NCBI GenBank assembly: GCA_018399355.1
Contig: JAGYOA010000002.1
Span: 1-45,547 of the forward strand
DNA length: 45,547 nucleotides
Direction: 5' to 3'
From: Candidatus Woesearchaeota archaeon
GTDB lineage: Archaea; Nanobdellota; Nanobdellia; Woesearchaeales; CG1-02-33-12
Shown: piece by piece, positions 1 to 45,547 of the stretch
Numbering within the stretch: the stretch's first letter is position 1
Layout: each line of letters begins with the position of its first letter
Program-made: the position numbers and the translations under genes
The notes under the pieces: generated by a model
What the model was told of the DNA's origin: nothing
The model's input: only the letters and a program-made list of their open reading frames with translations
Database searches by the model: none

Positions 1-146
1 TATAAAAAAGAATTAGATTTTTATAAATATAATCCTTATAGTTTTCATTATTTTTTTGAACATCTTATTGATACATAAAAAGAACAAAATTATAAATTTA
101 TCGAATGATTTACTTTTTTTGAATTATTTAAATCAAATAATTAACT

Positions 147-1808
147 TTAATTTATGAATACTCCTTCTATGTAATATTTTTCTGCACCTTTATGTAGTGG
201 GATACATAAACCCTCTTTTGCTTGTTCAATGTGTGGTATGATGTAACTATCAAAAAAAGATTGGTTTTCAAAAAGATTCTTGGTTAAATTATATATAAAT
301 TCTTCATCTTGGTATTCATTGGTTATCAAAATCGAGTTAACAGCTAATGTATTAATATCTGATTCCATATTACTATATGTATCCTTTTTAATAGTTCCTT
401 TCGTATAAAATTTATTTTCTGATACTAAAATGTCAATTAAATCATTTTCAACAGGAATAACCATAAGATTAGATATCTCTTCTTCTTTGACTTGGAAAAC
501 TTCATTAGGTTTCATAGTATGAGGAATAGATATTATTAAAGCATCTACAACATTTTTTTGTAATAACCCTATTCTATCTCTGGCGTCTATATGGCCTCCA
601 GGAGGTAATCCTAAATCATCCCTATTATACTCATCTGAAGATATTATTAAAATTTCATTTAAAATTCCTTTTTTTTCTAATATTAACCTTGCATTTATGC
701 TGGCCATCTTATTTTCTGAGCCAATAATTACTTTCTTACCTATTAATCCATCTAATGAGGATATATTTGAACTTTTTTTAACTATGATATGGACATTTTC
801 TGGAAATAACAAAATAATACTTCTTATAGAATCCATTTTATCATCCTCAAAATCTCTTTTACCCTTATATTCATTATAAGCAATTTGACAATCTACAACT
901 GCCATATCTGCCTTGCCTTTATCAATTTTGATTATATTATCCAATGACCCCCTAGATAAAATCATTTTACAATCTCTTTCTTTAGTAATTAAATTACAAA
1001 TTTCTGTAATCTTTTGGCTTGTTGGAAAATATACCCCCCATGGCCAAGAAGAAGGAATAAGTATGTTTTGTTCTTTTTCATCTACTTTTTCATAACAGTA
1101 ATCTTTTATAGTCTCTTCTTTTATTTTATCACAAATCGATGAATCTAACTCAACTATGCCTTCACAACATAGTCTTTTATCTTCATTTCCTATATCAAAA
1201 CAAGCATTAATATCTCCTGTTTTTTCAGCAACTTCTAGACAGCAAGAATCTTTTTCATCTTCATTTTCTATGAAATCACACATTGATGAAGACCTGTCTG
1301 TTATGTTAATACAACAATACAACCTTTGGTAATATTCCTCTATGTTAGAACAAGCATAAAGTTCTTTATTATATTCTTTTATATCTTTGGGGTTAGTATC
1401 CTCTTTTATATTATTAATGTTAAAAAAATCTAACCCACCAAATATAAAAAATCCTGCCCCAATAATAATCACAACTAACACAAGAATTAACAATTTTGAA
1501 TTATTTTTTATGTTTTTAACTGATTTTTTCTTTGATTCATCAACAGTTGTTTTTATTTGCCGTCTTCTTTCTTGAAGTTTATCTCTTCTTGTTTCTTTTT
1601 CTTCTTCAAGATTTTTTATATTGTTTTCTTGTTTTTCATCTTTTTTTGTACTTTCTTTTTCTTGAGCATTGGATTCAGCAGCAGCCCTAATCGCACTATC
1701 AGCAAGTTCTTTTGGATAACCTTCTTTAATTAATATATTTCTTACCTCTTTTTTACTGTATTTTTTAAGGTCTTCACTTACATAATCAATTAGTCTTTTG
1801 CTGACCAT
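147..1808 (-). CDS. Membrane-anchored TAXI-family (TRAP-type) solute-binding protein homologue with Cys-rich repeat stalk
   Basis: ORF 147..1823. The GTG at 1823 sits inside an AGAGGTG SD-like motif, so the ATG at 1808 (MVSKRL...) is preferred. The C-terminal ~300 aa look like TAXI/immunogenic-protein SBPs (ends ...CIPLHKGAEKYYIEGV). There is a single TM (LLILVLVVIIIGAGFFIFGG), a K/E-rich cytoplasmic linker, and three ~24-aa CC-x11-13-C repeats. Confidence 0.6.
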   Translation of the reverse strand: MVSKRLIDYVSEDLKKYSKKEVRNILIKEGYPKELADSAIRAAAESNAQEKESTKKDEKQENNIKNLEEEKETRRDKLQERRRQIKTTVDESKKKSVKNIKNNSKLLILVLVVIIIGAGFFIFGGLDFFNINNIKEDTNPKDIKEYNKELYACSNIEEYYQRLYCCINITDRSSSMCDFIENEDEKDSCCLEVAEKTGDINACFDIGNEDKRLCCEGIVELDSSICDKIKEETIKDYCYEKVDEKEQNILIPSSWPWGVYFPTSQKITEICNLITKERDCKMILSRGSLDNIIKIDKGKADMAVVDCQIAYNEYKGKRDFEDDKMDSIRSIILLFPENVHIIVKKSSNISSLDGLIGKKVIIGSENKMASINARLILEKKGILNEILIISSDEYNRDDLGLPPGGHIDARDRIGLLQKNVVDALIISIPHTMKPNEVFQVKEEEISNLMVIPVENDLIDILVSENKFYTKGTIKKDTYSNMESDINTLAVNSILITNEYQDEEFIYNLTKNLFENQSFFDSYIIPHIEQAKEGLCIPLHKGAEKYYIEGVFIN

Positions 1809-1950
1809 ATTTAACTTAAACACCTCTTTTAGACTTAATATTTTTTTGCATTATTTATATTTTTTGTAAAATTCTTTAATTTATTATACTTTTTAAGTTT
1901 AGTATTTATAAACCACAAACTTAATAAACAAAAGAAATATTTACCTTATT

Positions 1951-2493
1951 ATGTACATAACAAAATTCCTTGACCTAACCTTGTTTGAAACAAAATACAA
2001 ACAGCAGGCCATTGAATTAATTGCTTACTCTTTCATAGCTTTTTTTGTTCCTTTTCTCTTTGGTCACCCACAGATTTTGGTTGGCACTCTTGTTAACATG
2101 GCTTTAATATTATCAAGCCTTTCACTTAAAAGAAACTTTTTACTGCCTGTTATCTTCATGCCGAGCATTGCAGTATTGTCAAGAGGATTGATTTTCGGGC
2201 CATTCACTGTGTTTTTAATCTACTTTATACCTTTCATCTGGATTGGAAACTTTATCTTGACAATCTTCTTTAAGGGCCTTTACATAAAAAAGAAAGCAAA
2301 CTACTTCATTACTTTATTTTCAGCAGGGTTTACAAAGGCAATTTTCCTGTTTTTTATTGCATTTGTTTTATTTAATTTAAATTTGGTTCCAGAAATATTC
2401 CTTGCAACAATGGGATTAATACAATTTACAACAGCAATTCTCGGAGGTATAGCTGCATTTGCAGTAATAAAATCAAGAGAAAAAATAAATTGA
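1951..2493 (+). CDS. Polytopic membrane protein, unknown function (about 5 TM)
   Basis: 180-aa ORF with an ATG start, hydrophobic throughout, with a GHPQILVGTLVN motif. I do not recognise the family. Confidence 0.5.
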   Translation: MYITKFLDLTLFETKYKQQAIELIAYSFIAFFVPFLFGHPQILVGTLVNMALILSSLSLKRNFLLPVIFMPSIAVLSRGLIFGPFTVFLIYFIPFIWIGNFILTIFFKGLYIKKKANYFITLFSAGFTKAIFLFFIAFVLFNLNLVPEIFLATMGLIQFTTAILGGIAAFAVIKSREKIN

Positions 2494-2497
2494 TAAA

Positions 2498-2800
2498 TTA
2501 ATCATGAAACCTGTGCTCAATAACTTTCTGCATTTCATTAAAAACAATATGAACTGCCTTTGTAAGATCCCACTCGCTTGACTGGGCATCAAATGATTTT
2601 GTCGGGGCAATAACCTTAAGCTTTATCTCATATCTTTTTCTTTCGCCGGTTGTGTCAAAGGTCTTTACATGGATTGTAATCAAGTCAATATTCTTTATAA
2701 CTCTCTTTATCTTTTCATAGTATTCATTGGCCAATCCCTTAACTACTTCAAGTTCATCTTCATTCAAATCCTTGATTCCGATAATTTTTATGTTTTCCAT
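2498..2800 (-). CDS. Small alpha/beta protein, possibly HPF/RaiA (S30AE)-like ribosome-associated factor
   Basis: 100 aa. The pattern of alternating beta (IKIIG, ITIHVK, YEIKLKV) and helical (EVVKGLANEYYEKIKRVI, LTKAVHIVFNEMQKVIEH) segments resembles the HPF/YfiA fold. This is recognition by eye only. Confidence 0.3.
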   Translation of the reverse strand: MENIKIIGIKDLNEDELEVVKGLANEYYEKIKRVIKNIDLITIHVKTFDTTGERKRYEIKLKVIAPTKSFDAQSSEWDLTKAVHIVFNEMQKVIEHRFHD

Positions 2801-2841
2801 ATTCTTTATTGGGCAAAGCAGGTTTATATATTTTATTGAAA

Positions 2842-3144
2842 TTAAATTCTAAAATCTGATCTGCAAAGGTTTTTTAGGTGTTTTTCCAATATTGAAATAT
2901 AAACAGGGTCAGTAAATCTTTTTATAGTAATATTTTTATTTTTATATACTTCAGAATATTTTTCTTTTTTTGAATACTTTTCAATTTCATTAGTTGGAAT
3001 TCCATACACATTATTTTTATTGAATTCAAATTCGCTTATCATTGGTTTTTTATTGAAATTATTCTCTTCTACTATAAACCCTGAATCTGATAAAAACAGA
3101 TGATAGTTTATCTTATGGTCCTGTATTTCATATACTTTTTTCAT
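2842..3144 (-). CDS. Hypothetical protein
   Basis: 100-aa ORF with an ATG start and no recognisable motif. It is divergent from pheS across the iteron region. Confidence 0.4.
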   Translation of the reverse strand: MKKVYEIQDHKINYHLFLSDSGFIVEENNFNKKPMISEFEFNKNNVYGIPTNEIEKYSKKEKYSEVYKNKNITIKRFTDPVYISILEKHLKNLCRSDFRI

Positions 3145-3180
3145 AAAAAAGAGATTGATTTTAGATATAAAAATCTTTTC

Positions 3181-3320
3181 TGTGGTAATTAATCCAAATT
3201 TAACTTATTTTTGTGGTATTTAATAGCAAAACTTATAAACAAGTGGTAATTAATACACTTTATTAGTATATGTGGTATTTAAAACAATAAAAAACAAATA
3301 TAAAAATATGTGGTAATTAA
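3181..3320 (+). repeat. Five direct copies of a (T)GTGGTAWTTAA motif spaced about 30 bp apart (iteron-like or operator-like array)
   Basis: Copies: tgtggtaattaa 3181-3192, tgtggtatttaa 3212-3223, agtggtaattaa 3242-3253, tgtggtatttaa 3271-3282, tgtggtaattaa 3309-3320. Start-to-start spacing is 31, 30, 29 and 38 nt. The last copy ends 2 nt before the pheS ATG (3323). Confidence 0.8.
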
Positions 3321-3322
3321 CC

Positions 3323-5029
3323 ATGGTTTACAGAAAGCAGGTTGAAATCAAGGGCCAAAAATATTGGTACCTATTCCATACTGTAAGGCACGGAGAAAAA
3401 TATCTTAAAAAATCAAAATATATTGGGAAAGAGCTTCCAGAAAATATTAATGAAATTGAAAAGGAATTTTTAGATGAAGTTAAAATGGGAAAACAGGAAG
3501 TTTCAAAAGAAATAAGAGAATTAGCTGAAAGCCTGCATCCCTATGAAAGAAAAGTTCTGCCCTTTCTTAAAGATAACAAATCATTAAGGGAGATTGTCAA
3601 GGCCTCAAAAATGAAGGAAATTGAAGTAATGAGGGCATTGCAGTGGCTTGAAAACAAAAACATTATTTCAATTAAAAAAGAGCTAAAGGAAATAATATCT
3701 TTAGGAAAAAATGGAAAAGATTATCTTGAAAAAGGAATGCCTGAAAAAAGATTTCTTAAGGCAATTGATGGAACAACACATATTGAAAAAATAAGGCAGA
3801 AAGCAGGGCTTGAAAAAGATGAAGTTAATGTATGCCTTGGAATCTTAAGGAAAAAAGCAGCAATTGAAATAAAAGAAGGAATGAATATAAAAATAACAGA
3901 ACAGGGAAAGAAATTATTGCAAAAGCCCTCATTTGAGGAATTGTTCTTAAAACAGCTTCCAATTGAATCAAAGAATTTAACACAAGAGCAAAAATACGCA
4001 TTTAATGAACTCAAGAAAAGAAAAGACATTATAAAAACAGATATTGTTACAGAGAGGACAGTTGAATTAAAAGAAATCTATGATGATTTAATCAAGGCCA
4101 AAGTTTCATTCAAGAATATAATAGATGAGCTTTCCCCTGAAATAATAAAAAATGAATCATGGAAAAACAAAAGCTTCAGGAGATATGACATAAAGATAAA
4201 TGTTCCTTCAATCTCAGGAGGAAGAAGACATTTTGTCAATGAAGCAGTGCAGTACATAAAGAGAGTTTGGCTTGAGATGGGATTTAAGGAAATGAAAGGT
4301 CCTTTACTGCAGACATCATTCTGGAACTTTGATGCTTTATTTACAGCGCAGGACCATCCTGCTAGAGAAATGCAGGACACTTTCTTTATCAAAAATCCAG
4401 AAAAGGGAAAACTTCCAGATAAAAAAATTGTTGAAGGTGTTAAAAATGTCCATGAAAACGGATTCAAGACAGGCAGCCTTGGCTGGAGATACAAATGGAG
4501 CCCTGAAATTGCAATGAAAAATGTTTTAAGAACACATACAACTGTTTTGTCTGCAAGAACCATAGCTGCATTAAAGAAAGAAGACCTTCCTGCAAAATTC
4601 TTTACAGTGGGAAAATGCTTCAGAAACGAGACAGTTGACTGGTCTCATTTATTTGAATTATGCCAAGTAGAGGGAATTGTTATTGATCCTGAAGTTAATT
4701 TCAAAAATCTTGTTGGATATTTAACAGAGTTTTACAAAAAACTTGGGTATCCTAAGGTAAGGATAAGGCCGGCATACTTTCCATACACAGAGATGAGCGC
4801 AGAAGTAGATGTTTTCCATCCTGTAAGAAAAGAATGGATTGAATTGGGTGGCTCTGGGATATTCAGGCCAGAGGTAGTAAAGCCATTATTGGGAGTAGAA
4901 GTTCCTGTGTTGGCATGGGGCCTTGGAATGGAGAGAGCAATATCAATGTACTACAATATAAGTGATATCCGCGATTTGTACAGGAATGATTTAAAGCAGT
5001 CAAGGGAAATAAAAACATGGTTGAAATAA
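3323..5029 (+). CDS. pheS: Phenylalanine--tRNA ligase alpha subunit (archaeal type) with about 55-aa N-terminal extension
   Basis: The C-terminal class II aaRS core carries motifs FDALFTAQDHPAREMQDTFF, GKCFRNE and GLGMERA. Upstream are repeated wHTH-like segments typical of archaeal and eukaryotic alpha subunits. It is immediately followed by pheT. Confidence 0.95.
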   Translation: MVYRKQVEIKGQKYWYLFHTVRHGEKYLKKSKYIGKELPENINEIEKEFLDEVKMGKQEVSKEIRELAESLHPYERKVLPFLKDNKSLREIVKASKMKEIEVMRALQWLENKNIISIKKELKEIISLGKNGKDYLEKGMPEKRFLKAIDGTTHIEKIRQKAGLEKDEVNVCLGILRKKAAIEIKEGMNIKITEQGKKLLQKPSFEELFLKQLPIESKNLTQEQKYAFNELKKRKDIIKTDIVTERTVELKEIYDDLIKAKVSFKNIIDELSPEIIKNESWKNKSFRRYDIKINVPSISGGRRHFVNEAVQYIKRVWLEMGFKEMKGPLLQTSFWNFDALFTAQDHPAREMQDTFFIKNPEKGKLPDKKIVEGVKNVHENGFKTGSLGWRYKWSPEIAMKNVLRTHTTVLSARTIAALKKEDLPAKFFTVGKCFRNETVDWSHLFELCQVEGIVIDPEVNFKNLVGYLTEFYKKLGYPKVRIRPAYFPYTEMSAEVDVFHPVRKEWIELGGSGIFRPEVVKPLLGVEVPVLAWGLGMERAISMYYNISDIRDLYRNDLKQSREIKTWLK

Positions 5030-5030
5030 A

Positions 5031-6662
5031 ATGCCCACAATAACACTTGATAAAAAAGATGTATTTAATTTAGTTGGAAAACAAGTTCCAGATGACAGGC
5101 TAAAGGACAGAATCTCAATGCTGGGAACAGACTTAGAAAAAGTAGATGATTTTGAAATTACAGTTGAGGTTTTTCCTAACAGGCCTGATTTATTGTCTGA
5201 AGAGGGGTTTGCAAGGGCATTAAGCTCATTTATAGGAGTAAAAACAGGATTAAGGAAATATGATGTAAAGAAATCTGATTTAAATGTTAAGATTGAAAAT
5301 TCTGTTGAGGATGTTAGGCCTGTTATAAGGTGCGCTGTGCTTAAGAATGTTAACTTAACAGATGAGGCAATAAAGAGCTTAATGCAGCTGCAGGAAAAAA
5401 TCCATTTAACCCATGGAAGAAAAAGAAAAAAGGTTGCAATTGGCGTTCATGATTTTGACAGGGTTAAGTTTCCCTTAACTTATAAGGCAGTTAAACCAAA
5501 TGAGGTTTCATTTGTTCCTTTAGGCATGGAAGAAGAAATGAATCTTTCTCATATATTATCAAGACATCCAAAAGGGAGAGATTATGCATTCTGCTTAGAG
5601 GGGTTGGAAAAATATCCAATAATAATAGATTCAAAAAATGATGTTGTTTCATTTCCGCCAATAATTAATGGTATTGTAACACAAGTAAGAGAGGAAACAA
5701 AAAACCTTTTTATTGATGTTACTGGAACTGATGTTAATGCTGTTACACAGGCATTAAATATCTTGGTTGCAAGCTTATCAGACAGAGGTGCAGAGATTTA
5801 TTCCCTTAATGTTAGTGGTGTTGTCAGCCCGGATTTAAGTCCTAGAAGAATGAATATTGATTTAGTATATGTTAATAAATTATTAGGCCTTAACTTAAAT
5901 CAAAAAGAATTTGAGGAGCTGCTTTCAAGGATGGGACTTGGTTATGATGAAGAAGTATTAATCCCTGCTTATAGAGGAGATATAATACATCCAGTTGATA
6001 TTGTTGAGGCAGTTGCAATTGCATACGGATTTGAAAATTTTAATCCTGAAATACCAAACCTTGCAACCATTGCAGAGGAAGATTCTTTTGAAAAATTCAA
6101 GACAAAGATTGCAAACATTTTTGTTGGAATGGGGATGATTGAAACAAATACTTATCACATTACAAACAAGGAAAATATCAACAAAAAAATGAATCTTGAG
6201 CTTAAATGCGTTGAGCTTTCAAATGCACTGACAACAGATTATAATGTTTTAAGGTCATGGATTATTCCAAGCTTGATTGATATTTTGAAAAATAATCGCA
6301 ACAGGGAATTTCCACAAAAGATTTTTGAGATGGGAATTTGTTTTAAGGAAAACAAGGATAAAGAGACAGGTGTAGAGGAGTTTACAAGACTGGCTGTTTT
6401 AATTTCTCATACAAAGGCAAACTTCACAGAGATAAAGCAAGTTTTGGATTATTTATTCAGGGCTTTGGATTTGAATTATGAGATTGAGAATACAGAGCAT
6501 TCAAGTTTTATTAAAGGAAGGGTTGGAAGAGTAATTGTTAATGACAAAAAATTGGCCTACATAGGAGAGATCTCGCCAGAGGTAATAACCAACTGGGAAT
6601 TAGAGATGCCAGTGGCCGCATTAGAATTAAACTTAACAGAGCTTTTTTCTTTAATAAATTAA
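5031..6662 (+). CDS. pheT: Phenylalanine--tRNA ligase beta subunit (archaeal type)
   Basis: 543 aa. The N-terminus MPTITLDKKDVFNLVG...FEITVEVFPNRPDLLSEEGFARAL is typical of archaeal PheT (B3/4 and B5 domains). It starts 2 nt after the pheS stop. Confidence 0.95.
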   Translation: MPTITLDKKDVFNLVGKQVPDDRLKDRISMLGTDLEKVDDFEITVEVFPNRPDLLSEEGFARALSSFIGVKTGLRKYDVKKSDLNVKIENSVEDVRPVIRCAVLKNVNLTDEAIKSLMQLQEKIHLTHGRKRKKVAIGVHDFDRVKFPLTYKAVKPNEVSFVPLGMEEEMNLSHILSRHPKGRDYAFCLEGLEKYPIIIDSKNDVVSFPPIINGIVTQVREETKNLFIDVTGTDVNAVTQALNILVASLSDRGAEIYSLNVSGVVSPDLSPRRMNIDLVYVNKLLGLNLNQKEFEELLSRMGLGYDEEVLIPAYRGDIIHPVDIVEAVAIAYGFENFNPEIPNLATIAEEDSFEKFKTKIANIFVGMGMIETNTYHITNKENINKKMNLELKCVELSNALTTDYNVLRSWIIPSLIDILKNNRNREFPQKIFEMGICFKENKDKETGVEEFTRLAVLISHTKANFTEIKQVLDYLFRALDLNYEIENTEHSSFIKGRVGRVIVNDKKLAYIGEISPEVITNWELEMPVAALELNLTELFSLIN

Positions 6663-6665
6663 AAA

Positions 6666-7319
6666 CTAACTTATCTCTTTTTCATACTTTTCAAAATATT
6701 TTTCTCTTAATTCATTTATTTCTTTCATAATAGGAATGTTAAGCCCTTTACCTTCAAGAAGGTCCAGCCTTTCTCCAACCCAAGTAATCCATACATCTTG
6801 TTTGCTTTTTTTGATTTGACTTTTTAATTCATTAAGAAATTTATCCCATTTTATTCCTTTTTGTGCCAAACTAATGCAGTCTTCTAGATCTCCCTCTCTT
6901 TCTGTCATTGTTTTGAAAAGGAAAATATCTTCATTAGAGCAAAAATTAAGTTTAATTTTTTTAAGGTTAATAACATTGATTGCTCTCTTCATCATTCCTT
7001 TTGAAATAGAAAACCTTCCACAAACCTCTTTCTGAAAAAGGTCAATCCTGAAATCATCCCTTACAAATATCTGGTTTAGATTCATATTTTTATATTTTAT
7101 ACTAGGAATCTTTTCTTTAAAATCAATTGATTCTAATGCATTCTTTAAACTTATGAATTCTTCTTTTGTTTCTACAACTAGATCTATATCTTTTGTAGCT
7201 GGCTTTAGTCCTTGATACAACAATACTACCCCTCCTATCACAAAGATTCTTACTTTATCTATCAATGAAGAATTTATCTCTTTAAACAATTCTTCTATTT
7301 CCTTAAATTTTGATATCAT
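6666..7319 (-). CDS. Nucleotidyltransferase-fold protein (AbiEii/DUF6036-like)
   Basis: The N-terminal motif IFVIGGVVLLYQGLKPATKDIDLVV matches the GG-x-A/V...T-x-DIDL signature of minimal NTases. It overlaps the upstream wHTH gene by 17 nt. Confidence 0.5.
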   Translation of the reverse strand: MISKFKEIEELFKEINSSLIDKVRIFVIGGVVLLYQGLKPATKDIDLVVETKEEFISLKNALESIDFKEKIPSIKYKNMNLNQIFVRDDFRIDLFQKEVCGRFSISKGMMKRAINVINLKKIKLNFCSNEDIFLFKTMTEREGDLEDCISLAQKGIKWDKFLNELKSQIKKSKQDVWITWVGERLDLLEGKGLNIPIMKEINELREKYFEKYEKEIS

Positions 7320-8166
7320 ACATCTCAGCCCTCTCCTTTATTTCATTAAGTGTTGGATAATCCGGAAAAGATTTTCCTTTTAAAACTAATTTTAGTTTAT
7401 CAACTATAAAATGCCTTACTTTTATTTGCTTTTTGAATTTAAGGTAAAACAATGAAATAAATATTAAAAATCTTATTGTTTTTTCTTTTTCAGCTACATA
7501 CAATGAATGTCTAAAAACAACATCTTTTGAAAGCCTTCTTTTAGGCAGGGTATAATAGTTTGTCGTAAGCAATATTTTTATCCCAAAATTTTCAAAACAG
7601 GAGAATGCAGTTAGAGTTGCATCTATTCTTCCTTTATTTGCAAAAACCAGTTCTTTGTCTGTTTTTTTGTATATTACTGAGTTTACAGGGATTTTTTTGT
7701 CAACAGATTCTGAAAATTTTTTGTATTCTTCAAGAAACTCTTTTAGGTTAGTCCATATTCTTGCATTTAGAACATAATTTTTCTTTTCTTTTCTTATTAT
7801 GCTTGTATTGTAGAATTGCTTCAGCTTTTGGTAAATAATGCTCTTTTTAAGTTTAGTTTCTCTTTCAATTTGTTTAATATTTTTTGGGCTTAATATTACA
7901 ATAAGTATTTTTATTCCATTTCCTGATAGTATATTTATAAGGTTAGGGTACTGTGATAGCAGATTTAGCAAAAGAGAACCGTGAGTTGTTTTTTTTGCTG
8001 TTATTCTGCCCCTGTATAATTTTATAAATTCCTTTTCTATGAGACTTTTGGTTGTTCTGTATATCTGCTTATCACTTTTTTTTACAGCATGAGCTATTTC
8101 ATTAATCTTTTTGTTTCCATTTGCAATCTGTTCAAGCACTCTTAATTCAGGTTTTGATAAGTTCAT
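7303..8166 (-). CDS. Winged-HTH regulator-like protein with large C-terminal domain (AbiEi-like candidate)
   Basis: The N-terminus LSKPELRVLEQIANGNKKINEIAHAVKKSDKQIYRTTKSLIEKEFI is a typical MarR/ArsR-like wHTH. A second wHTH-like segment lies around KNIKQIERETKLKKSIIYQKLKQF. It is translationally overlapped with the NTase gene. Confidence 0.5.
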   Translation of the reverse strand: MNLSKPELRVLEQIANGNKKINEIAHAVKKSDKQIYRTTKSLIEKEFIKLYRGRITAKKTTHGSLLLNLLSQYPNLINILSGNGIKILIVILSPKNIKQIERETKLKKSIIYQKLKQFYNTSIIRKEKKNYVLNARIWTNLKEFLEEYKKFSESVDKKIPVNSVIYKKTDKELVFANKGRIDATLTAFSCFENFGIKILLTTNYYTLPKRRLSKDVVFRHSLYVAEKEKTIRFLIFISLFYLKFKKQIKVRHFIVDKLKLVLKGKSFPDYPTLNEIKERAEMYDIKI

Positions 8167-8329
8167 ATTTCCATAAAAACATTACTTATTTATATACTTT
8201 TCGTATTTATATGGAAAAAAATAATAACCAAAAAGAAATTAGAGATGCTGGTGGATGTATTTGAATTAATTCCTAAATAATAAACCTTATAAACAAGTTC
8301 ATTAATTTAAACATTAAAGAGGTGGTTTT

Positions 8330-8512
8330 ATGGCAAAAGCAATGAAAAAACATCATGAGGGATTCCCAACATTTGCAGTTATTCTTCTTGTGGTTGGAAT
8401 AATATGGCTTTTAAATGACTTAAAAATAATTGCTGTGAATATTCCATGGATACCAATGGTTTTGATAATTGTTGCAGTTGGGATGATATATAATAGAATT
8501 AGTAAAGAATAG
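8330..8512 (+). CDS. Small 2-TM membrane protein
   Basis: 60 aa, preceded by AGAGGTGG 6 nt upstream of the ATG, with two hydrophobic helices. Confidence 0.45.
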   Translation: MAKAMKKHHEGFPTFAVILLVVGIIWLLNDLKIIAVNIPWIPMVLIIVAVGMIYNRISKE

Positions 8513-8528
8513 GCATTTTTATCTAAAA

Positions 8529-8972
8529 ATGAAAAAAATAATGCCCCCAACATACTTTATTGTTTTGCTTGTATTTTCTATATTCTTTCATTCCTTTTTT
8601 CCTTTAATTAAATTTTCTTATTTTCCTTACAATTATCTTGGTGTTTTGCTGATAGTCTTTGGAATCTTTCTTAACATTAAGGCAGACTCAATGTTTACAA
8701 AAAGCAGGACAACTGTTAAGCCGCATTTGATGCCGAGTTTTTTTCATGTTTCAGGCCCATTTAAGATAAGCAGGCACCCTATGTACTTGGGAATGTTCTT
8801 GATTTTGTTGGGAGCCGCATTAATCATGAGTTCTCTTGTAACATTTATTTTCTCCTTTTTGTTTGTAATTCTGATGAAAATTCTTTTTATTCCAGAAGAA
8901 GAGAAAAACATGGAAAAGGCCTTCGGAAAAAAATATTTAGATTACAAGAAAAAGGTAAGGCAGTGGATATGA
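8529..8972 (+). CDS. Isoprenylcysteine carboxyl / phospholipid methyltransferase family membrane protein
   Basis: ISRHPMYLGMFLILLG and EEEKNMEKAFGKKYLDYKKKV are the conserved ICMT/PEMT C-terminal motifs. The protein has 4 TM. Confidence 0.7.
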   Translation: MKKIMPPTYFIVLLVFSIFFHSFFPLIKFSYFPYNYLGVLLIVFGIFLNIKADSMFTKSRTTVKPHLMPSFFHVSGPFKISRHPMYLGMFLILLGAALIMSSLVTFIFSFLFVILMKILFIPEEEKNMEKAFGKKYLDYKKKVRQWI

Positions 8973-9021
8973 TCTAAAGATATTCATAAAATATAAATAC
9001 TCATTATGAATTTTTTATTTT

Positions 9022-10383
9022 ATGATGAATGGCCTTGAAAAGAATGATAAATCAAATGGTGTGAACAAGCACCATAACCAAAATAAGAAGACTCAAAACC
9101 CCAAAAAATTTCTTTTTGTAACCCTTGACAGCCTCATAGCAGATATTGCATGGCGCGTTAAGAAAGAAGGGCACGAAGTAAGATATTATGTGAAAAACTC
9201 TGAAGACAAGGAGGTAGGTATGGGTCTAGTTGATATGGTTGAAGACTGGGAGAAAGAAATAGACTGGGCAGATATTATTGTTTTTGATGATGTTCTCGGC
9301 CAAGGCGAAAAAGCCCAAGAACTAAGAAGCAAAGGAAAGCTGGTCATAGGAGGAACCCCTTATACTGATAAATTAGAGGATGACAGAAATTTTGGACAAG
9401 AGGAATTAAGAAAATTTGGAATAAATATTCTTCCTTCAAAGGTATTCACAAACTTCGAAGAGGCAATACAATTTGTAAAAGAGAATCCTGAAAGGTATGT
9501 TTTGAAGCCTTGTGGAGAGGCTGCCAACCTTAAAGGGCTTCTTTTTATAGGAGAGGAAAATGATGGAAGGGATGTCATACAGGTTCTTAGTGATTATAGT
9601 AAGGCATGGTCAAAAAAAATTCCAGCTTTTCAATTACAAAAAAGAATATCTGGTGTTGAGATTGCAGTTGGAGCTTTTTTTAATGGAAAGAATTTTATCT
9701 ATCCTATAAATGTCAACTTTGAGCATAAAAAGCTATTTCCTGGTAATTTAGGACCTTCAACAGGCGAAATGGGAACATCAATGTTCTGGTCATGCCCTAA
9801 CAAGTTATTTAATATGACTCTGAAAAAATTTGAACCAAAGCTTGCAGAAGAGGGATATATTGGTTATATTGATTTGAATTGCATAGTCAACAGTAAGGGG
9901 ATTTATCCTCTAGAGTTTACAAGTAGGTTTGGGTATCCATGCGTTTTTATACAGGAAGAGGGAATGATTACTCCCATGGGTGATTTTTTGTATGAGCTTG
10001 CACAGGGAAATTCACCAAACTTAAAAGTAAGGTCAGGATTCCAGGTAGGTGTCAGGATTGTTGTTCCGCCCTTCCCCTTTACAGACAAGGAAACCTTTGA
10101 AGTTAAATCAAAAGATTCTATTATATACTTCAAAAAAAGTACGGAAGGAGTTCATATTGAGGATGTTAAGCTGGTGAATGATGAATGGGTCGTTACAGGA
10201 AATTCAGGAGTTGTTCTTGTTGTGTGCGGCTGCGGACAGACCATGCATCAGGCAAGAAAACAGGCCTATCAAAGAATTAAGAACATTTCTATACCTCATA
10301 TGTACTACAGGGATGATATAGGAGAGAGCTGGTTTGAGGACAGCGATAAATTGCATACATGGGGTTACCTCATAGAACAATAA
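9022..10383 (+). CDS. ATP-grasp protein, phosphoribosylamine--glycine ligase (PurD)-like, divergent
   Basis: YVLKPCGEAANLKG, QKRISGVEIAVGAFF, GPSTGEMGT (compare PurD GPNTGGMG) and YIGYIDLNCIV are arranged as in PurD. The N-domain GGREHA stretch is replaced by DSLIADIA. Confidence 0.55.
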   Translation: MMNGLEKNDKSNGVNKHHNQNKKTQNPKKFLFVTLDSLIADIAWRVKKEGHEVRYYVKNSEDKEVGMGLVDMVEDWEKEIDWADIIVFDDVLGQGEKAQELRSKGKLVIGGTPYTDKLEDDRNFGQEELRKFGINILPSKVFTNFEEAIQFVKENPERYVLKPCGEAANLKGLLFIGEENDGRDVIQVLSDYSKAWSKKIPAFQLQKRISGVEIAVGAFFNGKNFIYPINVNFEHKKLFPGNLGPSTGEMGTSMFWSCPNKLFNMTLKKFEPKLAEEGYIGYIDLNCIVNSKGIYPLEFTSRFGYPCVFIQEEGMITPMGDFLYELAQGNSPNLKVRSGFQVGVRIVVPPFPFTDKETFEVKSKDSIIYFKKSTEGVHIEDVKLVNDEWVVTGNSGVVLVVCGCGQTMHQARKQAYQRIKNISIPHMYYRDDIGESWFEDSDKLHTWGYLIEQ

Positions 10384-10408
10384 ATATATCTTACAGGTAA
10401 ATTAAATT

Positions 10409-11143
10409 ATGAATGATAAAAAGTTAAAGAAGATTATAAATAATATAACAGAATTTACTGTTAAGGAACTTAAATACAAGGGCCTTATTTCTCTTTATCT
10501 TTCTGGGACAATTTTAACTAAAGATAGGGTTAAGCTTAGTGATATTGACTTGTTTGGTATTGTAAGTCCTGATTTTGATATAATCAAAGAAGAAAACAAG
10601 ATTAATTCCGACTTTGAAAAGAAAAGTAAAATATTATGTGGCGGATTTGAAACAAGATTTAGGGCAATAGGTATTGATGAATTAAATAAAGGCAAGCCAA
10701 GGGGAGTAATAGCTAAATATATTGGGCTTGATATTCTAATTAAACAATTTCCATTTTTTAAAAAATTATGGGGCAAGGATTTAGATTTTTCAAAATTCAA
10801 AGTCAAGCCAATAAAGCCAAAACAAGAGGCAAAGATACACATAAAAACAATTGAATTATTCCTGAAAAAGCTAAAGAAAGGAGAGGAATTGTTTCCAATA
10901 CAGAACTTTCCAAAATCAGTGCTTTTTTTGGCCAGGGTTGAAGCAGAAAAGGATTACAATTTCAAGTTTACTCCTTACTATGTTGATTTGGAGAAACATT
11001 TTGTAAAACAAAAGGGCCATATTGTTCATAAGGCCATGAAACTCAGAAAAAAGAAACTCAAAAGAAAGGACATTCTTGATTTTAAGGATGATGTTAAACA
11101 GTACATAAAACATATTAAGAAAAGGATGAAGAAATGGAAATAA
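10409..11143 (+). CDS. Nucleotidyltransferase, ANT(3'')/AadA-like fold
   Basis: SLYLSGTILTKDRVKLSDIDLFGIVS parallels the AadA motif YLYGSAVDGGLKPHSDIDLLVTV. The length (244 aa) is similar. Confidence 0.5.
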   Translation: MNDKKLKKIINNITEFTVKELKYKGLISLYLSGTILTKDRVKLSDIDLFGIVSPDFDIIKEENKINSDFEKKSKILCGGFETRFRAIGIDELNKGKPRGVIAKYIGLDILIKQFPFFKKLWGKDLDFSKFKVKPIKPKQEAKIHIKTIELFLKKLKKGEELFPIQNFPKSVLFLARVEAEKDYNFKFTPYYVDLEKHFVKQKGHIVHKAMKLRKKKLKRKDILDFKDDVKQYIKHIKKRMKKWK

Positions 11144-11222
11144 CTTATTATAACTCCTTATTTTGATACATAATAGAAAAGTATAAATATTCATTTTTAA
11201 TAAAAAACATAGGGGGGTATTA

Positions 11223-11489
11223 ATGAGTGAAAATAATGAGTTATGGGAAGAATACAAAAATAAAGTTAAGGAAATAATTGCTTCTGGAGATCAGGAAAGA
11301 ATTAATAAAATGGTTGAAAGGAATCTAATTAATATGGGTCGTGCTGGGCCTACAACATTGGCACTCCTTACCTTATTACAAAAGAAGGACATAATTGATC
11401 CAGAAGAAATAAGCAAAATTGTTGATGAGCAAATAAAAAAAGAGATTGATTACTTAAAAGGATATCAAACAAAGTTTTACAAGACTTAA
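11223..11489 (+). CDS. Hypothetical small helical protein
   Basis: 88-aa ORF with GGGGGGT 4 nt upstream of the ATG. No recognisable motif. Confidence 0.4.
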   Translation: MSENNELWEEYKNKVKEIIASGDQERINKMVERNLINMGRAGPTTLALLTLLQKKDIIDPEEISKIVDEQIKKEIDYLKGYQTKFYKT

Positions 11490-11585
11490 TAGCTCTGGTA
11501 TTAATGTAATAGACGGTTTTCATATTTTATACTTCTGAATATTAAAAATCCAATCAAAAGAGGAATGGAATCCAATAAAATTGTT

Positions 11586-12776
11586 TTATATCACTCTTTT
11601 TTTATGTAAAATTAACAAGGTTATTATTCCAACAAAAAAAGTTGTAATCCCCAATACAGTTAATGCCTGAACCAGACTGTAAACATCTGCAATCCATCCT
11701 ATCACAGGAATTATTGCTGCGTAAAATAATCTTTCAACTAAGTTCTGAGCAGATAGCACAGTTGCCCTTATATCTGAACTAGTCAATTTATTTATGTAAT
11801 CAGTAATAACTGGTTTAGAAAACCCCCTAACGAATTGTTGTATAAATGCAAAAGAAAAACTAAAAAGATAGATAAAATTCCCCATAAGCAAATAACTTAA
11901 ACCAACAAGGATGACCAATAAGATTAGGGAAGATTTTTGACCTAATTTTTCTTCTAAATTATAAGCGTATTTTGAACTTAAAGCAGCAACACCATTAAAT
12001 GCAGCAAAAACAAAACCAAAGTAGGCTATGTCTAGACCAGTTAATTTAAAATAAGGCTGGTAAAGCCACAATACAGCAGTATTAAACCCAACAATAACTG
12101 CTGAATAAATAATCAACCACTTGATTTTTTCATTCTCTACCAAGGATTCTTTTAATATTTGAAAAAGCTCTAAAAGATAACCTTTTTTGAATATTCTTTT
12201 ATGTCTCCTAGGTTCTTTTAGGCTCATTGATAAAGGTATCAACAAAATCATAAATGGTAGCATAACATAGAAAGTTAGCCTAAAATCTAATTTCCCAATA
12301 AAACCTCCAATAACACTGGCAATTGATGTTGCAATTAAGTAATAAAATACTGCATTTCCCATAACCTCTTTGTATAATTTTTCTTTTTTCAAGTCTTTCA
12401 GTGTATCAAATATCAAGGCAGAGTCAGTACCAGAAACAAGAGCGATACCAACTGCCCATAATGCCTCAGCAATCAAGAAATGATAAAAATTAAATCCTAA
12501 ACTATACGCTAAAATTCCAAGCGTAAGAAAAGCCCCTGCAAAAATTAAGGATTTTCTTCTACCAAAAACATCAGCAAAATAGCCAGTAGGAATTTCTAAG
12601 ACTACAACTACGATAGAATAAAAAGATTGTAGAATCATTATTTGTGTTAGATTTAATCCGTTTTCTTGCCAGAATAAAACAACTATTGGAACAAAAAACA
12701 TTAAAGCGCTAAAAACCTGAAACAAATAAAACTTCCAAATATTGCCCTCTAATTTTTGTTGCATATTTCTTTTCAT
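11586..12776 (-). CDS. MFS transporter
   Basis: About 12 TM, with the MFS loop motif GYFADVFGRRKSL between TM2 and TM3. Confidence 0.8.
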   Translation of the reverse strand: MKRNMQQKLEGNIWKFYLFQVFSALMFFVPIVVLFWQENGLNLTQIMILQSFYSIVVVVLEIPTGYFADVFGRRKSLIFAGAFLTLGILAYSLGFNFYHFLIAEALWAVGIALVSGTDSALIFDTLKDLKKEKLYKEVMGNAVFYYLIATSIASVIGGFIGKLDFRLTFYVMLPFMILLIPLSMSLKEPRRHKRIFKKGYLLELFQILKESLVENEKIKWLIIYSAVIVGFNTAVLWLYQPYFKLTGLDIAYFGFVFAAFNGVAALSSKYAYNLEEKLGQKSSLILLVILVGLSYLLMGNFIYLFSFSFAFIQQFVRGFSKPVITDYINKLTSSDIRATVLSAQNLVERLFYAAIIPVIGWIADVYSLVQALTVLGITTFFVGIITLLILHKKRVI

Positions 12777-12897
12777 TATAAATATTTATTTTGAATAGTT
12801 TATTAAATTTTCCAAAATCTCTTGTCTTGAGTAGTTTTTGCAAACAAATAAAGACATTTACGATAGATTTATTAAATAATTATTCTATTAGTTTTTT

Positions 12898-13572
12898 ATG
12901 GCAGGAAAAGATTGGTATGAGGCATTCAGTCAAAACATGAATCCCATATTCACAAAAAAAGATTTTGAGAATTATAAAAAAGGAGTTCTTAAGGATTTGA
13001 AATATTATGAAAAATATATTCCTAAAGGATCAAAAATTCTTGATGTAGGTTGTGGATTAGGATGTGAGGCTATTCCATTATCATCCTTAGGATATAAGGT
13101 TATAGGAGTAGATAATGACAAAAGAGTTGTTGAAGCAGCAAATCAAAACAGCAAAAACTTTGGAGGAGATGTACAAATCATTGAAGGAGATATTTTTAAT
13201 TTAGATGAATTATTTGATAAAGATTCATTTGATGCCTGTATTAGTGGAGGGGTTTTAGAACATTTCAAGAAAGAAGATGTGAGAAAACTTGTTGATTTGC
13301 AACTTAAACTGGCCCCATTGGTTATAGCTAATATGCCTGTGAAGACTAAAAAGTCGATGAAAGCTTATGGTTTTACAGAATCCAATGCATTAAATAATTT
13401 AGATAATAATGGAATTTATAGGAATTTCTGGTCTGAGGATGAGTGGGTGAATAAGGTATTAAAGGATTACAATATAGTTGAGCATTTTGTTAAGCCATGC
13501 GACCCTTCCATAGGGAACTTTGATGTAGTATATCTATTCATTAAAAGGAAAGTGGTTCTTTCTAAAGAATAA
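12898..13572 (+). CDS. Class I SAM-dependent methyltransferase
   Basis: Motif I is KILDVGCGLGCEAIPL. This is followed by the acidic loop VIGVDND and GGVLEHF. Confidence 0.85.
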   Translation: MAGKDWYEAFSQNMNPIFTKKDFENYKKGVLKDLKYYEKYIPKGSKILDVGCGLGCEAIPLSSLGYKVIGVDNDKRVVEAANQNSKNFGGDVQIIEGDIFNLDELFDKDSFDACISGGVLEHFKKEDVRKLVDLQLKLAPLVIANMPVKTKKSMKAYGFTESNALNNLDNNGIYRNFWSEDEWVNKVLKDYNIVEHFVKPCDPSIGNFDVVYLFIKRKVVLSKE

Positions 13573-13619
13573 AAATCTTTCTGAATTGAACATAATAAAA
13601 TTAATCTGTTAAAAGTATA

Positions 13620-13666
13620 TTACAAGCATTTTCTGGGCGTGGCCATTAACTTTAATGAAGGGCTTG
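13620..13666. repeat. Left copy of island-flanking direct repeat (att-like): an orphan, diverged duplicate of the 3' end of the radical-SAM gene
   Basis: 13620-13644 is identical to 20559-20583 (ttacaagcattttctgggcgtggcc). Counting the 46 aligned positions from 13621/20560, 41 are identical. The minus-strand translation NKPFIKVNGHAQKMLVIYF* mirrors the true C-terminus NKAKPFIKVDGHAQKMLVT*. Confidence 0.85.
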
Positions 13667-14749
13667 TTAAATAAACCTTTCTTTAAACGTTTCAAGATAG
13701 GTTAGAAGCAAAGGCAATAGTATTGGGCCAACAAAAATTCCAATAATGCCAAACATGCTTGCACCGCCTATAACTCCTATAATGACAAGTACTGGGCTTA
13801 CATTAGCCTTTGCCTTCACTATTTTAGCAAGCAAGATATTGTCAATCGTAGATATTATGAAAATACCGTAAAGCAATAAACCTATTCCTTTGCCCAAAAT
13901 CCAATAATTCTGCGAAAAATAGCCGCTTAAAATCAGATATAACGAAGCAGGAACCCATATGATAGACGTTCCAAGAAAAGGTATCAAAGCAAAGAAAGCT
14001 ATCAAAACTCCTGATAAAAGTGCAAAAGGAACACCGAATATGTAAAAACCTATAGCCCCGACAATTCCCTGGACTATTGCAACAAATAATTGTGCATAAA
14101 TTACAGTATGGGCAATATTTTCAAATTCAACAACAAGCCTTTTTTTTGTTTTGGATGTCATTGGAAGTATGTTGCCTATTTTTTTTAATATTTCATTATT
14201 ATCTTTTAGAATATAATATGTTATGACTATTGTAAGAAAAATTTGTGCTATTATAAGAGGAATACTTAAGATAATCTTTTTAATCTTCTCTTCTATCACT
14301 GGCAGATATATCTGCAGCTGTGTGTCAATACCATACCTTGATAAGTAATCTAAACTGAATTTTTCAGCTTGGTTAACAAGTGAACATACCGTTGACTCTT
14401 CGCTATTGCATGCGAATCCAAATAATGCTCCTTTTGCAACTGTATTTGATAACGAATTATAGAAATAATACCCTTGTTGTCCAATTCCGACTACTAAAAA
14501 AGTGAAGGGAATTAATATAAGAATTATAACAATTAATAAAGAAAGAATAATTGAAACAGATTCATTTGGTATCTTTTTTCTTATCTTTCTGCAGACAGGA
14601 AAAGAAATATATGCCAGAAGGGCGCTGCCTAAAATCATAATTATCACTGGCTGGATAAGTTTAAAAAATAGAAACAAAACTATTATGAAAAAGATAAATG
14701 GAACTATTCTTTGATATTGATTATTATTGTATGGTTTATCAATTGCCAT
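13667..14749 (-). CDS. AI-2E family transporter (PerM/UPF0118)
   Basis: 360 aa, about 8 TM. The topology and the GLLLYGIFIISTIDNILLAKIV and GVIGGASMFGIIGIFVGPILL segments are typical of the AI-2E/PerM family. Confidence 0.75.
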   Translation of the reverse strand: MAIDKPYNNNQYQRIVPFIFFIIVLFLFFKLIQPVIIMILGSALLAYISFPVCRKIRKKIPNESVSIILSLLIVIILILIPFTFLVVGIGQQGYYFYNSLSNTVAKGALFGFACNSEESTVCSLVNQAEKFSLDYLSRYGIDTQLQIYLPVIEEKIKKIILSIPLIIAQIFLTIVITYYILKDNNEILKKIGNILPMTSKTKKRLVVEFENIAHTVIYAQLFVAIVQGIVGAIGFYIFGVPFALLSGVLIAFFALIPFLGTSIIWVPASLYLILSGYFSQNYWILGKGIGLLLYGIFIISTIDNILLAKIVKAKANVSPVLVIIGVIGGASMFGIIGIFVGPILLPLLLTYLETFKERFI

Positions 14750-14835
14750 TGTATAAGATAAGTAATATTATTATTTATATATTTGCATACATCATTGTAT
14801 TTATAATAACAGATCAGAGGGTGTTATTTATCAGT

Positions 14836-15966
14836 TCATTTAACTGGCAACTCTAAATCAAAATGAAAATCCTTTTCCTTAAATAGTTTAATGCATGAAT
14901 CAACAACCTTAGCGTCGTAAAGTATGCCCCTATTCATCTGCAGTTCATCTAGTGCTTTATCGACTCCAAGAGCGGCCCTGTAAGGCCTATGGCTTGACAT
15001 TGCCTCAACCACATCTGCAACAGAAATTATTTTTGCTTCAGCCAGAGTTTGGCTACCTTTTAATCCTCTAGGATATCCTGACCCGTCAATTCGTTCGTGA
15101 TGCTGGTAAACAATATCTGCAATAGGCCATGGAAAATCAATATTCTTAAGAATATCATAAGAAGCCTGAACATGAGTCTTTATCAATGCATATTCAATAT
15201 CTGAAAGTTTTCCTGGTTTAGAAAGGATTTCTGATGGAATATGTATTTTTCCTAAATCATGTACAATCGCAGCTGTCCTGACTAACCTAACTCGATCTGA
15301 GGAATACTCCATCTCTGAAGCTATTGCAGCCGCTAAATGTGCAACACGCCGTTGGTGCCTTCCATTATAGAGGTCTTTCGCTTCAACAGTTGAGGCAAGA
15401 GCATCTACTGTAGAATATAATGATTTTTCAAGATCCTTGTGGCTACGCTCAAGCATCTCTTCTGAATGTTTGCGTTTTGTGATATCCTTACAAAATCCAA
15501 GGAATTTATCGCCTGAAAGCTTTACAGCATCAACTGACATATAAAATTCATGACCATCTGCATGCCTAAAAAGATATTCTCCATTAACTTTTTTTTCTTT
15601 CGCAAGTTTGCCAAATTCGCTCAATGCTGCGTCTCTCGAACCCGGCGCAGTAACGTCCATAATAGAAAGCCCCAATAATTCTTTTTTTGTATACCCTAAA
15701 AGATTGCAAGCTGCTGGATTCACATCTATATATTCTCCCTGACTATTTGCTACAAAAATTCCATCAGGGGCATTTTCAACATAAGAACGGAATTTCTCTT
15801 CTGAGTCTAATAATCTTTGATCCACCTTTCTGCACTCGGCGATACCTCTCCTTTCCGAATCTTTCAGTCCCTTCCCTGACAGGATACGCGCAGATACTGA
15901 TTTTTGTATCTCTTCTCTTACGTCTGTAGGAATATCTTTCCTTTTCATAATCTCTTCTAAAATCAT
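14836..15966 (-). CDS. PAS-domain sensor fused to an HD-GYP phosphohydrolase domain
   Basis: The PAS segment reads EKFRSYVENAPDGIFVANSQGEYIDVNPAACNLLGYTKKELLG...CKDITKRK. The HD-GYP segment carries HDLGKIHIP and HHERIDGSGYPRGL. Confidence 0.85.
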   Translation of the reverse strand: MILEEIMKRKDIPTDVREEIQKSVSARILSGKGLKDSERRGIAECRKVDQRLLDSEEKFRSYVENAPDGIFVANSQGEYIDVNPAACNLLGYTKKELLGLSIMDVTAPGSRDAALSEFGKLAKEKKVNGEYLFRHADGHEFYMSVDAVKLSGDKFLGFCKDITKRKHSEEMLERSHKDLEKSLYSTVDALASTVEAKDLYNGRHQRRVAHLAAAIASEMEYSSDRVRLVRTAAIVHDLGKIHIPSEILSKPGKLSDIEYALIKTHVQASYDILKNIDFPWPIADIVYQHHERIDGSGYPRGLKGSQTLAEAKIISVADVVEAMSSHRPYRAALGVDKALDELQMNRGILYDAKVVDSCIKLFKEKDFHFDLELPVK

Positions 15967-16069
15967 TTGATTTCTCCAAAAATTTCTTTTCTTTTCTTTC
16001 CATCTTTTCTAATCTACTCTCATATACTGTATTATAAATTAATCTTAAATACTTTACACCCTAAAAAAC

Positions 16070-16282
16070 CTAATCTTTTGACTCCTGGCACTTATTTCTT
16101 TCATAGGTGCATTTTTCACTGCAAATGCTGCTTAAGATTCCTTCACCGCAATCATGCACGCAATCAGTATACTCGCGCTCGCATGGGTCAGTTTGCGAAA
16201 TAAAAGTACAGCCATTTACCAAGGCAAGTGATGTAAGTAAAATTACCAAACCCAAAGTTGTTATAATTGTTGAATATTTCAT
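16070..16282 (-). CDS. Small Cys-rich putative lipoprotein
   Basis: Signal peptide with a lipobox-like LVNGC. Seven further Cys follow in 45 aa. GGAGGA lies 6 nt upstream of the ATG. Confidence 0.5.
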   Translation of the reverse strand: MKYSTIITTLGLVILLTSLALVNGCTFISQTDPCEREYTDCVHDCGEGILSSICSEKCTYERNKCQESKD

Positions 16283-16340
16283 TCTTATCCTCCATTATAG
16301 TTATTTATACTTGCTTAATCGCATGTAAATGATGTTTAAT

Positions 16341-16601
16341 CTAGTTTCTTCTTCGCATCAATGTTGCTGCAAGGACTGTGCCTGCAGCCATTCCAACTCC
16401 AGCGGCAATCAATACTGACCTTTCAGGGTTTTTTTGGATGTAGCCATCAATATTTCCCTTCATTCTTGTTGCATTTTCCTTTAAGAGAGCTATTTTTTCC
16501 CTGCCACCTTCACTCATGCTTTCAGCCTTGTCCATTATATTATCAACTCCATTATGCGTTCTCTGCCTCATACTTGAGATTTTATTTGTTTCATTTTTCA
16601 T
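16341..16601 (-). CDS. DUF883 (ElaB/YqjD)-like tail-anchored protein
   Basis: 86 aa. A helical N-part is followed by IQKNPERSVLIAAGVGMAAGTVLAATLMRRRN, matching the conserved DUF883 C-terminal anchor pattern. Confidence 0.55.
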   Translation of the reverse strand: MKNETNKISSMRQRTHNGVDNIMDKAESMSEGGREKIALLKENATRMKGNIDGYIQKNPERSVLIAAGVGMAAGTVLAATLMRRRN

Positions 16602-16612
16602 TTTTCACCTTT

Positions 16613-17104
16613 CTACTCGGCATTTGTTTCTCCAGGAGATGCCGAACTAGTATCTTTCTTGTTCTCTTTATCCCCTTCGGAAAATCTATAATGCCTTGTA
16701 ATTTTTATTTTAGCTGTATCTTCAATCACATCCCCTTTTTTGTCAGGCAGTAGCCTCATGTTATGGATGTCCATTCCCTGGATCTCTATCTCAACTTTCC
16801 TGATACTTGAGTGATTTGGTGTTAATACAATCGTTTTATGCTCAGGTCCCCATTTTTTTTCGAATGTCCCAGATGTATAATTGAACTTAGACAAAGGAAT
16901 ATCTGGGAGAGTTGAAAATTCTGCCTTCAAATAGATTATGTAGTCTCCATAAGTCATTATGGGGATTGTACCTTTTCCTTCTGATTCGCTTTTCTTTTCA
17001 AATTCATTTGCCTCTTCTCTGGGTATACAGTACAAACTGTCCTCTTTGTTTATACAGCCCCTTATTTCCTTGAGCTTATTTTCATTTGATACATCGTTTT
17101 CCAT
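16613..17104 (-). CDS. Hypothetical protein (beta-rich, acidic/Ser-rich tail)
   Basis: 163-aa ORF with GGAGGCG 8 nt upstream of the ATG. No motif recognised. Confidence 0.5.
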   Translation of the reverse strand: MENDVSNENKLKEIRGCINKEDSLYCIPREEANEFEKKSESEGKGTIPIMTYGDYIIYLKAEFSTLPDIPLSKFNYTSGTFEKKWGPEHKTIVLTPNHSSIRKVEIEIQGMDIHNMRLLPDKKGDVIEDTAKIKITRHYRFSEGDKENKKDTSSASPGETNAE

Positions 17105-17135
17105 TTTTACACGCCTCCAACTTTCTTAAAAATAC

Positions 17136-17225
17136 CTAAAAAATCAACATTAAAACCACTATCACTACTACAACTAATCCAATAAATCCAAGTATTCCTC
17201 CTTTGTTGTTATTGATAATTTTCAT
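17136..17225 (-). CDS. 29-aa single-TM micropeptide
   Basis: Not in the ORF track (under 60 aa). Sequence MKIINNNKGGILGFIGLVVVVIVVLMLIF*, preceded by AAGGAGGTGA 5 nt upstream of the ATG. Confidence 0.45.
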   Translation of the reverse strand: MKIINNNKGGILGFIGLVVVVIVVLMLIF

Positions 17226-17271
17226 GGTTTTCACCTCCTTATCATTTAATTAAATTATTTTTTGCTCAACC

Positions 17272-17601
17272 TTAAAGTGGTCCGGTAATGGTTGGCAGCA
17301 CCCAACTGACAATTGATGCAAAAATCCATACAACAATAGCTACAACCAAAGCTTTCAGCCAGCCCATACTATATAGGGTGCCAAGAGCAATAAGCCAGGC
17401 TATGCCTCCAATCACTGAAGCTATCCAACCTACTCCCAGGAAATATGATACAGTCGCAAATATTATTGCACCGATAAGTGCAGCCATTATTGCTGTGCCA
17501 AATCCCTCCTTTTCTCCAAACAGTTTTGTAGCCAGATAGATAATAATTCCTGATATGACCAAACTTATCAAAAATCCTATTAATGCTTCTAAAAATGCCA
17601 T
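17272..17601 (-). CDS. 4-TM membrane protein, phage-holin-family-4 / YvlD (DUF360)-like
   Basis: 109 aa. The GFGTAIMAALIGAIIF and GWLKALVVAIVVWIFASIVSWVL segments resemble the twice-repeated G-F-W-x-A motif of DUF360 proteins. AAGGAGGTG lies upstream of the ATG. Confidence 0.45.
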   Translation of the reverse strand: MAFLEALIGFLISLVISGIIIYLATKLFGEKEGFGTAIMAALIGAIIFATVSYFLGVGWIASVIGGIAWLIALGTLYSMGWLKALVVAIVVWIFASIVSWVLPTITGPL

Positions 17602-17702
17602 AAATGAACACCTCCTTTCTTCAATTTTTTAATCAATCATTTTCTCACAATGGAAAAAAATATAATCCATTGTGAAGCAATAAATCTTCTACAATGAAAC
17701 AT

Positions 17703-17822
17703 TTAAGTTTTCATTATTTTCTTTCCAACAGGCCTGTTTTTTACCATTCCTTTGCCACCTGCACTCTTTGCAGCCCTTTTTTTAGCTGCAGTCATTCTTC
17801 CGCCTCTACTTTTTTTTGCCAT
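17703..17822 (-). CDS. 39-aa highly basic peptide (KGG-like stress-peptide resemblance)
   Basis: Not in the ORF track. Sequence MAKKSRGGRMTAAKKRAAKSAGGKGMVKNRPVGKKIMKT*, with GGAGGTG 6 nt upstream of the ATG. Confidence 0.35.
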   Translation of the reverse strand: MAKKSRGGRMTAAKKRAAKSAGGKGMVKNRPVGKKIMKT

Positions 17823-17876
17823 TAAAAACACCTCCGTTCTTAATTATTTACTCTTATTGATTAATTAATTTCTTAT

Positions 17877-18779
17877 TTAATCAAAACATTCAATTACCTT
17901 TTGTTCAGCATCATCAAATGATTTTGCTTTATTTTTTGCATCATCTAGTGCCCTACTCCATACAGCTTTTGATATTGTATGGTCTGCATTTGGATTGTTG
18001 GTAACATCATGGCACATGTTCTTAGTAAGAACATAGACTTTTTCATCTGCAAACTTGCTACTTACCATAGCTGAACGCATAGTCTCTATCTTGGATTTGC
18101 ATTCTGGCTTGTCTGCGAGAACCGCAATCTGTTCATAATACACAATCTTTTTCTCAGCAAACCTGTATAGTGCGTGATTAATATTGTTTTCCCGTTCTAC
18201 AAAACCAGAACATAACTGATATGTGTTTGAGTATACCATTTTGTAATCTTTCAAACCAGCAACTTCCTTCTTAACATCATTGATCAGTACAACAAAGTCT
18301 TTATGGAGCTGAACCTGCTTAGCATCATCACTCAGCTGCACAGCATCATACCTGACTTCCCTTGCTTCCCTTGCGTTGGTTAACTGCAAATTAAGAGAAT
18401 CTATCTCATCAGACTGTGCATCTATATCATCAGATTGTTTCTGCGTGGCCATATAACCCCAAACAGAGCCAGCCAGCAAAAGGACAATCAAACCAACAAT
18501 TACTACCAGTCCAATAGAATCTGCAGAATCTCTTTTTCTATTAACTTCTTCTGCCCTATTGGTGCTTCTTCGTCTCTGAGCATCCATCAATACATCATCT
18601 CTTCTGCCTTTTGCTGCAACCCTGTTATCTGCTTTCAATCCTTCATTCCTGCCTTTTGCTGCAACTCTTGCATCCGCTCTTTTGTCAGCTGCTTCTCTTC
18701 TATCAGCAACTCTTTCCCTTTCTGCTATCCTCTCGCCAGGATAATCATTCTGTTTATGATACTCATATTTTTTTGTCAT
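17877..18779 (-). CDS. Single-pass membrane protein with basic repeat-containing N-terminus and about 190-aa external domain
   Basis: ORF 17877..18794. The ATG at 18794 is part of the SD GGAGGTGG, so the ATG at 18779 (MTKKYEYH...) is preferred. It has a tandem RVAAKGR-containing 15-aa repeat, a TM (IGLVVIVGLIVLLLAGSVWGY), and no family recognised. Confidence 0.5.
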   Translation of the reverse strand: MTKKYEYHKQNDYPGERIAERERVADRREAADKRADARVAAKGRNEGLKADNRVAAKGRRDDVLMDAQRRRSTNRAEEVNRKRDSADSIGLVVIVGLIVLLLAGSVWGYMATQKQSDDIDAQSDEIDSLNLQLTNAREAREVRYDAVQLSDDAKQVQLHKDFVVLINDVKKEVAGLKDYKMVYSNTYQLCSGFVERENNINHALYRFAEKKIVYYEQIAVLADKPECKSKIETMRSAMVSSKFADEKVYVLTKNMCHDVTNNPNADHTISKAVWSRALDDAKNKAKSFDDAEQKVIECFD

Positions 18780-18802
18780 TAAAACCACCTCCATGGTTTT
18801 GT

Positions 18803-18997
18803 TTATTCTACTGCTATTTTTCTTTTTTTACTAGTAAATTCACGGTAATATTGACCATTGACTGATTTTTTACAATAAGGACATACGAGCGTTAGACCCA
18901 CTAATGCAGGGCTTGTTATTTTTTTGTGGCAATGATTACATATGATTGTTTCCATCTTGTTCTTGAGTATTTTTTTTGATTTTGCCATTTTTATCAT
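18803..18997 (-). CDS. Small zinc-ribbon protein
   Basis: CNHC-x17-CPYC arrangement in 64 aa. The true start could be the second Met (MAKSKK). Confidence 0.45.
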   Translation of the reverse strand: MIKMAKSKKILKNKMETIICNHCHKKITSPALVGLTLVCPYCKKSVNGQYYREFTSKKRKIAVE

Positions 18998-19018
18998 CTC
19001 TTTATTGTTATATCTTAA

Positions 19019-19177
19019 TTATTGTAATCTATGTAAGTGTGTCAGCCGGCTTTTGATATTTGCGCGCTCTGCCTGCTCTTTTATCATACGGTTTTCAATT
19101 TTTCCTAAGGCATGCTCCCAATAAATTATCCTTCTGGTTAATTCATTATTATTGATATCTTCCATGATATTTTCCAT
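19019..19177 (-). CDS. 52-aa helical micro-ORF
   Basis: Not in the ORF track. Sequence MENIMEDINNNELTRRIIYWEHALGKIENRMIKEQAERANIKSRLTHLHRLQ*, with AAGGGGGGAT upstream of the ATG. Confidence 0.3.
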   Translation of the reverse strand: MENIMEDINNNELTRRIIYWEHALGKIENRMIKEQAERANIKSRLTHLHRLQ

Positions 19178-19716
19178 TTAGATCCCCCCTTAACCTAAAC
19201 TATAGATGTTGTAGTAAAAGATTTATTCTTCATAAAAATGCAGCTTACGATCTTCTATTTCCAACATAGACATCAGATCAACTTCATCTGAAGAATATAT
19301 CTTATGCTTACTATCTTCAAAAAGCAATTTTATCACCCCTTTTCCCTTTTTTGTATTTAGCTATTTAACTGATATCTACATTGAAAACACTTAACATCCA
19401 CTCTACACACTAGGACGGACTGTCTAGCATATTTCTGGATTAGGTAGTATTAATGGGCCGATACAGTTATAGCCATTAAGACCATCAAGACTACTAAAAC
19501 CAAAATGGTTGACATTTTTTTTGTATATCTCATTTTTTGCCTCAGAGCCTTCTGCTTTAATATCAATTAATAATAACATAATTGGATATTTGATTACTGC
19601 CTATCAACTACTTCCCTCTCAACCTGTATATAGTATATTCTTGAAGTTCTTATGCCCTTTGTAGATATTTTAAAGAGATTAATAGAAATCGGTTGATAAT
19701 GTTAACCTGTTGATAA

Positions 19717-19739
19717 GCAGAAAAGAGGTTATACCTCTT
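19717..19739 (-). terminator. Hairpin plus T-rich tract downstream of the Lrp-family gene
   Basis: Perfect 7-bp stem aagaggt / acctctt (19723-19729 / 19733-19739) with a 3-nt loop. On the minus strand it is followed by TTCTGC, giving the run CTCTTTTCT. Confidence 0.3.
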
Positions 19740-19759
19740 AAAGTCTTGCTGTTTGACCC

Positions 19760-20320
19760 TTAATGAGAATGATTTAGGAATAAATCTTTTGGCGAAAAGT
19801 CTTTTTTATCAATTATTTCATGCAAGATTCCAAGTGGACTATGCGAGATAATCTTTTGAACAGAAAAAGTGTATACTCCATTAATTGTAACTTCATCCGC
19901 AAACTTAGTCTGGACTTCTGAGATATACCTCTCTTTCTGGGCTATGTCTCTAAAGGCCAGTAATAAAATATGTGAAGCGTTTTCATCAGCAACTCTGTAA
20001 GCGTCAATTACATAAGGTGCTTTAGAAATCCTTTCAGAAATCTGATCGTCTGAAAAAGATTTCCACATATTAGGAGAAAGGCGAATAATCATAAGCGCCA
20101 TGATATTAATCCCTATCTTTTTAAAATCAATAATAGGAATATAACCTTTGATAATGCCGCATTTCTCTAATTTTTCCCTTATCTTAAATATTGCCTGCGG
20201 AGAAAGTTTCATGCTTTTAGCAATATCACTATCTGGAATGTTCTTCAGGTCCAGTATTTTTTTAAGAACATTTCTGTCATTCTCCGTGAGCTTAGGCAAA
20301 TCAGGATCTCTTTTTTCCAT
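19760..20320 (-). CDS. Lrp/AsnC-family transcriptional regulator
   Basis: The HTH segment is LTENDRNVLKKILDLKNIPDSDIAKSMKLSPQAIFKIREKLEKCGIIKGY, followed by a RAM-like C-domain. The ATG at 20326 lies inside the SD GGAGGATG, so the ATG at 20320 (MEKRD...) is preferred. Confidence 0.75.
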   Translation of the reverse strand: MEKRDPDLPKLTENDRNVLKKILDLKNIPDSDIAKSMKLSPQAIFKIREKLEKCGIIKGYIPIIDFKKIGINIMALMIIRLSPNMWKSFSDDQISERISKAPYVIDAYRVADENASHILLLAFRDIAQKERYISEVQTKFADEVTINGVYTFSVQKIISHSPLGILHEIIDKKDFSPKDLFLNHSH

Positions 20321-20553
20321 AAACATCCTCCAAAATTAAGCTATATATATAATCATTTAAACCTTATTAATTTTTTGTTTTTTATTTATAAGCTGCCTGT
20401 AAATCTTATTTTGGCCAAAATGTGAACTTTTTGTTTGTTTGCCTTATTTTTTCTTTCAGTTTTGTTAGTTTAGAAATACTTATCCTTCCATAGTTTATCC
20501 ACTAAAATTATTTAACATAACAAAAATTATTTTGTTAAAAGTTTTATTTATTA

Positions 20554-21633
20554 TTATGTTACAAGCATTTTCTGGGCGTGGCCGTCCACTTTAATAAAAG
20601 GCTTGGCCTTATTTATCCATGCGCCAAACTTGTGTAGTTGTTCATACTTTGTTATCTTTTTTTCCTTGAGAATTCTTTTTGCTGTTTTTGGGCCTATTCC
20701 TGGAATCCTTATTAGCTCATCATAGCTTGCTTCATTTATGTCAATCGGTTTGTCAAATTTATGCATTGCAATGGCCATCTTTGGATCTTTATTTGGCAGC
20801 ATTCCATCCTCCATAACATCATAAAATTCTTTTACACTATAATTATAGTCTCTCATAAGAAAATCAGCATTGTAAAGATGAGTTTCTCTTTTCTTTTTCT
20901 CTGGTTTTTGATTTTCAAGAGGAGTTCCTTTAACAGGGGTAAATGCAGAAAAATAAACTCTTCTTAGCTCAAGCTTTTTGTATTCCCAATCAGCCATTTT
21001 TAAGACATCCTTATCAGTTGATATTTTGTTTAAAATTATCTGTGTTGTCTGTCCTGAACCAAGGTTCATTCTTGATATCCATGCCTGCCTTTTCAAAAGG
21101 TCATTTTTGTAATCCTTGCACGTGCTTATCTCAGAAAGAGAGCTTTTGTTTGGTGATTCTATATTGACACTTAATCTGTTTGAAATTTCAGATGCCTGCT
21201 TTACAAGGTCATAAGAAGTTCCAGGAAGAATCTTGAAATGAACATAGCCATGAAACTTATACTTGAATCTTAAAATCCTTACAGCATCAAGCATCTTTTC
21301 AGTTATAATATCAGGCTCTTTTGAAACAGCAGAACTGAGAAAAAGTCCTTCTACAGCAAGATTTTTTCTTAAATAATCAAATAAGGAAGCAAGCTCTTCT
21401 GGCTCATAATCTGCTTTTCTTTTTTTGCAATGCGTTGAATTCTCACAGTACTTACAGTCAAAAGAGCAGCTGTTTTCCATTAATGTTTTGAAAATTCTGC
21501 ATGTTTTGTGCTCTGCCTTTGCATAATATATCCCTCCGAGGCCCTGCTTTACAGTTACCTCGCACATTTTAGGCCCGCAACTGTCATAATGGCCAGCTTT
21601 TCCGAGAATTCTTGCCTTTTCAAGAGTATTCAT
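20554..21633 (-). CDS. Radical SAM protein with C-terminal helix-hairpin-helix (putative DNA modification/repair radical SAM family)
   Basis: Has the CSFDCKYC (CxxxCxxC) cluster, the N-terminus LEKARILGKAGHYDSCGP, and a C-terminal HhH (YDELIRIPGIGPKTAKRIL). This architecture matches the TIGR03916-type family as I remember it. Confidence 0.75.
   Translation of the reverse strand: MNTLEKARILGKAGHYDSCGPKMCEVTVKQGLGGIYYAKAEHKTCRIFKTLMENSCSFDCKYCENSTHCKKRKADYEPEELASLFDYLRKNLAVEGLFLSSAVSKEPDIITEKMLDAVRILRFKYKFHGYVHFKILPGTSYDLVKQASEISNRLSVNIESPNKSSLSEISTCKDYKNDLLKRQAWISRMNLGSGQTTQIILNKISTDKDVLKMADWEYKKLELRRVYFSAFTPVKGTPLENQKPEKKKRETHLYNADFLMRDYNYSVKEFYDVMEDGMLPNKDPKMAIAMHKFDKPIDINEASYDELIRIPGIGPKTAKRILKEKKITKYEQLHKFGAWINKAKPFIKVDGHAQKMLVT
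20559..20605. repeat. Right copy of island-flanking direct repeat (att-like), forming the functional 3' end of the radical-SAM gene
   Basis: See the left copy. It encodes ...KPFIKVDGHAQKMLVT* on the minus strand. Confidence 0.85.
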
Positions 21634-21668
21634 AACAAAAGAAATGATTTAATTCTTATAAACCTCAT

Positions 21669-22184
21669 TTATGCTTGTCCAGTGGCCAATGAACTTGCAC
21701 TAAAAAAATAACCTTGCTTTCCACTTAAGGGAACATACACAAAAAAATTTTCTTTGTCAAAAGGAACAATCTTTTTTTCTATGCCCTCTATTGTGTATAT
21801 CTTGCCTGAATATTTTTCATTTGTTTTTATTATTTTGCAAGGTATTTTTTTATGGTTCTCAAAATAACCAGCTATTATTCTAAGGCTGTCTTCTCTTTTT
21901 TCAGTGTAATACCTTTCCTGGGTCAATGATGCTAAGCTATTGTTAATTTTATATTCAAGTATTACTTTTACCAATCCTATTTTGTCTAACTTTTCTTTGT
22001 TTTCAATACTATAAGCATCTTCTACATACTGTTTTTTTAATTCACTTAAAGAAAAATCATTGTAGGGGAAGATTATATTGTGAATATCAACAAGTTTATC
22101 TTTATTTTTCCAGTTTTGACTATCATAAACCCTTCTCTTGTTTTTTCCCATTCCATAGAAATGTCTTTTTAATTTATTTTCCAT
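21669..22184 (-). CDS. Hypothetical protein
   Basis: 171-aa ORF directly upstream of, and on the same strand as, the radical-SAM gene. No motif recognised. Confidence 0.45.
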   Translation of the reverse strand: MENKLKRHFYGMGKNKRRVYDSQNWKNKDKLVDIHNIIFPYNDFSLSELKKQYVEDAYSIENKEKLDKIGLVKVILEYKINNSLASLTQERYYTEKREDSLRIIAGYFENHKKIPCKIIKTNEKYSGKIYTIEGIEKKIVPFDKENFFVYVPLSGKQGYFFSASSLATGQA

Positions 22185-22290
22185 ATATTATTGGGATGAG
22201 AGTTAGTTTTTATACATTGTGTTTGATATTGTAATTATCTATAAGTGGTGAAAATGAAAAGATTTATAAAGTATAAAAAATTCTTTTTAT

Positions 22291-22893
22291 ATGGTGTTCA
22301 AAATAGGATTTAATTTAAAAGATTATAGACAAGCAAACAATATTTTCTCTGCACTTGAAAAAAGAACTTCTACTTTATTTTCAAATTCAGATTATGGAAA
22401 AAGCGAAATTGAAGAAAAAAGTTTTAAAAAAAATGATGAGAAGACTCTTTATATTCTTAAAGATGGTTCAATCGATTCAGTTGTTAATATAGGCGGATCA
22501 GAGCAAAAACAAAAAGGTGATAAGATCTCTGTTAAAGGTTTTTTGCTTTATGTTGGAAAAGTAACCTTTGAAAAAGAATTGAAATACCATTTTAACCTTT
22601 TTGAAAAAAAAGAAAAGATTAATGATTCAATCATATGTCATCTAACAAAAAGATCAGAGCCAGATTCATTTATCTTATTTAATCAGATGGTTATTGCAAG
22701 CGTTAATCCTAAACAGGCAGGTTTTAACGATGGGAGTAATTCAAAATCAGATTATAAACCAAATCCTTTAACACTATATGGAACACTTCAACAAAGTGGA
22801 TATCTTTTTCTGGAAATTGATGGAGCACAAATAGGAACAAACCTTATTTATCATAATTATTCAGACAATAATTATGGTTTTAGAAACAAATAG
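22291..22893 (+). CDS. Hypothetical protein
   Basis: 200-aa ORF with an ATG start. No motif recognised. Confidence 0.45.
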   Translation: MVFKIGFNLKDYRQANNIFSALEKRTSTLFSNSDYGKSEIEEKSFKKNDEKTLYILKDGSIDSVVNIGGSEQKQKGDKISVKGFLLYVGKVTFEKELKYHFNLFEKKEKINDSIICHLTKRSEPDSFILFNQMVIASVNPKQAGFNDGSNSKSDYKPNPLTLYGTLQQSGYLFLEIDGAQIGTNLIYHNYSDNNYGFRNK

Positions 22894-22934
22894 TTTTATT
22901 AATAATAACTTCCTTCTTTTATTTGGGTGGTATT

Positions 22935-23447
22935 ATGAATGAGTTTCTTGATTTTATAAACACTAGAAGAAGTATAAGAAAATATAAAGAAGGAGAAATT
23001 AAAGAAGAGGATATAAACAAGATTCTTGAGGCAGCAATGCAAGCTCCATCTGCAAAAAACCAGCAGCCATGGCATTTTATTGTTGTAAAAGACAAAGAAG
23101 TTATTGAAAAAATCCCTGGGTTTCATCCAAATGCATCTATGGTAAAACAGGCATCATTAGGGATATTAGTTTGCGGAGATCCAAATCTTGAAACAGCAAA
23201 AGGAATGTGGGTTCAAGATTGTTCTGCTGCAACACAAAATATTTTGTTAGCTGTGCACGCATTAAACCTTGGGGCAGTCTGGACTGGAATTTATCCGAGA
23301 GAGGATCGAATGGAGGGATTTAAAAAACTGTTTGATCTTCCTGAAAATATAATTCCTTTCTCATTTATTCCTATAGGCCATCCTGATGAAGAACCGTTCA
23401 AGGCAGAAAGGTTTAAAAAAGAAAGAATCCACTATGATAAGTGGTAA
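22935..23447 (+). CDS. Nitroreductase family protein
   Basis: INTRRSIRKYK, APSAKNQQPWHFIVV and AVWTG are typical. The track start (TTG 22923) overlaps the SD GGGTGGT, so the ATG at 22935 is preferred. Confidence 0.85.
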   Translation: MNEFLDFINTRRSIRKYKEGEIKEEDINKILEAAMQAPSAKNQQPWHFIVVKDKEVIEKIPGFHPNASMVKQASLGILVCGDPNLETAKGMWVQDCSAATQNILLAVHALNLGAVWTGIYPREDRMEGFKKLFDLPENIIPFSFIPIGHPDEEPFKAERFKKERIHYDKW

Positions 23448-23498
23448 TTTTATTTTTTTATGAAAAAATTTATATAAGATTATTTTTAGTCAAATTAT

Positions 23499-24047
23499 AT
23501 GAGTGAATTAGTTGATGTTCTTGATGAGAAGGGAGAACCAACAGGAGAGATTCTTCCACTTGATAAGGTCCATAAGAAAGGACTTTGGCACAATGCATCA
23601 CATGTTTGGGTTTTTAATTCAAAAAAACAAATATTAATCCAGAAAAGAGGTAATGTGAAATATTTTCCTGGATTTTTTCATACTTCTGCAGCTGGTCATG
23701 TAGACTCAAAAGAAACACCTGAGCAGGCAGCATCAAGGGAAATGAAAGAGGAAATAGGAATAAACAGGGCTCCACAAGAATTAAAAAAAATAGGAGTATT
23801 AAAAGAAAATTTAAAAATAAAAAAACAAAATTTCTTTAATAATGAGTTTTTGCATGTTTTTATTTGCAGATATGACAAGGATATAACTGTTCTTGAGATT
23901 CAGAAAAAAGAGGTTAATGAAATAGAATGGATGGACATAAAAGAATTTGAGAAAGAGATAAAAGACAATAAAAAAACAAAAAAATATGTCCCTCACAAGG
24001 AATTATATAACTTTGCATTAAAAGCAATAAAGAAAGAGCTAAAATGA
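23499..24047 (+). CDS. Nudix hydrolase
   Basis: Complete Nudix box GHVDSKETPEQAASREMKEEIGI (G-x5-E-x7-REUxEExGU). Confidence 0.85.
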   Translation: MSELVDVLDEKGEPTGEILPLDKVHKKGLWHNASHVWVFNSKKQILIQKRGNVKYFPGFFHTSAAGHVDSKETPEQAASREMKEEIGINRAPQELKKIGVLKENLKIKKQNFFNNEFLHVFICRYDKDITVLEIQKKEVNEIEWMDIKEFEKEIKDNKKTKKYVPHKELYNFALKAIKKELK

Positions 24048-24814
24048 AGATAATATCCTGGAATGTAAATGGAATAAGAGCAGCTATGAAAAAAGGTTTT
24101 ATGGATTTTTTCAATAAGGTAGATGCAGATATTTTCTGCTTGCAGGAAACAAAAATACATGATGATAATATTCCTGAAGAACTTAAAAATATTGGAGCAA
24201 TACATGGATATAAGTCTTATTGGTTTGGTGCAAAGAAAAAAGGATACAGCGGAACAGCAATAATATCAAGGATAGATCCATTGTCTGTTAAAAAAGGATT
24301 TGGAGTAAAAAAGTTTGATGATGAGGGAAGAACAATAACATTTGAGCTTGAGAAGTTTTATATTATATGCGTTTATGCCCTTAATGCAAAGCCAGAGCTC
24401 GCAAGAATTGATGAGAAAGTTGAGTTTAATGAAAAATTCATAAAATACTGCGAAAAATTAAGAAAGAAAAAGCCGGTTGTTTTCTGCGGTGATTTGAATG
24501 TTGCACATGAAGAAATTGACTTAAAAAATCCAAAAAACAATGAGCATAATGCTGGCTTTAGCATAGAAGAAAGAGAGGCATTTCAGAAACAATTAGAAAA
24601 AGGTTATTTGGACACTTTCAGAATTTTCAATAAAGAGCCAGGGCATTACACTTGGTGGAGCTACCGCTTTAATGCAAGGGCAAAAGACATCGGCTGGAGA
24701 ATTGATTATTTCATTGCAAGCAAGGAATTAAAACCAAAGATATTTTCATCAGAAATACTTAAAAATGTCATGGGAAGCGACCACTGTCCTATACTTCTTG
24801 AAATTATAAATTAA
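24044..24814 (+). CDS. xth: Exodeoxyribonuclease III (AP endonuclease)
   Basis: MKIISWNVNGIRA, LQETK, GDLNVAH and GSDHCPILLEI are the canonical Xth/APE1 motifs. It has a 4-nt overlap with the Nudix gene. Confidence 0.9.
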   Translation: MKIISWNVNGIRAAMKKGFMDFFNKVDADIFCLQETKIHDDNIPEELKNIGAIHGYKSYWFGAKKKGYSGTAIISRIDPLSVKKGFGVKKFDDEGRTITFELEKFYIICVYALNAKPELARIDEKVEFNEKFIKYCEKLRKKKPVVFCGDLNVAHEEIDLKNPKNNEHNAGFSIEEREAFQKQLEKGYLDTFRIFNKEPGHYTWWSYRFNARAKDIGWRIDYFIASKELKPKIFSSEILKNVMGSDHCPILLEIIN

Positions 24815-25304
24815 TTACCCATATTGTGAAGTTTAATATCGCTGCAAAACTAACCCATAAGATATAAGGAATCTGTAGATAAGCAGCTGTCTTGCTCACT
24901 CTCTTGAAGCTTATTATCATGGCCATTATAAATCCCCACAATATAACTATTTCTGCAAATGCAAGAAGATAATTACTTAATCCAAAAAAGATTATTGACC
25001 ATAAGAAATTTAAAAACAGTTGTATTGAAAATAGTATAAGAGAAGATTTTACATCCGGATTCTGAATTCCTTCTTTGTAAACAAGATACATAGATACTCC
25101 CATCAGTATGTAAAGTATTGTCCAGACCGGACCGAAAAGCCATGAAGGTGGTGAGAACCATGGCTGATTAAATCCTGAATAAGTATCCTTAAAAGATGAA
25201 GATGCTATTGAAGTGCTTATAATCTGACTGAAAAATCCAATAATTATTGGAAGAATAATGAGAATTGCTAAAATAAGAATTCCTTTTGTATTTTTGTTCT
25301 TCAT
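24804..25304 (-). CDS. tspO: TspO/MBR family tryptophan-rich sensory protein
   Basis: PPSWLFGPVWTILYILMGVSMYLV plus 5 TM, typical of TspO. Confidence 0.8.
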   Translation of the reverse strand: MKNKNTKGILILAILIILPIIIGFFSQIISTSIASSSFKDTYSGFNQPWFSPPSWLFGPVWTILYILMGVSMYLVYKEGIQNPDVKSSLILFSIQLFLNFLWSIIFFGLSNYLLAFAEIVILWGFIMAMIISFKRVSKTAAYLQIPYILWVSFAAILNFTIWVINL

Positions 25305-25401
25305 GATAGTATAATTTATTTTAAACTATTTAATCTTTTTGCTTAGGCATAAACTGAAACAAACAAAAGCCTTTAAATAGTAAAATATATTACATGTTTT
25401 T

Positions 25402-26016
25402 ATGGAAGAAAAAGTGCTTATTGACAGGGAAACGCTGAAGGCCATAGCAGTGGATACAAGAATTAACATACTTAAGCTTCTTTCCAACAAAAGCTATACT
25501 TTAAGCGATATTGCTGATATGCTTGGACTTGGTGCATCAACAGTAAAGGAGCATTTAGATATTCTTGTAAAGGCAAAACTGGTAAAAAAAGAAAACACAG
25601 AGAGAAAGTGGAAGTATTACTCTTTAACATTTAAGGGAAGGCGCTTTATAGAGCCAAAAGAAGTCAAGGTTTTGTTTGCATTCATAACAACATTAATTGC
25701 TGCGGTAGGAACAGGATTTGTTTTTGCAAAAAGGTTCATTTTGAACGGAAGTCAAAGATTAATGGCTGCAGCACCTGAAATGTCAAGGATTAATGCCATG
25801 GATGCAGTTGAGGAAGGAGTACTAGCAAAAGGGGCAGAAGAGCTTCCTGTAGCTGCTCAGGAAGTAGTTTCCGAAGGATTACATATATCATTGTCTAATC
25901 CTTCAATCATTATGCTCATAGCGCTTTTGGTGCTTATAGCTTTAAGTGCTTTTCTTTTGGGGAATTTGCTTAAGAAGCCCCAGATTATAATAAATAAAAA
26001 AGGTGATAAAAAATGA
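25402..26016 (+). CDS. ArsR-type winged-HTH protein with C-terminal TM anchors
   Basis: The wHTH is LKAIAVDTRINILKLLSNKSYTLSDIADMLGLGASTVKEHLDILVKAKLV. There are two hydrophobic helices, FAFITTLIAAVGTGFVFA and IIMLIALLVLIALSAFLLGNLL. Confidence 0.7.
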   Translation: MEEKVLIDRETLKAIAVDTRINILKLLSNKSYTLSDIADMLGLGASTVKEHLDILVKAKLVKKENTERKWKYYSLTFKGRRFIEPKEVKVLFAFITTLIAAVGTGFVFAKRFILNGSQRLMAAAPEMSRINAMDAVEEGVLAKGAEELPVAAQEVVSEGLHISLSNPSIIMLIALLVLIALSAFLLGNLLKKPQIIINKKGDKK

Positions 26017-26495
26017 AAAAGATGATTTTTATAGTAGCTTTGATAGGACTATTTTTAGTTTCAGGATGCCAGGAAGAGCAAGATAATAATGATTCAGAGA
26101 ATCATTTTGAATGCAATTCAGATAGTGATTGCATTCCATTGCCCTCTGACTGTCATCCAATGCAGTGCATAAACAAAGAGTATGAGTCAGAGTATGAAAA
26201 ACCTGAATTCTGCACAGAGGTTTTTATGTATGAGGCAGCATACAATCCAGAAGACTGTTTATGTGTTGATAAGGTATGTGTCAATAAAAACTTAGGAAGA
26301 AGCCCTGAGGAAGAGATGACAGAAGAACAAAGATGCGCCCAGGAAGAAGGAGAATGGAAAACATTCCCAAATACATGTGTTGATTCCTGTGAATACAGAA
26401 GAAATGATGACTTAATGTGCGGAATGGCCTTAACAGAAGGTTGTGACTGCGGAGAAGGTATGTGCTGGAACGGCGAATCATGCGAGCAAATATAA
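26013..26495 (+). CDS. Secreted Cys-rich putative lipoprotein
   Basis: Signal peptide with LVSGC, and more than 15 Cys in the mature part. It has an ATGA overlap with the upstream wHTH gene. Confidence 0.55.
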   Translation: MKKMIFIVALIGLFLVSGCQEEQDNNDSENHFECNSDSDCIPLPSDCHPMQCINKEYESEYEKPEFCTEVFMYEAAYNPEDCLCVDKVCVNKNLGRSPEEEMTEEQRCAQEEGEWKTFPNTCVDSCEYRRNDDLMCGMALTEGCDCGEGMCWNGESCEQI

Positions 26496-26588
26496 AAAAA
26501 TATAATTGCTTAGTAATATTATTTTTATTTTATTAATTTTTCTTTTTAAAGTAGTAACAATTATAAATATTGAAATCTTTCTTGATTT

Positions 26589-29500
26589 ATGGCCCTAGAA
26601 GCACTGCTCACGGATATTCAGGCAATACCTGATAGAGGAGAGATTTTCCTTAGCTTCAGGGATGCCCACAAAAAAGAGCAGGTTGATTTGGGAAATCTTT
26701 ATTTAATAGATCAAAAACATATTTTTTTCACTGGAATTCTTGGAAAAAATAAAGGGCCAAAGCTCCAATCAAAAAAATTTCCTAGAGAATGGGATAAGCT
26801 TCAAAAACAGATTCAAAACATCCAGAAAGATGATGAATCATTCTATAATTTTTGTGATGTAATGAAAAATATAAGGTCAGCTTTTGAAAAAAATAATTTA
26901 AGCATGATTGATTTTTTAGACTATGAAAGGATTAAGGATTCTTATTGGTTCATATACCAGCTTTACGCTGATATGAGGCTAAAAAATATTCTTCCTGATG
27001 ATTTTATAAAGGAGGATTATACCCAATGGGCAAGGCGAAGATTGACATGTCCCGCAAAGTTTGTTGTGCTTGATGATTATGTTGTCAAGGCATTTAAATC
27101 CAGGAATAAAATAAAAGACAAGCTTATTAATTTAAGGGAAGATCTTGATTCTCTTTCAGCTAAAGGCTATGCAACAAGAAGGATAAATGTTCTTGATGAT
27201 ATTTTTGATAAAAATCCACACATAAAAGAAAAAGAACTTTTTAATCTCAAAGAGAATATTGAATGTTTGAAAAATCTAGATTATAATTTAATAAAAAAAA
27301 GAAAAGAAATAAATGATGAGATCGAGAATGCAAACAAGCTTCTTAATGATGATGTAAAGATAGTTTATTCAAAGGCTGAAAAAAATAAAAAACCTGAACT
27401 GAGAATAGAGAAAAAAGAGGATATTTTCCTTAAAAAATCAAGGGTGCCGTCTCTTGATGAGATTGTTAATTTTAAATGGGCTTTTATTGATATTGAAATC
27501 CCTCATTTCAAGAGAAGAAATGCTGGAATAACTTGGATAGGAGCCAAGTATTATGATGGTGAAAAAATCCTGTCTAAAATCCATACAATTCATAATGTTA
27601 CTCCTGATTCCTCTAAGGGTTACCAAATTATAAAATATAAAAGCATTCAGGAAATGATTGAAAGCTTTACAAAAGAAATGAATGATTTTAATCCAGATAT
27701 AGTTTCAACTTATAACACAAGATTTGACCTCATAAAACTAAGGGAAACAATTTCCGGGTTTTTTATTGGAGAACAAAGAAGAGATTCTGCAGGCCAGGAC
27801 ACAAAAACAAATCCAATATACAAGGTAACCACTAAGTTTTTTGAAAGAATAGACATAATTAACAGGATGGTCATTGATTTTTTCAGATGGCAAAAGATTG
27901 CAAGGGCTTATGATATAAACGCAAAGCTTGAAATGGCTGCAGGTTTCAAAAAAAGCATAAGCTACGATCTTCTTGCAAAACTTGAAGATTATTGTATAAG
28001 GGGTGAAAAAAGAGGAGAGAAGGCATCAGGCATAATTTCAAAATATCTTGTAAATGATGTTGATTCTTTGTCTTCATTGCTTAATCTTAATGAGTTTAGG
28101 AAGAATATGAAAGATGTTCTTTGGATGTCTGAAAAATTTAACATAAGTATAGAGAGATTACTTCACATGCCGAATGTAATAAATGAGTTTCAGGAAGAGG
28201 GATATTTTAAACAGATGGGGATAACAAGAAAACATATTTTTCCTTATATCAAAAACAAACAGACAAATGAAATGGAAAGAAAATGTATAGATTACTTTAC
28301 AAAAAAGATTGTGGCAAAATCAGTAAAAAGAGAGGGTATAAAAGGAGTTTCAGAAGATGTTTACAAAGTATTTATCCCTATTGGCGATTTTTTCAGAGGT
28401 CCTTTATCAGAACGTTCAAAAAAGATCGCTGAATTTTTTGAATACAAAGATAGTTTAGCTGAAGACAAACAAAGAGTCTTCTTTCTTGAGCAGTATGCAA
28501 ATGCATTCAGTAGGTGGATTGCTGTGGACTATTCAAGGTTCTTAAAAGATAAAGACAAATTTGACAAAACGATTTCAAAAAACAAAACAAAATTCAGCGA
28601 GATAAGAGAAATCTATTACAATCTGCAGAAAAGCATTTCCAAAAAGCAAGATATTAAACTTTCAAAAAAATTCAATAACGGGAATATTACCATTAAAGAT
28701 ATTGAGGAATCAATTGATAAAAACATTAATTCATTTATAGAAGAAAAAAGCATTAAAACAGAAGAACTTTCAAAAATTATCAAATTTTATTCAAATACAA
28801 GAAAAAAACAAAGCCACTTTTTTGGAAACTACCAGAGAGGACCATCAGAAATTGAAAAAATAATTAATGAAAGATTCAACAGAATAAATGATTTCATTGA
28901 AAAAAATAATTTTGAAGTTGTTGCAAAAGAGGGAAACTATCTTTATTTGAAAGGCAATAAATCAGCACTTCAGAGAAAAGGTGCCCCTTTAGTTATGGTT
29001 GATGAGATAAAAAAACTTTACAATTCAGACAAGGTTTACTATGAAAAGAATGGATTTTTCTCAAATATACAATTCAAAGACCATCCAGGTTATCATCTTT
29101 CCATGTTCGAGATGAACACATACAAGGTGATGATTGAAAATCTTATGGAAAACAATGAAGAAAAGGCAAAAAAAGCGTATAATCTTGCTTCAAATATAGC
29201 CTATATAAAAAGGCTTGAGAAAAACAATTTCTTTTTTGAAAACAAGTCAAAACAAAGATATTCGGCATTTGTTAAGAATAGTGAATACAAAAACGGGAAA
29301 ATCTATTTTATGTTAAAGAAAGATTACAACCTAATTGAAACAAATTCTGAAATTCATTATGACTTTAATAAAAACATGCTTTATTTTTTTGATGAAAGAG
29401 ATAAAGACCCAGTTAAGGTTTATGTTATGAATGAACAGAGAGTTTCAATGCTTAACCTAGACTTTGATAAATATCAGGAAAGATTAGCTAAGAGAGGAAA

Positions 29501-29594
29501 TGATATAATAAAAGGTGCTGAAAAAGAAAAAAAGAAGCCAAAAACAAAACAATTATCATTTAACATTTGTCCAACAAAAGATATTTATAAATAA
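26589..29594 (+). CDS. Family-B DNA polymerase-like protein: intact 3'-5' exonuclease motifs, degenerate polymerase motifs
   Basis: ExoI is WAFIDIEI (D301/E303). ExoII is TYNTRFDLIKL (N376/D380). ExoIII is KYLVNDVDSL (Y486/D490). The spacings (about 75 and about 105 aa) are as in PolB. Candidate motif A is IPIGDFFRGPLS (D600), motif B is RKKQSHFFGNY (738-748), motif C is VVAKEGNYLYL (777-787, DTD replaced by EGN), and KxY is KKLY (808-811). Confidence 0.55.
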   Translation: MALEALLTDIQAIPDRGEIFLSFRDAHKKEQVDLGNLYLIDQKHIFFTGILGKNKGPKLQSKKFPREWDKLQKQIQNIQKDDESFYNFCDVMKNIRSAFEKNNLSMIDFLDYERIKDSYWFIYQLYADMRLKNILPDDFIKEDYTQWARRRLTCPAKFVVLDDYVVKAFKSRNKIKDKLINLREDLDSLSAKGYATRRINVLDDIFDKNPHIKEKELFNLKENIECLKNLDYNLIKKRKEINDEIENANKLLNDDVKIVYSKAEKNKKPELRIEKKEDIFLKKSRVPSLDEIVNFKWAFIDIEIPHFKRRNAGITWIGAKYYDGEKILSKIHTIHNVTPDSSKGYQIIKYKSIQEMIESFTKEMNDFNPDIVSTYNTRFDLIKLRETISGFFIGEQRRDSAGQDTKTNPIYKVTTKFFERIDIINRMVIDFFRWQKIARAYDINAKLEMAAGFKKSISYDLLAKLEDYCIRGEKRGEKASGIISKYLVNDVDSLSSLLNLNEFRKNMKDVLWMSEKFNISIERLLHMPNVINEFQEEGYFKQMGITRKHIFPYIKNKQTNEMERKCIDYFTKKIVAKSVKREGIKGVSEDVYKVFIPIGDFFRGPLSERSKKIAEFFEYKDSLAEDKQRVFFLEQYANAFSRWIAVDYSRFLKDKDKFDKTISKNKTKFSEIREIYYNLQKSISKKQDIKLSKKFNNGNITIKDIEESIDKNINSFIEEKSIKTEELSKIIKFYSNTRKKQSHFFGNYQRGPSEIEKIINERFNRINDFIEKNNFEVVAKEGNYLYLKGNKSALQRKGAPLVMVDEIKKLYNSDKVYYEKNGFFSNIQFKDHPGYHLSMFEMNTYKVMIENLMENNEEKAKKAYNLASNIAYIKRLEKNNFFFENKSKQRYSAFVKNSEYKNGKIYFMLKKDYNLIETNSEIHYDFNKNMLYFFDERDKDPVKVYVMNEQRVSMLNLDFDKYQERLAKRGNDIIKGAEKEKKKPKTKQLSFNICPTKDIYK

Positions 29595-29612
29595 AGTTTA
29601 TTAATAAAATAA

Positions 29613-29930
29613 ATGAAAAATACATCAAAAAGACTTGGAGACAGCGTATCAAATCACTGTGTTTATGATTACAAAAAAAGAGTTAAGGATGGTCCTGAAA
29701 AAAGAAATGCTACTGCCAATGATTTGAGAAAAATTATCAGAAATGCCTTAAATGAAACTAAATCTAAACCTGTCCTTGATTTCGGCAATACTCAAATATA
29801 CAATGTAAAATTTAGAAAAATGGGTAATCCTTATTATTTAATAACAATAATGGATATATCAAAAGGAAGAGTCGTTGAAAGTATATACACTCAGGAAATG
29901 TATGAGGACAAATATAAGAATTACTTGTAA
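29613..29930 (+). CDS. Hypothetical small protein
   Basis: 105-aa ORF 18 nt downstream of the PolB-like gene on the same strand. No motif recognised securely. Confidence 0.4.
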   Translation: MKNTSKRLGDSVSNHCVYDYKKRVKDGPEKRNATANDLRKIIRNALNETKSKPVLDFGNTQIYNVKFRKMGNPYYLITIMDISKGRVVESIYTQEMYEDKYKNYL

Positions 29931-29952
29931 AACTAACTAATAAGATCAAGAA

Positions 29953-30414
29953 TTATTTCTTTGTTGATTTGGCCTTTGTTTTAGTCTTAGTGGATTTTTT
30001 GACTGTGCTCTTGGCCTTAGGGACAGCTTTTTTCTTTGGCTTTGTTTCTGTTTTTTTCTCTGTTTTTGATTTAGGGGTTTCTTTTTCTTTTAAAGTTTCT
30101 TTCTTTGCTGTTTCTTTTGGTTCTGGCTTTTCTTTTTTAGCTGCCTGAGCTGTTTTTGCTTTCTTGCTTCTTTTCTGTTTTTCCTTGACTTCAATACCCT
30201 CTTTCTTAAGCTCCTTTAAAACATCATCATGTGAAATTCCTTTCTTAATCTTTAAAACCTTATCCAATGGCTCTAAGTGCTTTACATTGCACTTTCTCCT
30301 TCTTGTCTGGCCATCAATCATAACATAAGAATCATCAACTATATCAACAACAACGCATTTCAATCCAGCGTCCCTTCCGGCTATCTTAACACATAATCTT
30401 CCTAATTCAAACAT
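29953..30414 (-). CDS. rpl14e: 50S ribosomal protein L14e (eL14) with about 75-aa Lys-rich C-terminal tail
   Basis: The KOW-type N-domain MFELGRLCVKIAGRDAGLKCVVVDIVDD...RRRKCNVKHLEP is followed by the tail KKAKTAQAAKKEKPEPKE...KTKTKAKSTKK. Confidence 0.85.
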   Translation of the reverse strand: MFELGRLCVKIAGRDAGLKCVVVDIVDDSYVMIDGQTRRRKCNVKHLEPLDKVLKIKKGISHDDVLKELKKEGIEVKEKQKRSKKAKTAQAAKKEKPEPKETAKKETLKEKETPKSKTEKKTETKPKKKAVPKAKSTVKKSTKTKTKAKSTKK

Positions 30415-30670
30415 TTTTACCTTTAATCTCTTCTCTCATGCATTTAGAGCATAATGCTCCGCCATATGGCCTTGAAGGCCTTTTCTTTGTTTTGGCCATT
30501 GATTGCATCTTGTAAGGCCTCTCACTGGCAACACCCTTTAAGACAGCCCCGCACTTAATGCATTTGGCCTTGGAAGGTTTTCTCTTCCTATAGCTGATGC
30601 TAACAGTATTTCCGGGCTTTTTCACATAAACCCTTCTCATTGACCTTGATTTGTGTTTTCCTGAAGGCAT
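30407..30670 (-). CDS. rpl34e: 50S ribosomal protein L34e (eL34)
   Basis: MPSGKHKSRSMRRVYVKKPGN...CIKCGAVLKGV...CSKC is a typical eL34 zinc-ribbon pattern. Confidence 0.85.
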   Translation of the reverse strand: MPSGKHKSRSMRRVYVKKPGNTVSISYRKRKPSKAKCIKCGAVLKGVASERPYKMQSMAKTKKRPSRPYGGALCSKCMREEIKGKNV

Positions 30671-30725
30671 TTTCTTTTCCTCTAAAAGGGGTAAATCAGC
30701 TTATTTAAAAAGCTTTTGAAAAGAA

Positions 30726-31511
30726 TTAAACAACATTTAAAATTTTTCTTAAAGCAATACTGAATACCATTGCAAAGATTATATAGGTTCCGAGCCATCC
30801 TATTCCAAACAAGGGCCTTATTGGCTCATTTTCAATCTTTATTGACTTTAATGCTGTTCCATCATTAATTTTTAATTCAGGTTCTTCATATTTTCTTTCA
30901 TCTGTTATCAGCAAATCCTTTTCATAAATTTTTTCCTCATACTCAAATCTGATAGTATATCTTCCTTCAAGCCCTTCTAACCTAAAGTTTGCGCTTCCAA
31001 CCCAATTTGTGCCAAATAATTTTTTTATTCCAACACTTTCTATTTTTTTTATGTTCTCACTGACAATTTCAATTCCTTCATTAGGAATAGTTTCAATTAA
31101 AGCAACATCTCTTCCTATTGCAGAAGGGTCAAATGTAAGAGTTACATCAAAATCCTGCCCAGGCATTATAGGATAATAGGCCATATGGGCATTAAGCCAT
31201 CCAAATATTAATATTATAGGTAAGAATGAAAAAAGCATAGGCTTCAAGGAGTGCTTCATAAATTCCATGTTTTTTTCCATGGCTTTTTTCTGTATATCCA
31301 TCATTTTTTTTGGATCGTCCTTGCATTTTTTCATCTCATCTTGATGGCCTTTCATCTCATCCTTTATTTCCTTCATCTTTTTCTGGTCGGTTGTAAATTT
31401 ATGAATGATTGTTATAATGAAAGTAACTATAAAAGCGAATATAGCTATTGAGAATATTGGCTGCATTTTAAGAAGAGGAGAGAATATAGGGTCTAAAATA
31501 GATTCAAGCAT
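30726..31511 (-). CDS. DUF106 / EMC3-TMCO1-like (archaeal YidC/Oxa1-like) membrane protein with about 115-aa insertion
   Basis: TM1 is followed by a Lys/Met-rich coiled coil (KKMKEIKDEMKGHQDEMKKCKDDPKKMMDIQKKAMEKNMEFMK), then TM2. The position after secY is conserved. The ATG at 31511 is preferred over the track GTG at 31523, which overlaps secY. An extra soluble segment lies between TM2 and the last TM. Confidence 0.65.
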   Translation of the reverse strand: MLESILDPIFSPLLKMQPIFSIAIFAFIVTFIITIIHKFTTDQKKMKEIKDEMKGHQDEMKKCKDDPKKMMDIQKKAMEKNMEFMKHSLKPMLFSFLPIILIFGWLNAHMAYYPIMPGQDFDVTLTFDPSAIGRDVALIETIPNEGIEIVSENIKKIESVGIKKLFGTNWVGSANFRLEGLEGRYTIRFEYEEKIYEKDLLITDERKYEEPELKINDGTALKSIKIENEPIRPLFGIGWLGTYIIFAMVFSIALRKILNVV

Positions 31512-31512
31512 T

Positions 31513-32910
31513 TTATGAGCCACCCATGAACTTTCTCATCATTGGGTTCATGTCCATCATGTGCTGCTTTGAAATCTCTTCATAAAGCTTGTATATTATC
31601 ATAACTGTTAATAATATTCCTGTTCCGCTGCTTAATGCCCCTATCAAATCAGCTATAGAAGCAAGAAAGCCAATGGCTATTCCTCCCATAATAGTTAAAG
31701 GGTGTATATATCTCTTTAATAAATGCTCTAATATTCTTTGGTCTTTCCTAAATCCTGGAATCTGCAATCCAGAAGACATTATTTGCTTTGCCTGGCTTCT
31801 TGCATCCATTCCAGATGCCTGGACCCAGAATATTGAAAATATCACACATCCTGCAATCATAAAAAGCATGTATATCCCTGCCTGAATAAAATGAGTGCTT
31901 GTAACATTTCCCCTTATTATGCTTCCTACTAGATCAGGTGAATAAAGCCATGCAACAATCCCACTTTGAGGATTGCCTTGTGCAGAGAAAGTTCCTAATA
32001 TAGGATAGCCCCAGTTCTGTAAAAATCTTGCAAAAAGCTGCATGTTTGCCATTAATGCAGAAACAAGTATAACAGGAATAACCCCTGTGTACATAAATGA
32101 CAAAGGCCACCTTATTCCATAACCACGAATTCTTCCAAAGCTTAAGGGTATTTCAATTTTCATTGCCTGCGCATAAACCGCAATCATAAATACAACTACT
32201 GTTGAAATAACAGCAGCTAACATAAGTCCTGCTGTAACAGGGTCTCCTATTGAAAGTGATTGAAATAATGCAGGAATTGCTCCTGTTGCAACTCCAGGAT
32301 TAAGTGGAGAAGGTAATGGAGATAGTGCCCTTATAAATATTGTCTGGCTTACTCCTGCTGCAATAAACAAGGATATTCCTGAGCCAAATCCCCATTTGCT
32401 TACAACTTCATCCATAAACAAAAGCATAAGGCCGCCAAGGCATAACTGGAATACAAGCAATAACTGCAATGTTAAATAAACACTCTGCCCTATAAATGCA
32501 GGGTCAGGTGCAAGTCCTCCCATAAAAACAAAGATAAACCCTTCTATAACTATTAAGGCTATTGCCAAAAGTTTTTGTATTCCCTGGAATCTTTTCTTGC
32601 CTTCATGGGTTGTTAAGTCCATATTAAGGATTCCTGAACCATTCAAAAGCTGAAGTATAATAGATGCTGTAACTATAGGACCGATTCCCAAAGAAATCAA
32701 TGAGCCAAAGTTTGCTGCCAAAACTGTTGAAAGATATTCAAACTGGGCAAGCGCATTATGACCAAGCCCAAACAAGGGTATCATTCCAAGAATAAAAAAT
32801 AATACAAGGACTATTCCTGTCCATTTCAGCTTTTCCTTGAAAGAAAGCTTTTTTTGGGTTGGCCCTGTAACCTCTGGGAGGTTTTCGATTAATCCGTCAA
32901 TAAGGCTCAT
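31513..32910 (-). CDS. secY: Protein translocase subunit SecY
   Basis: 465 aa, 10 TM, conserved position after L15, with GIGPIVTASIILQLL and GISLFIAAG motifs. Confidence 0.95.
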   Translation of the reverse strand: MSLIDGLIENLPEVTGPTQKKLSFKEKLKWTGIVLVLFFILGMIPLFGLGHNALAQFEYLSTVLAANFGSLISLGIGPIVTASIILQLLNGSGILNMDLTTHEGKKRFQGIQKLLAIALIVIEGFIFVFMGGLAPDPAFIGQSVYLTLQLLLVFQLCLGGLMLLFMDEVVSKWGFGSGISLFIAAGVSQTIFIRALSPLPSPLNPGVATGAIPALFQSLSIGDPVTAGLMLAAVISTVVVFMIAVYAQAMKIEIPLSFGRIRGYGIRWPLSFMYTGVIPVILVSALMANMQLFARFLQNWGYPILGTFSAQGNPQSGIVAWLYSPDLVGSIIRGNVTSTHFIQAGIYMLFMIAGCVIFSIFWVQASGMDARSQAKQIMSSGLQIPGFRKDQRILEHLLKRYIHPLTIMGGIAIGFLASIADLIGALSSGTGILLTVMIIYKLYEEISKQHMMDMNPMMRKFMGGS

Positions 32911-32915
32911 TTTGA

Positions 32916-33422
32916 TTATTCTTCTTTTGATTTTTTACTAATCTTTTTATTTTTTTGAACAGGAATATCTATCTTTTCTTTGACATCAACATTTCCGCCT
33001 GCTTTTTCAATCTTTTCAACAGATTTTTTTGATGCATAGTTGCATATTATATTAAGCTTTTTTGTAGGATTGCCCTCGCTTAAAAGCTTGTTAAAACCCA
33101 GCTTTTCAAGGTCAATGACATAAGTATCATTACTTTTCTCGATTAGTTTTTTCAATAAAAATGATTCAAGGTTCTGCTCAATTGCCTTTATATTTATTGC
33201 ATTTATCTTGATAATTATTTTTTTCGGCCTCTTAAATCCATATTTGCCAAAGTATTTCTTGTTTTTCCATATCTTGGTTTTTTTAGCGTCTCCTCTCTTG
33301 CCTGTTCCTGCCATTCCTCTTCCGCCGCGGGAACCAGCCCCTCTATGTTTTTTCATAGAGCCCCATCCATGTGTCTTGGAGCCACGCATCTTTATATTTT
33401 TCTTTCTTATTTTTACAACCAT
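32916..33422 (-). CDS. rpl15: 50S ribosomal protein L15 (uL15)
   Basis: RGSKTHGWGSMKKHRGAGSRGGRGMAGTGKR, and operon position. Confidence 0.9.
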   Translation of the reverse strand: MVVKIRKKNIKMRGSKTHGWGSMKKHRGAGSRGGRGMAGTGKRGDAKKTKIWKNKKYFGKYGFKRPKKIIIKINAINIKAIEQNLESFLLKKLIEKSNDTYVIDLEKLGFNKLLSEGNPTKKLNIICNYASKKSVEKIEKAGGNVDVKEKIDIPVQKNKKISKKSKEE

Positions 33423-33875
33423 TTAAATCATCCTTTTTATGAGGTCATTAATCTTGTCTTTTCTGTATCCAAGAGCACCTCCATTTGAAAAAGGCACCTT
33501 TATTCCCTTTCTTTCAAAACCTTTTCTTGGAGGGCTTAGTCTGAAATACTTTTTGTATTTTTTTCCGTTAATTGAAATGAACTTGTTATATTTTATTTTA
33601 TTTTTTGAGTCTGCTTCTCTTCCTTTATATTCTTCCCCTCTTTTATCTGCAAGCATTTTTAATGTTTCCTGGTTTATTTCTCCCCATGTTACATAGTCTT
33701 TTACTTTTCTGACCATATTAAGTATACTGCTGTCAACAACAGCGCAATAATTATTGTGATAAAGTCCAAGCATATCAAGAGTATCCTTTATGCTTTTTTC
33801 AACTCCAGTTATTCCTCTTATTCTTATAACTGCAAGCTGTTTTTTCTCGCTTTCCTTTTTTTTATCTTCGCTCAT
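33423..33875 (-). CDS. rpl30: 50S ribosomal protein L30 (uL30)
   Basis: LAVIRIRGITGVEKSIKDTLDMLGL, and operon position. Confidence 0.9.
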   Translation of the reverse strand: MSEDKKKESEKKQLAVIRIRGITGVEKSIKDTLDMLGLYHNNYCAVVDSSILNMVRKVKDYVTWGEINQETLKMLADKRGEEYKGREADSKNKIKYNKFISINGKKYKKYFRLSPPRKGFERKGIKVPFSNGGALGYRKDKINDLIKRMI

Positions 33876-34765
33876 TTTTTAGTTTCCTTCTTTTCTTCTT
33901 GATTTTCCTTTTTTTTAGGAGACTCTTTTTTATCTTCGTTTTCCTGTTTCTCAACATTCTTTTTTATGGTTGTTATCATATCATCTTCTGATGGCTCTTC
34001 AATATCATCTTCATTTTTCAATTCTTCTTGTTTTATTATTGAGCCTTCAACTATTCCAAGATTTTTGTAATGCCTTTCATGTATTCTTGTTGAGCTTAAC
34101 TTTTTCATTGCATCAAAACAAGCTACTATAAGATTGGTCTTGACCTTTGTCTGGCCTTTTGTTTTAGACCATACATCTCTTATTCCTGCGATCTCCAGCA
34201 TTTTCTGGCATTCCTTTTCAGTGCAAAGACCTTTCCCTTTTGGGGCAGGCATAATCTTTATTACTGCCGAGCCGCATTTTGATTCAACAGCAAAAGGTAT
34301 TGAATGAGCCTCTCCACAGCTGCACTGCCATGAGCCACAGCCGCGCCTTATTTTTATTATATTGAGCTTTGCATTTCTCATTGCTTTTTCCCTTGCAGGA
34401 ACAGTTTCCCTGCTTTTTCCATATCCAATTCCAACGTGGCCGTTCTCATCTCCAACAACTGCAAAAGCAGCAAAATGAGGCTTGTTTCCCTCGCTGGTTT
34501 TCTTCTGCGTCTGCCTGAACACCCTTCTCTGGCCTCCGCCGAACTTTCCTTTTGACTGTCCTATAAGCAAAAGCTCTGTTTTAAGGTTTGGCAGAAGAAT
34601 ATCAACTATTTCAGGCTCAAGTATAGTAAGCCCGTTATCAAGTATCTCGTCTATGTTTTTTATTTCCTGGGCCTTTACCTTCCTTCCTACTTCTGTTTTT
34701 GGATTCCATTCCAGAGCGTCAATAGGTTTCTGATTTTCCTGAACCTTTTTTTCTTTTTTAGCCAT
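33872..34765 (-). CDS. rps5: 30S ribosomal protein S5 (uS5) with acidic/Lys-rich C-terminal tail
   Basis: FAAFAVVGDENGHVGIGYGKSRETVPAREKA and operon position. About 55 extra C-terminal residues (EELKNEDDIEEPSEDD...KKETKK). Confidence 0.9.
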   Translation of the reverse strand: MAKKEKKVQENQKPIDALEWNPKTEVGRKVKAQEIKNIDEILDNGLTILEPEIVDILLPNLKTELLLIGQSKGKFGGGQRRVFRQTQKKTSEGNKPHFAAFAVVGDENGHVGIGYGKSRETVPAREKAMRNAKLNIIKIRRGCGSWQCSCGEAHSIPFAVESKCGSAVIKIMPAPKGKGLCTEKECQKMLEIAGIRDVWSKTKGQTKVKTNLIVACFDAMKKLSSTRIHERHYKNLGIVEGSIIKQEELKNEDDIEEPSEDDMITTIKKNVEKQENEDKKESPKKKENQEEKKETKK

Positions 34766-34766
34766 T

Positions 34767-35345
34767 TTATACCTTCATTATCTTTTCTTTTGTATCGCTT
34801 ATGTGCTTTTTTGCATCTTCAATATTATTTTTTATCATTAATGAAAACTGCTTTTGGTAAGCTTCATTATTTTCTTTTTTTAGTTTATCAGCATAATTTG
34901 ATATATGTTCTCCATCTATCCTTTCTTTAGGAGGAAAAACCTTTTCTGAGCATGGCACTTTTATTCCAGCATCAATAACTCCCTTTAATGCAGCATATAT
35001 CCTTGACTTTTTAACATCTACATTTAATCCAGCATCAAGGATTGCTTCGGTTATTTTTTTGTTTTTTGCTTTCTGACCCAGGATAAGCCCTGTTAAGTAT
35101 GAGGCAGGCATATTCCCTCTGCTCATTTTATAACCTAATTTTGCAAGCTCTCTTGAATTTGCTGAAACCATTATCTTATCTCCTTTAGAAGAATATTCAA
35201 CTATCTGAAGATTTATGTTTGATAAAGACTTTCTTATTACAAGCCTTGGCTTGTCTGACTTAAGCAGAGCTATCCTCTTTCTGTAATTTGTCTTGCTTTC
35301 TCTCTTCCGCCTTACAGGAACTTCCTGAATCTTATTTTTTACCAT
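34767..35345 (-). CDS. rpl18: 50S ribosomal protein L18 (uL18)
   Basis: RRKRESKTNYRKRIALLKSDKPRLVIRKSLSNINLQIV, and operon position. Confidence 0.9.
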   Translation of the reverse strand: MVKNKIQEVPVRRKRESKTNYRKRIALLKSDKPRLVIRKSLSNINLQIVEYSSKGDKIMVSANSRELAKLGYKMSRGNMPASYLTGLILGQKAKNKKITEAILDAGLNVDVKKSRIYAALKGVIDAGIKVPCSEKVFPPKERIDGEHISNYADKLKKENNEAYQKQFSLMIKNNIEDAKKHISDTKEKIMKV

Positions 35346-35796
35346 TTTTAATATTTAAAAGCTCATTTTCTTTTATGTAAATCTTTATATGATTCTTGCT
35401 TCTGAAGAATCCGCCGCTTATCTTCTTATAAAGAAGTTTATGAACATCATTTGTTATTCTTTTTTTATCCTTCAATTCCTTTATTATCTCCCTTTGAAGC
35501 CTTACCTTGTTCATCCAATTCTTTTTGCTTGGCAATCTTGCAGTATGCTTGCCTTTTCTTGAACCAGGACCTTTCATTCTTCCTTTTGATTTTTGTTGCA
35601 TAATTTTATTTGCCCTTGCCCTTGAAACACCTTTTGACTGCTTTTTGTTTATTGCCTTGTCTCTTATTAGGTTGTGAATATCTCTTTTTGTTATTGCTTC
35701 TTTTATCTCATCAAGTCTTTCATTGTCAAAGACTATCCTCTTTGCAGAGCATTTCAGCAAATCAGCAGCAAGCCTTTTTTGTGTTTTTAGTTCCAT
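35332..35796 (-). CDS. rpl19e: 50S ribosomal protein L19e (eL19)
   Basis: LKTQKRLAADLLKCSAKRIVFD...GSRKGKHTARLPSKKNWMNKVRLQR. Confidence 0.9.
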   Translation of the reverse strand: MELKTQKRLAADLLKCSAKRIVFDNERLDEIKEAITKRDIHNLIRDKAINKKQSKGVSRARANKIMQQKSKGRMKGPGSRKGKHTARLPSKKNWMNKVRLQREIIKELKDKKRITNDVHKLLYKKISGGFFRSKNHIKIYIKENELLNIKNGKK

Positions 35797-35798
35797 TT

Positions 35799-36344
35799 TT
35801 ACTCATTTCTTTTTGTAAGTATCTTGTCTTTCTCTTTTTTCTCTTCTTCTTTCTTTTCTTCGTCTGTTTTTTTAACCTTTTTTTCTATTGATTCTTTATC
35901 TTTCTTTTCTTTCTCTATTTGCTTTTTCTTTTCTTGTTTTTCTTTTTCAGCCTTATTTTTCTCTTGTTTTTTCTCTTTGATTTTCTCTTCTGATTTTTTT
36001 ATGAATTCATTGACATCTTTTATGTTTGAAACCTTTATTCCTTTTTTGGATATTTCCTTTAAGATTTCAATCTTCTTTTTAAGTCCAATATTTTTTGATA
36101 TAATTGCGCACTGTTTTTTTGAATCTATTCTTTCTATGTCTTTTAAGCAATCAACTAAAACAGGCATAAGGCCGTTTTTTAATGTAAACTTTTCTTTTAT
36201 TGCATTTCCATAACCTATTGAAACACCTTTTGGATGGCCTTTCTTCTGTAGCCTTAGCTTTGAATGCAAGCCTTTTGGCCTTCTCCATTTTTCGCCAAGC
36301 TTCACTTTCTTGTGCGAATCCTGTCTTATGAATTTTTTTGTCAT
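35799..36344 (-). CDS. rpl32e: 50S ribosomal protein L32e (eL32) with about 65-aa Lys/Glu-rich C-terminal tail
   Basis: FIRQDSHKKVKLGEKWRRPKGLHSKLRL, and operon position. The tail is EEKIKEKKQEKNKAEKEKQEKKK... Confidence 0.9.
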   Translation of the reverse strand: MTKKFIRQDSHKKVKLGEKWRRPKGLHSKLRLQKKGHPKGVSIGYGNAIKEKFTLKNGLMPVLVDCLKDIERIDSKKQCAIISKNIGLKKKIEILKEISKKGIKVSNIKDVNEFIKKSEEKIKEKKQEKNKAEKEKQEKKKQIEKEKKDKESIEKKVKKTDEEKKEEEKKEKDKILTKRNE

Positions 36345-36346
36345 GA

Positions 36347-36895
36347 TTATCCCTTTATTTCTTTTCCATCTTTTGAAACAATATAAATTCCATCCTGGAA
36401 TATTCTTCTGTCTCTATCCTTGACTTTTGTAAGTGTTTCAATGCTCGCAGCTGCCTGAGAGGTTAATTCCTTGTTAATCCCTTCAACATAAACATCTTTT
36501 CCATCAATCTTTATTTTTACTTCAGGGCTTATCTTTAATTTTCTGGGAGTTTTTTCCCCAAAAAGATTCTTAACTGTAAAATATTCCTTTTCCATGGAAA
36601 CATTCATTGGGAAATGTCCAGGGCATATTTTAAGTTTGTATACAAATCTTTCTGTAACCCCTTTTATCATATTTTTAATGTGACTGCTGATAGAGTATGT
36701 AATCTTTTTCTCTCTTTTTGTTGCTTTTTTTGAAATTATCTGGAAAGTGTTGTTTTCCACTTTTATCTCGATTCCAGGACCTGAAAGTTTTTTGCTTACT
36801 TCTCCTTTTGGTCCATTTACTTTGATTAAGTGGCCCACTTTAGATATTTGAACTCCTTCAGGTATGCTCACTTCCTCTTGGATATCCAATTTCAT
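36347..36895 (-). CDS. rpl6: 50S ribosomal protein L6 (uL6)
   Basis: Operon position and a two-domain L6 pattern (GVTERFVYKLKICPGHFPM). Confidence 0.9.
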   Translation of the reverse strand: MKLDIQEEVSIPEGVQISKVGHLIKVNGPKGEVSKKLSGPGIEIKVENNTFQIISKKATKREKKITYSISSHIKNMIKGVTERFVYKLKICPGHFPMNVSMEKEYFTVKNLFGEKTPRKLKISPEVKIKIDGKDVYVEGINKELTSQAAASIETLTKVKDRDRRIFQDGIYIVSKDGKEIKG

Positions 36896-36896
36896 C

Positions 36897-37286
36897 TTAA
36901 TAACAGTAAGCTAAAAGCTTTCCTCCTATATTTTGTTTTCTTGCCTCATTGTTTGACATTATTCCTTTAGGTGTTGAAACAATAAGTATCCCAAAATCCT
37001 TTGCAGGCAAAAACCTTTTTTCAAATTTTTCATAACCTGATTCCTTAACAGCAAACCTCGGCTTTATTACACCGCATTTGTTTATTTTGTTAAGCAGTTC
37101 TATATTAAGGAAATTGCCTCTGGAATCAATCACTTCTTCAAACTTGCCTACATATCCATACTCATTCATTATCTTCAGCACTTCCTTGATTACCTTTGAA
37201 GAAGGCTTGATTACACATTCCTTTGTTCTTGCATTTTCTTTGTTTAGTATATTTGAAAGCGCATTTGCGAGTGGGTCATTTAACAT
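36897..37286 (-). CDS. rps8: 30S ribosomal protein S8 (uS8)
   Basis: [24 protein letters not shown]...[31 protein letters not shown]. Confidence 0.95.
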
Positions 37287-37295
37287 TTTTTCACC

Positions 37296-37526
37296 TTAGC
37301 TGTATTTTTTGAATCCTATTTTTGTTGATATCTCTCTGAAGCATTGCCTGCAAAGGTTTAAACCGTATTTTCCTATCTGAGCGCCAGTCCTTCCGCACCT
37401 CTCACATCGCTTTTTGCTTGTTCCGCAGCTTCTTTCTTTAGGAGAACTGTGCTTAAGGAAGCGCTTCATCTTTACTGGCTTTGATTTAAGTTGCTTGAAA
37501 ACCTTTTTGTAGTTTGATACAGTCAT
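37296..37526 (-). CDS. rps14: 30S ribosomal protein S14 (uS14, zinc type)
   Basis: [25 protein letters not shown]. The ATGA overlap with rpl5 favours the long form. An internal Met (start at 37469) would give the more usual ~57 aa. Confidence 0.85.
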
Positions 37527-38038
37527 TCTTCCTCCTCTAATTTAACATTAAACTCTTTTTTTATAAAATCAATTGCCTCTTGTTTGGTTATTGTGTGTTT
37601 TTTAGGAATTTTTGTTTTTTTCATTCTTCTTCTTTTTATTCTGAATCCATTCCTTTCAAGTGTTATACATACTTCAAGGCCTATTATTCCGATTTCAGGA
37701 TCATAATTAACATTTGGTATATCAATATATTCCTCTATACCAAAGGCAATATTCCCATTTTCATCAAATTGATTTTCCTGAAGCAGATTGTCTTTTGCAT
37801 TCAGCAATCTTTTCAATGTTTCTATTGCAATCTTTCTTCTTAATGTGACCTTGCACCCTATTGGAAGGCCAGGCCTTAATCCCCATCCTGGAATTCTTTT
37901 TTTAGTGACAGTTGTAACAGGCTTGACACCAGTTATTTTTTCAAGCAGCTTAATTCCCTTTTCCAGCTTAGACTGATCTTTTCCTGCACCTATGTTAAGA
38001 GTGATTTTCTCTATCCTTATATTTCTTGATTGGTTCAT
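37523..38038 (-). CDS. rpl5: 50S ribosomal protein L5 (uL5)
   Basis: [15 protein letters not shown]...[10 protein letters not shown], and operon position. Confidence 0.9.
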
Positions 38039-38045
38039 TTTAAAC

Positions 38046-38741
38046 TTAAGATGGCAAAGTTATCATTTCTTTTTCTTTTCCTATTACAAAAGCAAACCTC
38101 TTTGATGTTTCAAAACCTTTTCCAGTTTTTGGCTTTATTTTGATTGTTTTGTCTTTTACATCTTCTATTATTCCTGAATCTCCCTTATGCTTTCCACGGG
38201 ATAAGTAAACATAAGCGCCTTTCTCAAACTTTAAGTGCTCTTTTATTTCATTTTTTGGAAGGCTTAATAAAAGCGTATCCCCTGTTTTGTAAATGTCTTT
38301 ACTTACAATTATGTTTTTTCCGTCATTAAGGTTAAGCTGAACTTTTCCTTTTTTCATAATTTTTTTGTTTATAATTTTGCATGGTTTTAATGTTGCTTCA
38401 TCCTGTTTTATCTCAACAGCACAGATATTTCCTTTTTTATTTAGCATAGCTCTGAAACACTTGTTTGTTTTTGGTGTCTCAACAAGGTCCATCACACCTA
38501 CCTGAAATCGGTGGTCTTTGATTTCTTTTTTATCAACAAGTATTCCTTTGTTATTAATTATCATCTTAACATCACGTGTTGTTTTTGCCTGTTTTAGCAC
38601 ATCCCTCATTAATAAATTAATAGATGTGCTGTTGGTTTTTCCATGCATTCCAGAGTTTGGCCTGGTTACAAAAGTAATTCCCTTTCTCTTTATCTTCCAT
38701 GATCTTGGTGCTGTTAATCTTTTTAGGTGTCTTTTAATCAT
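38046..38741 (-). CDS. rps4e: 30S ribosomal protein S4e (eS4)
   Basis: MIKRHLKRLTAPRSW is the typical eS4 N-terminus. The ATG at 38741 is preferred over the track TTG at 38747, which overlaps the rpl24 stop. Confidence 0.9.
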   Translation of the reverse strand: MIKRHLKRLTAPRSWKIKRKGITFVTRPNSGMHGKTNSTSINLLMRDVLKQAKTTRDVKMIINNKGILVDKKEIKDHRFQVGVMDLVETPKTNKCFRAMLNKKGNICAVEIKQDEATLKPCKIINKKIMKKGKVQLNLNDGKNIIVSKDIYKTGDTLLLSLPKNEIKEHLKFEKGAYVYLSRGKHKGDSGIIEDVKDKTIKIKPKTGKGFETSKRFAFVIGKEKEMITLPS

Positions 38742-38743
38742 CT

Positions 38744-39136
38744 TCAATCACTTTTTTGTTTTTTATTGAGTTTTTCGGTTCTTTTTTTATCATCAAGGTT
38801 CAGTTCTGTTATGCGTATGTTCGATGCATGGATTGGATAAAGTATTTTTGTTCCATCCTTTTTTACCATTTCAATACCATTCACATATACCTTTGAGCTC
38901 TTAAGGCTGATTTTTTCTATTTTTCCGGTTTTTTTCCTGAACTGGCCCCTCATTATCTCTACTTTATCCCCTTTTCTTACTCTTATTGACTTTATTTTAT
39001 GTTTTTTAGCCAGCTCTTTTGAAAGATGTGCGTTGAGGAATTTGCTTTTGATATTCTTTGGAGCATTATATGAGTATTTTCTCTGCTTTCTTGGTTGTTT
39101 GCTTTTTCCCCATTCCCTTGAAAATTCTTTTTTCAT
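38744..39136 (-). CDS. rpl24: 50S ribosomal protein L24 (uL24)
   Basis: KOW motif VRKGDKVEIMRGQFRKKTGKI. The Met at 39136 is preferred, because the track start 39181 would overlap the rpl14 end by 40 nt. Confidence 0.85.
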   Translation of the reverse strand: MKKEFSREWGKSKQPRKQRKYSYNAPKNIKSKFLNAHLSKELAKKHKIKSIRVRKGDKVEIMRGQFRKKTGKIEKISLKSSKVYVNGIEMVKKDGTKILYPIHASNIRITELNLDDKKRTEKLNKKQKSD

Positions 39137-39141
39137 TGTTA

Positions 39142-39543
39142 TCACGCTATTATTCTTGCAACTTTTGATATGCCCGGCCATCTCTCACAAGCTTCTTTTG
39201 CTATTGCACCCTTAAAGATAGTTCCTTTTGGGTTTCCTTTTTCATCTTTTACTATGACTGCTGCGTTGTCCTCAAACTTTATTCTTGTTCCGTCTACTCT
39301 TCTGTACTCTTTTCTTTGTCTTACTATGACTGCCATAACACTCTGCTTTGCCATGTCAGGGTTTCCTTTTTTCACAGAAGCCATAATCATATCTCCTACT
39401 CCTGCGCTTGGCATCCTTCCCTTAACAGTCTTAGATCCTTTAACCCCATAGAGCCTTATCACTTTTGCTCCTGAATTATCACAGGTTGGAATATTAGATC
39501 CCTGAGTTAATCCTTTTGTTATTTTTGATTTAAATGCCTTCAT
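39142..39543 (-). CDS. rpl14: 50S ribosomal protein L14 (uL14)
   Basis: CDNSGAKVIRLYGV...GDMIMASVKKG...IRFEDNAAVIV. Confidence 0.95.
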   Translation of the reverse strand: MKAFKSKITKGLTQGSNIPTCDNSGAKVIRLYGVKGSKTVKGRMPSAGVGDMIMASVKKGNPDMAKQSVMAVIVRQRKEYRRVDGTRIKFEDNAAVIVKDEKGNPKGTIFKGAIAKEACERWPGISKVARIIA

Positions 39544-39883
39544 CTTGAGCTACCTTTTCTGTTATTACAAAATGCTTTGTTTTACTTAAGGGCCTACACT
39601 CTCTTACAACAACCAAATCCCCTTCTCTTGCATTTATGCAGTCAGGGTTGTGAACCTGAAGTTTCTTTCTTTTCTTTTCATATCTTTCATATTTTGGGAT
39701 GTAATGCCTGGTTTCTATTTCTATCACAGCAGTCCTTCTGGATTTTGATTTCACTACTTTTTTTGTGAAAGTCCTTCCCCTTACTTTTAAAGTTCCATGT
39801 ACAGGGCAGTTCTTGTCACTGCATTCTTTGCCCTTTTCTTCACTTTGGGCATTTTTGCTTTTTGATTTTTTTTCCATGAACAT
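39530..39883 (-). CDS. rps17: 30S ribosomal protein S17 (uS17)
   Basis: GTLKVRGRTFTKKVVKSKSRRTAVIEIE...VHNPDCINAREGDLVVVRECRPLSKTKHF. Confidence 0.9.
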   Translation of the reverse strand: MFMEKKSKSKNAQSEEKGKECSDKNCPVHGTLKVRGRTFTKKVVKSKSRRTAVIEIETRHYIPKYERYEKKRKKLQVHNPDCINAREGDLVVVRECRPLSKTKHFVITEKVAQDEGI

Positions 39884-40150
39884 TCACCTTTGTTTTATTC
39901 TTTCTTCTGGCCTTTTATTGATTGATTTTCCTTGAATTGTTATTTTTTCATTTTTGAGCATGAACTCAAAGACGCACTGGTCTTTTATGAGTTTTTTTTG
40001 TTTCTTTTCTGTTTCAATTACAACCATACTTTTTGTTTCATCTATTATTTTTCCGTTTATTCCTTCGTTGGAAGGGTTATCAGACCTAAAGACCTTTACA
40101 TTTAGGCCTATCAACTCGCTTTTTGCAAGCTTTTTTTTGTTGATTTCCAT
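39884..40150 (-). CDS. rnp1: RNase P protein component 1 (Rpp29/Pop4)
   Basis: ELIGLNVKVFRSDNPSNEGINGKIIDETKSMVVIE, plus the conserved position between L29/SUI1 and S17. Confidence 0.8.
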   Translation of the reverse strand: MEINKKKLAKSELIGLNVKVFRSDNPSNEGINGKIIDETKSMVVIETEKKQKKLIKDQCVFEFMLKNEKITIQGKSINKRPEERIKQR

Positions 40151-40152
40151 TA

Positions 40153-40461
40153 TTATTTTACGTCTATGGTCTCAGGCGAAAAACCCATTTTTACGAGCTG
40201 TTCTTTTACTCTTTGTTTGTGATTTCCCTGAAGCTCAATTTTTCCTTCTTTTGCTGTTCCTCCGCATGCGAAGTTTGATTTCAGGTTTTTTGTAAGCTCT
40301 TTGATGTTTATTTCTTTGTTGTCTATGCCTTCGATAACAGTGTTTTGCTTTCCGAATTTCTTTTTTATTGTGTACACCTTTATCAGCTGGCTTTCCTTTG
40401 CTATAGTCTCACAAACACACAGCTCTTTGGGTAGTCCACACTTTGGACATATTTCACTCAT
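40153..40461 (-). CDS. Translation initiation factor SUI1 (aSUI1/eIF1)
   Basis: The N-terminal CPKCG...CVC knuckle is followed by IKVYTIKKKFGKQNTVIEGI...LKSNFACGGTAKEGKIELQGNH. Confidence 0.85.
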   Translation of the reverse strand: MSEICPKCGLPKELCVCETIAKESQLIKVYTIKKKFGKQNTVIEGIDNKEINIKELTKNLKSNFACGGTAKEGKIELQGNHKQRVKEQLVKMGFSPETIDVK

Positions 40462-40667
40462 GGCTTTTTTTCACCACCTTTGGTTTTTAAGACAGTCAGT
40501 ATTCTTGCGACAGTCTTTTTTATCACCTTTACTTGCCCAGGGCTCTTTGGATTAGTTCCTGTTGCTATCTGGGCATTGTGCTTTATCAGCTCTTTTTTTA
40601 GTTCTTCTAGTTTTGAATTTAATTCATCAATACTCATTGATTCGATTTCTTTGATTTTAAGTGCCAT
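40458..40667 (-). CDS. rpl29: 50S ribosomal protein L29 (uL29)
   Basis: MALKIKEIESMSIDELNSKLEELKKELIKHNAQIATG. The ATG at 40665-40667 lies 1 nt downstream of the rps3 stop codon. The track ORF start at 40883 is rejected (see the rejected list). Confidence 0.85.
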   Translation of the reverse strand: MALKIKEIESMSIDELNSKLEELKKELIKHNAQIATGTNPKSPGQVKVIKKTVARILTVLKTKGGEKKP

Positions 40668-40668
40668 T

Positions 40669-41502
40669 TTATTGTTTTTCTGCCTTTTCTTCTTTTTTGT
40701 CTGTTTTTTTAGATGATTTCTTGGCTGCCTTTTTCTTTGGTTTTTTCTCTGCCTTTTTTTCTGGTTCTGCTTCAGGAGTTTCTTTTTCCTTTTGCTCCTT
40801 TTTTTCTTGTTCTTTGTCTGGCTTATCTGCCTCATCCTGTTTTTTAACACTTTCCTGTTCACTGTCTTTTGTATCTTCTTCAATTATTTCTTCCTGTTTT
40901 TGAAGCTCATCAATCAGCTGGATATTATCAGGTAACTTGATGTCAGGAGGCATTATGCTTACCTTAACTCCGGCAACGCCTGTCTTAAGCACAGCCTTTA
41001 CGTTTGCCCTATGAACTCCTGTTATTGCTATATCCCCACATTTTTTTAAATATCCAGAGTAAACACGCCATGACTTTGCTCTCGCGCCAGGTATTTTGCC
41101 TGAAATTACAATTTCAATACCAAGCGCTCCTGAGTTCATGACTTCTTCCATGGTTTTGTGCATTATTCCTTTAAATCTTGATGTTCCATACCTTTCAAGA
41201 GACTCTGATATTGAGTTTGCGACAACCTGAGCATCAATATTTGTGTTTTCAATCTCGCTGATTTCTATCTGCGGATTTTCAAGGTCAAAATTATTTTTTA
41301 AATCTCTTGTAAGTTTTGTTATATTCTGGCCTTTTCTTCCAACTACAAGACCTGGCCTTGCAGCGTATATTATTATTTTTTCTCCAAGAGGAGTTCTTTG
41401 CAGCTTGGTGTGGCTGTATCCTGCGCCCCTTACATTCTCTGCTATCATCTCCTGGATTCTGTGCTCTTTCTTTTTTTGTGATATAAATTGTCTTTCAATC
41501 AT
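40669..41502 (-). CDS. rps3: 30S ribosomal protein S3 (uS3) with about 75-aa Lys/Glu-rich C-terminal tail
   Basis: KH domain (TPLGEKIIIYAARPGLVVGRKGQNI) and C-domain (GIEIVISGK). The tail is QKQEEIIEEDTKDSEQ...KKTDKKEEKAEKQ. Confidence 0.9.
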   Translation of the reverse strand: MIERQFISQKKKEHRIQEMIAENVRGAGYSHTKLQRTPLGEKIIIYAARPGLVVGRKGQNITKLTRDLKNNFDLENPQIEISEIENTNIDAQVVANSISESLERYGTSRFKGIMHKTMEEVMNSGALGIEIVISGKIPGARAKSWRVYSGYLKKCGDIAITGVHRANVKAVLKTGVAGVKVSIMPPDIKLPDNIQLIDELQKQEEIIEEDTKDSEQESVKKQDEADKPDKEQEKKEQKEKETPEAEPEKKAEKKPKKKAAKKSSKKTDKKEEKAEKQ

Positions 41503-42134
41503 TTTTTATCAGCTTGTTTTGTTTTTTCTTTTTCAGTTTCTTTTGATTCACTAGGTTTTTTATTTTCTTGTGTCTTTTTTTCTTGAACTGGTTGTTTTTT
41601 TGATTCAGATTCATTAATTTTATTTGTTTCTTGCTTTTTTTCTTTTTGTTTTATTGGTTTTGCTTTTTCTTTAGCTGAGGATTGTTTCTTTGGTTTTGCC
41701 TTTTTTTCTTTTTCCTCTACTGCAACCTCAACGCTTGTTCTTTTCATTGATACACGGGTTTGTCTTCCATACTTCCATGTTCTTGGGCCTTTCTTTGCAC
41801 ATATATGTATTATAACAAGGCTTGATGTTTCGAGGGCCTTTTGCTGTGCATTTGATTCAACAAGTTTAAGCAAATTAAGTATTTCTTTTGATGCCTTTAC
41901 AGGGTATTTTCCAGGGCCCATTCCATGCTTATGGCCTGCTCCCTCACTGAACCTGTCAAACTTAACAGGCTTTTTCATATTAGCTACATCCTCAAGGAAG
42001 GCCTTGGCTTCCTGAAGGTTTTTTCCTCTGAGCATATTGCATATTTCAACTGCATGCTTTGTGGATATGGGCAATAGCACTCCAACTGCCTTTGCCATGT
42101 GCTCATTTGTTTTTATTGAATATTTGTACGGCAT
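41499..42134 (-). CDS. rpl22: 50S ribosomal protein L22 (uL22) with about 70-aa Lys-rich C-terminal tail
   Basis: AKAVGVLLPISTKHAVEICNMLRGKNLQEAKAFLEDV, followed by the tail EEKEKKAKPKKQSSAKEKAKP...KTKQADKK. Confidence 0.9.
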   Translation of the reverse strand: MPYKYSIKTNEHMAKAVGVLLPISTKHAVEICNMLRGKNLQEAKAFLEDVANMKKPVKFDRFSEGAGHKHGMGPGKYPVKASKEILNLLKLVESNAQQKALETSSLVIIHICAKKGPRTWKYGRQTRVSMKRTSVEVAVEEKEKKAKPKKQSSAKEKAKPIKQKEKKQETNKINESESKKQPVQEKKTQENKKPSESKETEKEKTKQADKK

Positions 42135-42135
42135 A

Positions 42136-42516
42136 TTACCTCACTGACAAGCTTGAGCTTGACCTTGTAGCGCCAACACCAGGAGAGTGATGCTCAACCT
42201 TTTTTCTTGTTGAGACAAACTCGCCAATGCGGTGGCCTACCATTTCTTTTTGTATTAATAATGATACAAACTCTTTTCCATTATGAACATTCACTGTTTT
42301 TCCAACAATCTGAGGGATTATAACTATATCTCTACATTTTGTTTTTACATTGTTTCTGTTCATTATTTTTTTCATGAATGCCTTTTGCGACTCTGTTGAT
42401 TCTCTCTTAAGGCTTCTTCTTTCCCTTGATGGAAGCAGATCTGCAAAATCATTTATGCTCATTTTATTGAGCTCTTCAATTGTTTTTCCCCTATACACAA
42501 ATTCTTTTTTTGCCAT
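42136..42516 (-). CDS. rps19: 30S ribosomal protein S19 (uS19)
   Basis: VHNGKEFVSLLIQKEMVGHRIGEF, and operon position. Confidence 0.9.
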   Translation of the reverse strand: MAKKEFVYRGKTIEELNKMSINDFADLLPSRERRSLKRESTESQKAFMKKIMNRNNVKTKCRDIVIIPQIVGKTVNVHNGKEFVSLLIQKEMVGHRIGEFVSTRKKVEHHSPGVGATRSSSSLSVR

Positions 42517-42517
42517 T

Positions 42518-43231
42518 TTACTTCTTCTTCCTTCCCATTCTCCTTGGTCTTATTGAGCCGACCTTTCTTCCAGGAGGAGCATTTCTTGGAGCTATTGTCG
42601 GCTTTCCTTTATGTGATGAACTAGTTCCTCCAAATGGATGGTCAACTGCATTCTGTGATGTTCCTGAAACACTTGGCCATAATTTGTTTTTTGATTTCAT
42701 CTTGTAATATTTTACTCCCGCCTTTAAAAAAGGTTTTTCTTTTCTTCCACTTCCAGCTATCATTCCTATAGTTGCCCTGCATTTTTCATCAAAAACCTTT
42801 TGCTTTTTTGATGGAAGCAATACCACAACTTTATTTTTTAATCTTGATAACACTTTTGCAGATGTTCCTGAGGACCTTACAAATTTTCCTCCATCTCCAG
42901 GCTGATGTTCTATGTTATATACTGATGTGCCTTCTGGAATATCTTTAAGCATTAAGACATTTCCTCCTTTTAGATCGGATTTTCCTCCGTAACTTATCAT
43001 GTCTCCAACTCTTATTCCTTCTGGAGCAATCATTAGGTTCATAAATCCATTATTGTACTTTAAAACAGTTAGGGGAGCGGAATGCCCTGCGCACTTTATT
43101 ATATCAATTATCTCGCCTTGAATGTTTTCTTTTACAGATAGATAACAGGGTTTTCCTTTATATCTGAAGCTAGGCGACCTATAAGTTGGCCCGCCTTTTC
43201 CTCTTGCTTGCTGTATAAGTCTTTTACCCAT
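42518..43231 (-). CDS. rpl2: 50S ribosomal protein L2 (uL2)
   Basis: MGKRLIQQARGKGGPTYRSPS...NAVDHPFGGTSSSHKGKPT. Confidence 0.95.
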   Translation of the reverse strand: MGKRLIQQARGKGGPTYRSPSFRYKGKPCYLSVKENIQGEIIDIIKCAGHSAPLTVLKYNNGFMNLMIAPEGIRVGDMISYGGKSDLKGGNVLMLKDIPEGTSVYNIEHQPGDGGKFVRSSGTSAKVLSRLKNKVVVLLPSKKQKVFDEKCRATIGMIAGSGRKEKPFLKAGVKYYKMKSKNKLWPSVSGTSQNAVDHPFGGTSSSHKGKPTIAPRNAPPGRKVGSIRPRRMGRKKK

Positions 43232-43232
43232 T

Positions 43233-43490
43233 TTACATCAATCCTAACTGCGTTGCAATTTCAATTGCAGGGTTTTCAGGGCTTAGCTTAACATAAGCCC
43301 TTTTTTTATTTCCTATTATGGAAAGGTTGACTTTTACAACCTTTACCTTGAACATATCTTCTATTGCTTTTTTCACATCTTCTTTTCTTGCCTTGAGATC
43401 TACAACGAAGATGAGTTTGTTTTCTGATTCCATCAATCTTACTGATTTTTCAGTTGAAAGAGGGTATTTTATTGCTTTGTATGATTCCAT
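43233..43490 (-). CDS. rpl23: 50S ribosomal protein L23 (uL23)
   Basis: IKYPLSTEKSVRLMESENKLIFVVDLKARKEDVKKAIEDMFKVKV. Confidence 0.9.
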   Translation of the reverse strand: MESYKAIKYPLSTEKSVRLMESENKLIFVVDLKARKEDVKKAIEDMFKVKVVKVNLSIIGNKKRAYVKLSPENPAIEIATQLGLM

Positions 43491-43491
43491 T

Positions 43492-44295
43492 TTACATAAA
43501 CAGGTTTTTTTCTTTCATTTCTTTTAATGCGCCCTCGGTCCATATTGTTAAACGGCCCGGTTTTGATGAAGGTGCAAGAGATCTTGCATTTAATGATTTC
43601 ACTGTTATTGCGTTTATTCCCTGAATGTTCCTTGCTGCTTTTATTACAGGGCACTGCTCTGAGACAACTATTAAAGGCCCTATTTTGCTTTTGTACTTTC
43701 TTCCTCTGAGTTTTCCTTTTCCGCTTCTTATTTTTCTTTCAGATATTCTTTGCATTTCTTTTTCAAGACCTATATTTTTGAAAAATTCTCTTACTTCTTT
43801 GGTTTTTTTCAGTGACTCAAATTTTTTCTCAACAACAACAGGGTAAATATCAGGCATTATATGATTTTTTGAAACAAGATCATTTGATGATGTTGCTGCT
43901 ATTGCGCTTCTTATTGCCTTTCTTCTTTCCTTTTTGTTGATTTTCTTTGTCCAGTCTTTTCCTGCTTTTGGAGGGTGAGCTCTTCTTCCTCCAACTGTTC
44001 CTGGTGCAAATGCGCCGACCCAGTTCATCCTTTGTCCTCTTCTGCTCATTATTTTTCTTGGAACTCTTGATATTCCATGACCATAAGATGCCCTGTAATC
44101 ATGCCTTCTTCTTGAAAGCTTTGCTGATGTTCTTTTTCCAGCCATTGGGTCTGCGCCGTATGGCTGTCTTGTATTGCTTTGAATAACTAAGACTGCTCTT
44201 TTTATCAGCTCAGGCCTTATTTCCTCATCAAACTGTAGAGGCATCTCCTGCTTTCCGATTTCCTTTTTTGAAATGTCTATTATTGGAACTTTCAT
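43492..44295 (-). CDS. rpl4: 50S ribosomal protein L4 (uL4)
   Basis: RQPYGADPMAGKRTSAKLSRRRHDYRASYGHGISRVPRK, and operon position. Confidence 0.9.
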   Translation of the reverse strand: MKVPIIDISKKEIGKQEMPLQFDEEIRPELIKRAVLVIQSNTRQPYGADPMAGKRTSAKLSRRRHDYRASYGHGISRVPRKIMSRRGQRMNWVGAFAPGTVGGRRAHPPKAGKDWTKKINKKERRKAIRSAIAATSSNDLVSKNHIMPDIYPVVVEKKFESLKKTKEVREFFKNIGLEKEMQRISERKIRSGKGKLRGRKYKSKIGPLIVVSEQCPVIKAARNIQGINAITVKSLNARSLAPSSKPGRLTIWTEGALKEMKEKNLFM

Positions 44296-45254
44296 TTTGC
44301 AATGCTCATATATTCAATTTCAAAGTTTTGCGAGTGTTTTCTTTTATGAGGCCTTATAGCAAAGTTAAGCCTTACAAGCCTTTTTGATGATCCTTGCAAT
44401 GAGCCCTTCACAATAACATAGCTGTTCTTCACAAGGCCGTAATGATTAAAGCCTCCTTTTGGATTGATATCATCAGGCTTTTCTGAAATTTTTATTATTA
44501 ATTTATTATATTCTGTTCTTTTGTGGTAGCCCATCTGACCAGGTTGTGCAACCCTCCATATTGAAGATTGATTCCATGGTCCAAGGTTACCTGTAGAACG
44601 TTTCTTTTTTTCTGATTTATGCGATTTCAATGAAACACCAAATCTTTTTACTGCTCCTTGAAGCCCTTTTCCTTTTGTTACTGCGTGAGCATCAACCAAC
44701 TGCCCTGGAACAAAGATTTCATTAACTGTGATATCTTTTCCAAGCTTTTCTTTTGCATAAGCAAGCTGGTCTTCTTTGTTTCCGCCTATTGCAGTCTCAA
44801 ATATTTCTGGTCTTTTCTTTCCAATTGTGGTTAATGACGGCTGTGTATGGACAACCATTCTTATTTCATCATAAGCATCAGGCTCTTTTTTTGCGATTTC
44901 TTTTTTTGGAAGAGTTATTTTTCTTTTTAAGTTTTTATCAAGATTATTAGCTGTTATCTGGGCAACAGACTTAAGTCCATAAAATGTTTTTTTGTAAAAT
45001 CTTATGGCCATTGCCTTTAATGGAGGACATTCTATTATTGTTACTGGCCTAAATATAGACTCTCCTGTTGTGGCTGCATTAGGCCTTGTGCTTTTTATGA
45101 GCAGGTGAGACATCTGAACCTTATATCCTGCGAAACCAAGGATTTTTGCATCCTGAGATTCTGGATATTTTCTTACTCTAGCATAAGATCTAGATGCCCT
45201 CTTTCTGGGCCAAAACTGCATGCTTCCGTGCCTTGGATTCCTTGCTTTACCCAT
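44292..45254 (-). CDS. rpl3: 50S ribosomal protein L3 (uL3)
   Basis: MGKARNPRHGSMQFWPRKRA...TKGKGLQGAVKRFGV. First gene of the cluster. Confidence 0.95.
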   Translation of the reverse strand: MGKARNPRHGSMQFWPRKRASRSYARVRKYPESQDAKILGFAGYKVQMSHLLIKSTRPNAATTGESIFRPVTIIECPPLKAMAIRFYKKTFYGLKSVAQITANNLDKNLKRKITLPKKEIAKKEPDAYDEIRMVVHTQPSLTTIGKKRPEIFETAIGGNKEDQLAYAKEKLGKDITVNEIFVPGQLVDAHAVTKGKGLQGAVKRFGVSLKSHKSEKKKRSTGNLGPWNQSSIWRVAQPGQMGYHKRTEYNKLIIKISEKPDDINPKGGFNHYGLVKNSYVIVKGSLQGSSKRLVRLNFAIRPHKRKHSQNFEIEYMSIAK

Positions 45255-45547
45255 TTTAATCTTTTTAAAGTGCTAAATAAGCCTAGACAGCACCTCTTTA
45301 AGTGAAAATAGGCCTTTTAATAAAGTCTCCCTTCAAGAACAAGTTTAATTGCTAAACTATGTACTGAAAGACTTTTTTTCAGGCTTGTTTAGTTGTTTAT
45401 AATATTTAAATCATTCAATTTTAGATTTAAATACCTATAATTGATTTTTTATGGTAATTTTACAGGCTTTATAAAGCTTTTTGTTTTCTATTTAAAACAA
45501 CAACAACTGTGCTATCACGTTTTAACTACACATATATATAATCACCT

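Follow-up and report, generated by a model that had tools for sequence, protein, structure and literature searches.

A native gene cluster between two copies of a radical-SAM gene end in a Woesearchaeal genome

The window considered here, a stretch of 45,547 nucleotides at the start of contig JAGYOA010000002.1 from a Candidatus Woesearchaeota archaeon, carries a gene for a radical-SAM protein with a C-terminal helix-hairpin-helix (HhH) domain (20554..21633, minus strand), the 3' end of which is present twice. The protein is related to TIGR03916 (putative DNA modification/repair radical SAM protein), with a score below that model's cutoff, and is well conserved in Woesearchaeota, with 58-87% identity across full-length homologues. 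The right copy of the repeat, D_R (20510..20605, minus strand), consists of the gene end, its stop codon and ~44 nt of downstream non-coding DNA, and is the true 3' end of the open reading frame, reading ...GHAQKMLVT before the stop. The left copy, D_L (13585..13666, minus strand), is an orphan that reads ..KPFIKVNGHAQKMLVIYF up to a stop codon, its translation ending in ...NKPFIKVNGHAQKMLVIYF, and lies directly after the stop codon (13667-13669) of a gene for an AI-2E family permease. D_L has no start codon and is therefore a pseudogene fragment; after its reading frame come 24 nt with homology to D_R's non-coding tail, and 12 nt separate its downstream edge from the stop codon of a convergent gene for a class I SAM-dependent methyltransferase (12898..13572, plus strand), for which no close relative was found among GTDB species genomes. 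A sequence-only reading of this DNA had rightly identified the right copy as the authentic C-terminus and the left copy as a displaced orphan past the AI-2E stop.

The copies share the exact 25-mer ttacaagcattttctgggcgtggcc, found at 13620-13644 and again at 20559-20583 in the same orientation, as that reading had reported; it took this run as the core of a repeat of 46 positions. The repeat is real, but the extent given was too short. In a gapped alignment the homology covers 13585-13666 and 20510-20605 (82 vs 96 nt), with 10 mismatches, a 1-nt indel and a 13-nt indel, at a score of 92 vs 22 +/- 3 for shuffles; it thus takes in the final 47 coding nt of the radical-SAM/HhH gene and another 35-49 nt of non-coding DNA beyond the stop codon. 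The 13-nt indel is an insertion (AATAATAAATAAA) in D_R, and a closely similar insertion stands at the same place in the nearest relative, L001. Within the window the repeat is confined to these two sites, as self-comparison had been expected to show: a repeat search returned one two-copy family (13609-13666 / 20548-20605, 84% identical) and no third copy, blastn of the interval 13560-20620 against the whole window turned up no significant repeat in which the interval takes part other than this pair (E 3e-13), and comparison of the window with itself recovered it at E 2e-12. Terminal inverted repeats were not found at the ends of the interval, the inverted-repeat score being 28 vs 24 +/- 3 for shuffles.

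The called genes between the two copies are, as had been stated, all on the minus strand. The first of them, HTH188 (19760..20326), encodes an Lrp/AsnC-like winged-helix regulator, and a motif near the promoter, upstream of HTH188, is conserved across genomes. A spacer of 128 nt (20392..20519), which in L001 is only 10 nt long, lies between D_R and this conserved promoter region. Then come two small open reading frames, u52 and the zinc-ribbon protein zn64 (18803..19177; orthologues of both in L001 and L012, of zn64 also in L018 and L019), and u305 (17877..18794; orthologues in L001, L018 and L019), a helical protein with one membrane anchor, translation of which probably begins at the second ATG (18779), preceded by a GGAGGTG motif. 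These are followed by u42 and mem109 (17272..17831; orthologues of both in L001, of mem109 in L019), the latter a small membrane protein that matches holin_4_2 weakly; by u163 (16613..17104), a conserved protein of unknown function 76-85% identical to its orthologues in L001, L016 and L019; and by a small protein with a membrane anchor and a weak match to DUF883 (ElaB/YqjD-like) (16341..16601; orthologues in the same three). The two largest proteins of unknown function gave structure models of low confidence (pLDDT 45 and 55), that of u305 being predicted, at this low confidence, as all-helical with a membrane anchor. A variable slot (14836..16282) holds a PAS + HD-GYP phosphodiesterase gene and a 70-aa Cys-rich lipoprotein-like open reading frame; its genes are among the most G+C-rich in the interval and are missing from the clusters of L012, L016, L019 and L038. 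The last gene, that for the AI-2E family permease (13667..14749), is intact down to the final residue.

The interval is a conserved native Woesearchaeal cluster, running from the Lrp/AsnC-like regulator through small proteins (zinc-ribbon, membrane and stress-type in its middle genes) to the AI-2E permease. The regulator, 70-95% identical to the best 120 homologues listed, and the permease, 62-78% identical to the best 120 listed, are both core Woesearchaeal genes. In L001 the same genes follow in the same order and orientation through the DUF883 gene, where the L001 contig stops, before the left junction. The full cluster, regulator to AI-2E, is present in the same order in L019; it is recognised by gene order and gene sizes in L038, and in part in L012 and L016, and in all four the flanks are unrelated. 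The gene upstream of the regulator differs in L012, L018, L019, L038, L040 and L045, the radical-SAM gene occupying that place only in the window and in L001. No repeats flank the cluster in the three genomes tested for them (L012, L019 and L038), nor does the cluster have conserved ends in other genomes. DNA identity to L001 is 85% for the cluster and 81-86% for the right flank, so that the two are similarly diverged, as expected for joint vertical descent. The insertion would probably predate the split from the L001 organism.

The composition of the interval is close to that of the host and within the host's range, and the contrast in G+C drawn in the sequence-only reading was overstated. 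Interval genes have a G+C of 0.362 vs 0.333 +/- 0.033 for the other genes of the window, and a GC3 of 0.318 vs 0.281 +/- 0.042 (p 0.02-0.04 for the composition contrasts); ribosomal-protein genes in the window attain the interval's G+C values. The tetranucleotide distance, which had been proposed as a further check, is no higher across the interval than elsewhere in the window. The strong Shine-Dalgarno motifs that had been pointed out are indeed enriched, in 7 of 11 interval genes vs 5 of 43 elsewhere (p = 0.001), and a similar excess is seen in the orthologous clusters of L001 and L019, with a weaker one in L038.

An insertion of the cluster at this site is supported by L003, in which both flanks of the interval are collinear with those of the window, in the same relative orientations, and the interval is missing. 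The common markers are an ArsR-like gene (o25402), u200, the radical-SAM gene, a PEMT gene and the PheRS-beta end. The stretch from the radical-SAM gene to the PEMT gene differs further in L003, by a serpin gene and by four genes of the window (methyltransferase, MFS transporter, o10409 and GARS-like); because of these differences, and because its radical-SAM protein is only 73% identical to the window's, L003 offers no base-precise attB. A base-precise empty site was not found in the related genomes compared, which counts against the explanation preferred below, and the core pattern was absent from the JGI metagenomes. In this organism's lineage the cluster has come to be located within the final 47 nt of the radical-SAM/HhH gene. 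The sequence-only reading was right in placing an insertion, accompanied by a second gene end, at the 3' end of this gene; the view that the inserted DNA is a decayed or trans-mobilised element is not supported.

The collinearity of L003 bears also on the reading in which the left copy has nothing to do with an insertion and is a chance match, a functional downstream element common to two genes, or what an unrelated deletion left of a second radical-SAM paralogue. Such an origin would suit two features of the repeat: the homology takes in non-coding DNA downstream of both genes, possibly a terminator-like element, and there is a single sharp junction only, the homology setting in abruptly with the first base beyond the AI-2E stop codon. 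It is very improbable all the same. The alignment outscores shuffles by ~20 standard deviations, and its frame is that of the last 15 codons of the gene; neither a terminator-like structure nor an Rfam match was found; the motif was not seen downstream of AI-2E genes or upstream of regulator genes in the other genomes inspected; and the synteny of L003 puts the radical-SAM gene end beside the left flank ancestrally.

The earlier finding that no recombinase is encoded between the copies stands after wider searching. None was detected in 10 interval open reading frames (Pfam, PHROGs and NCBIfam) or in 20 flanking ones (Pfam), and a Woesearchaeal Xer-like recombinase, used as a tblastn query, gave no match in the window (best E 0.16). 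Split integrases and mobile-element hallmark genes were found neither in the interval nor elsewhere in the 45-kb window, and replication, virion and conjugation genes are lacking from the interval, on which PHROGs gave no functional match. Scans of IMG/VR with u305, the regulator and the core pattern returned nothing, a phage collection gave no match to the interval, and a plasmid collection gave only generic HD-GYP-domain matches. A trans-acting recombinase may be encoded outside the 45-kb window.

A direct repeat located at a protein gene's 3' end is a typical mark of archaeal elements that integrate by means of an integrase, and 14 of 68 thaumarchaeal elements are cited for the closest known system (PMC6563490). 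The locus resembles such elements in that direct repeats flank the insert, one copy completing the target gene, in that the C-terminal tail and stop codon of the target have possibly been changed, and in that the orphan copy lies beside the old downstream neighbour. A site-specific integrative element with a replacement gene end in its attP, its integrase lost or acting in trans and the cluster its cargo or domesticated remnant, would account for that arrangement and for the exact 25-nt run. It would account too for the orphan tail (..MLVIYF), which is nearer the family's usual C-terminus (..MLxEF, ..EFLY) than the ..MLVT of the present gene, as expected if the element supplied a new stop codon, and a hot spot is hinted at by L022, where this gene end is duplicated as well. 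The five coding differences between the copies all lie on one side of the perfect 25-nt run, which thereby has the look of a crossover core; this, like the typical position of the repeats, counts against the explanation preferred below. Mismatches are present at both sides of the run, and where 82 nt are ~88% identical a run of 25 nt is by our estimate not unusual; it does not have to mark a crossover core and may be just the longest such run in the alignment.

We consider an integrative element unlikely. Unlike integrase-driven archaeal elements, the interval holds no tyrosine, serine or SSV-type integrase and is a vertically inherited cellular cluster of core genes with native composition, which elsewhere has neither repeats nor conserved ends; viral and phage relatives are lacking, and the plasmid matches are generic. 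The repeat, imperfect at only ~88% identity and 82-96 nt long, exceeds archaeal att sites, which are quoted as 8-69 bp, and three other such scars, with 1-3 kb inserted, are likewise without an integrase. In light of a conserved native cluster without any integrase, the locus is better read as a rearrangement scar than as a decayed mobile element.

The explanation to which we incline, at somewhat better than even likelihood, is that the native cluster was inserted into the radical-SAM gene end by host recombination or repair, with duplication of the target end and no site-specific integrase. The insertion left two copies of an 82-96-nt target piece (gene end plus downstream DNA), of which the one adjoining the gene body keeps the radical-SAM gene complete and the one adjoining the old downstream neighbour, on the methyltransferase side, is a dead fragment. 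The scar has no present function, and the cluster works as an ordinary multi-gene unit. Two routes can be envisaged, the first being slightly preferred. A DNA piece with the cluster and a homologous radical-SAM gene end might have recombined inside the chromosomal gene end, either as a circle, through one Campbell-type crossover, or as a linear piece undergoing homology-facilitated illegitimate recombination; the sharp joint between the AI-2E stop and the orphan would then be the sole illegitimate junction. Alternatively, template switching during replication might have copied the cluster into the site with duplication of the target, or a staggered break might have been followed by fill-in.

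Both forms of the first route have been described experimentally in naturally transformable bacteria; we know of no demonstration in DPANN archaea. The locus is like homology-facilitated recombination in that one end of the insert lies in a homologous gene end and the other junction, AI-2E stop to orphan, is without homology. No dedicated recombinase would be needed, and conserved genes would be the anchors: the repeat is a stretch of conserved gene that donor and recipient would share, and other scars use the conserved genes ABCE1 and PheRS-beta. In classical homology-facilitated events, however, anchors are usually 150 nt or more, and often recipient DNA is deleted where a duplicate might have been left, whereas the anchor here is 82-96 nt, a duplicate remains and the donor is only hypothetical. 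A further point against this route is that the donor must already have had the radical-SAM gene and the cluster adjacent. For the second route, template switching of the FoSTeS/MMBIR type can copy a distant segment into a site and duplicate tens to hundreds of nt of target; had it acted here, the parental cluster would be expected as a second copy at another place in the genome, at least initially.

Transposons and casposons also duplicate their targets; these duplications are short and of fixed length, ~14-15 bp for casposons, and are accompanied by terminal inverted repeats and a transposase or Cas1. The locus is like such insertions in that a copy of the target sequence stands on either side of an insert at the 3' end of a gene, and casposons are found at the 3' end of ef-2 or of other protein genes (PMC6563490, PMC4779613). 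Unlike these, it has a duplication of 82-96 nt and no terminal inverted repeats, and Pfam, PHROGs and NCBIfam detected no transposase or Cas1 domain in the interval.

Similar gene-end scars occur elsewhere. Three more integrase-free insertions with a duplicated gene end were found, at PheRS-beta in the window, at ABCE1 in L016 and at an HTH gene in L024, with duplications of 48-168 nt and 1-3 kb of inserted DNA. L003 has an orphan PheRS-beta gene end, the inserted DNA not being visible there. In L022 the end of the same radical-SAM gene forms a tandem triplication (~68-nt unit, three copies, nothing between), the simplest product of FoSTeS/MMBIR-type slippage. At the scar described here 4 of 6 differences between the functional and the orphan copy fall at third codon positions; pooled over four scars, differences number 12/7/18 at codon positions 1/2/3 (18 of 37 at the third, p = 0.046, a weak test), and this lean fits copies that diverged while both were still coding.

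The array in L022 is exactly what would be required if the gene end and the DNA downstream of it had first been duplicated in tandem, by slippage or unequal exchange, and the cluster had later landed between the copies by illegitimate recombination, the spot between tandem copies being a harmless landing site. This sequence of events is nonetheless decidedly improbable: two events are required, the second of which must hit the copy boundary because the cluster sits exactly between the copies, and the scars at L016, L024 and PheRS-beta would each need the same coincidence.

The finding of similar integrase-free scars suggests that the process may be recurrent. At least 4 footprints (the PheRS-beta, ABCE1, HTH and radical-SAM genes) lie in ~0.5 Mb of related sequence, and the smallest inserted modules are 1-kb nucleotidyltransferase/HTH cassettes, the largest a 7-kb core operon. 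Tentatively, and with more doubt than confidence, one may suppose that Woesearchaeota, and perhaps DPANN archaea generally, gain or move modules into the 3' ends of conserved genes, regenerating the gene end, by an integrase-independent or an unrecognised trans-acting route. If true, these reduced genomes would have a general mode of genome flux that has so far gone undescribed.

It is routine to interpret an interval bounded by repeats at a gene end as a mobile element that has integrated. Here a footprint like that of a mobile element surrounds a core, vertically inherited cluster without a recombinase, and island callers based on repeats would mislabel it. The conserved Woesearchaeal cluster, with its conserved strong Shine-Dalgarno sites, is now defined and merits functional study. 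The mobile elements of DPANN archaea are poorly known, and if the scars reflect one process they would provide a testable handle on the reshuffling of gene order in these archaea and on the spread of small accessory modules, the nucleotidyltransferase/HTH pairs, among them.

The 25-mer ttacaagcattttctgggcgtggcc occurs exactly at 13620-13644 and again at 20559-20583, so that the direct repeat described in the sequence-only reading is real. A repeat search of the window placed the two sites in a two-copy family (13609-13666 and 20548-20605, 84% identical) and returned no other non-low-complexity family of that size flanking genes in the same way. Gapped local alignment widens the homology to 13585-13666 versus 20510-20605, with 10 mismatches and indels of 1 and 13 nt, defining a repeat of 82-96 nt, ~88% identical, which scores 92 as against 22 +/- 3 for shuffles. 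When interval and window were compared with the window by blastn, this pair (E 3e-13 to 2e-12) was the sole significant repeat involving the interval. From the extent of the gapped alignment, it follows that the duplicated unit is made up of 47 terminal coding nt of the radical-SAM/HhH gene 20554..21633(-), the stop codon, and a further 35-49 nt downstream that are non-coding. The left copy is therefore, as had been proposed, a displaced end of this gene: it lacks a start codon, begins at the base just after the stop codon of the AI-2E permease gene (13667-13669), reads KPFIKVNGHAQKMLVIYF up to a stop codon, and has its far edge 12 nt from the stop codon of the convergent methyltransferase gene. 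An empty site reconstructed by joining 13573-13644 to 20584 onward reads KVDGHAQKMLVIYF and a stop codon, and adjoins the methyltransferase gene.

The 25-nt run has mismatches to either side and need not be a crossover core, because a run of such length is, by estimate, not unusual in 82 nt at ~88% identity; the crossover-core reading was kept after gapped alignment as possible but unnecessary. That the copies are alike by chance, or through some shared functional element, is very improbable; terminator and promoter scans found none at the orphan left copy. Terminal inverted repeats were not found at the interval ends, and tRNA and Rfam scans of the window gave no match, and hence no tRNA-type target. 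Between the right copy and the promoter region of the regulator gene lies a 128-nt stretch (20392-20519) that resembles no other part of the window and none of the fetched loci of relatives; the closest relative, L001 (GCA_028711925.1), has 10 nt there.

Insertion between the copies most likely took place, to judge from L003, a relative's locus whose radical-SAM protein is 73% identical to that of the window. Five markers of the window lie there in one order, with orientations that match after a simple flip: an ArsR-like gene (65% to window 25402-26016), a relative of u200, the radical-SAM gene, a PEMT gene (74% to window 8529-8972) and a C-terminal fragment of PheRS-beta. No cluster stands between the radical-SAM and PEMT genes, and because L003 is collinear without it, the two flanks of the interval would have been ancestral neighbours. 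L003 does not amount to a base-precise empty site: a serpin gene is present there, and on its left side the window carries four genes more. Relatives of the methyltransferase among 185,579 GTDB species genomes are only 28-49% identical and belong to unrelated taxa; no empty site was therefore obtainable by that route. A degenerate 23-nt core pattern had no match in JGI metagenomes or IMG/VR, and no neighbour is shared with the window by any of 18 radical-SAM loci from JGI metagenomes (44-73% identity), nor by loci L041-L044 (71%), which were compared by gene lists only.

The gene tails also bear on the event. Members of the family usually end in ..KRQKMLxEF and L003 ends in ..EFLY, and the orphan tail, ..MLVIYF, retains an aromatic end. 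The working radical-SAM genes of the window and L001 end in ..MLVT and ..MLV, respectively, a common 10-13-nt insertion having introduced early stop codons. L001 has the radical-SAM-to-regulator junction too, which suggests either that this junction predates the split between window and L001 or that L001 represents the donor-type arrangement; the contigs of L001 and of a further relative, L002, end inside the cluster, before the left junction.

The chromosome segment that makes up the window is Woesearchaeal (Nanoarchaeota, DPANN). It includes the genes of PheRS alpha and beta, a GARS-like gene and an apparent cluster of ribosomal-protein genes. Most of the "repeat families" returned by the repeat search are low-complexity, pyrimidine-rich repeats of the plus strand (30000-30100, 35800-36000, 40650-40830 and 41500-41720), which probably correspond to lysine/glutamate-rich tails of minus-strand-encoded proteins in this putative ribosomal-protein region. 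The interval's genes all lie on the minus strand, as the gene list confirms. The Lrp/AsnC-like regulator (19760..20326) comes first, and the others encode small ORFs, including a zinc-ribbon protein, a 305-aa helical membrane-anchored protein (u305), a 109-aa membrane protein (mem109), a 163-aa unknown protein (u163), a DUF883-like protein, a 70-aa Cys-rich ORF, a PAS + HD-GYP protein and the AI-2E permease (13667..14749). The listed start of u305 (MEVVLM..., window 18779-18794) contains ATGGAGGTGG, and because this is kept as a Shine-Dalgarno site upstream of the orthologues in L001 and in two loci with the cluster elsewhere, L019 and L038, translation probably starts at the second ATG, at 18779. 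The PAS + HD-GYP gene and Cys-rich ORF (14836-16282) form a variable slot of the cluster, missing in L012, L016, L019 and L038. Both rank with the interval's highest genes in G+C, their matches to plasmid-collection DNA are bacterial HD-GYP genes only, and the slot may have been acquired later, on its own.

Searches of the interval ORFs with Pfam, PHROGs and NCBIfam, and of 20 flanking ORFs with Pfam, detected no domain of a recombinase or transposase and none for replication, virion or conjugation functions, which bears out the earlier failure to recognize a recombinase by eye. Neither u163 nor u305 matched PDB sequences, and their AlphaFold single-sequence models (pLDDT 45 and 55, respectively) were too poor for a fold search. 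The Woesearchaeal locus L018 carries a Xer-like tyrosine recombinase gene, 13821-14366 (-) and upstream to ~14650, directly after its u305 homologue; called as 181 aa in a frame open for ~275 aa, it lies near the locus end, at or close to the contig start, where the remaining cluster would be expected. As a query, this recombinase had no match in the window.

Five counts argue that the interval is not foreign. First, the regulator is 70-95% and the AI-2E permease 62-78% identical to their respective 120 best-listed homologues, levels equal to or above the radical-SAM gene's own; no AI-2E homologue above 78% was among the matches listed. Second, the cluster occurs elsewhere. L019, a 939-kb JGI contig, has regulator, zinc ribbon, u305-like gene, mem109, u163, a 113-aa gene, DUF883, a 101-aa gene and AI-2E between an aldehyde dehydrogenase side and TBP; in L038 the cluster keeps this order, with a HerA-like side on one flank and a DDE_3 fragment on the other, and L012 and L016 have part of it. 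The regulator's upstream neighbour varies among L012, L018, L019, L038, L040 and L045, and is the radical-SAM gene in the window and L001 only. Repeats flanking the orthologous cluster were not found in L012, L019 or L038, nor, across genomes, was any conserved motif at the cluster ends besides the regulator's promoter-proximal motif. The DDE_3 (IS630-like) transposase fragment of L038 (8894-9403 (-)), also seen in L039, is convergent on AI-2E, 35 nt from its stop codon, and is a further indication of change at the downstream edge of the cluster.

Third, DNA identity to L001 is 85% in the cluster and 81-86% in the right flank, and protein identities are alike within and beyond the interval. 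Fourth, in composition the interval stays inside the host's range, with a mean gene G+C of 0.362 versus 0.333 +/- 0.033 and no rise in tetranucleotide distance. On these values a case for foreign origin built on composition was rejected. Shine-Dalgarno motifs are indeed enriched (7 of 11 interval genes versus 5 of 43; p = 0.001). The excess recurs in the orthologous clusters, alike in L001 and L019 and weaker in L038, and marks internal cistrons of a conserved unit. Fifth, mobile relatives are lacking: IMG/VR scans with u305 and the regulator gave nothing, a phage collection had no match to the interval, and a plasmid collection gave generic HD-GYP-domain matches only.

In its footprint the interval looks like the attL/attR of archaeal elements whose insertion sites are the 3'-distal parts of protein genes, and the sequence-only reading had invoked a site-specific integrative element, decayed or mobilized in trans. 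Such an element would explain why the 25-nt run is perfect and why the tail was swapped, and a trans-acting recombinase could lie beyond 45 kb of sequence; but the recombinase that defines such elements, their hallmark genes and a foreign character were each sought and not found, leaving this origin unlikely. Of that reading, the insertion is supported and the mobile element is not. Transposons and casposons differ in having inverted repeats and a short fixed duplication, both absent here.

Similar integrase-free scars recur in ~0.5 Mb of fetched loci. In the window itself the 3' end of PheRS-beta (5031..6662+), at 6583-6669, is repeated 1.6 kb downstream at 8222-8317, where the orphan reads IITKKKLEMLVDVFELIPK and two stop codons (48-nt core, 79% identity; local score 47 versus 23 +/- 3.4 for shuffles). 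These copies flank two low-G+C minus-strand genes (6666-8166), for a DUF6036 nucleotidyltransferase and a TrmB-like HTH protein, with no integrase. L003 has an orphan PheRS-beta C-terminus, NWKLEMPVAALELNLTELYELLKQ with its stop codon, at 9638-9709 (-); it adjoins a GH15 gene, lacks PheRS homology upstream, borders unrelated DNA and lies 160 nt from the contig end, and may mark a recent insertion at the PheRS-beta gene end in another genome. L016 (13378-13438 and 14444-14503), like L017, repeats the final 61 nt of the essential ABCE1/RLI gene, through the stop codon, 1 kb downstream (90% identity, E 2e-16); these copies flank a 106-aa ORF and a Pol-beta-type nucleotidyltransferase, without integrase. 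In L024 the 3' end of an HTH_24 gene lies in a 168-nt repeat (5791-5956 and 2635-2797; 82%, E 4e-39) around ~3 kb encoding a Bro-N protein, a scramblase, a 129-aa ORF and an HTH + Pol-beta nucleotidyltransferase, again without integrase; the radical-SAM gene of this locus stands between two paralogous genes of the 23S_rRNA_IVP family.

In L022 (11054-11235) the end of a radical-SAM homologue (65% identical), ~13 codons plus a T-rich tail (~68 nt), stands three times in tandem, the third copy degenerate, with nothing inserted between. A two-step origin of the interval, by tandem duplication and then insertion exactly between the copies, is quite improbable. Differences between functional and orphan copies fall at third codon positions in 4 of 6 cases in the window and 18 of 37 pooled (p = 0.046). 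This lean lends weak support to copies having diverged while both were protein-coding, that is, to donor/recipient gene-end recombination, and disfavours simple post-duplication decay, which would not yield it.

The architecture, in which gene body, repeat, inserted DNA, repeat and old neighbour follow one another, can arise by site-specific integration, by homology-anchored insertion or by target-duplicating copy-in. In the homology-anchored route, a single crossover or homology-facilitated insertion would use the conserved gene end as anchor, and in the copy-in route the event itself would duplicate the target. We favour a recombinase-independent route over site-specific integration, because the content is core DNA without a recombinase, because the repeat is long and imperfect (archaeal att sites span 8-69 bp; PMC6563490), and because the same architecture recurs integrase-free. 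The interval is a real feature and a variant of a known footprint, and it works like homology-anchored or repair-mediated insertion of native DNA. The case is a caution for island prediction; the work defines a conserved regulator-to-AI-2E cluster, and hints at a recurrent, integrase-free route of insertion at the ends of conserved genes in Woesearchaeota.

Follow-up and report, generated by a model that had tools for sequence, protein, structure and literature searches.

An array of small minus-strand genes in a DPANN archaeon was found to be real, conserved and horizontally exchanged. Its sequence features suggest, with a probability of about 0.5, a mobile starvation or envelope-stress membrane module of Woese- and Pacearchaeal DPANN archaea that is controlled by an Lrp-type regulator. 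The array was studied within a stretch of 45,547 nucleotides, called the window below. Eleven minus-strand ORFs were confirmed at the coordinates of the first reading or no more than a few codons away, and every ORF of that preliminary description was present, including the four shorter than 60 aa. The features are as follows.

20548-20605, no strand: 58-nt direct repeat, proximal copy, over the true 3' end of a radical-SAM gene (20554-21633)
19760-20326, minus: divergent 188-aa regulator of the Lrp/AsnC family (feast/famine type), extended by ~45 aa at its C-terminus
19723-19739, minus: hairpin and T-rich tract, resembling a terminator, at the end of the Lrp gene
19606-19721, minus: conserved non-coding element, ~100 nt
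19223-19327 (37-aa form to 19336), minus: acidic microprotein, TTG start, 34/37 aa
19019-19177, minus: helical microprotein, 52 aa
18803-18997, minus: CxxC..CPxC zinc-ribbon microprotein, the Lrp gene's constant partner
17877-18794, minus: bitopic single-pass membrane protein, 305 aa
17703-17822, minus: extremely basic peptide, 39 aa
17272-17601, minus: 4-TM protein (TM109), 109 aa
17136-17225/17234, minus: single-TM peptide, 29/32 aa
16613-17104, minus: soluble protein (u163), 163 aa, very conserved, patchy in distribution
16341-16601, minus: tail-anchored YqjD/ElaB-like (DUF883-like) protein, 86 aa
16070-16282, minus: Cys-rich lipobox protein, 70 aa
14836-15966, minus: PAS and HD-GYP-type HD protein (Pfam HD_5 7e-35, and PAS), between the array and the AI-2E gene
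13667-14749, minus: AI-2E family transporter (Pfam AI-2E_transport 2.7e-42), a frequent last array gene
13609-13666, no strand: 58-nt direct repeat, distal copy, a radical-SAM pseudo C-terminus 84-88% identical to 20548-20605 (blastn E 5e-14)

Each array ORF had homologues elsewhere with order and strand kept, and Nei-Gojobori dN/dS values, calculated with several orthologues, were 0.05-0.35 in almost every pair, also for the micro-ORFs. These two observations place the ORFs beyond chance. For the micro-ORFs, whose coding status had been considered doubtful should dN/dS approach 1, the ratio was well below 1. The 34-aa ORF, with a Shine-Dalgarno motif GGGGTGAT upstream of its TTG, had positionally equivalent homologues in G001, G117, G134 and L034 (dN/dS 0.09-0.52) and no match in a Pfam search. 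Homologues of the 52-aa microprotein in G001, G134, L034 and L091 had in common the motif RIGYW..L.K.E..M.K.QSE (dN/dS 0.13-0.29). The 39-aa basic peptide, with an invariant GGRM.A..RA...GG..K.R..GK, had 18 distinct homologues of 71-95% identity (dN/dS 0.05-0.15) and no match in Pfam or PDB. Nine homologues of the 29/32-aa peptide carried the motif K.GG(I/L)..(F/L)IG.VVV, with dN/dS mostly 0.15-0.25. None of the components was assigned to a housekeeping family.

The array belongs to a modular co-directional neighbourhood that recurs across dozens of Woese- and Pacearchaeal (Nanoarchaeota) genomes. Order and strand were conserved in 22 loci anchored on u163 and 37 anchored on the Lrp-type gene, and at least one further array member was located within 8 kb of u163 in 20 of the 22. 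The earlier proposal that the genes form one unit was thus upheld, as their co-occurrence was conserved in more than 30 loci; the fixed "full gene set" was not, since the array is modular and subsets recur alone. The typical layout comprised the Lrp/zinc-ribbon pair, the ~100-nt element after the Lrp terminator and a variable array of closely spaced small genes, often with an AI-2E transporter last. Sister arrays additionally carried DUF1328, PLDc_N, SHOCT, PRC-barrel and SIMPL genes, which are families of bacterial stress regulons. The YqjD/ElaB likeness and the envelope or stationary-phase reading, both proposed previously, were upheld. YqjE-like, DUF1328 and PLDc_N genes were absent from the window. 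The DUF1328 protein YtjA is a small protein under sigma-S control (PMC5437024).

The Lrp-type protein was matched by the NCBIfam AsnC, Lrp and LrpA models at E 5e-8 to 3e-5, all far under the curated cut-offs. All 16 of its PDB matches were Lrp/AsnC proteins and spanned both the HTH and the effector domain; the Lrp head of the array was thus upheld. The family was present in 58 of the 251 genomes of the order. The hairpin with a T-tract noted after this gene was located at 19739-19723 (7-bp stem with 3 GC pairs, tail TTCTGCTTAT). Directly 3' of the gene, nhmmer detected the non-coding element, which contains a TATA-like TTTAAAATA and a TAGAACTTC block that does not vary, at 15 non-redundant sites in at least 13 genomes or metagenomes; in G231, a second copy lay immediately upstream of the zinc-ribbon gene. 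Because RNAalifold predicted no consensus RNA structure in it, the element is more likely a DNA-level signal, and it is probably the promoter/operator of the array. The zinc ribbon, which had only generic zinc-ribbon Pfam matches, immediately followed the Lrp-type gene in 29 of the 37 Lrp-anchored loci and adjacent but upstream in 3 more, these counts including 45-57%-identical paralogues without the membrane array. The divergent Lrp/AsnC regulator and the zinc ribbon are therefore a conserved tight pair, even in distant paralogues.

An 11-sequence profile of the 86-aa protein aligned with E. coli YqjD in hhalign over 65 columns (probability 93.8%, E 1.7e-7), and a DUF883-like profile matched 56 of the 251 genomes of the order. 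The match to Pfam DUF883_C was 18.5 bits against a cut-off of 27. Thus, the DUF883 assignment stood as homology in the profile comparison and fell short as a Pfam match; judged from these scores, the protein is a real but sub-threshold homologue of YqjD. The DUF883 proteins YqjD, ElaB and YgaM are C-tail-anchored stationary-phase membrane proteins that inactivate ribosomes, and among archaea, DUF883 has been recorded in only three Methanocalculus species (10.1101/2024.08.16.608256).

In the proposed mechanism, the Lrp-type protein, like other Lrp/AsnC proteins, would sense the status of amino acids or nutrients, perhaps jointly with the zinc ribbon and both microproteins, and would switch the array on or off via the ~100-nt element. 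The array proteins would then stabilise or remodel the cell membrane and lower the activity of the cell under famine or envelope stress. The YqjD-like protein, the 39-aa basic peptide, the basic repeat N-domain of the bitopic protein and the 163-aa protein would face the cytoplasm; the 4-TM protein and the 29-aa peptide would act within the membrane, and the four-helix-bundle ectodomain and the Cys-rich lipoprotein outside. By analogy with its bacterial relatives, the YqjD-like protein may anchor ribosomes and silence them. Because composition differed between genomes, a set of additive stress proteins under common regulation is more likely than one fixed complex. Since characterised relatives are lacking for most members (u163, the basic peptide, the 4-TM protein, the bitopic protein and the microproteins), the term "stress" rests on a few thinly characterised DUF families.

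The outward-facing members could equally indicate a surface or interaction role, given the ice-binding-like surface proteins of sister arrays and the swapped ectodomains. The bitopic protein, which likely starts at the second ATG (18779, with GGAGGTG upstream), has an invariant N-terminal YEYHK.NDYPGER, 1-5 ARVAxKGR repeats, one TM segment and an outside four-helix bundle with a conserved Cys. Residues 150-300 were modelled by AF2 as all helical (pLDDT 75-94), and the fold matches were generic helical bundles only. Among its 53 homologues, the N-terminal half was kept, and the ectodomain alternated between the Cys-containing four-helix-bundle type and a Big_5 Ig-like domain. Homologues of the lipobox protein in G012 (67%) and L034 (59%) kept every cysteine, with a dN/dS of 0.2. 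Ice_binding-like secreted proteins were inserted in four arrays, in one case after an Lrp and zinc-ribbon paralogue, and the array is patchy in distribution and mobile. It is conceivable, if rather doubtful, that these proteins contact a host or substrate, with the small membrane proteins as assembly or signalling partners, in a cell-surface or host-interaction module of an episymbiont. However, most of the recurrent members were tiny cytoplasm-facing or membrane proteins, whereas the bitopic protein (4 of 22) and the lipoprotein (2 of 22) were among the least recurrent in u163-anchored loci, and the dN/dS of the bitopic protein (0.14-0.18) gave no sign of diversifying selection.

The view of the array as island cargo was supported in this genus by the flanking 58-nt direct repeat, which encloses 13667-20547, and by discordant similarity. 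The distal copy translates to KPFIKVNGHAQKMLV, and the real radical-SAM end is KPFIKVDGHAQKMLVT. The Lrp-type protein was 79-83% identical to that of genomes whose SecY was only 63-67% and uL3 48-50% identical, while in a same-family genome Lrp identity was 74% versus 82% for SecY. Between the two genomes of the genus, dS was 0.21-0.46 for the array (0.66 for u163) versus 0.59-1.16 for flanking genes. Both the identities and the dS values point towards horizontal exchange of the block. Integrative islands that target gene 3' ends and bring a replacement end with them are likewise bracketed by repeats, the distal copy here encoding a near-identical pseudo C-terminus of the radical-SAM protein, and they also resemble the block in patchy distribution and discordant similarity. 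In contrast to them, the block contained no integrase or recombinase, no flanking repeats were seen at six other loci, and no empty site was found for comparison.

The repeat-flanked block includes the AI-2E transporter gene, which was found downstream and on the same strand in 11 of the 22 u163-anchored loci and in several Lrp-anchored loci, the copies being 54-78% identical except for one cut copy. The array could therefore encode accessory subunits or regulators of this transporter that tune ion, pH or small-molecule export through small TM partners. This is unlikely, since complete arrays occurred without the transporter within the fetched DNA (e.g., G036 and G164), the transporter showed no fusion or tight overlap with any array member, and the PAS/HD-GYP gene separates the two in the window. 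In other arrays with an AI-2E gene, no homologue of the PAS/HD-GYP gene was found at this position within the fetched stretch; this gene is a lineage-specific insert.

It is similarly improbable that the array has no collective function and consists of drifting, unrelated small genes hitch-hiking on a mobile block. Composition did differ in nearly every genome, and order was sometimes shuffled (G231, G089). In two loci, u163 had no other detectable array member. This protein, patchily distributed, was carried by 12 of the 401 genomes of the class, other orders included, at 69-83% identity throughout. It had 383 clusters at 76-86% identity, without a Pfam domain, and only 28 clusters at the 50% level; its AF2 model was poor (pLDDT 54), and fold and atlas searches gave no match. 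Against the hitch-hiking view, strand and relative order were constant in most examined loci, and a common upstream regulator and a conserved promoter-like element were present. Association with the Lrp type was strong at the genome level: 10 of 11 genomes with close DUF883 orthologues had it, versus a background of 23%, as did 7 of 7 u163 genomes common to both samples. Moreover, in L030 two members were fused, the 39-aa basic peptide forming the C-terminus of a DUF883_C-like glycine-zipper protein.

A lysis or membrane-toxin cassette of the holin/antiholin type, carried by a mobile element, as had been suggested, is already disfavoured and very improbable: the island-like flanks and the weak matches to Phage_holin_4_2 (4-TM protein, E 6e-4) and Phage_holin_3_6 (a 113-aa neighbour in sister loci, E 5.6e-3) would fit it, but lysin, capsid and integrase were all absent, no phage or defence family was matched, the 4-TM protein had no PHROG match, PADLOC returned only winged-helix matches to the regulator, and neither u163 nor TM109, the two families searched, was found in IMG/VR. 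The holin-4/DUF360 assignment of the 4-TM protein itself was not sustained. Its weak Pfam matches varied from member to member: the Phage_holin_4_2 match was partial, sub-threshold and seen in 2 of 15 family members, fewer than were matched by Yip1 or ECF-transporter models. The nearest ESM cluster was an unnamed archaeal family (0.93, versus only 0.75 for Phage_holin_4_2). The family of the 4-TM protein, with a conserved KLFGEKEGFGTA loop, comprised more than 1100 clusters at 90% identity without a precomputed Pfam domain.

The putative Lrp-controlled stress module can also be compared with other known systems. The 86-aa protein resembles E. coli YqjD in its helical N-domain on the cytoplasmic side, in a glycine-zipper tail anchor that begins with Pro and in a cluster of Arg residues at the C-terminus. 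It differs in its archaeal host, in the sub-threshold Pfam match and in replacement of the conserved Trp after the Pro. As in yqjD-yqjE, the DUF883-like gene adjoins a gene for a 2-TM protein in sister loci, and the genome of the window holds a second pair of this kind elsewhere. However, no homology to YqjE was detectable for the 2-TM neighbour, which lies on the upstream side, where yqjE is downstream, and which the window lacks. Unlike in the yqjD-yqjE-yqjK operon, there is no YqjK, and the gene lies inside an array that is much larger and is headed by an Lrp-type gene, not by a sigma-S promoter.

Bacterial general-stress regulons (RpoS, SigB and EcfG types), rich in small membrane and hydrophilic proteins, likewise comprise very small membrane proteins under common control, as is proposed for the array, and share DUF1328, PLDc_N, SHOCT, PRC-barrel, SIMPL and DUF883 members with related arrays. 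No bacterial counterparts of the core members (u163, the 39-aa basic peptide, the 4-TM protein and the bitopic repeat protein) were found. The array genes are clustered and mobile rather than scattered, and their head is an Lrp/AsnC and zinc-ribbon pair rather than a sigma factor.

No published description of a pair of Lrp and zinc-ribbon microprotein was found. Compared with archaeal Lrp/AsnC regulators such as LrpA, FL11/PH1519 and LysM, the protein of the window is very divergent (33 bits versus curated cut-offs of 190-250), carries the ~45-aa C-terminal extension and in most loci has the zinc-ribbon partner. It nevertheless has the same wHTH and effector-domain architecture, and here, too, the putative target promoter follows the regulator gene.

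The minus-strand genes were found to form a co-directional array, with the Lrp regulator gene at its head, that encodes small membrane-associated proteins. The array is conserved but modular, and it is mobile between genomes. The genome that holds the window is 918 kb long and 97.5% complete, with a GC content of ~32%. SecY, uS5 and uL3 in the window were all of the archaeal type, and related records carry the labels Woesearchaeota, Pacearchaeota, Nanoarchaeota or Nanobdellota, which places the organism among the DPANN archaea.

Features of the window
13609-13666 and 20548-20605: two copies of a 58-nt direct repeat
13667-20547: the 6.9-kb block bracketed by the repeat, from the AI-2E gene to the Lrp gene
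14836-15966: PAS + HD-GYP-type gene, between the lipoprotein gene and the AI-2E transporter gene
16070-20326, minus strand: the array of small genes, with the Lrp gene at its head
16613-17104, minus strand: gene of u163, a 163-aa protein
18779, minus strand: second ATG of the gene of the bitopic (single-pass, 305-aa) protein
19337-19605, minus strand: extra leader of ~230 nt, from the element to the acidic-peptide gene
19606-19721: the element, a non-coding stretch of ~100 nt directly 3' of the Lrp terminator
19739-19723: hairpin after the Lrp gene, with a 7-bp stem and then a T-rich tract

All eleven minus-strand ORFs listed in the preliminary description were present, as was the hairpin with its T-tract. 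The spacers between the array genes measured 11-101 nt. Strong Shine-Dalgarno-like motifs (GGAGGTG, GGGGTGAT and GGGGGGAT) lay ahead of the starts that could be read, and the translation-initiation regions of the zinc-ribbon, bitopic-protein and basic-peptide genes were near-identical to one another. For the bitopic protein, the second ATG is the probable start, which matches the start of its homologues. Every ORF of the window was compared by tblastn with 5 loci from the genome search, 21 loci on genome contigs and 37 Lrp-anchored loci.

Distinct homologues found by tblastn
Zinc ribbon: 20
39-aa basic peptide: 18
29-aa TM peptide: 9
34-aa acidic peptide: 4
52-aa peptide: 4
Lipoprotein: 2

Pairwise Nei-Gojobori dN/dS of the array ORFs was 0.05-0.35 in almost all pairs, and the strongest constraint was found for the basic peptide (0.05-0.15). 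Judged by these homologues and substitution ratios, the micro-ORFs are conserved, coding genes, as had been supposed from their initiation context. New conserved microprotein families were thereby defined, namely the 39-aa basic, 29-aa TM, 34-aa and 52-aa peptides and the zinc ribbon. The extra leader was common to the window and a genome of the same genus (G001) and absent from G117 and G134; it contains overlapping candidate ORFs of 51 and 38 aa.

The co-occurrence of the array genes was conserved. At least one further array member was located on the same strand within 8 kb in 20 of the 22 loci anchored on u163.

Occurrence among the 22 u163-anchored loci
DUF1328: 12
PLDc_N: 12
Basic peptide: 11
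AI-2E transporter: 11
DUF883-like protein: 9
4-TM protein: 8
113-aa 2-TM protein: 8
Lrp: 7
29-aa peptide: 7

The usual gene order, with often-missing members in parentheses, was Lrp, (acidic peptide, 52-aa peptide), zinc ribbon, (bitopic protein), (DUF1328), (126-aa 2-TM protein), basic peptide, 4-TM protein, (PLDc_N), (29-aa peptide), u163, (Gly-rich 46-aa protein), (113-aa 2-TM protein), DUF883-like protein, (lipoprotein) and AI-2E transporter. DUF1328 and PLDc_N in the sister arrays scored above the Pfam threshold, and SHOCT, PRC-barrel, SIMPL, DUF4332, DUF5661, DUF4382 and large Ice_binding-like secreted proteins were confirmed by Pfam in other arrays. The array is a unit, though a modular one, and the version in the window is reduced. 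The 113-aa 2-TM and DUF1328 query proteins had no match in the window's genome, and the PLDc_N query gave only a marginal match there (E 0.004, inside a 337-aa frame). In G001, the Gly-rich 46-aa and 113-aa genes were located between those of u163 and the DUF883-like protein. The PAS + HD-GYP-type gene was found in the window only and looks like a lineage-specific insertion; in G012 (same family) and other genomes, the AI-2E gene followed the array without it. One u163-anchored locus, on a 147-kb contig labelled Patescibacteria, a CPR bacterium (JAHYJW010000002.1), carried u163, DUF1328 and two PLDc_N genes. Because it encodes a TrmB-like regulator, this contig is probably archaeal, having been mis-binned or mislabelled, and not evidence of inter-domain transfer.

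The direct repeat (blastn E 5e-14) brackets the AI-2E gene, the PAS/HD-GYP gene, the array and the Lrp gene. The gene of a radical-SAM/HhH protein has its real end in the copy at 20548-20605, while the one at 13609-13666 codes for a pseudo C-terminus of this protein that is nearly the same in sequence, which is an att-like signature. The similarity of Lrp to its homologues was discordant with that of the ribosomal and translocon proteins, and dS differed along the region.

Identity to the window's proteins
G117 and G030 (other families): Lrp 79-83%, SecY 63-67%, uL3 48-50%
G012 (same family): Lrp 74%, SecY 82%, uL3 not found

dS between two genomes of the genus
Array genes from Lrp to the 29-aa peptide: 0.21-0.46
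u163: 0.66
Flanking radical-SAM, 171-aa and nitroreductase genes: 0.59-1.16

The distribution of u163 was patchy: of the 401 genomes sampled from the class, only 12 carried it, always at 69-83% identity, and four of these 12 belong to other orders. Taken together, the repeat, the discordant similarity, the patchy u163 and the split dS indicate, at the level of sequence comparison, that the block has repeatedly been exchanged horizontally or recombined. The island proposed in the preliminary description is supported by its flanking repeat, pseudo C-terminus, patchiness and discordance, but no integrase or recombinase domain was detected in any gene of 13667-20547. No flanking repeats were found at six other loci, and no empty integration site was found in relatives of the family.

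The 188-aa protein at the head of the array was assigned to the Lrp/AsnC regulators, in agreement with the earlier annotation, and by its sequence matches it is a divergent member. All 16 of its 16 PDB matches were Lrp/AsnC proteins with both domains covered; residues 12-164 were aligned with full-length chains such as 3i4p, 2cfx and 2efn. The protein has the Lrp/AsnC (FFRP) architecture of an N-terminal winged HTH followed by an alpha-beta effector (RAM) domain. NCBIfam AsnC/Lrp models matched residues 10-138 with E-values of 5e-8 to 3e-5, far below the curated family cut-offs (best 33 bits vs 180-250). Pfam gave only sub-threshold MarR or HTH_24 matches and none to AsnC_trans_reg. The protein was matched in 58 of 251 genomes of the order, a tally that takes in the unpublished genomes G216, G220 and G143, which were used nowhere else. 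A metagenome scan with it returned only 4 contigs, all short.

A CxxC..CPxC zinc-ribbon gene was located immediately 3' of the Lrp-type gene in 29 of the 37 fetched loci and adjoined it upstream in 3 more. This pairing was kept in paralogues of 45-57% identity, where the genes further 3' were unrelated to the array; the membrane array followed Lrp mainly where Lrp identity was at least 60%. Following the paralogous pairs (loci L092-L101), small and very acidic ORFs of 37-58 aa were often found, with a composition like that of the 34-aa acidic peptide of the window. Lrp, the zinc ribbon and the acidic ORF may form a conserved regulator trio. At L077 and L078 (genomes G063 and G185), the Lrp-type gene was tandemly duplicated ahead of the zinc ribbon, with copies 57-64% identical.

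The element was recovered at 15 non-redundant sites in at least 13 genomes or metagenomes, and in the same comparisons the synonymous sites of the adjoining Lrp gene were heavily diverged (dS up to ~1.2). It contains a TATA-like TTTAAAATA and, ~20 nt further on, an invariant TAGAACTTC. In genome G231, u163 had moved ahead of the zinc-ribbon gene, and a second copy of the element was located directly 5' of the latter. The element was read as the promoter and operator of the array, to which the Lrp-type protein would presumably bind. The possibility of an RNA leader was discarded, since RNAalifold gave no consensus structure; no Rfam family was found in the window. A recurrent pair of Lrp and zinc-ribbon genes with a conserved candidate operator was thus defined.

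The tail-anchored protein had been called DUF883 (ElaB/YqjD-like), and its relationship to YqjD was upheld. A profile of 11 sequences aligned by hhalign with YqjD of E. coli K-12 at a probability of 93.8% (E 1.7e-7) over 65 columns spanning the N-domain helix and the anchor. The anchor of YqjD, ElaB and YgaM is characterized by a C-terminal TM, a helix-breaking Pro, a glycine zipper and terminal Arg, with a conserved Trp (10.1101/2024.08.16.608256). The archaeal protein, ending in ..KNPERSVLIAAGVGMAAGTVLAATLMRRRN, has the single C-terminal TM, the Pro, the glycine zipper and a terminal Arg cluster, and P59, G68, G70 and G74 were invariant in 11 homologues. However, the Trp directly after the Pro was absent, with E or K there in 11 of 11 archaeal sequences, and Pfam DUF883_C remained below its gathering threshold (18.5 bits vs 27; 16.4-21.8 bits for three relatives). 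The Pfam DUF883 N-domain was not matched.

Neither a yqjE-like nor a yqjK-like gene was found beside the DUF883-like gene in the window. A 113-aa 2-TM gene adjoined it in 8 u163-anchored sister loci and several Lrp-anchored ones; its product weakly matched Phage_holin_3_6 (E 5.6e-3), and no homology to E. coli YqjE was detected (hhalign probability 0.3%). A second DUF883-like gene was located outside the island on another contig of the same genome (C67, L114:3030-3713, minus strand). It encodes a 102-aa protein with a Lys-rich N-domain, and a 118-aa 2-TM gene is located immediately 3' of it, which is the order of E. coli yqjD-yqjE.

The DUF883-like profile matched 56 of 251 sampled genomes, so YqjD/ElaB-type tail-anchored proteins are common in one DPANN order, whereas a survey based on Pfam/InterPro listed only three archaeal species, all Methanocalculus (10.1101/2024.08.16.608256). 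In a 2026 survey of archaeal hibernation factors, ElaB/YqjD were sought by COG/Pfam profiles or BLASTp (PMC13324472). No paper that connects DUF883 with DPANN lineages came up in a literature search.

Lrp/AsnC-type regulators in archaea are typically nutrient-responsive, and PLDc_N, PRC-barrel and SIMPL are stress-regulon families. DUF1328/YtjA is under sigma-S control (PMC5437024), and the YqjD family in E. coli comprises stationary-phase, membrane-anchored ribosome inactivators (10.1101/2024.08.16.608256). Because the array has an Lrp/AsnC-type head, a YqjD homologue and companions of the bacterial stress-regulon type, we infer that it serves as a starvation or envelope-stress module; an envelope-stress role was the first of those suggested earlier. 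The change of composition between arrays argues for additive, co-regulated proteins rather than a single fixed machine.

The main rival explanation is that the array is a surface or host-interaction module, for which the bitopic protein provides evidence. It has an invariant N-terminal YEYHK.NDYPGER, then 1-5 ARVAxKGR repeats and one TM helix, and its ectodomains are swapped: some members carry a Cys-containing four-helix bundle (AF2 pLDDT 75-94), others a Big_5 Ig-like domain. A fold search with the ectodomain returned only generic and de novo helical bundles, with Z up to 14.4, which falls within the range expected of helical models. The Ice_binding-like proteins in sister arrays also favor this rival. 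These large secreted proteins (PF11999) were located 3' of an Lrp + zinc-ribbon paralogue and inserted within several arrays (L102:8975-7500 region, L034, L071, L072 and L077). The regulator, the YqjD homologue and the stress-type companions point to the starvation or envelope-stress role.

The holin or toxin reading was not supported, since the 109-aa 4-TM protein matched Phage_holin_4_2 only partially and below threshold (20.8 bits vs 28.8 gathering; residues 10-51 on model positions 63-102), Pfam matches in its family were inconsistent (Phage_holin_4_2 in 2 of 15 members, Yip1 in 5, ECF_trnsprt in 3), PHROG gave no match and IMG/VR scans with u163 and the 4-TM protein were both empty. The proposed holin-4/DUF360 identity of the 4-TM protein is likewise not supported: a length of about 110 aa with four hydrophobic segments, kept in 15 members, is a generic feature, and the protein is a member of a large archaeal family that has no name and comprises >1100 clusters. 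In the ESM Atlas, a Phage_holin_4_2 cluster ranked, at just 0.75, behind unnamed archaeal clusters. Nor was a defence or phage origin supported, as PADLOC and PHROGs gave nothing meaningful on the array.

The basic peptide belongs, as far as its sequence reveals, to no known family. It had no match in the PDB; the KGG-repeat stress motif was rejected, with Pfam empty even at E 10, and hhalign, with a profile diluted by one long fused row, spoke against a relationship to the RVAAKGR repeats. At L030 (CAYIEN010000011.1, 6117-6503), a 128-aa ORF joins a DUF883_C-like glycine-zipper segment to the full 39-aa peptide, and a stand-alone copy of the peptide is located ~700 nt 3' of it. Because they are fused there, the DUF883-like protein and the basic peptide may work together, a hint of the Rosetta-stone kind. 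For u163, no Pfam domain was found, the AF2 model reached a pLDDT of 54 (21-sequence alignment), the best Z in a wide VIA-align search was 4.2 and no match in the ESM Atlas exceeded 0.88, so that no fold could be assigned. A match to TPR proteins in a representative search was dismissed as compositional, Pfam showing TPR repeats only.

Within the stress reading, a specific mechanism may be imagined, although with all its steps it is unlikely to hold: the array would be a mobile "dormancy kit" for genome-reduced DPANN archaea. Famine, or for an episymbiont maybe the loss of the host, would cause the Lrp + zinc-ribbon switch to turn on a membrane platform. Its parts would be the tail-anchored YqjD relative, the ultra-basic peptide of 39 aa and the bitopic protein's basic-repeat N-domain, and these would trap ribosomes or nucleic acids at the membrane and keep them silent. 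If this were true, Archaea would have a hibernation system that is bound to the membrane, spreads horizontally and has no relationship to HibA, Dri or aRDF.

The genomes of DPANN archaea are tiny, and to our knowledge almost none of the stress biology of these archaea has been characterized. A regulator-headed module of ~10 small proteins, conserved and horizontally exchanged, offers a concrete, testable way into the question of how they live through famine or the loss of contact with a host. The closest known thing to the array is the yqjDEK-type stress module, from which it differs in domain of life, regulator and size, in being mobile and in consisting mostly of unnamed families.

What the first reader, a model, noticed from the sequence alone, without database searches (positions are those of the whole stretch)
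26589..29594. 1001-aa PolB-like protein: exonuclease motifs intact, polymerase catalytic motifs apparently degenerate, and an expanded N-terminal region
The three DEDDy exonuclease motifs are clear and correctly spaced: FIDIEI at aa 299-304, YNTRFD at 375-380, YLVND at 486-490. Downstream, the motif order A-B-C-KxY can be aligned by eye to archaeal PolB, but with the key residues replaced. Motif A is IGDFFRGPLS instead of LDFxSLYPS. Motif B is RKKQSHFFG instead of KxxxNSxYG. Motif C is AKEGNYLYL instead of YxDTDGLYA, so both metal-binding Asp residues are replaced by E and N. About 295 aa precede ExoI, against about 130-140 in canonical archaeal PolB, and this region includes a K/E/N-rich probable coiled-coil insert (aa ~170-290). 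It could be a proofreading-only or structural PolB paralogue (inactivated PolB families are known in archaea), or a very divergent replicase of a reduced genome. A 105-aa unknown ORF follows 18 nt downstream and is probably co-transcribed.
Basis: partly seen in the sequence, partly recalled or inferred. Interest (0 to 1): 0.7.

Follow-up and report, generated by a model that had tools for sequence, protein, structure and literature searches.

The report
PolB homologue: exonuclease kept, polymerase lost
This gene from a tiny DPANN archaeon encodes a protein with the full shape of a family B DNA polymerase that keeps its proofreading exonuclease site and a clamp-binding tail but has lost the residues needed to make DNA, so it probably works as a clamp-tethered DNA-end trimmer, a form of this enzyme family I found no description of.

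Summary
A confident AlphaFold2 model (pLDDT 83.6) matches family B polymerases over the whole chain. Profile-profile alignment to canonical PolB is significant (97.7%, E 1.7e-12) from ExoI to the strand before motif A.

The protein belongs to a large unannotated family: 280 clusters at 50% identity, found in Woesearchaeota/Nanoarchaeota-type MAGs and absent from viral contigs. In 74 diverse members the only invariant residues are exonuclease ones (D301, E303, D430, Y486, D490). The positions of the two catalytic polymerase Asp residues hold P597/I598 and N783, and those columns vary. Motif B is degraded, and no member hits Pfam PF00136. A C-terminal Q-x-x-[LF] peptide, enriched about sixfold over shuffled tails, looks like a PCNA-binding PIP box.

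Best reading (confidence 0.58): a polymerase-dead, exonuclease-active PolB that uses its dead palm, fingers and thumb to hold DNA and is tethered to PCNA. Loss of polymerase activity is inferred, not shown; PolB2 was once wrongly predicted to be inactive. I could not test whether the same genomes carry another replicase. The 105-aa downstream ORF is not a conserved partner. Novelty: new variant of a known kind.

The parts
26589..29594 (+). Whole gene, 1001 aa plus stop: PolB-fold protein
   Evidence: ORF list. AF2 model pLDDT 83.6, pTM 0.84. Foldseek top 50 PDB hits are all PolB.
26589..27074 (+). N-terminal domain (aa 1-162), beta-rich with a helical insertion at aa 67-101
   Evidence: Secondary structure of the model. 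Moderately conserved: 22 of 162 columns >=80% in A1.
27075..27353 (+). Lineage-specific helical insert (aa 163-255), K/E/N/D-rich, four long helices
   Evidence: Helices 163-189, 192-208, 214-223, 232-251. Least conserved region apart from the tail. Partly absent in some relatives.
27453..28223 (+). DEDDy 3'-5' exonuclease domain (aa 289-545), the most constrained part of the protein
   Evidence: hhalign to canonical PolB: probability 97.7%, E 1.7e-12. PF03104 hits in 10 of 25 and 6 of 31 relatives. 24 of 257 columns >=80% conserved in 74 sequences.
27483..27503 (+). ExoI, FIDIEIP (aa 299-305); D301 and E303
   Evidence: D301 and E303 in 74 of 74 sequences. Aligned to Pfu D141/E143.
27711..27728 (+). 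ExoII, YNTRFD (aa 375-380); N376 and D380
   Evidence: N376 in 72 of 74, D380 in 71 of 74. Aligned to Pfu N210/D215.
28044..28058 (+). ExoIII, YLVND (aa 486-490); Y486 and D490
   Evidence: Both in 74 of 74. Aligned to Pfu Y311/D315.
28344..28409 (+). Degenerate motif A region (aa 586-607): palm strand GVSEDVYKVFIP, then IGDFFRGPLS
   Evidence: G586 in 71 of 74. Pfu D405 aligns to I598 or P597. D600 is D or E in only 25 of 74.
28464..28838 (+). Expanded fingers-like helical region (aa 626-750); ends in degenerate motif B, RKKQSHFFGNY (aa 738-748)
   Evidence: Helices 627-664 to 724-748. Forced hhalign gives R738/K488, S742/N492, G746/G496. Only 1 of 125 columns >=80% conserved.
28911..28955 (+). 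Degenerate motif C hairpin, FEVVAKEGNYLYLKG (aa 775-789)
   Evidence: Strands 776-781 and 784-788. E781/D541, N783/D543 and Y786/Y546 in all hhalign runs. E781 is E or D in 40 of 74; N783 is D or E in 11 of 74.
29094..29522 (+). Thumb-like domain (aa 836-978)
   Evidence: Profile match to Tgo/Pfu thumb start at residues 625-675. Collinear forced alignment. Full-length Foldseek alignments.
29550..29567 (+). C-terminal clamp-binding (PIP-like) peptide QLSFNI (aa 988-993) in a disordered Lys-rich tail (aa 979-1001)
   Evidence: pLDDT below 50 for 979-1001. Motif in the last 20 aa of 33 of 74 members, against 5.3 +/- 2.1 in shuffled tails. Aligns with the Pfu PIP box in the forced hhalign.
29613..29930 (+). 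Downstream 105-aa ORF; a neighbour, not a conserved partner
   Evidence: 51% identical copy in L002/L003 only; no alignable counterpart in L001 or L004. No Pfam, NCBIfam or PADLOC hit.

Best explanation
The gene encodes a highly divergent family B DNA polymerase homologue found in DPANN archaea of the Woesearchaeota/Nanoarchaeota type. It keeps the complete PolB architecture (N-terminal, exonuclease, palm, fingers and thumb domains), a fully intact DEDDy 3'-5' exonuclease centre, and a C-terminal PIP-like peptide. It has lost both metal-binding aspartates of the polymerase site (motif A and the second Asp of motif C) and most of the nucleotide-binding motif B. The most likely mechanism has three steps. 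The tail docks on PCNA. The catalytically dead palm, fingers and thumb hold a primer-template or nicked duplex as a canonical PolB does in editing mode. The 3' end is then fed to the exonuclease site and trimmed. The protein would therefore be a stand-alone, clamp-tethered editing or 3'-end-processing exonuclease acting alongside the real replicase or repair polymerase. Shown here: the fold, the homology, the residue conservation pattern, the tail-motif enrichment, and the chromosomal housekeeping context. Inferred: exonuclease activity, lack of polymerase activity, PCNA binding, and the cellular role.
For: Full-length PolB fold: AF2 model pLDDT 83.6; the top 50 PDB Foldseek hits are all PolBs at probability 1.00; viral hits are likewise all PolBs. 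Sequence homology: the family profile reaches Thermococcales PolB in the Exo region and at the thumb start; hhalign gives 97.7%, E 1.7e-12 for aa 295-593 against Pfu 135-403. Exonuclease site: D301, E303, Y486 and D490 are in 74 of 74 sequences, N376 in 72 and D380 in 71. Polymerase site: D405 aligns to P597/I598 and D543 to N783; the columns drift, and only 1 of 74 sequences has acidic residues at all three candidate positions. No member hits PF00136, while PF03104 is hit repeatedly. In a control alignment spanning Pfu, Methanomethylovorans, Halorientalis and E. coli Pol II, D405, K488 and D543 are invariant. Constraint is concentrated in the Exo domain: 24 of 257 columns >=80% conserved, against 1 of 125 in the fingers. 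Tail motif: 33 of 74 members against 5.3 +/- 2.1 in shuffles; the tail is disordered and aligns to the Pfu PIP box. Context: always chromosomal and housekeeping, near SMC/ScpA, MutS-MutL, a UvrD-like helicase, Lhr or Topo VI-B in several loci; nothing in viral contigs, PADLOC or PHROGs. The model superposes best on editing-mode or apo PolB structures (TMt 0.53-0.55) rather than polymerising ternary complexes (0.42-0.47) (weak evidence). Precedent: PolX proteins with a dead polymerase site and an active PHP exonuclease (PMC12926913).
Against: No activity was measured. Archaeal PolB2 was also predicted to be inactive and proved to be a working translesion polymerase (PMC8764526, PMC7544198). In the window's near clade several palm acidic residues are fairly well kept: D600 is D or E in 13 of 16, E781 is E or D in 16 of 16, and D626 and D805 are acidic in 23 and 22 of 25. 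A remodelled metal site therefore cannot be excluded, and I had no model coordinates to measure distances. The motif B/C and PIP alignments come from a forced, low-probability hhalign (26-30%), supported only by secondary structure and agreement between runs. Only 45% of members show the tail motif. I could not check whether the same genomes encode PolD or another PolB.
Confidence: 0.58

Rival explanations
1. It is still an active DNA polymerase, possibly the PolB of these reduced genomes. Its remodelled catalytic centre would be built from non-canonical carboxylates (D600 in the first turn after the motif A strand, E781 at the first motif C position, D805, D626), by analogy with PolB2/Dpo2 and primer-independent PolB.
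For: The palm, fingers and thumb fold is retained with high confidence and remains under purifying selection, with conserved blocks such as FFLEQY, GNY, EGxYLYxxG, YYxKxGF and FEM. In the near clade D600, E781, D626 and D805 are mostly acidic. A basic residue is common at the K488-equivalent column. PolB2 and piPolB are precedents for wrong 'inactive' predictions (PMC7544198, PMC8764526).
Against: Across 74 members no palm carboxylate is invariant: D600 is acidic in 34%, E781 in 54%, N783 in 15%, D805 in 64%. Every exonuclease catalytic residue is 96-100% conserved. Both direct metal ligands (D405 and D543 equivalents) are replaced. The motif B Asn and Tyr are lost. No PF00136 signal appears in any member.
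Confidence: 0.17
2. It is a purely structural, non-catalytic PolB relic, a replisome scaffold like the C-terminal half of eukaryotic Pol epsilon, with neither polymerase nor exonuclease activity.
For: The polymerase motifs are degenerate. Inactivated PolB modules used as scaffolds are known (PMC2669801, PMC7544198). The gene sits in housekeeping neighbourhoods.
Against: All five DEDDy catalytic residues and the conserved D430 (Pfu D259 equivalent) are invariant or nearly so across a family whose members fall to 16-20% identity with the window protein, and the Exo domain is the most constrained region. Known scaffold relics have lost these residues.
Confidence: 0.08
3. It is an active exonuclease with a role outside replication proofreading. 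Options include excision in bacterial-type mismatch repair (MutS-MutL), 3'-flap or damaged-end removal in repair or recombination, and action on RNA or RNA-DNA hybrids.
For: In L017 the gene is convergent with and adjacent to a MutL-MutS pair. In L014 it abuts a UvrD-like helicase with an RQC domain. SMC/ScpA, Lhr and Topo VI-B are nearby in other loci. The QxxLF form of the tail motif matches the clamp-binding motif that repair proteins use (my own knowledge; QxxLF beta-clamp motif cited in PMC12926913).
Against: Each association appears in one or a few of 23 loci and none is conserved across the family. Much of the synteny (aIF5B, r-proteins, prefoldin, FtsY) looks like conserved housekeeping gene order. 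This is a refinement of the best explanation rather than a true alternative.
Confidence: 0.12

Closest known systems
Archaeal PolB3-type polymerases (Pfu, Tgo, KOD, 9 deg N; Pyrobaculum calidifontis 5mdn)
   Same: Same overall fold; these are the best structural and profile hits. Same DEDDy ExoI/II/III motifs, with a 'YN' ExoII signature. The thumb is collinear. The C-terminal Q-x-x-L peptide sits where the Pfu PIP box lies.
   Different: The motif A Asp, the motif C DTD and the motif B KxxxNSxYG are not retained. About 160 extra N-terminal residues form helical inserts, and the fingers region is expanded. There is no PF00136 signal.
Archaeal PolB2 / Dpo2 (group B2), the classic 'inactivated' archaeal PolB
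   Same: A divergent archaeal PolB with substitutions in canonical catalytic motifs, long annotated as inactive.
   Different: The pattern is the opposite. B2 has lost ExoI and ExoIII, keeps one motif C Asp plus a D(K/R) motif, and is an active translesion polymerase (PMC7544198, PMC8764526). Here the exonuclease site is intact and the polymerase ligands are lost.
C-terminal half of eukaryotic Pol epsilon; poxvirus F12; helicase-fused inactivated pPolB of polinton-like elements
   Same: PolB folds kept after loss of polymerase catalysis and reused for another role (PMC2669801, PMC4304020, PMC5499653).
   Different: I recall that the exonuclease site is also degenerate in those relics and that they act as scaffolds or in morphogenesis; only the Pol epsilon case was seen in text read here. 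In this family the exonuclease centre is the best conserved part.
Prokaryotic PolX with an inactivated polymerase site and an active PHP 3'-5' exonuclease
   Same: The same functional logic: the polymerase scaffold is retained while selection maintains the exonuclease (PMC12926913).
   Different: An unrelated fold (family X with a PHP domain), mainly bacterial. It is an analogy, not homology.
Group B7 (Pol II-like) PolB of Woesearchaeota/Pacearchaeota, and E. coli Pol II
   Same: The same host lineages (PMC7544198). E. coli Pol II is among the top structural hits.
   Different: The PolII-like clade has a 'GWN' ExoII signature (PMC7544198); bacterial Pol II (G1) keeps both active sites (PMC12926913). 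This family has '(S/A)YN' and no polymerase motifs, and scores lower against Pol II (9.9 bits) than against Thermococcales PolB (24 bits).

Membership tests
Family B DNA polymerase superfamily (fold and homology) | Overall N-terminal / exonuclease / palm / fingers / thumb architecture | tested here: met
   AF2 model pLDDT 83.6. The top 50 PDB Foldseek hits are all PolBs, probability 1.00, TM (target) up to 0.55, aligned over full-length targets.
Family B DNA polymerase superfamily (fold and homology) | DEDDy exonuclease motifs ExoI (DxE), ExoII (Nx2-3FD) and ExoIII (Yx3D) | tested here: met
   D301/E303, N376/D380 and Y486/D490 are aligned to Pfu D141/E143, N210/D215 and Y311/D315. They are 96-100% conserved in 74 sequences.
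Catalytically competent family B DNA polymerase | Motif A, Dx2SLYPS, with a metal-binding Asp (Pfu D405) | tested here: not met
   D405 aligns to I598 or P597. The nearest acidic residue, D600, is D or E in 25 of 74.
Catalytically competent family B DNA polymerase | Motif C, YxDTD, with a metal-binding second Asp (Pfu D543) | tested here: not met
   In the hairpin 776-781/784-788, E781 aligns to D541 and N783 to D543. N783 is D or E in 11 of 74.
Catalytically competent family B DNA polymerase | Motif B, Kx3NSxYG, in the fingers | tested here: not met
   RKKQSHFFG gives R738/K488, S742/N492, F745/Y495 and G746/G496 in a low-probability alignment. A basic residue is common at 738-740, but the Asn and Tyr are not kept.
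Catalytically competent family B DNA polymerase | KxY motif in the palm-thumb junction | tested here: inconclusive
   DKVYYEK (aa 814-820) is a candidate and Y818 is well conserved (63 of 74), but the two hhalign runs place it differently.
Catalytically competent family B DNA polymerase | Match to the Pfam DNA_pol_B polymerase-domain model (PF00136) | tested here: not met
   No hit for the window protein even at E <= 10, nor in 25 + 31 relatives.
Archaeal PolB with PCNA-interacting C-terminus | C-terminal PIP box (Qxx[LIM]xx[FWY][FWYL]) | tested here: inconclusive
   A shortened variant, Qxx[LF](F or x[LFIV]), is enriched in the last 20 aa: 33 of 74 against 5.3 in shuffles. It lies in a disordered tail and aligns to the Pfu PIP box. 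Binding to PCNA was not testable.
PolB2 / B2 'inactivated' group | ExoI not conserved, ExoIII missing, one motif C Asp plus a D(K/R) motif (PMC7544198) | tested here: not met
   ExoI and ExoIII are invariant here. The second motif C Asp is absent.
B7 / PolII-like clade | 'GWN' ExoII signature and intact polymerase motifs (PMC7544198, PMC12926913) | tested here: not met
   ExoII reads (S/A)(Y/F/H)N. Polymerase motifs are absent.
Pol epsilon C-terminal-type fully inactivated PolB | Both the exonuclease and polymerase catalytic residues are lost | tested here: not met
   The exonuclease residues are invariant.
Replicative or repair partner set | Another complete DNA polymerase (PolD or a canonical PolB) in the same genome | not testable with these tools
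   None in the 45.5-kb window or in 417 kb of related loci. Only literature evidence exists for PolD in Pacearchaeota (PMC8204110) and B7 in Woese/Pacearchaeota (PMC7544198).

The most novel reading that the evidence does not exclude
An ancestral archaeal (B3-like) replicative PolB was converted, across a whole DPANN radiation, into a dedicated PCNA-tethered 3'-5' exonuclease. It would proofread or process 3' ends in trans for other polymerases (PolD, or the horizontally acquired Pol II-like B7). As far as I could find, this would be the first natural 'exonuclease-only' family B polymerase. Thumb-less relatives may represent further steps of the same transformation.
Probability: 0.4. Interest if true: 0.75.

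Novelty: new variant of a known kind. Interest (0 to 1): 0.62.

Why it matters
Inactivated family B polymerases are known, but in the cases I could find the exonuclease dies first or along with the polymerase (PolB2, the Pol epsilon C-terminal half, poxvirus F12). This family shows the reverse. Selection keeps the proofreading centre and a clamp-binding tail, while the polymerase ligands drift, across at least 280 sequence clusters of ultra-small archaea with reduced genomes.

If confirmed, three things follow. It would define a new functional class of PolB, an editing-only enzyme acting in trans. It would bear on how DPANN archaea maintain fidelity with a minimal replisome. It would also give family B a natural counterpart to the polymerase-dead, exonuclease-active PolX proteins.

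It is also a practical annotation gap. Every public copy is labelled 'hypothetical protein', and Pfam and NCBIfam miss the window protein entirely. PolB censuses built on polymerase-domain models are therefore likely to miss this family, so the PolB content of Woesearchaeota/Nanoarchaeota may be misjudged.

Tried and rejected
- **Single-sequence searches found nothing.** Pfam, NCBIfam and PDB searches with the window protein alone gave no PolB hit. Only the family profile reached PolB.
- **The Pfu homologue search was poor value.** The 120 hits listed (of 1210) were all Thermococcales at >=72% identity. I added diversity from plasmid records and E. coli Pol II instead.
- **The standard profile alignment stops before motif A**. 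Motifs B, C, the thumb and the PIP box could be mapped only by forcing the C-terminal halves together, at 26-30% probability. I treat that mapping as supportive, not decisive.
- **FFDERDKD (aa 933-940) as an alternative catalytic register: rejected.** It lies in predicted thumb strands and is not conserved.
- **The 105-aa ORF as a functional partner: rejected.** It is conserved only in the nearest relatives.
- **Mobile-element or defence origin: rejected.** There are no relatives in IMG/VR and no PADLOC or PHROGs hit.
- **Membership of B7 or B2: rejected** on their defining motifs.
- **Co-occurrence with PolD or a canonical PolB could not be established.** No polymerase lies within +/-10 kb in 23 loci. 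The Kazlauskas supplements held as text contained no Woesearchaeota entries.
- **Model coordinates are not exposed,** so I could not measure carboxylate-to-metal-site distances.
Full report
**1. The observation**

The ORF at 26589..29594 on the + strand starts with ATG and encodes 1001 aa.

| Motif | Sequence | Residues |
|---|---|---|
| ExoI | FIDIEI | 299-304 |
| ExoII | YNTRFD | 375-380 |
| ExoIII | YLVND | 486-490 |
| Motif A-like | IGDFFRGPLS | 598-607 |
| Motif B-like | RKKQSHFFG | 738-746 |
| Motif C-like | AKEGNYLYL | 779-787 |
| Alternative register | FFDERDKD | 933-940 |

The 105-aa ORF at 29613..29930 follows after exactly 18 nt. The window is a low-GC (about 32%) chromosome fragment of a DPANN-type archaeon. 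It carries PheRS alpha and beta, an Exo III-like nuclease, L14e, L34e, SecY and the large ribosomal protein operon, and no other polymerase gene.

**2. Sequence searches with the protein alone fail; the family profile succeeds**

Pfam, NCBIfam and PDB searches with the single sequence gave no PolB hit, even at E <= 10. So the PolB reading initially rested only on motifs matched by eye.

A homologue search found 28 full-length relatives of about 900-1020 aa at 24-72% identity. The few that carry a name are labelled 'hypothetical protein' from Nanoarchaeota or Woesearchaeota MAGs. An exhaustive profile search found 280 clusters at 50% identity with E <= 1e-3, of which 142 have E <= 1e-30. This is a large, unannotated family.

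Reference-genome loci all come from Woesearchaeota/Nanoarchaeota-type MAGs. Several carry a placeholder 'Methanosarcinales' label, and one is a complete 774-kb chromosome, OZ246410.1. No relative was found in IMG/VR viral contigs, and there were no PADLOC or PHROGs hits.

**3. It is a PolB over its whole length**

- The family profile hits Thermococcales PolB (E 6e-5) in the ExoII region and, weakly but in the same order, at the start of the thumb, Tgo 625-675.
- PF03104, the PolB exonuclease model, is hit by 10 of 25 close relatives and 6 of 31 distant ones. PF00136, the polymerase-domain model, is never hit.
- An AlphaFold2 model built on the family alignment is confident: pLDDT 83.6, pTM 0.84. 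It is weak only at residues 397-421 and in the tail, 979-1001.
- The 50 best PDB Foldseek matches are all family B polymerases at probability 1.00. They include Pyrobaculum 5mdn, E. coli Pol II, Tgo, KOD, 9 deg N, Pol delta, HSV and ASFV. The alignments span the entire ~750-residue targets, with TM (target) up to 0.55. The viral library returns only viral PolBs.
- A 74-member family profile was compared with a control PolB profile made of Thermococcales, Methanomethylovorans, Halorientalis and E. coli Pol II sequences. hhalign gave 97.7% probability, E 1.7e-12, for aa 295-593 against Pfu 135-403.

The refutation condition 'the fold is not PolB beyond the exonuclease domain' is therefore not met.

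**4. The exonuclease site is intact and under the strongest constraint**

Across 74 members whose identity to the window protein falls to 16-20%, the only invariant residues are D301 and E303 (ExoI), D430 (aligned to the conserved Pfu D259), and Y486 and D490 (ExoIII). N376 is present in 72 of 74 and D380 in 71 of 74. These residues align in register with Pfu D141/E143, N210/D215 and Y311/D315.

The Exo domain holds 24 of 257 columns at >=80% conservation. The fingers hold 1 of 125, the palm 5 of 136 and the thumb 4 of 143.

**5. The polymerase site is degenerate**

| Pfu residue | Role | Aligned residue here | Conservation in 74 sequences |
|---|---|---|---|
| D405 | motif A metal ligand | I598 or P597 | hydrophobic or Pro |
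| (A408) | none | D600, nearest acidic residue | acidic in 25 |
| D541 | motif C, first Asp | E781 | acidic in 40 |
| D543 | motif C, second Asp, metal ligand | N783 | acidic in 11 |
| Y546 | after motif C | Y786 | Y in 67 |
| K488 / N492 / Y495 / G496 | motif B | R738 / S742 / F745 / G746 | Asn and Tyr not kept |

Details behind the table:

- The predicted hairpin (strands 776-781 and 784-788) follows a long helix, as motif C does in Pfu. Every hhalign run gives the same E781, N783 and Y786 pairings.
- Only 1 of 74 sequences has acidic residues at all three candidate positions.
- In the control alignment, D405, K488, G496 and D543 are invariant even between Pfu and E. coli Pol II.
- FFDERDKD lies in predicted thumb strands and is not conserved.

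The second refutation condition, conserved catalytic Asp residues in another register, is therefore also not met.

Caveat: the standard profile alignment ends just before motif A. The motif B, motif C and thumb mapping comes from forcing the C-terminal halves together, at 26-30% probability. It is supported by secondary structure and by agreement between runs, but it is not independent proof.

**6.

After the thumb comes a disordered, Lys-rich tail (pLDDT below 50, residues 979-1001) that contains QLSFNI at 988-993. Many relatives end in Q-x-x-L-F or Q-L-x-L-x-L, for example RQMELF, QLELF, QISLF, QLSLL and QLVLDL.

The pattern Q..[LIMF](F|.[LFIV]) occurs in the last 20 residues of 33 of 74 members. 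Shuffled tails give 5.3 +/- 2.1, with a maximum of 13 in 1000 shuffles, and only 3.2% of internal 20-aa windows carry it. In the forced alignment, KTKQLSF lies on the Pfu PIP box, KTRQVGLTSWL. I read this as a shortened PIP-type PCNA-binding peptide. Binding itself was not tested.

**7. Genomic context**

In 23 loci the gene always sits among chromosomal housekeeping genes: r-proteins, aaRS, aIF5B, prefoldin and FtsY/SRP54. Chromosome-maintenance or repair genes are often nearby:

- ScpA in L001, L004 and L006
- SMC and an intein-containing Lhr helicase in L009
- a UvrD-like helicase with an RQC domain, convergent and adjacent, in L014
- a MutL-MutS pair, convergent and adjacent, in L017
- Topo VI-B in L020

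None of these associations is conserved across the family, so they are only suggestive.

No canonical PolB lies within the 417 kb fetched. The 105-aa ORF has a 51% identical counterpart only in the nearest relatives (L002/L003, where the gap is 133 nt) and none in distant ones. It is a lineage-specific neighbour.

**8. Mechanism**

The most economical reading is a polymerase-dead, exonuclease-active PolB. The tail docks on PCNA, the dead palm, fingers and thumb hold duplex DNA, and the 3' end is delivered to the exonuclease site. The polymerase half still carries conserved non-catalytic blocks (FFLEQY, GNY, EGxYLYxxG, YYxKxGF, FEM), which fits a retained DNA-binding role.

The model superposes best on editing-mode or apo PolB structures (4flt, 4flv, 2xhb, 5mdn; TMt 0.53-0.55) and less well on ternary complexes (0.42-0.47). 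This is weak evidence.

What it edits for is unknown. PolD genes are reported in Pacearchaeota (PMC8204110), and Pol II-like B7 PolBs in Woese/Pacearchaeota (PMC7544198). Whether they co-occur with this family could not be tested here.

**9. Rivals**

- **A remodelled but active polymerase.** This cannot be excluded. PolB2/Dpo2 was wrongly predicted to be inactive (PMC8764526). In the window's near clade D600, E781, D626 and D805 are mostly acidic. Against it, none of these is conserved family-wide, and both direct metal ligands are replaced.
- **A purely structural relic.** The invariant exonuclease site contradicts this.
- **A repair-specific role** (mismatch repair excision, 3'-end cleaning). 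This refines the main reading rather than opposing it.

**10. Comparison with known systems, and novelty**

The closest relatives by sequence and structure are archaeal B3-type PolBs. The family fails the defining features of three known groups:

- B2, which has lost ExoI and ExoIII and is an active translesion polymerase
- B7/PolII-like, which has a GWN ExoII motif and intact polymerase motifs
- Pol epsilon C-terminal-type relics, in which both sites are dead

The nearest functional analogue is PolX with a dead polymerase site and an active PHP exonuclease (PMC12926913). I found no description of an Exo-active, Pol-dead PolB group in the surveys I read (PMC7544198, PMC4104785 abstract, PMC12926913), although the literature search was limited.

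I therefore rate it a new variant of a known kind, with interest 0.62.

Noticed in passing
Related proteins P0122, P0124, P0133, P0140, P0144, P0149, P0150, P0155, P0156, P0161, P0164, P0166 (alignment A6): A distant subclade of the family ends about 50-80 residues after the motif C-like hairpin, so it has no thumb domain. It has its own conserved 'QxYxPLEE(W/H)L' at the motif A position and '(K/R)GDY(L/I)F' at the hairpin, which puts an Asp in the column of Pfu D543. Many members end in '...LF'. hhalign to canonical PolB extends through motifs A and B (72%, E 3.5e-5). It may be a transitional or differently specialised PolB derivative.
   Followed up: partly
L017:3553-9025 (Woesearchaeota MAG JAHWHG010000020.1): A bacterial-type MutL (3553-5268) and MutS (6515-9025) pair lies convergent with and directly adjacent to the family gene (700-3210). 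Seen in one locus only. This would be relevant if the exonuclease serves mismatch excision.
   Followed up: partly
L014:4473-6365 (-); L009:6490-9894 (-) and 15555-19733 (+): Other neighbours of family genes are a UvrD-like helicase with an N-terminal RQC domain (L014), an SMC protein (L009), and an Lhr-type helicase interrupted by an intein with a LAGLIDADG domain (L009).
   Followed up: no
L021:119-9124 (+), 402-kb Woesearchaeota contig JASMHM010000001.1: A giant ORF of about 3000 aa ends immediately upstream of the family gene. I did not annotate it.
   Followed up: no
window 29953-30414, 33872-34765, 35799-36344, 40669-41502, 41499-42134 (all -): Several ribosomal proteins in this window, identified by eye as L14e, S5, L32e, S3 and L22, carry long Lys/Glu-rich C-terminal extensions of roughly 50-90 residues.
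   Followed up: no
Plasmid hits H6, H7, H12, H24 (Deinococcus and cyanobacterial plasmids): Bacterial plasmid genes annotated '3'-5' exonuclease' or 'RNase H-like domain protein' match Pfu PolB across the N-terminal, Exo and part of the palm region, between residues ~18 and ~670, but not the C-terminal part. They may be independent PolB-derived truncated proteins.
   Followed up: no
window 27780-27850 (aa 397-421 of the protein): The window protein and its closest relative P0002 carry a 9-residue insertion (QRRDSAGQD / NKKSSAYKE) just before the highly conserved 'PLYKVTTKFFERIGI' block of the Exo domain. That block corresponds to the beta-hairpin region of canonical PolB. This is the only internal stretch with pLDDT below 50.
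   Followed up: no
window 16361-17104: Overlapping ORFs lie on opposite strands (130 aa on +, 163 aa on -). The + strand ORF has a low-complexity, Phe/Leu/Cys-rich translation and is probably spurious.
   Followed up: no
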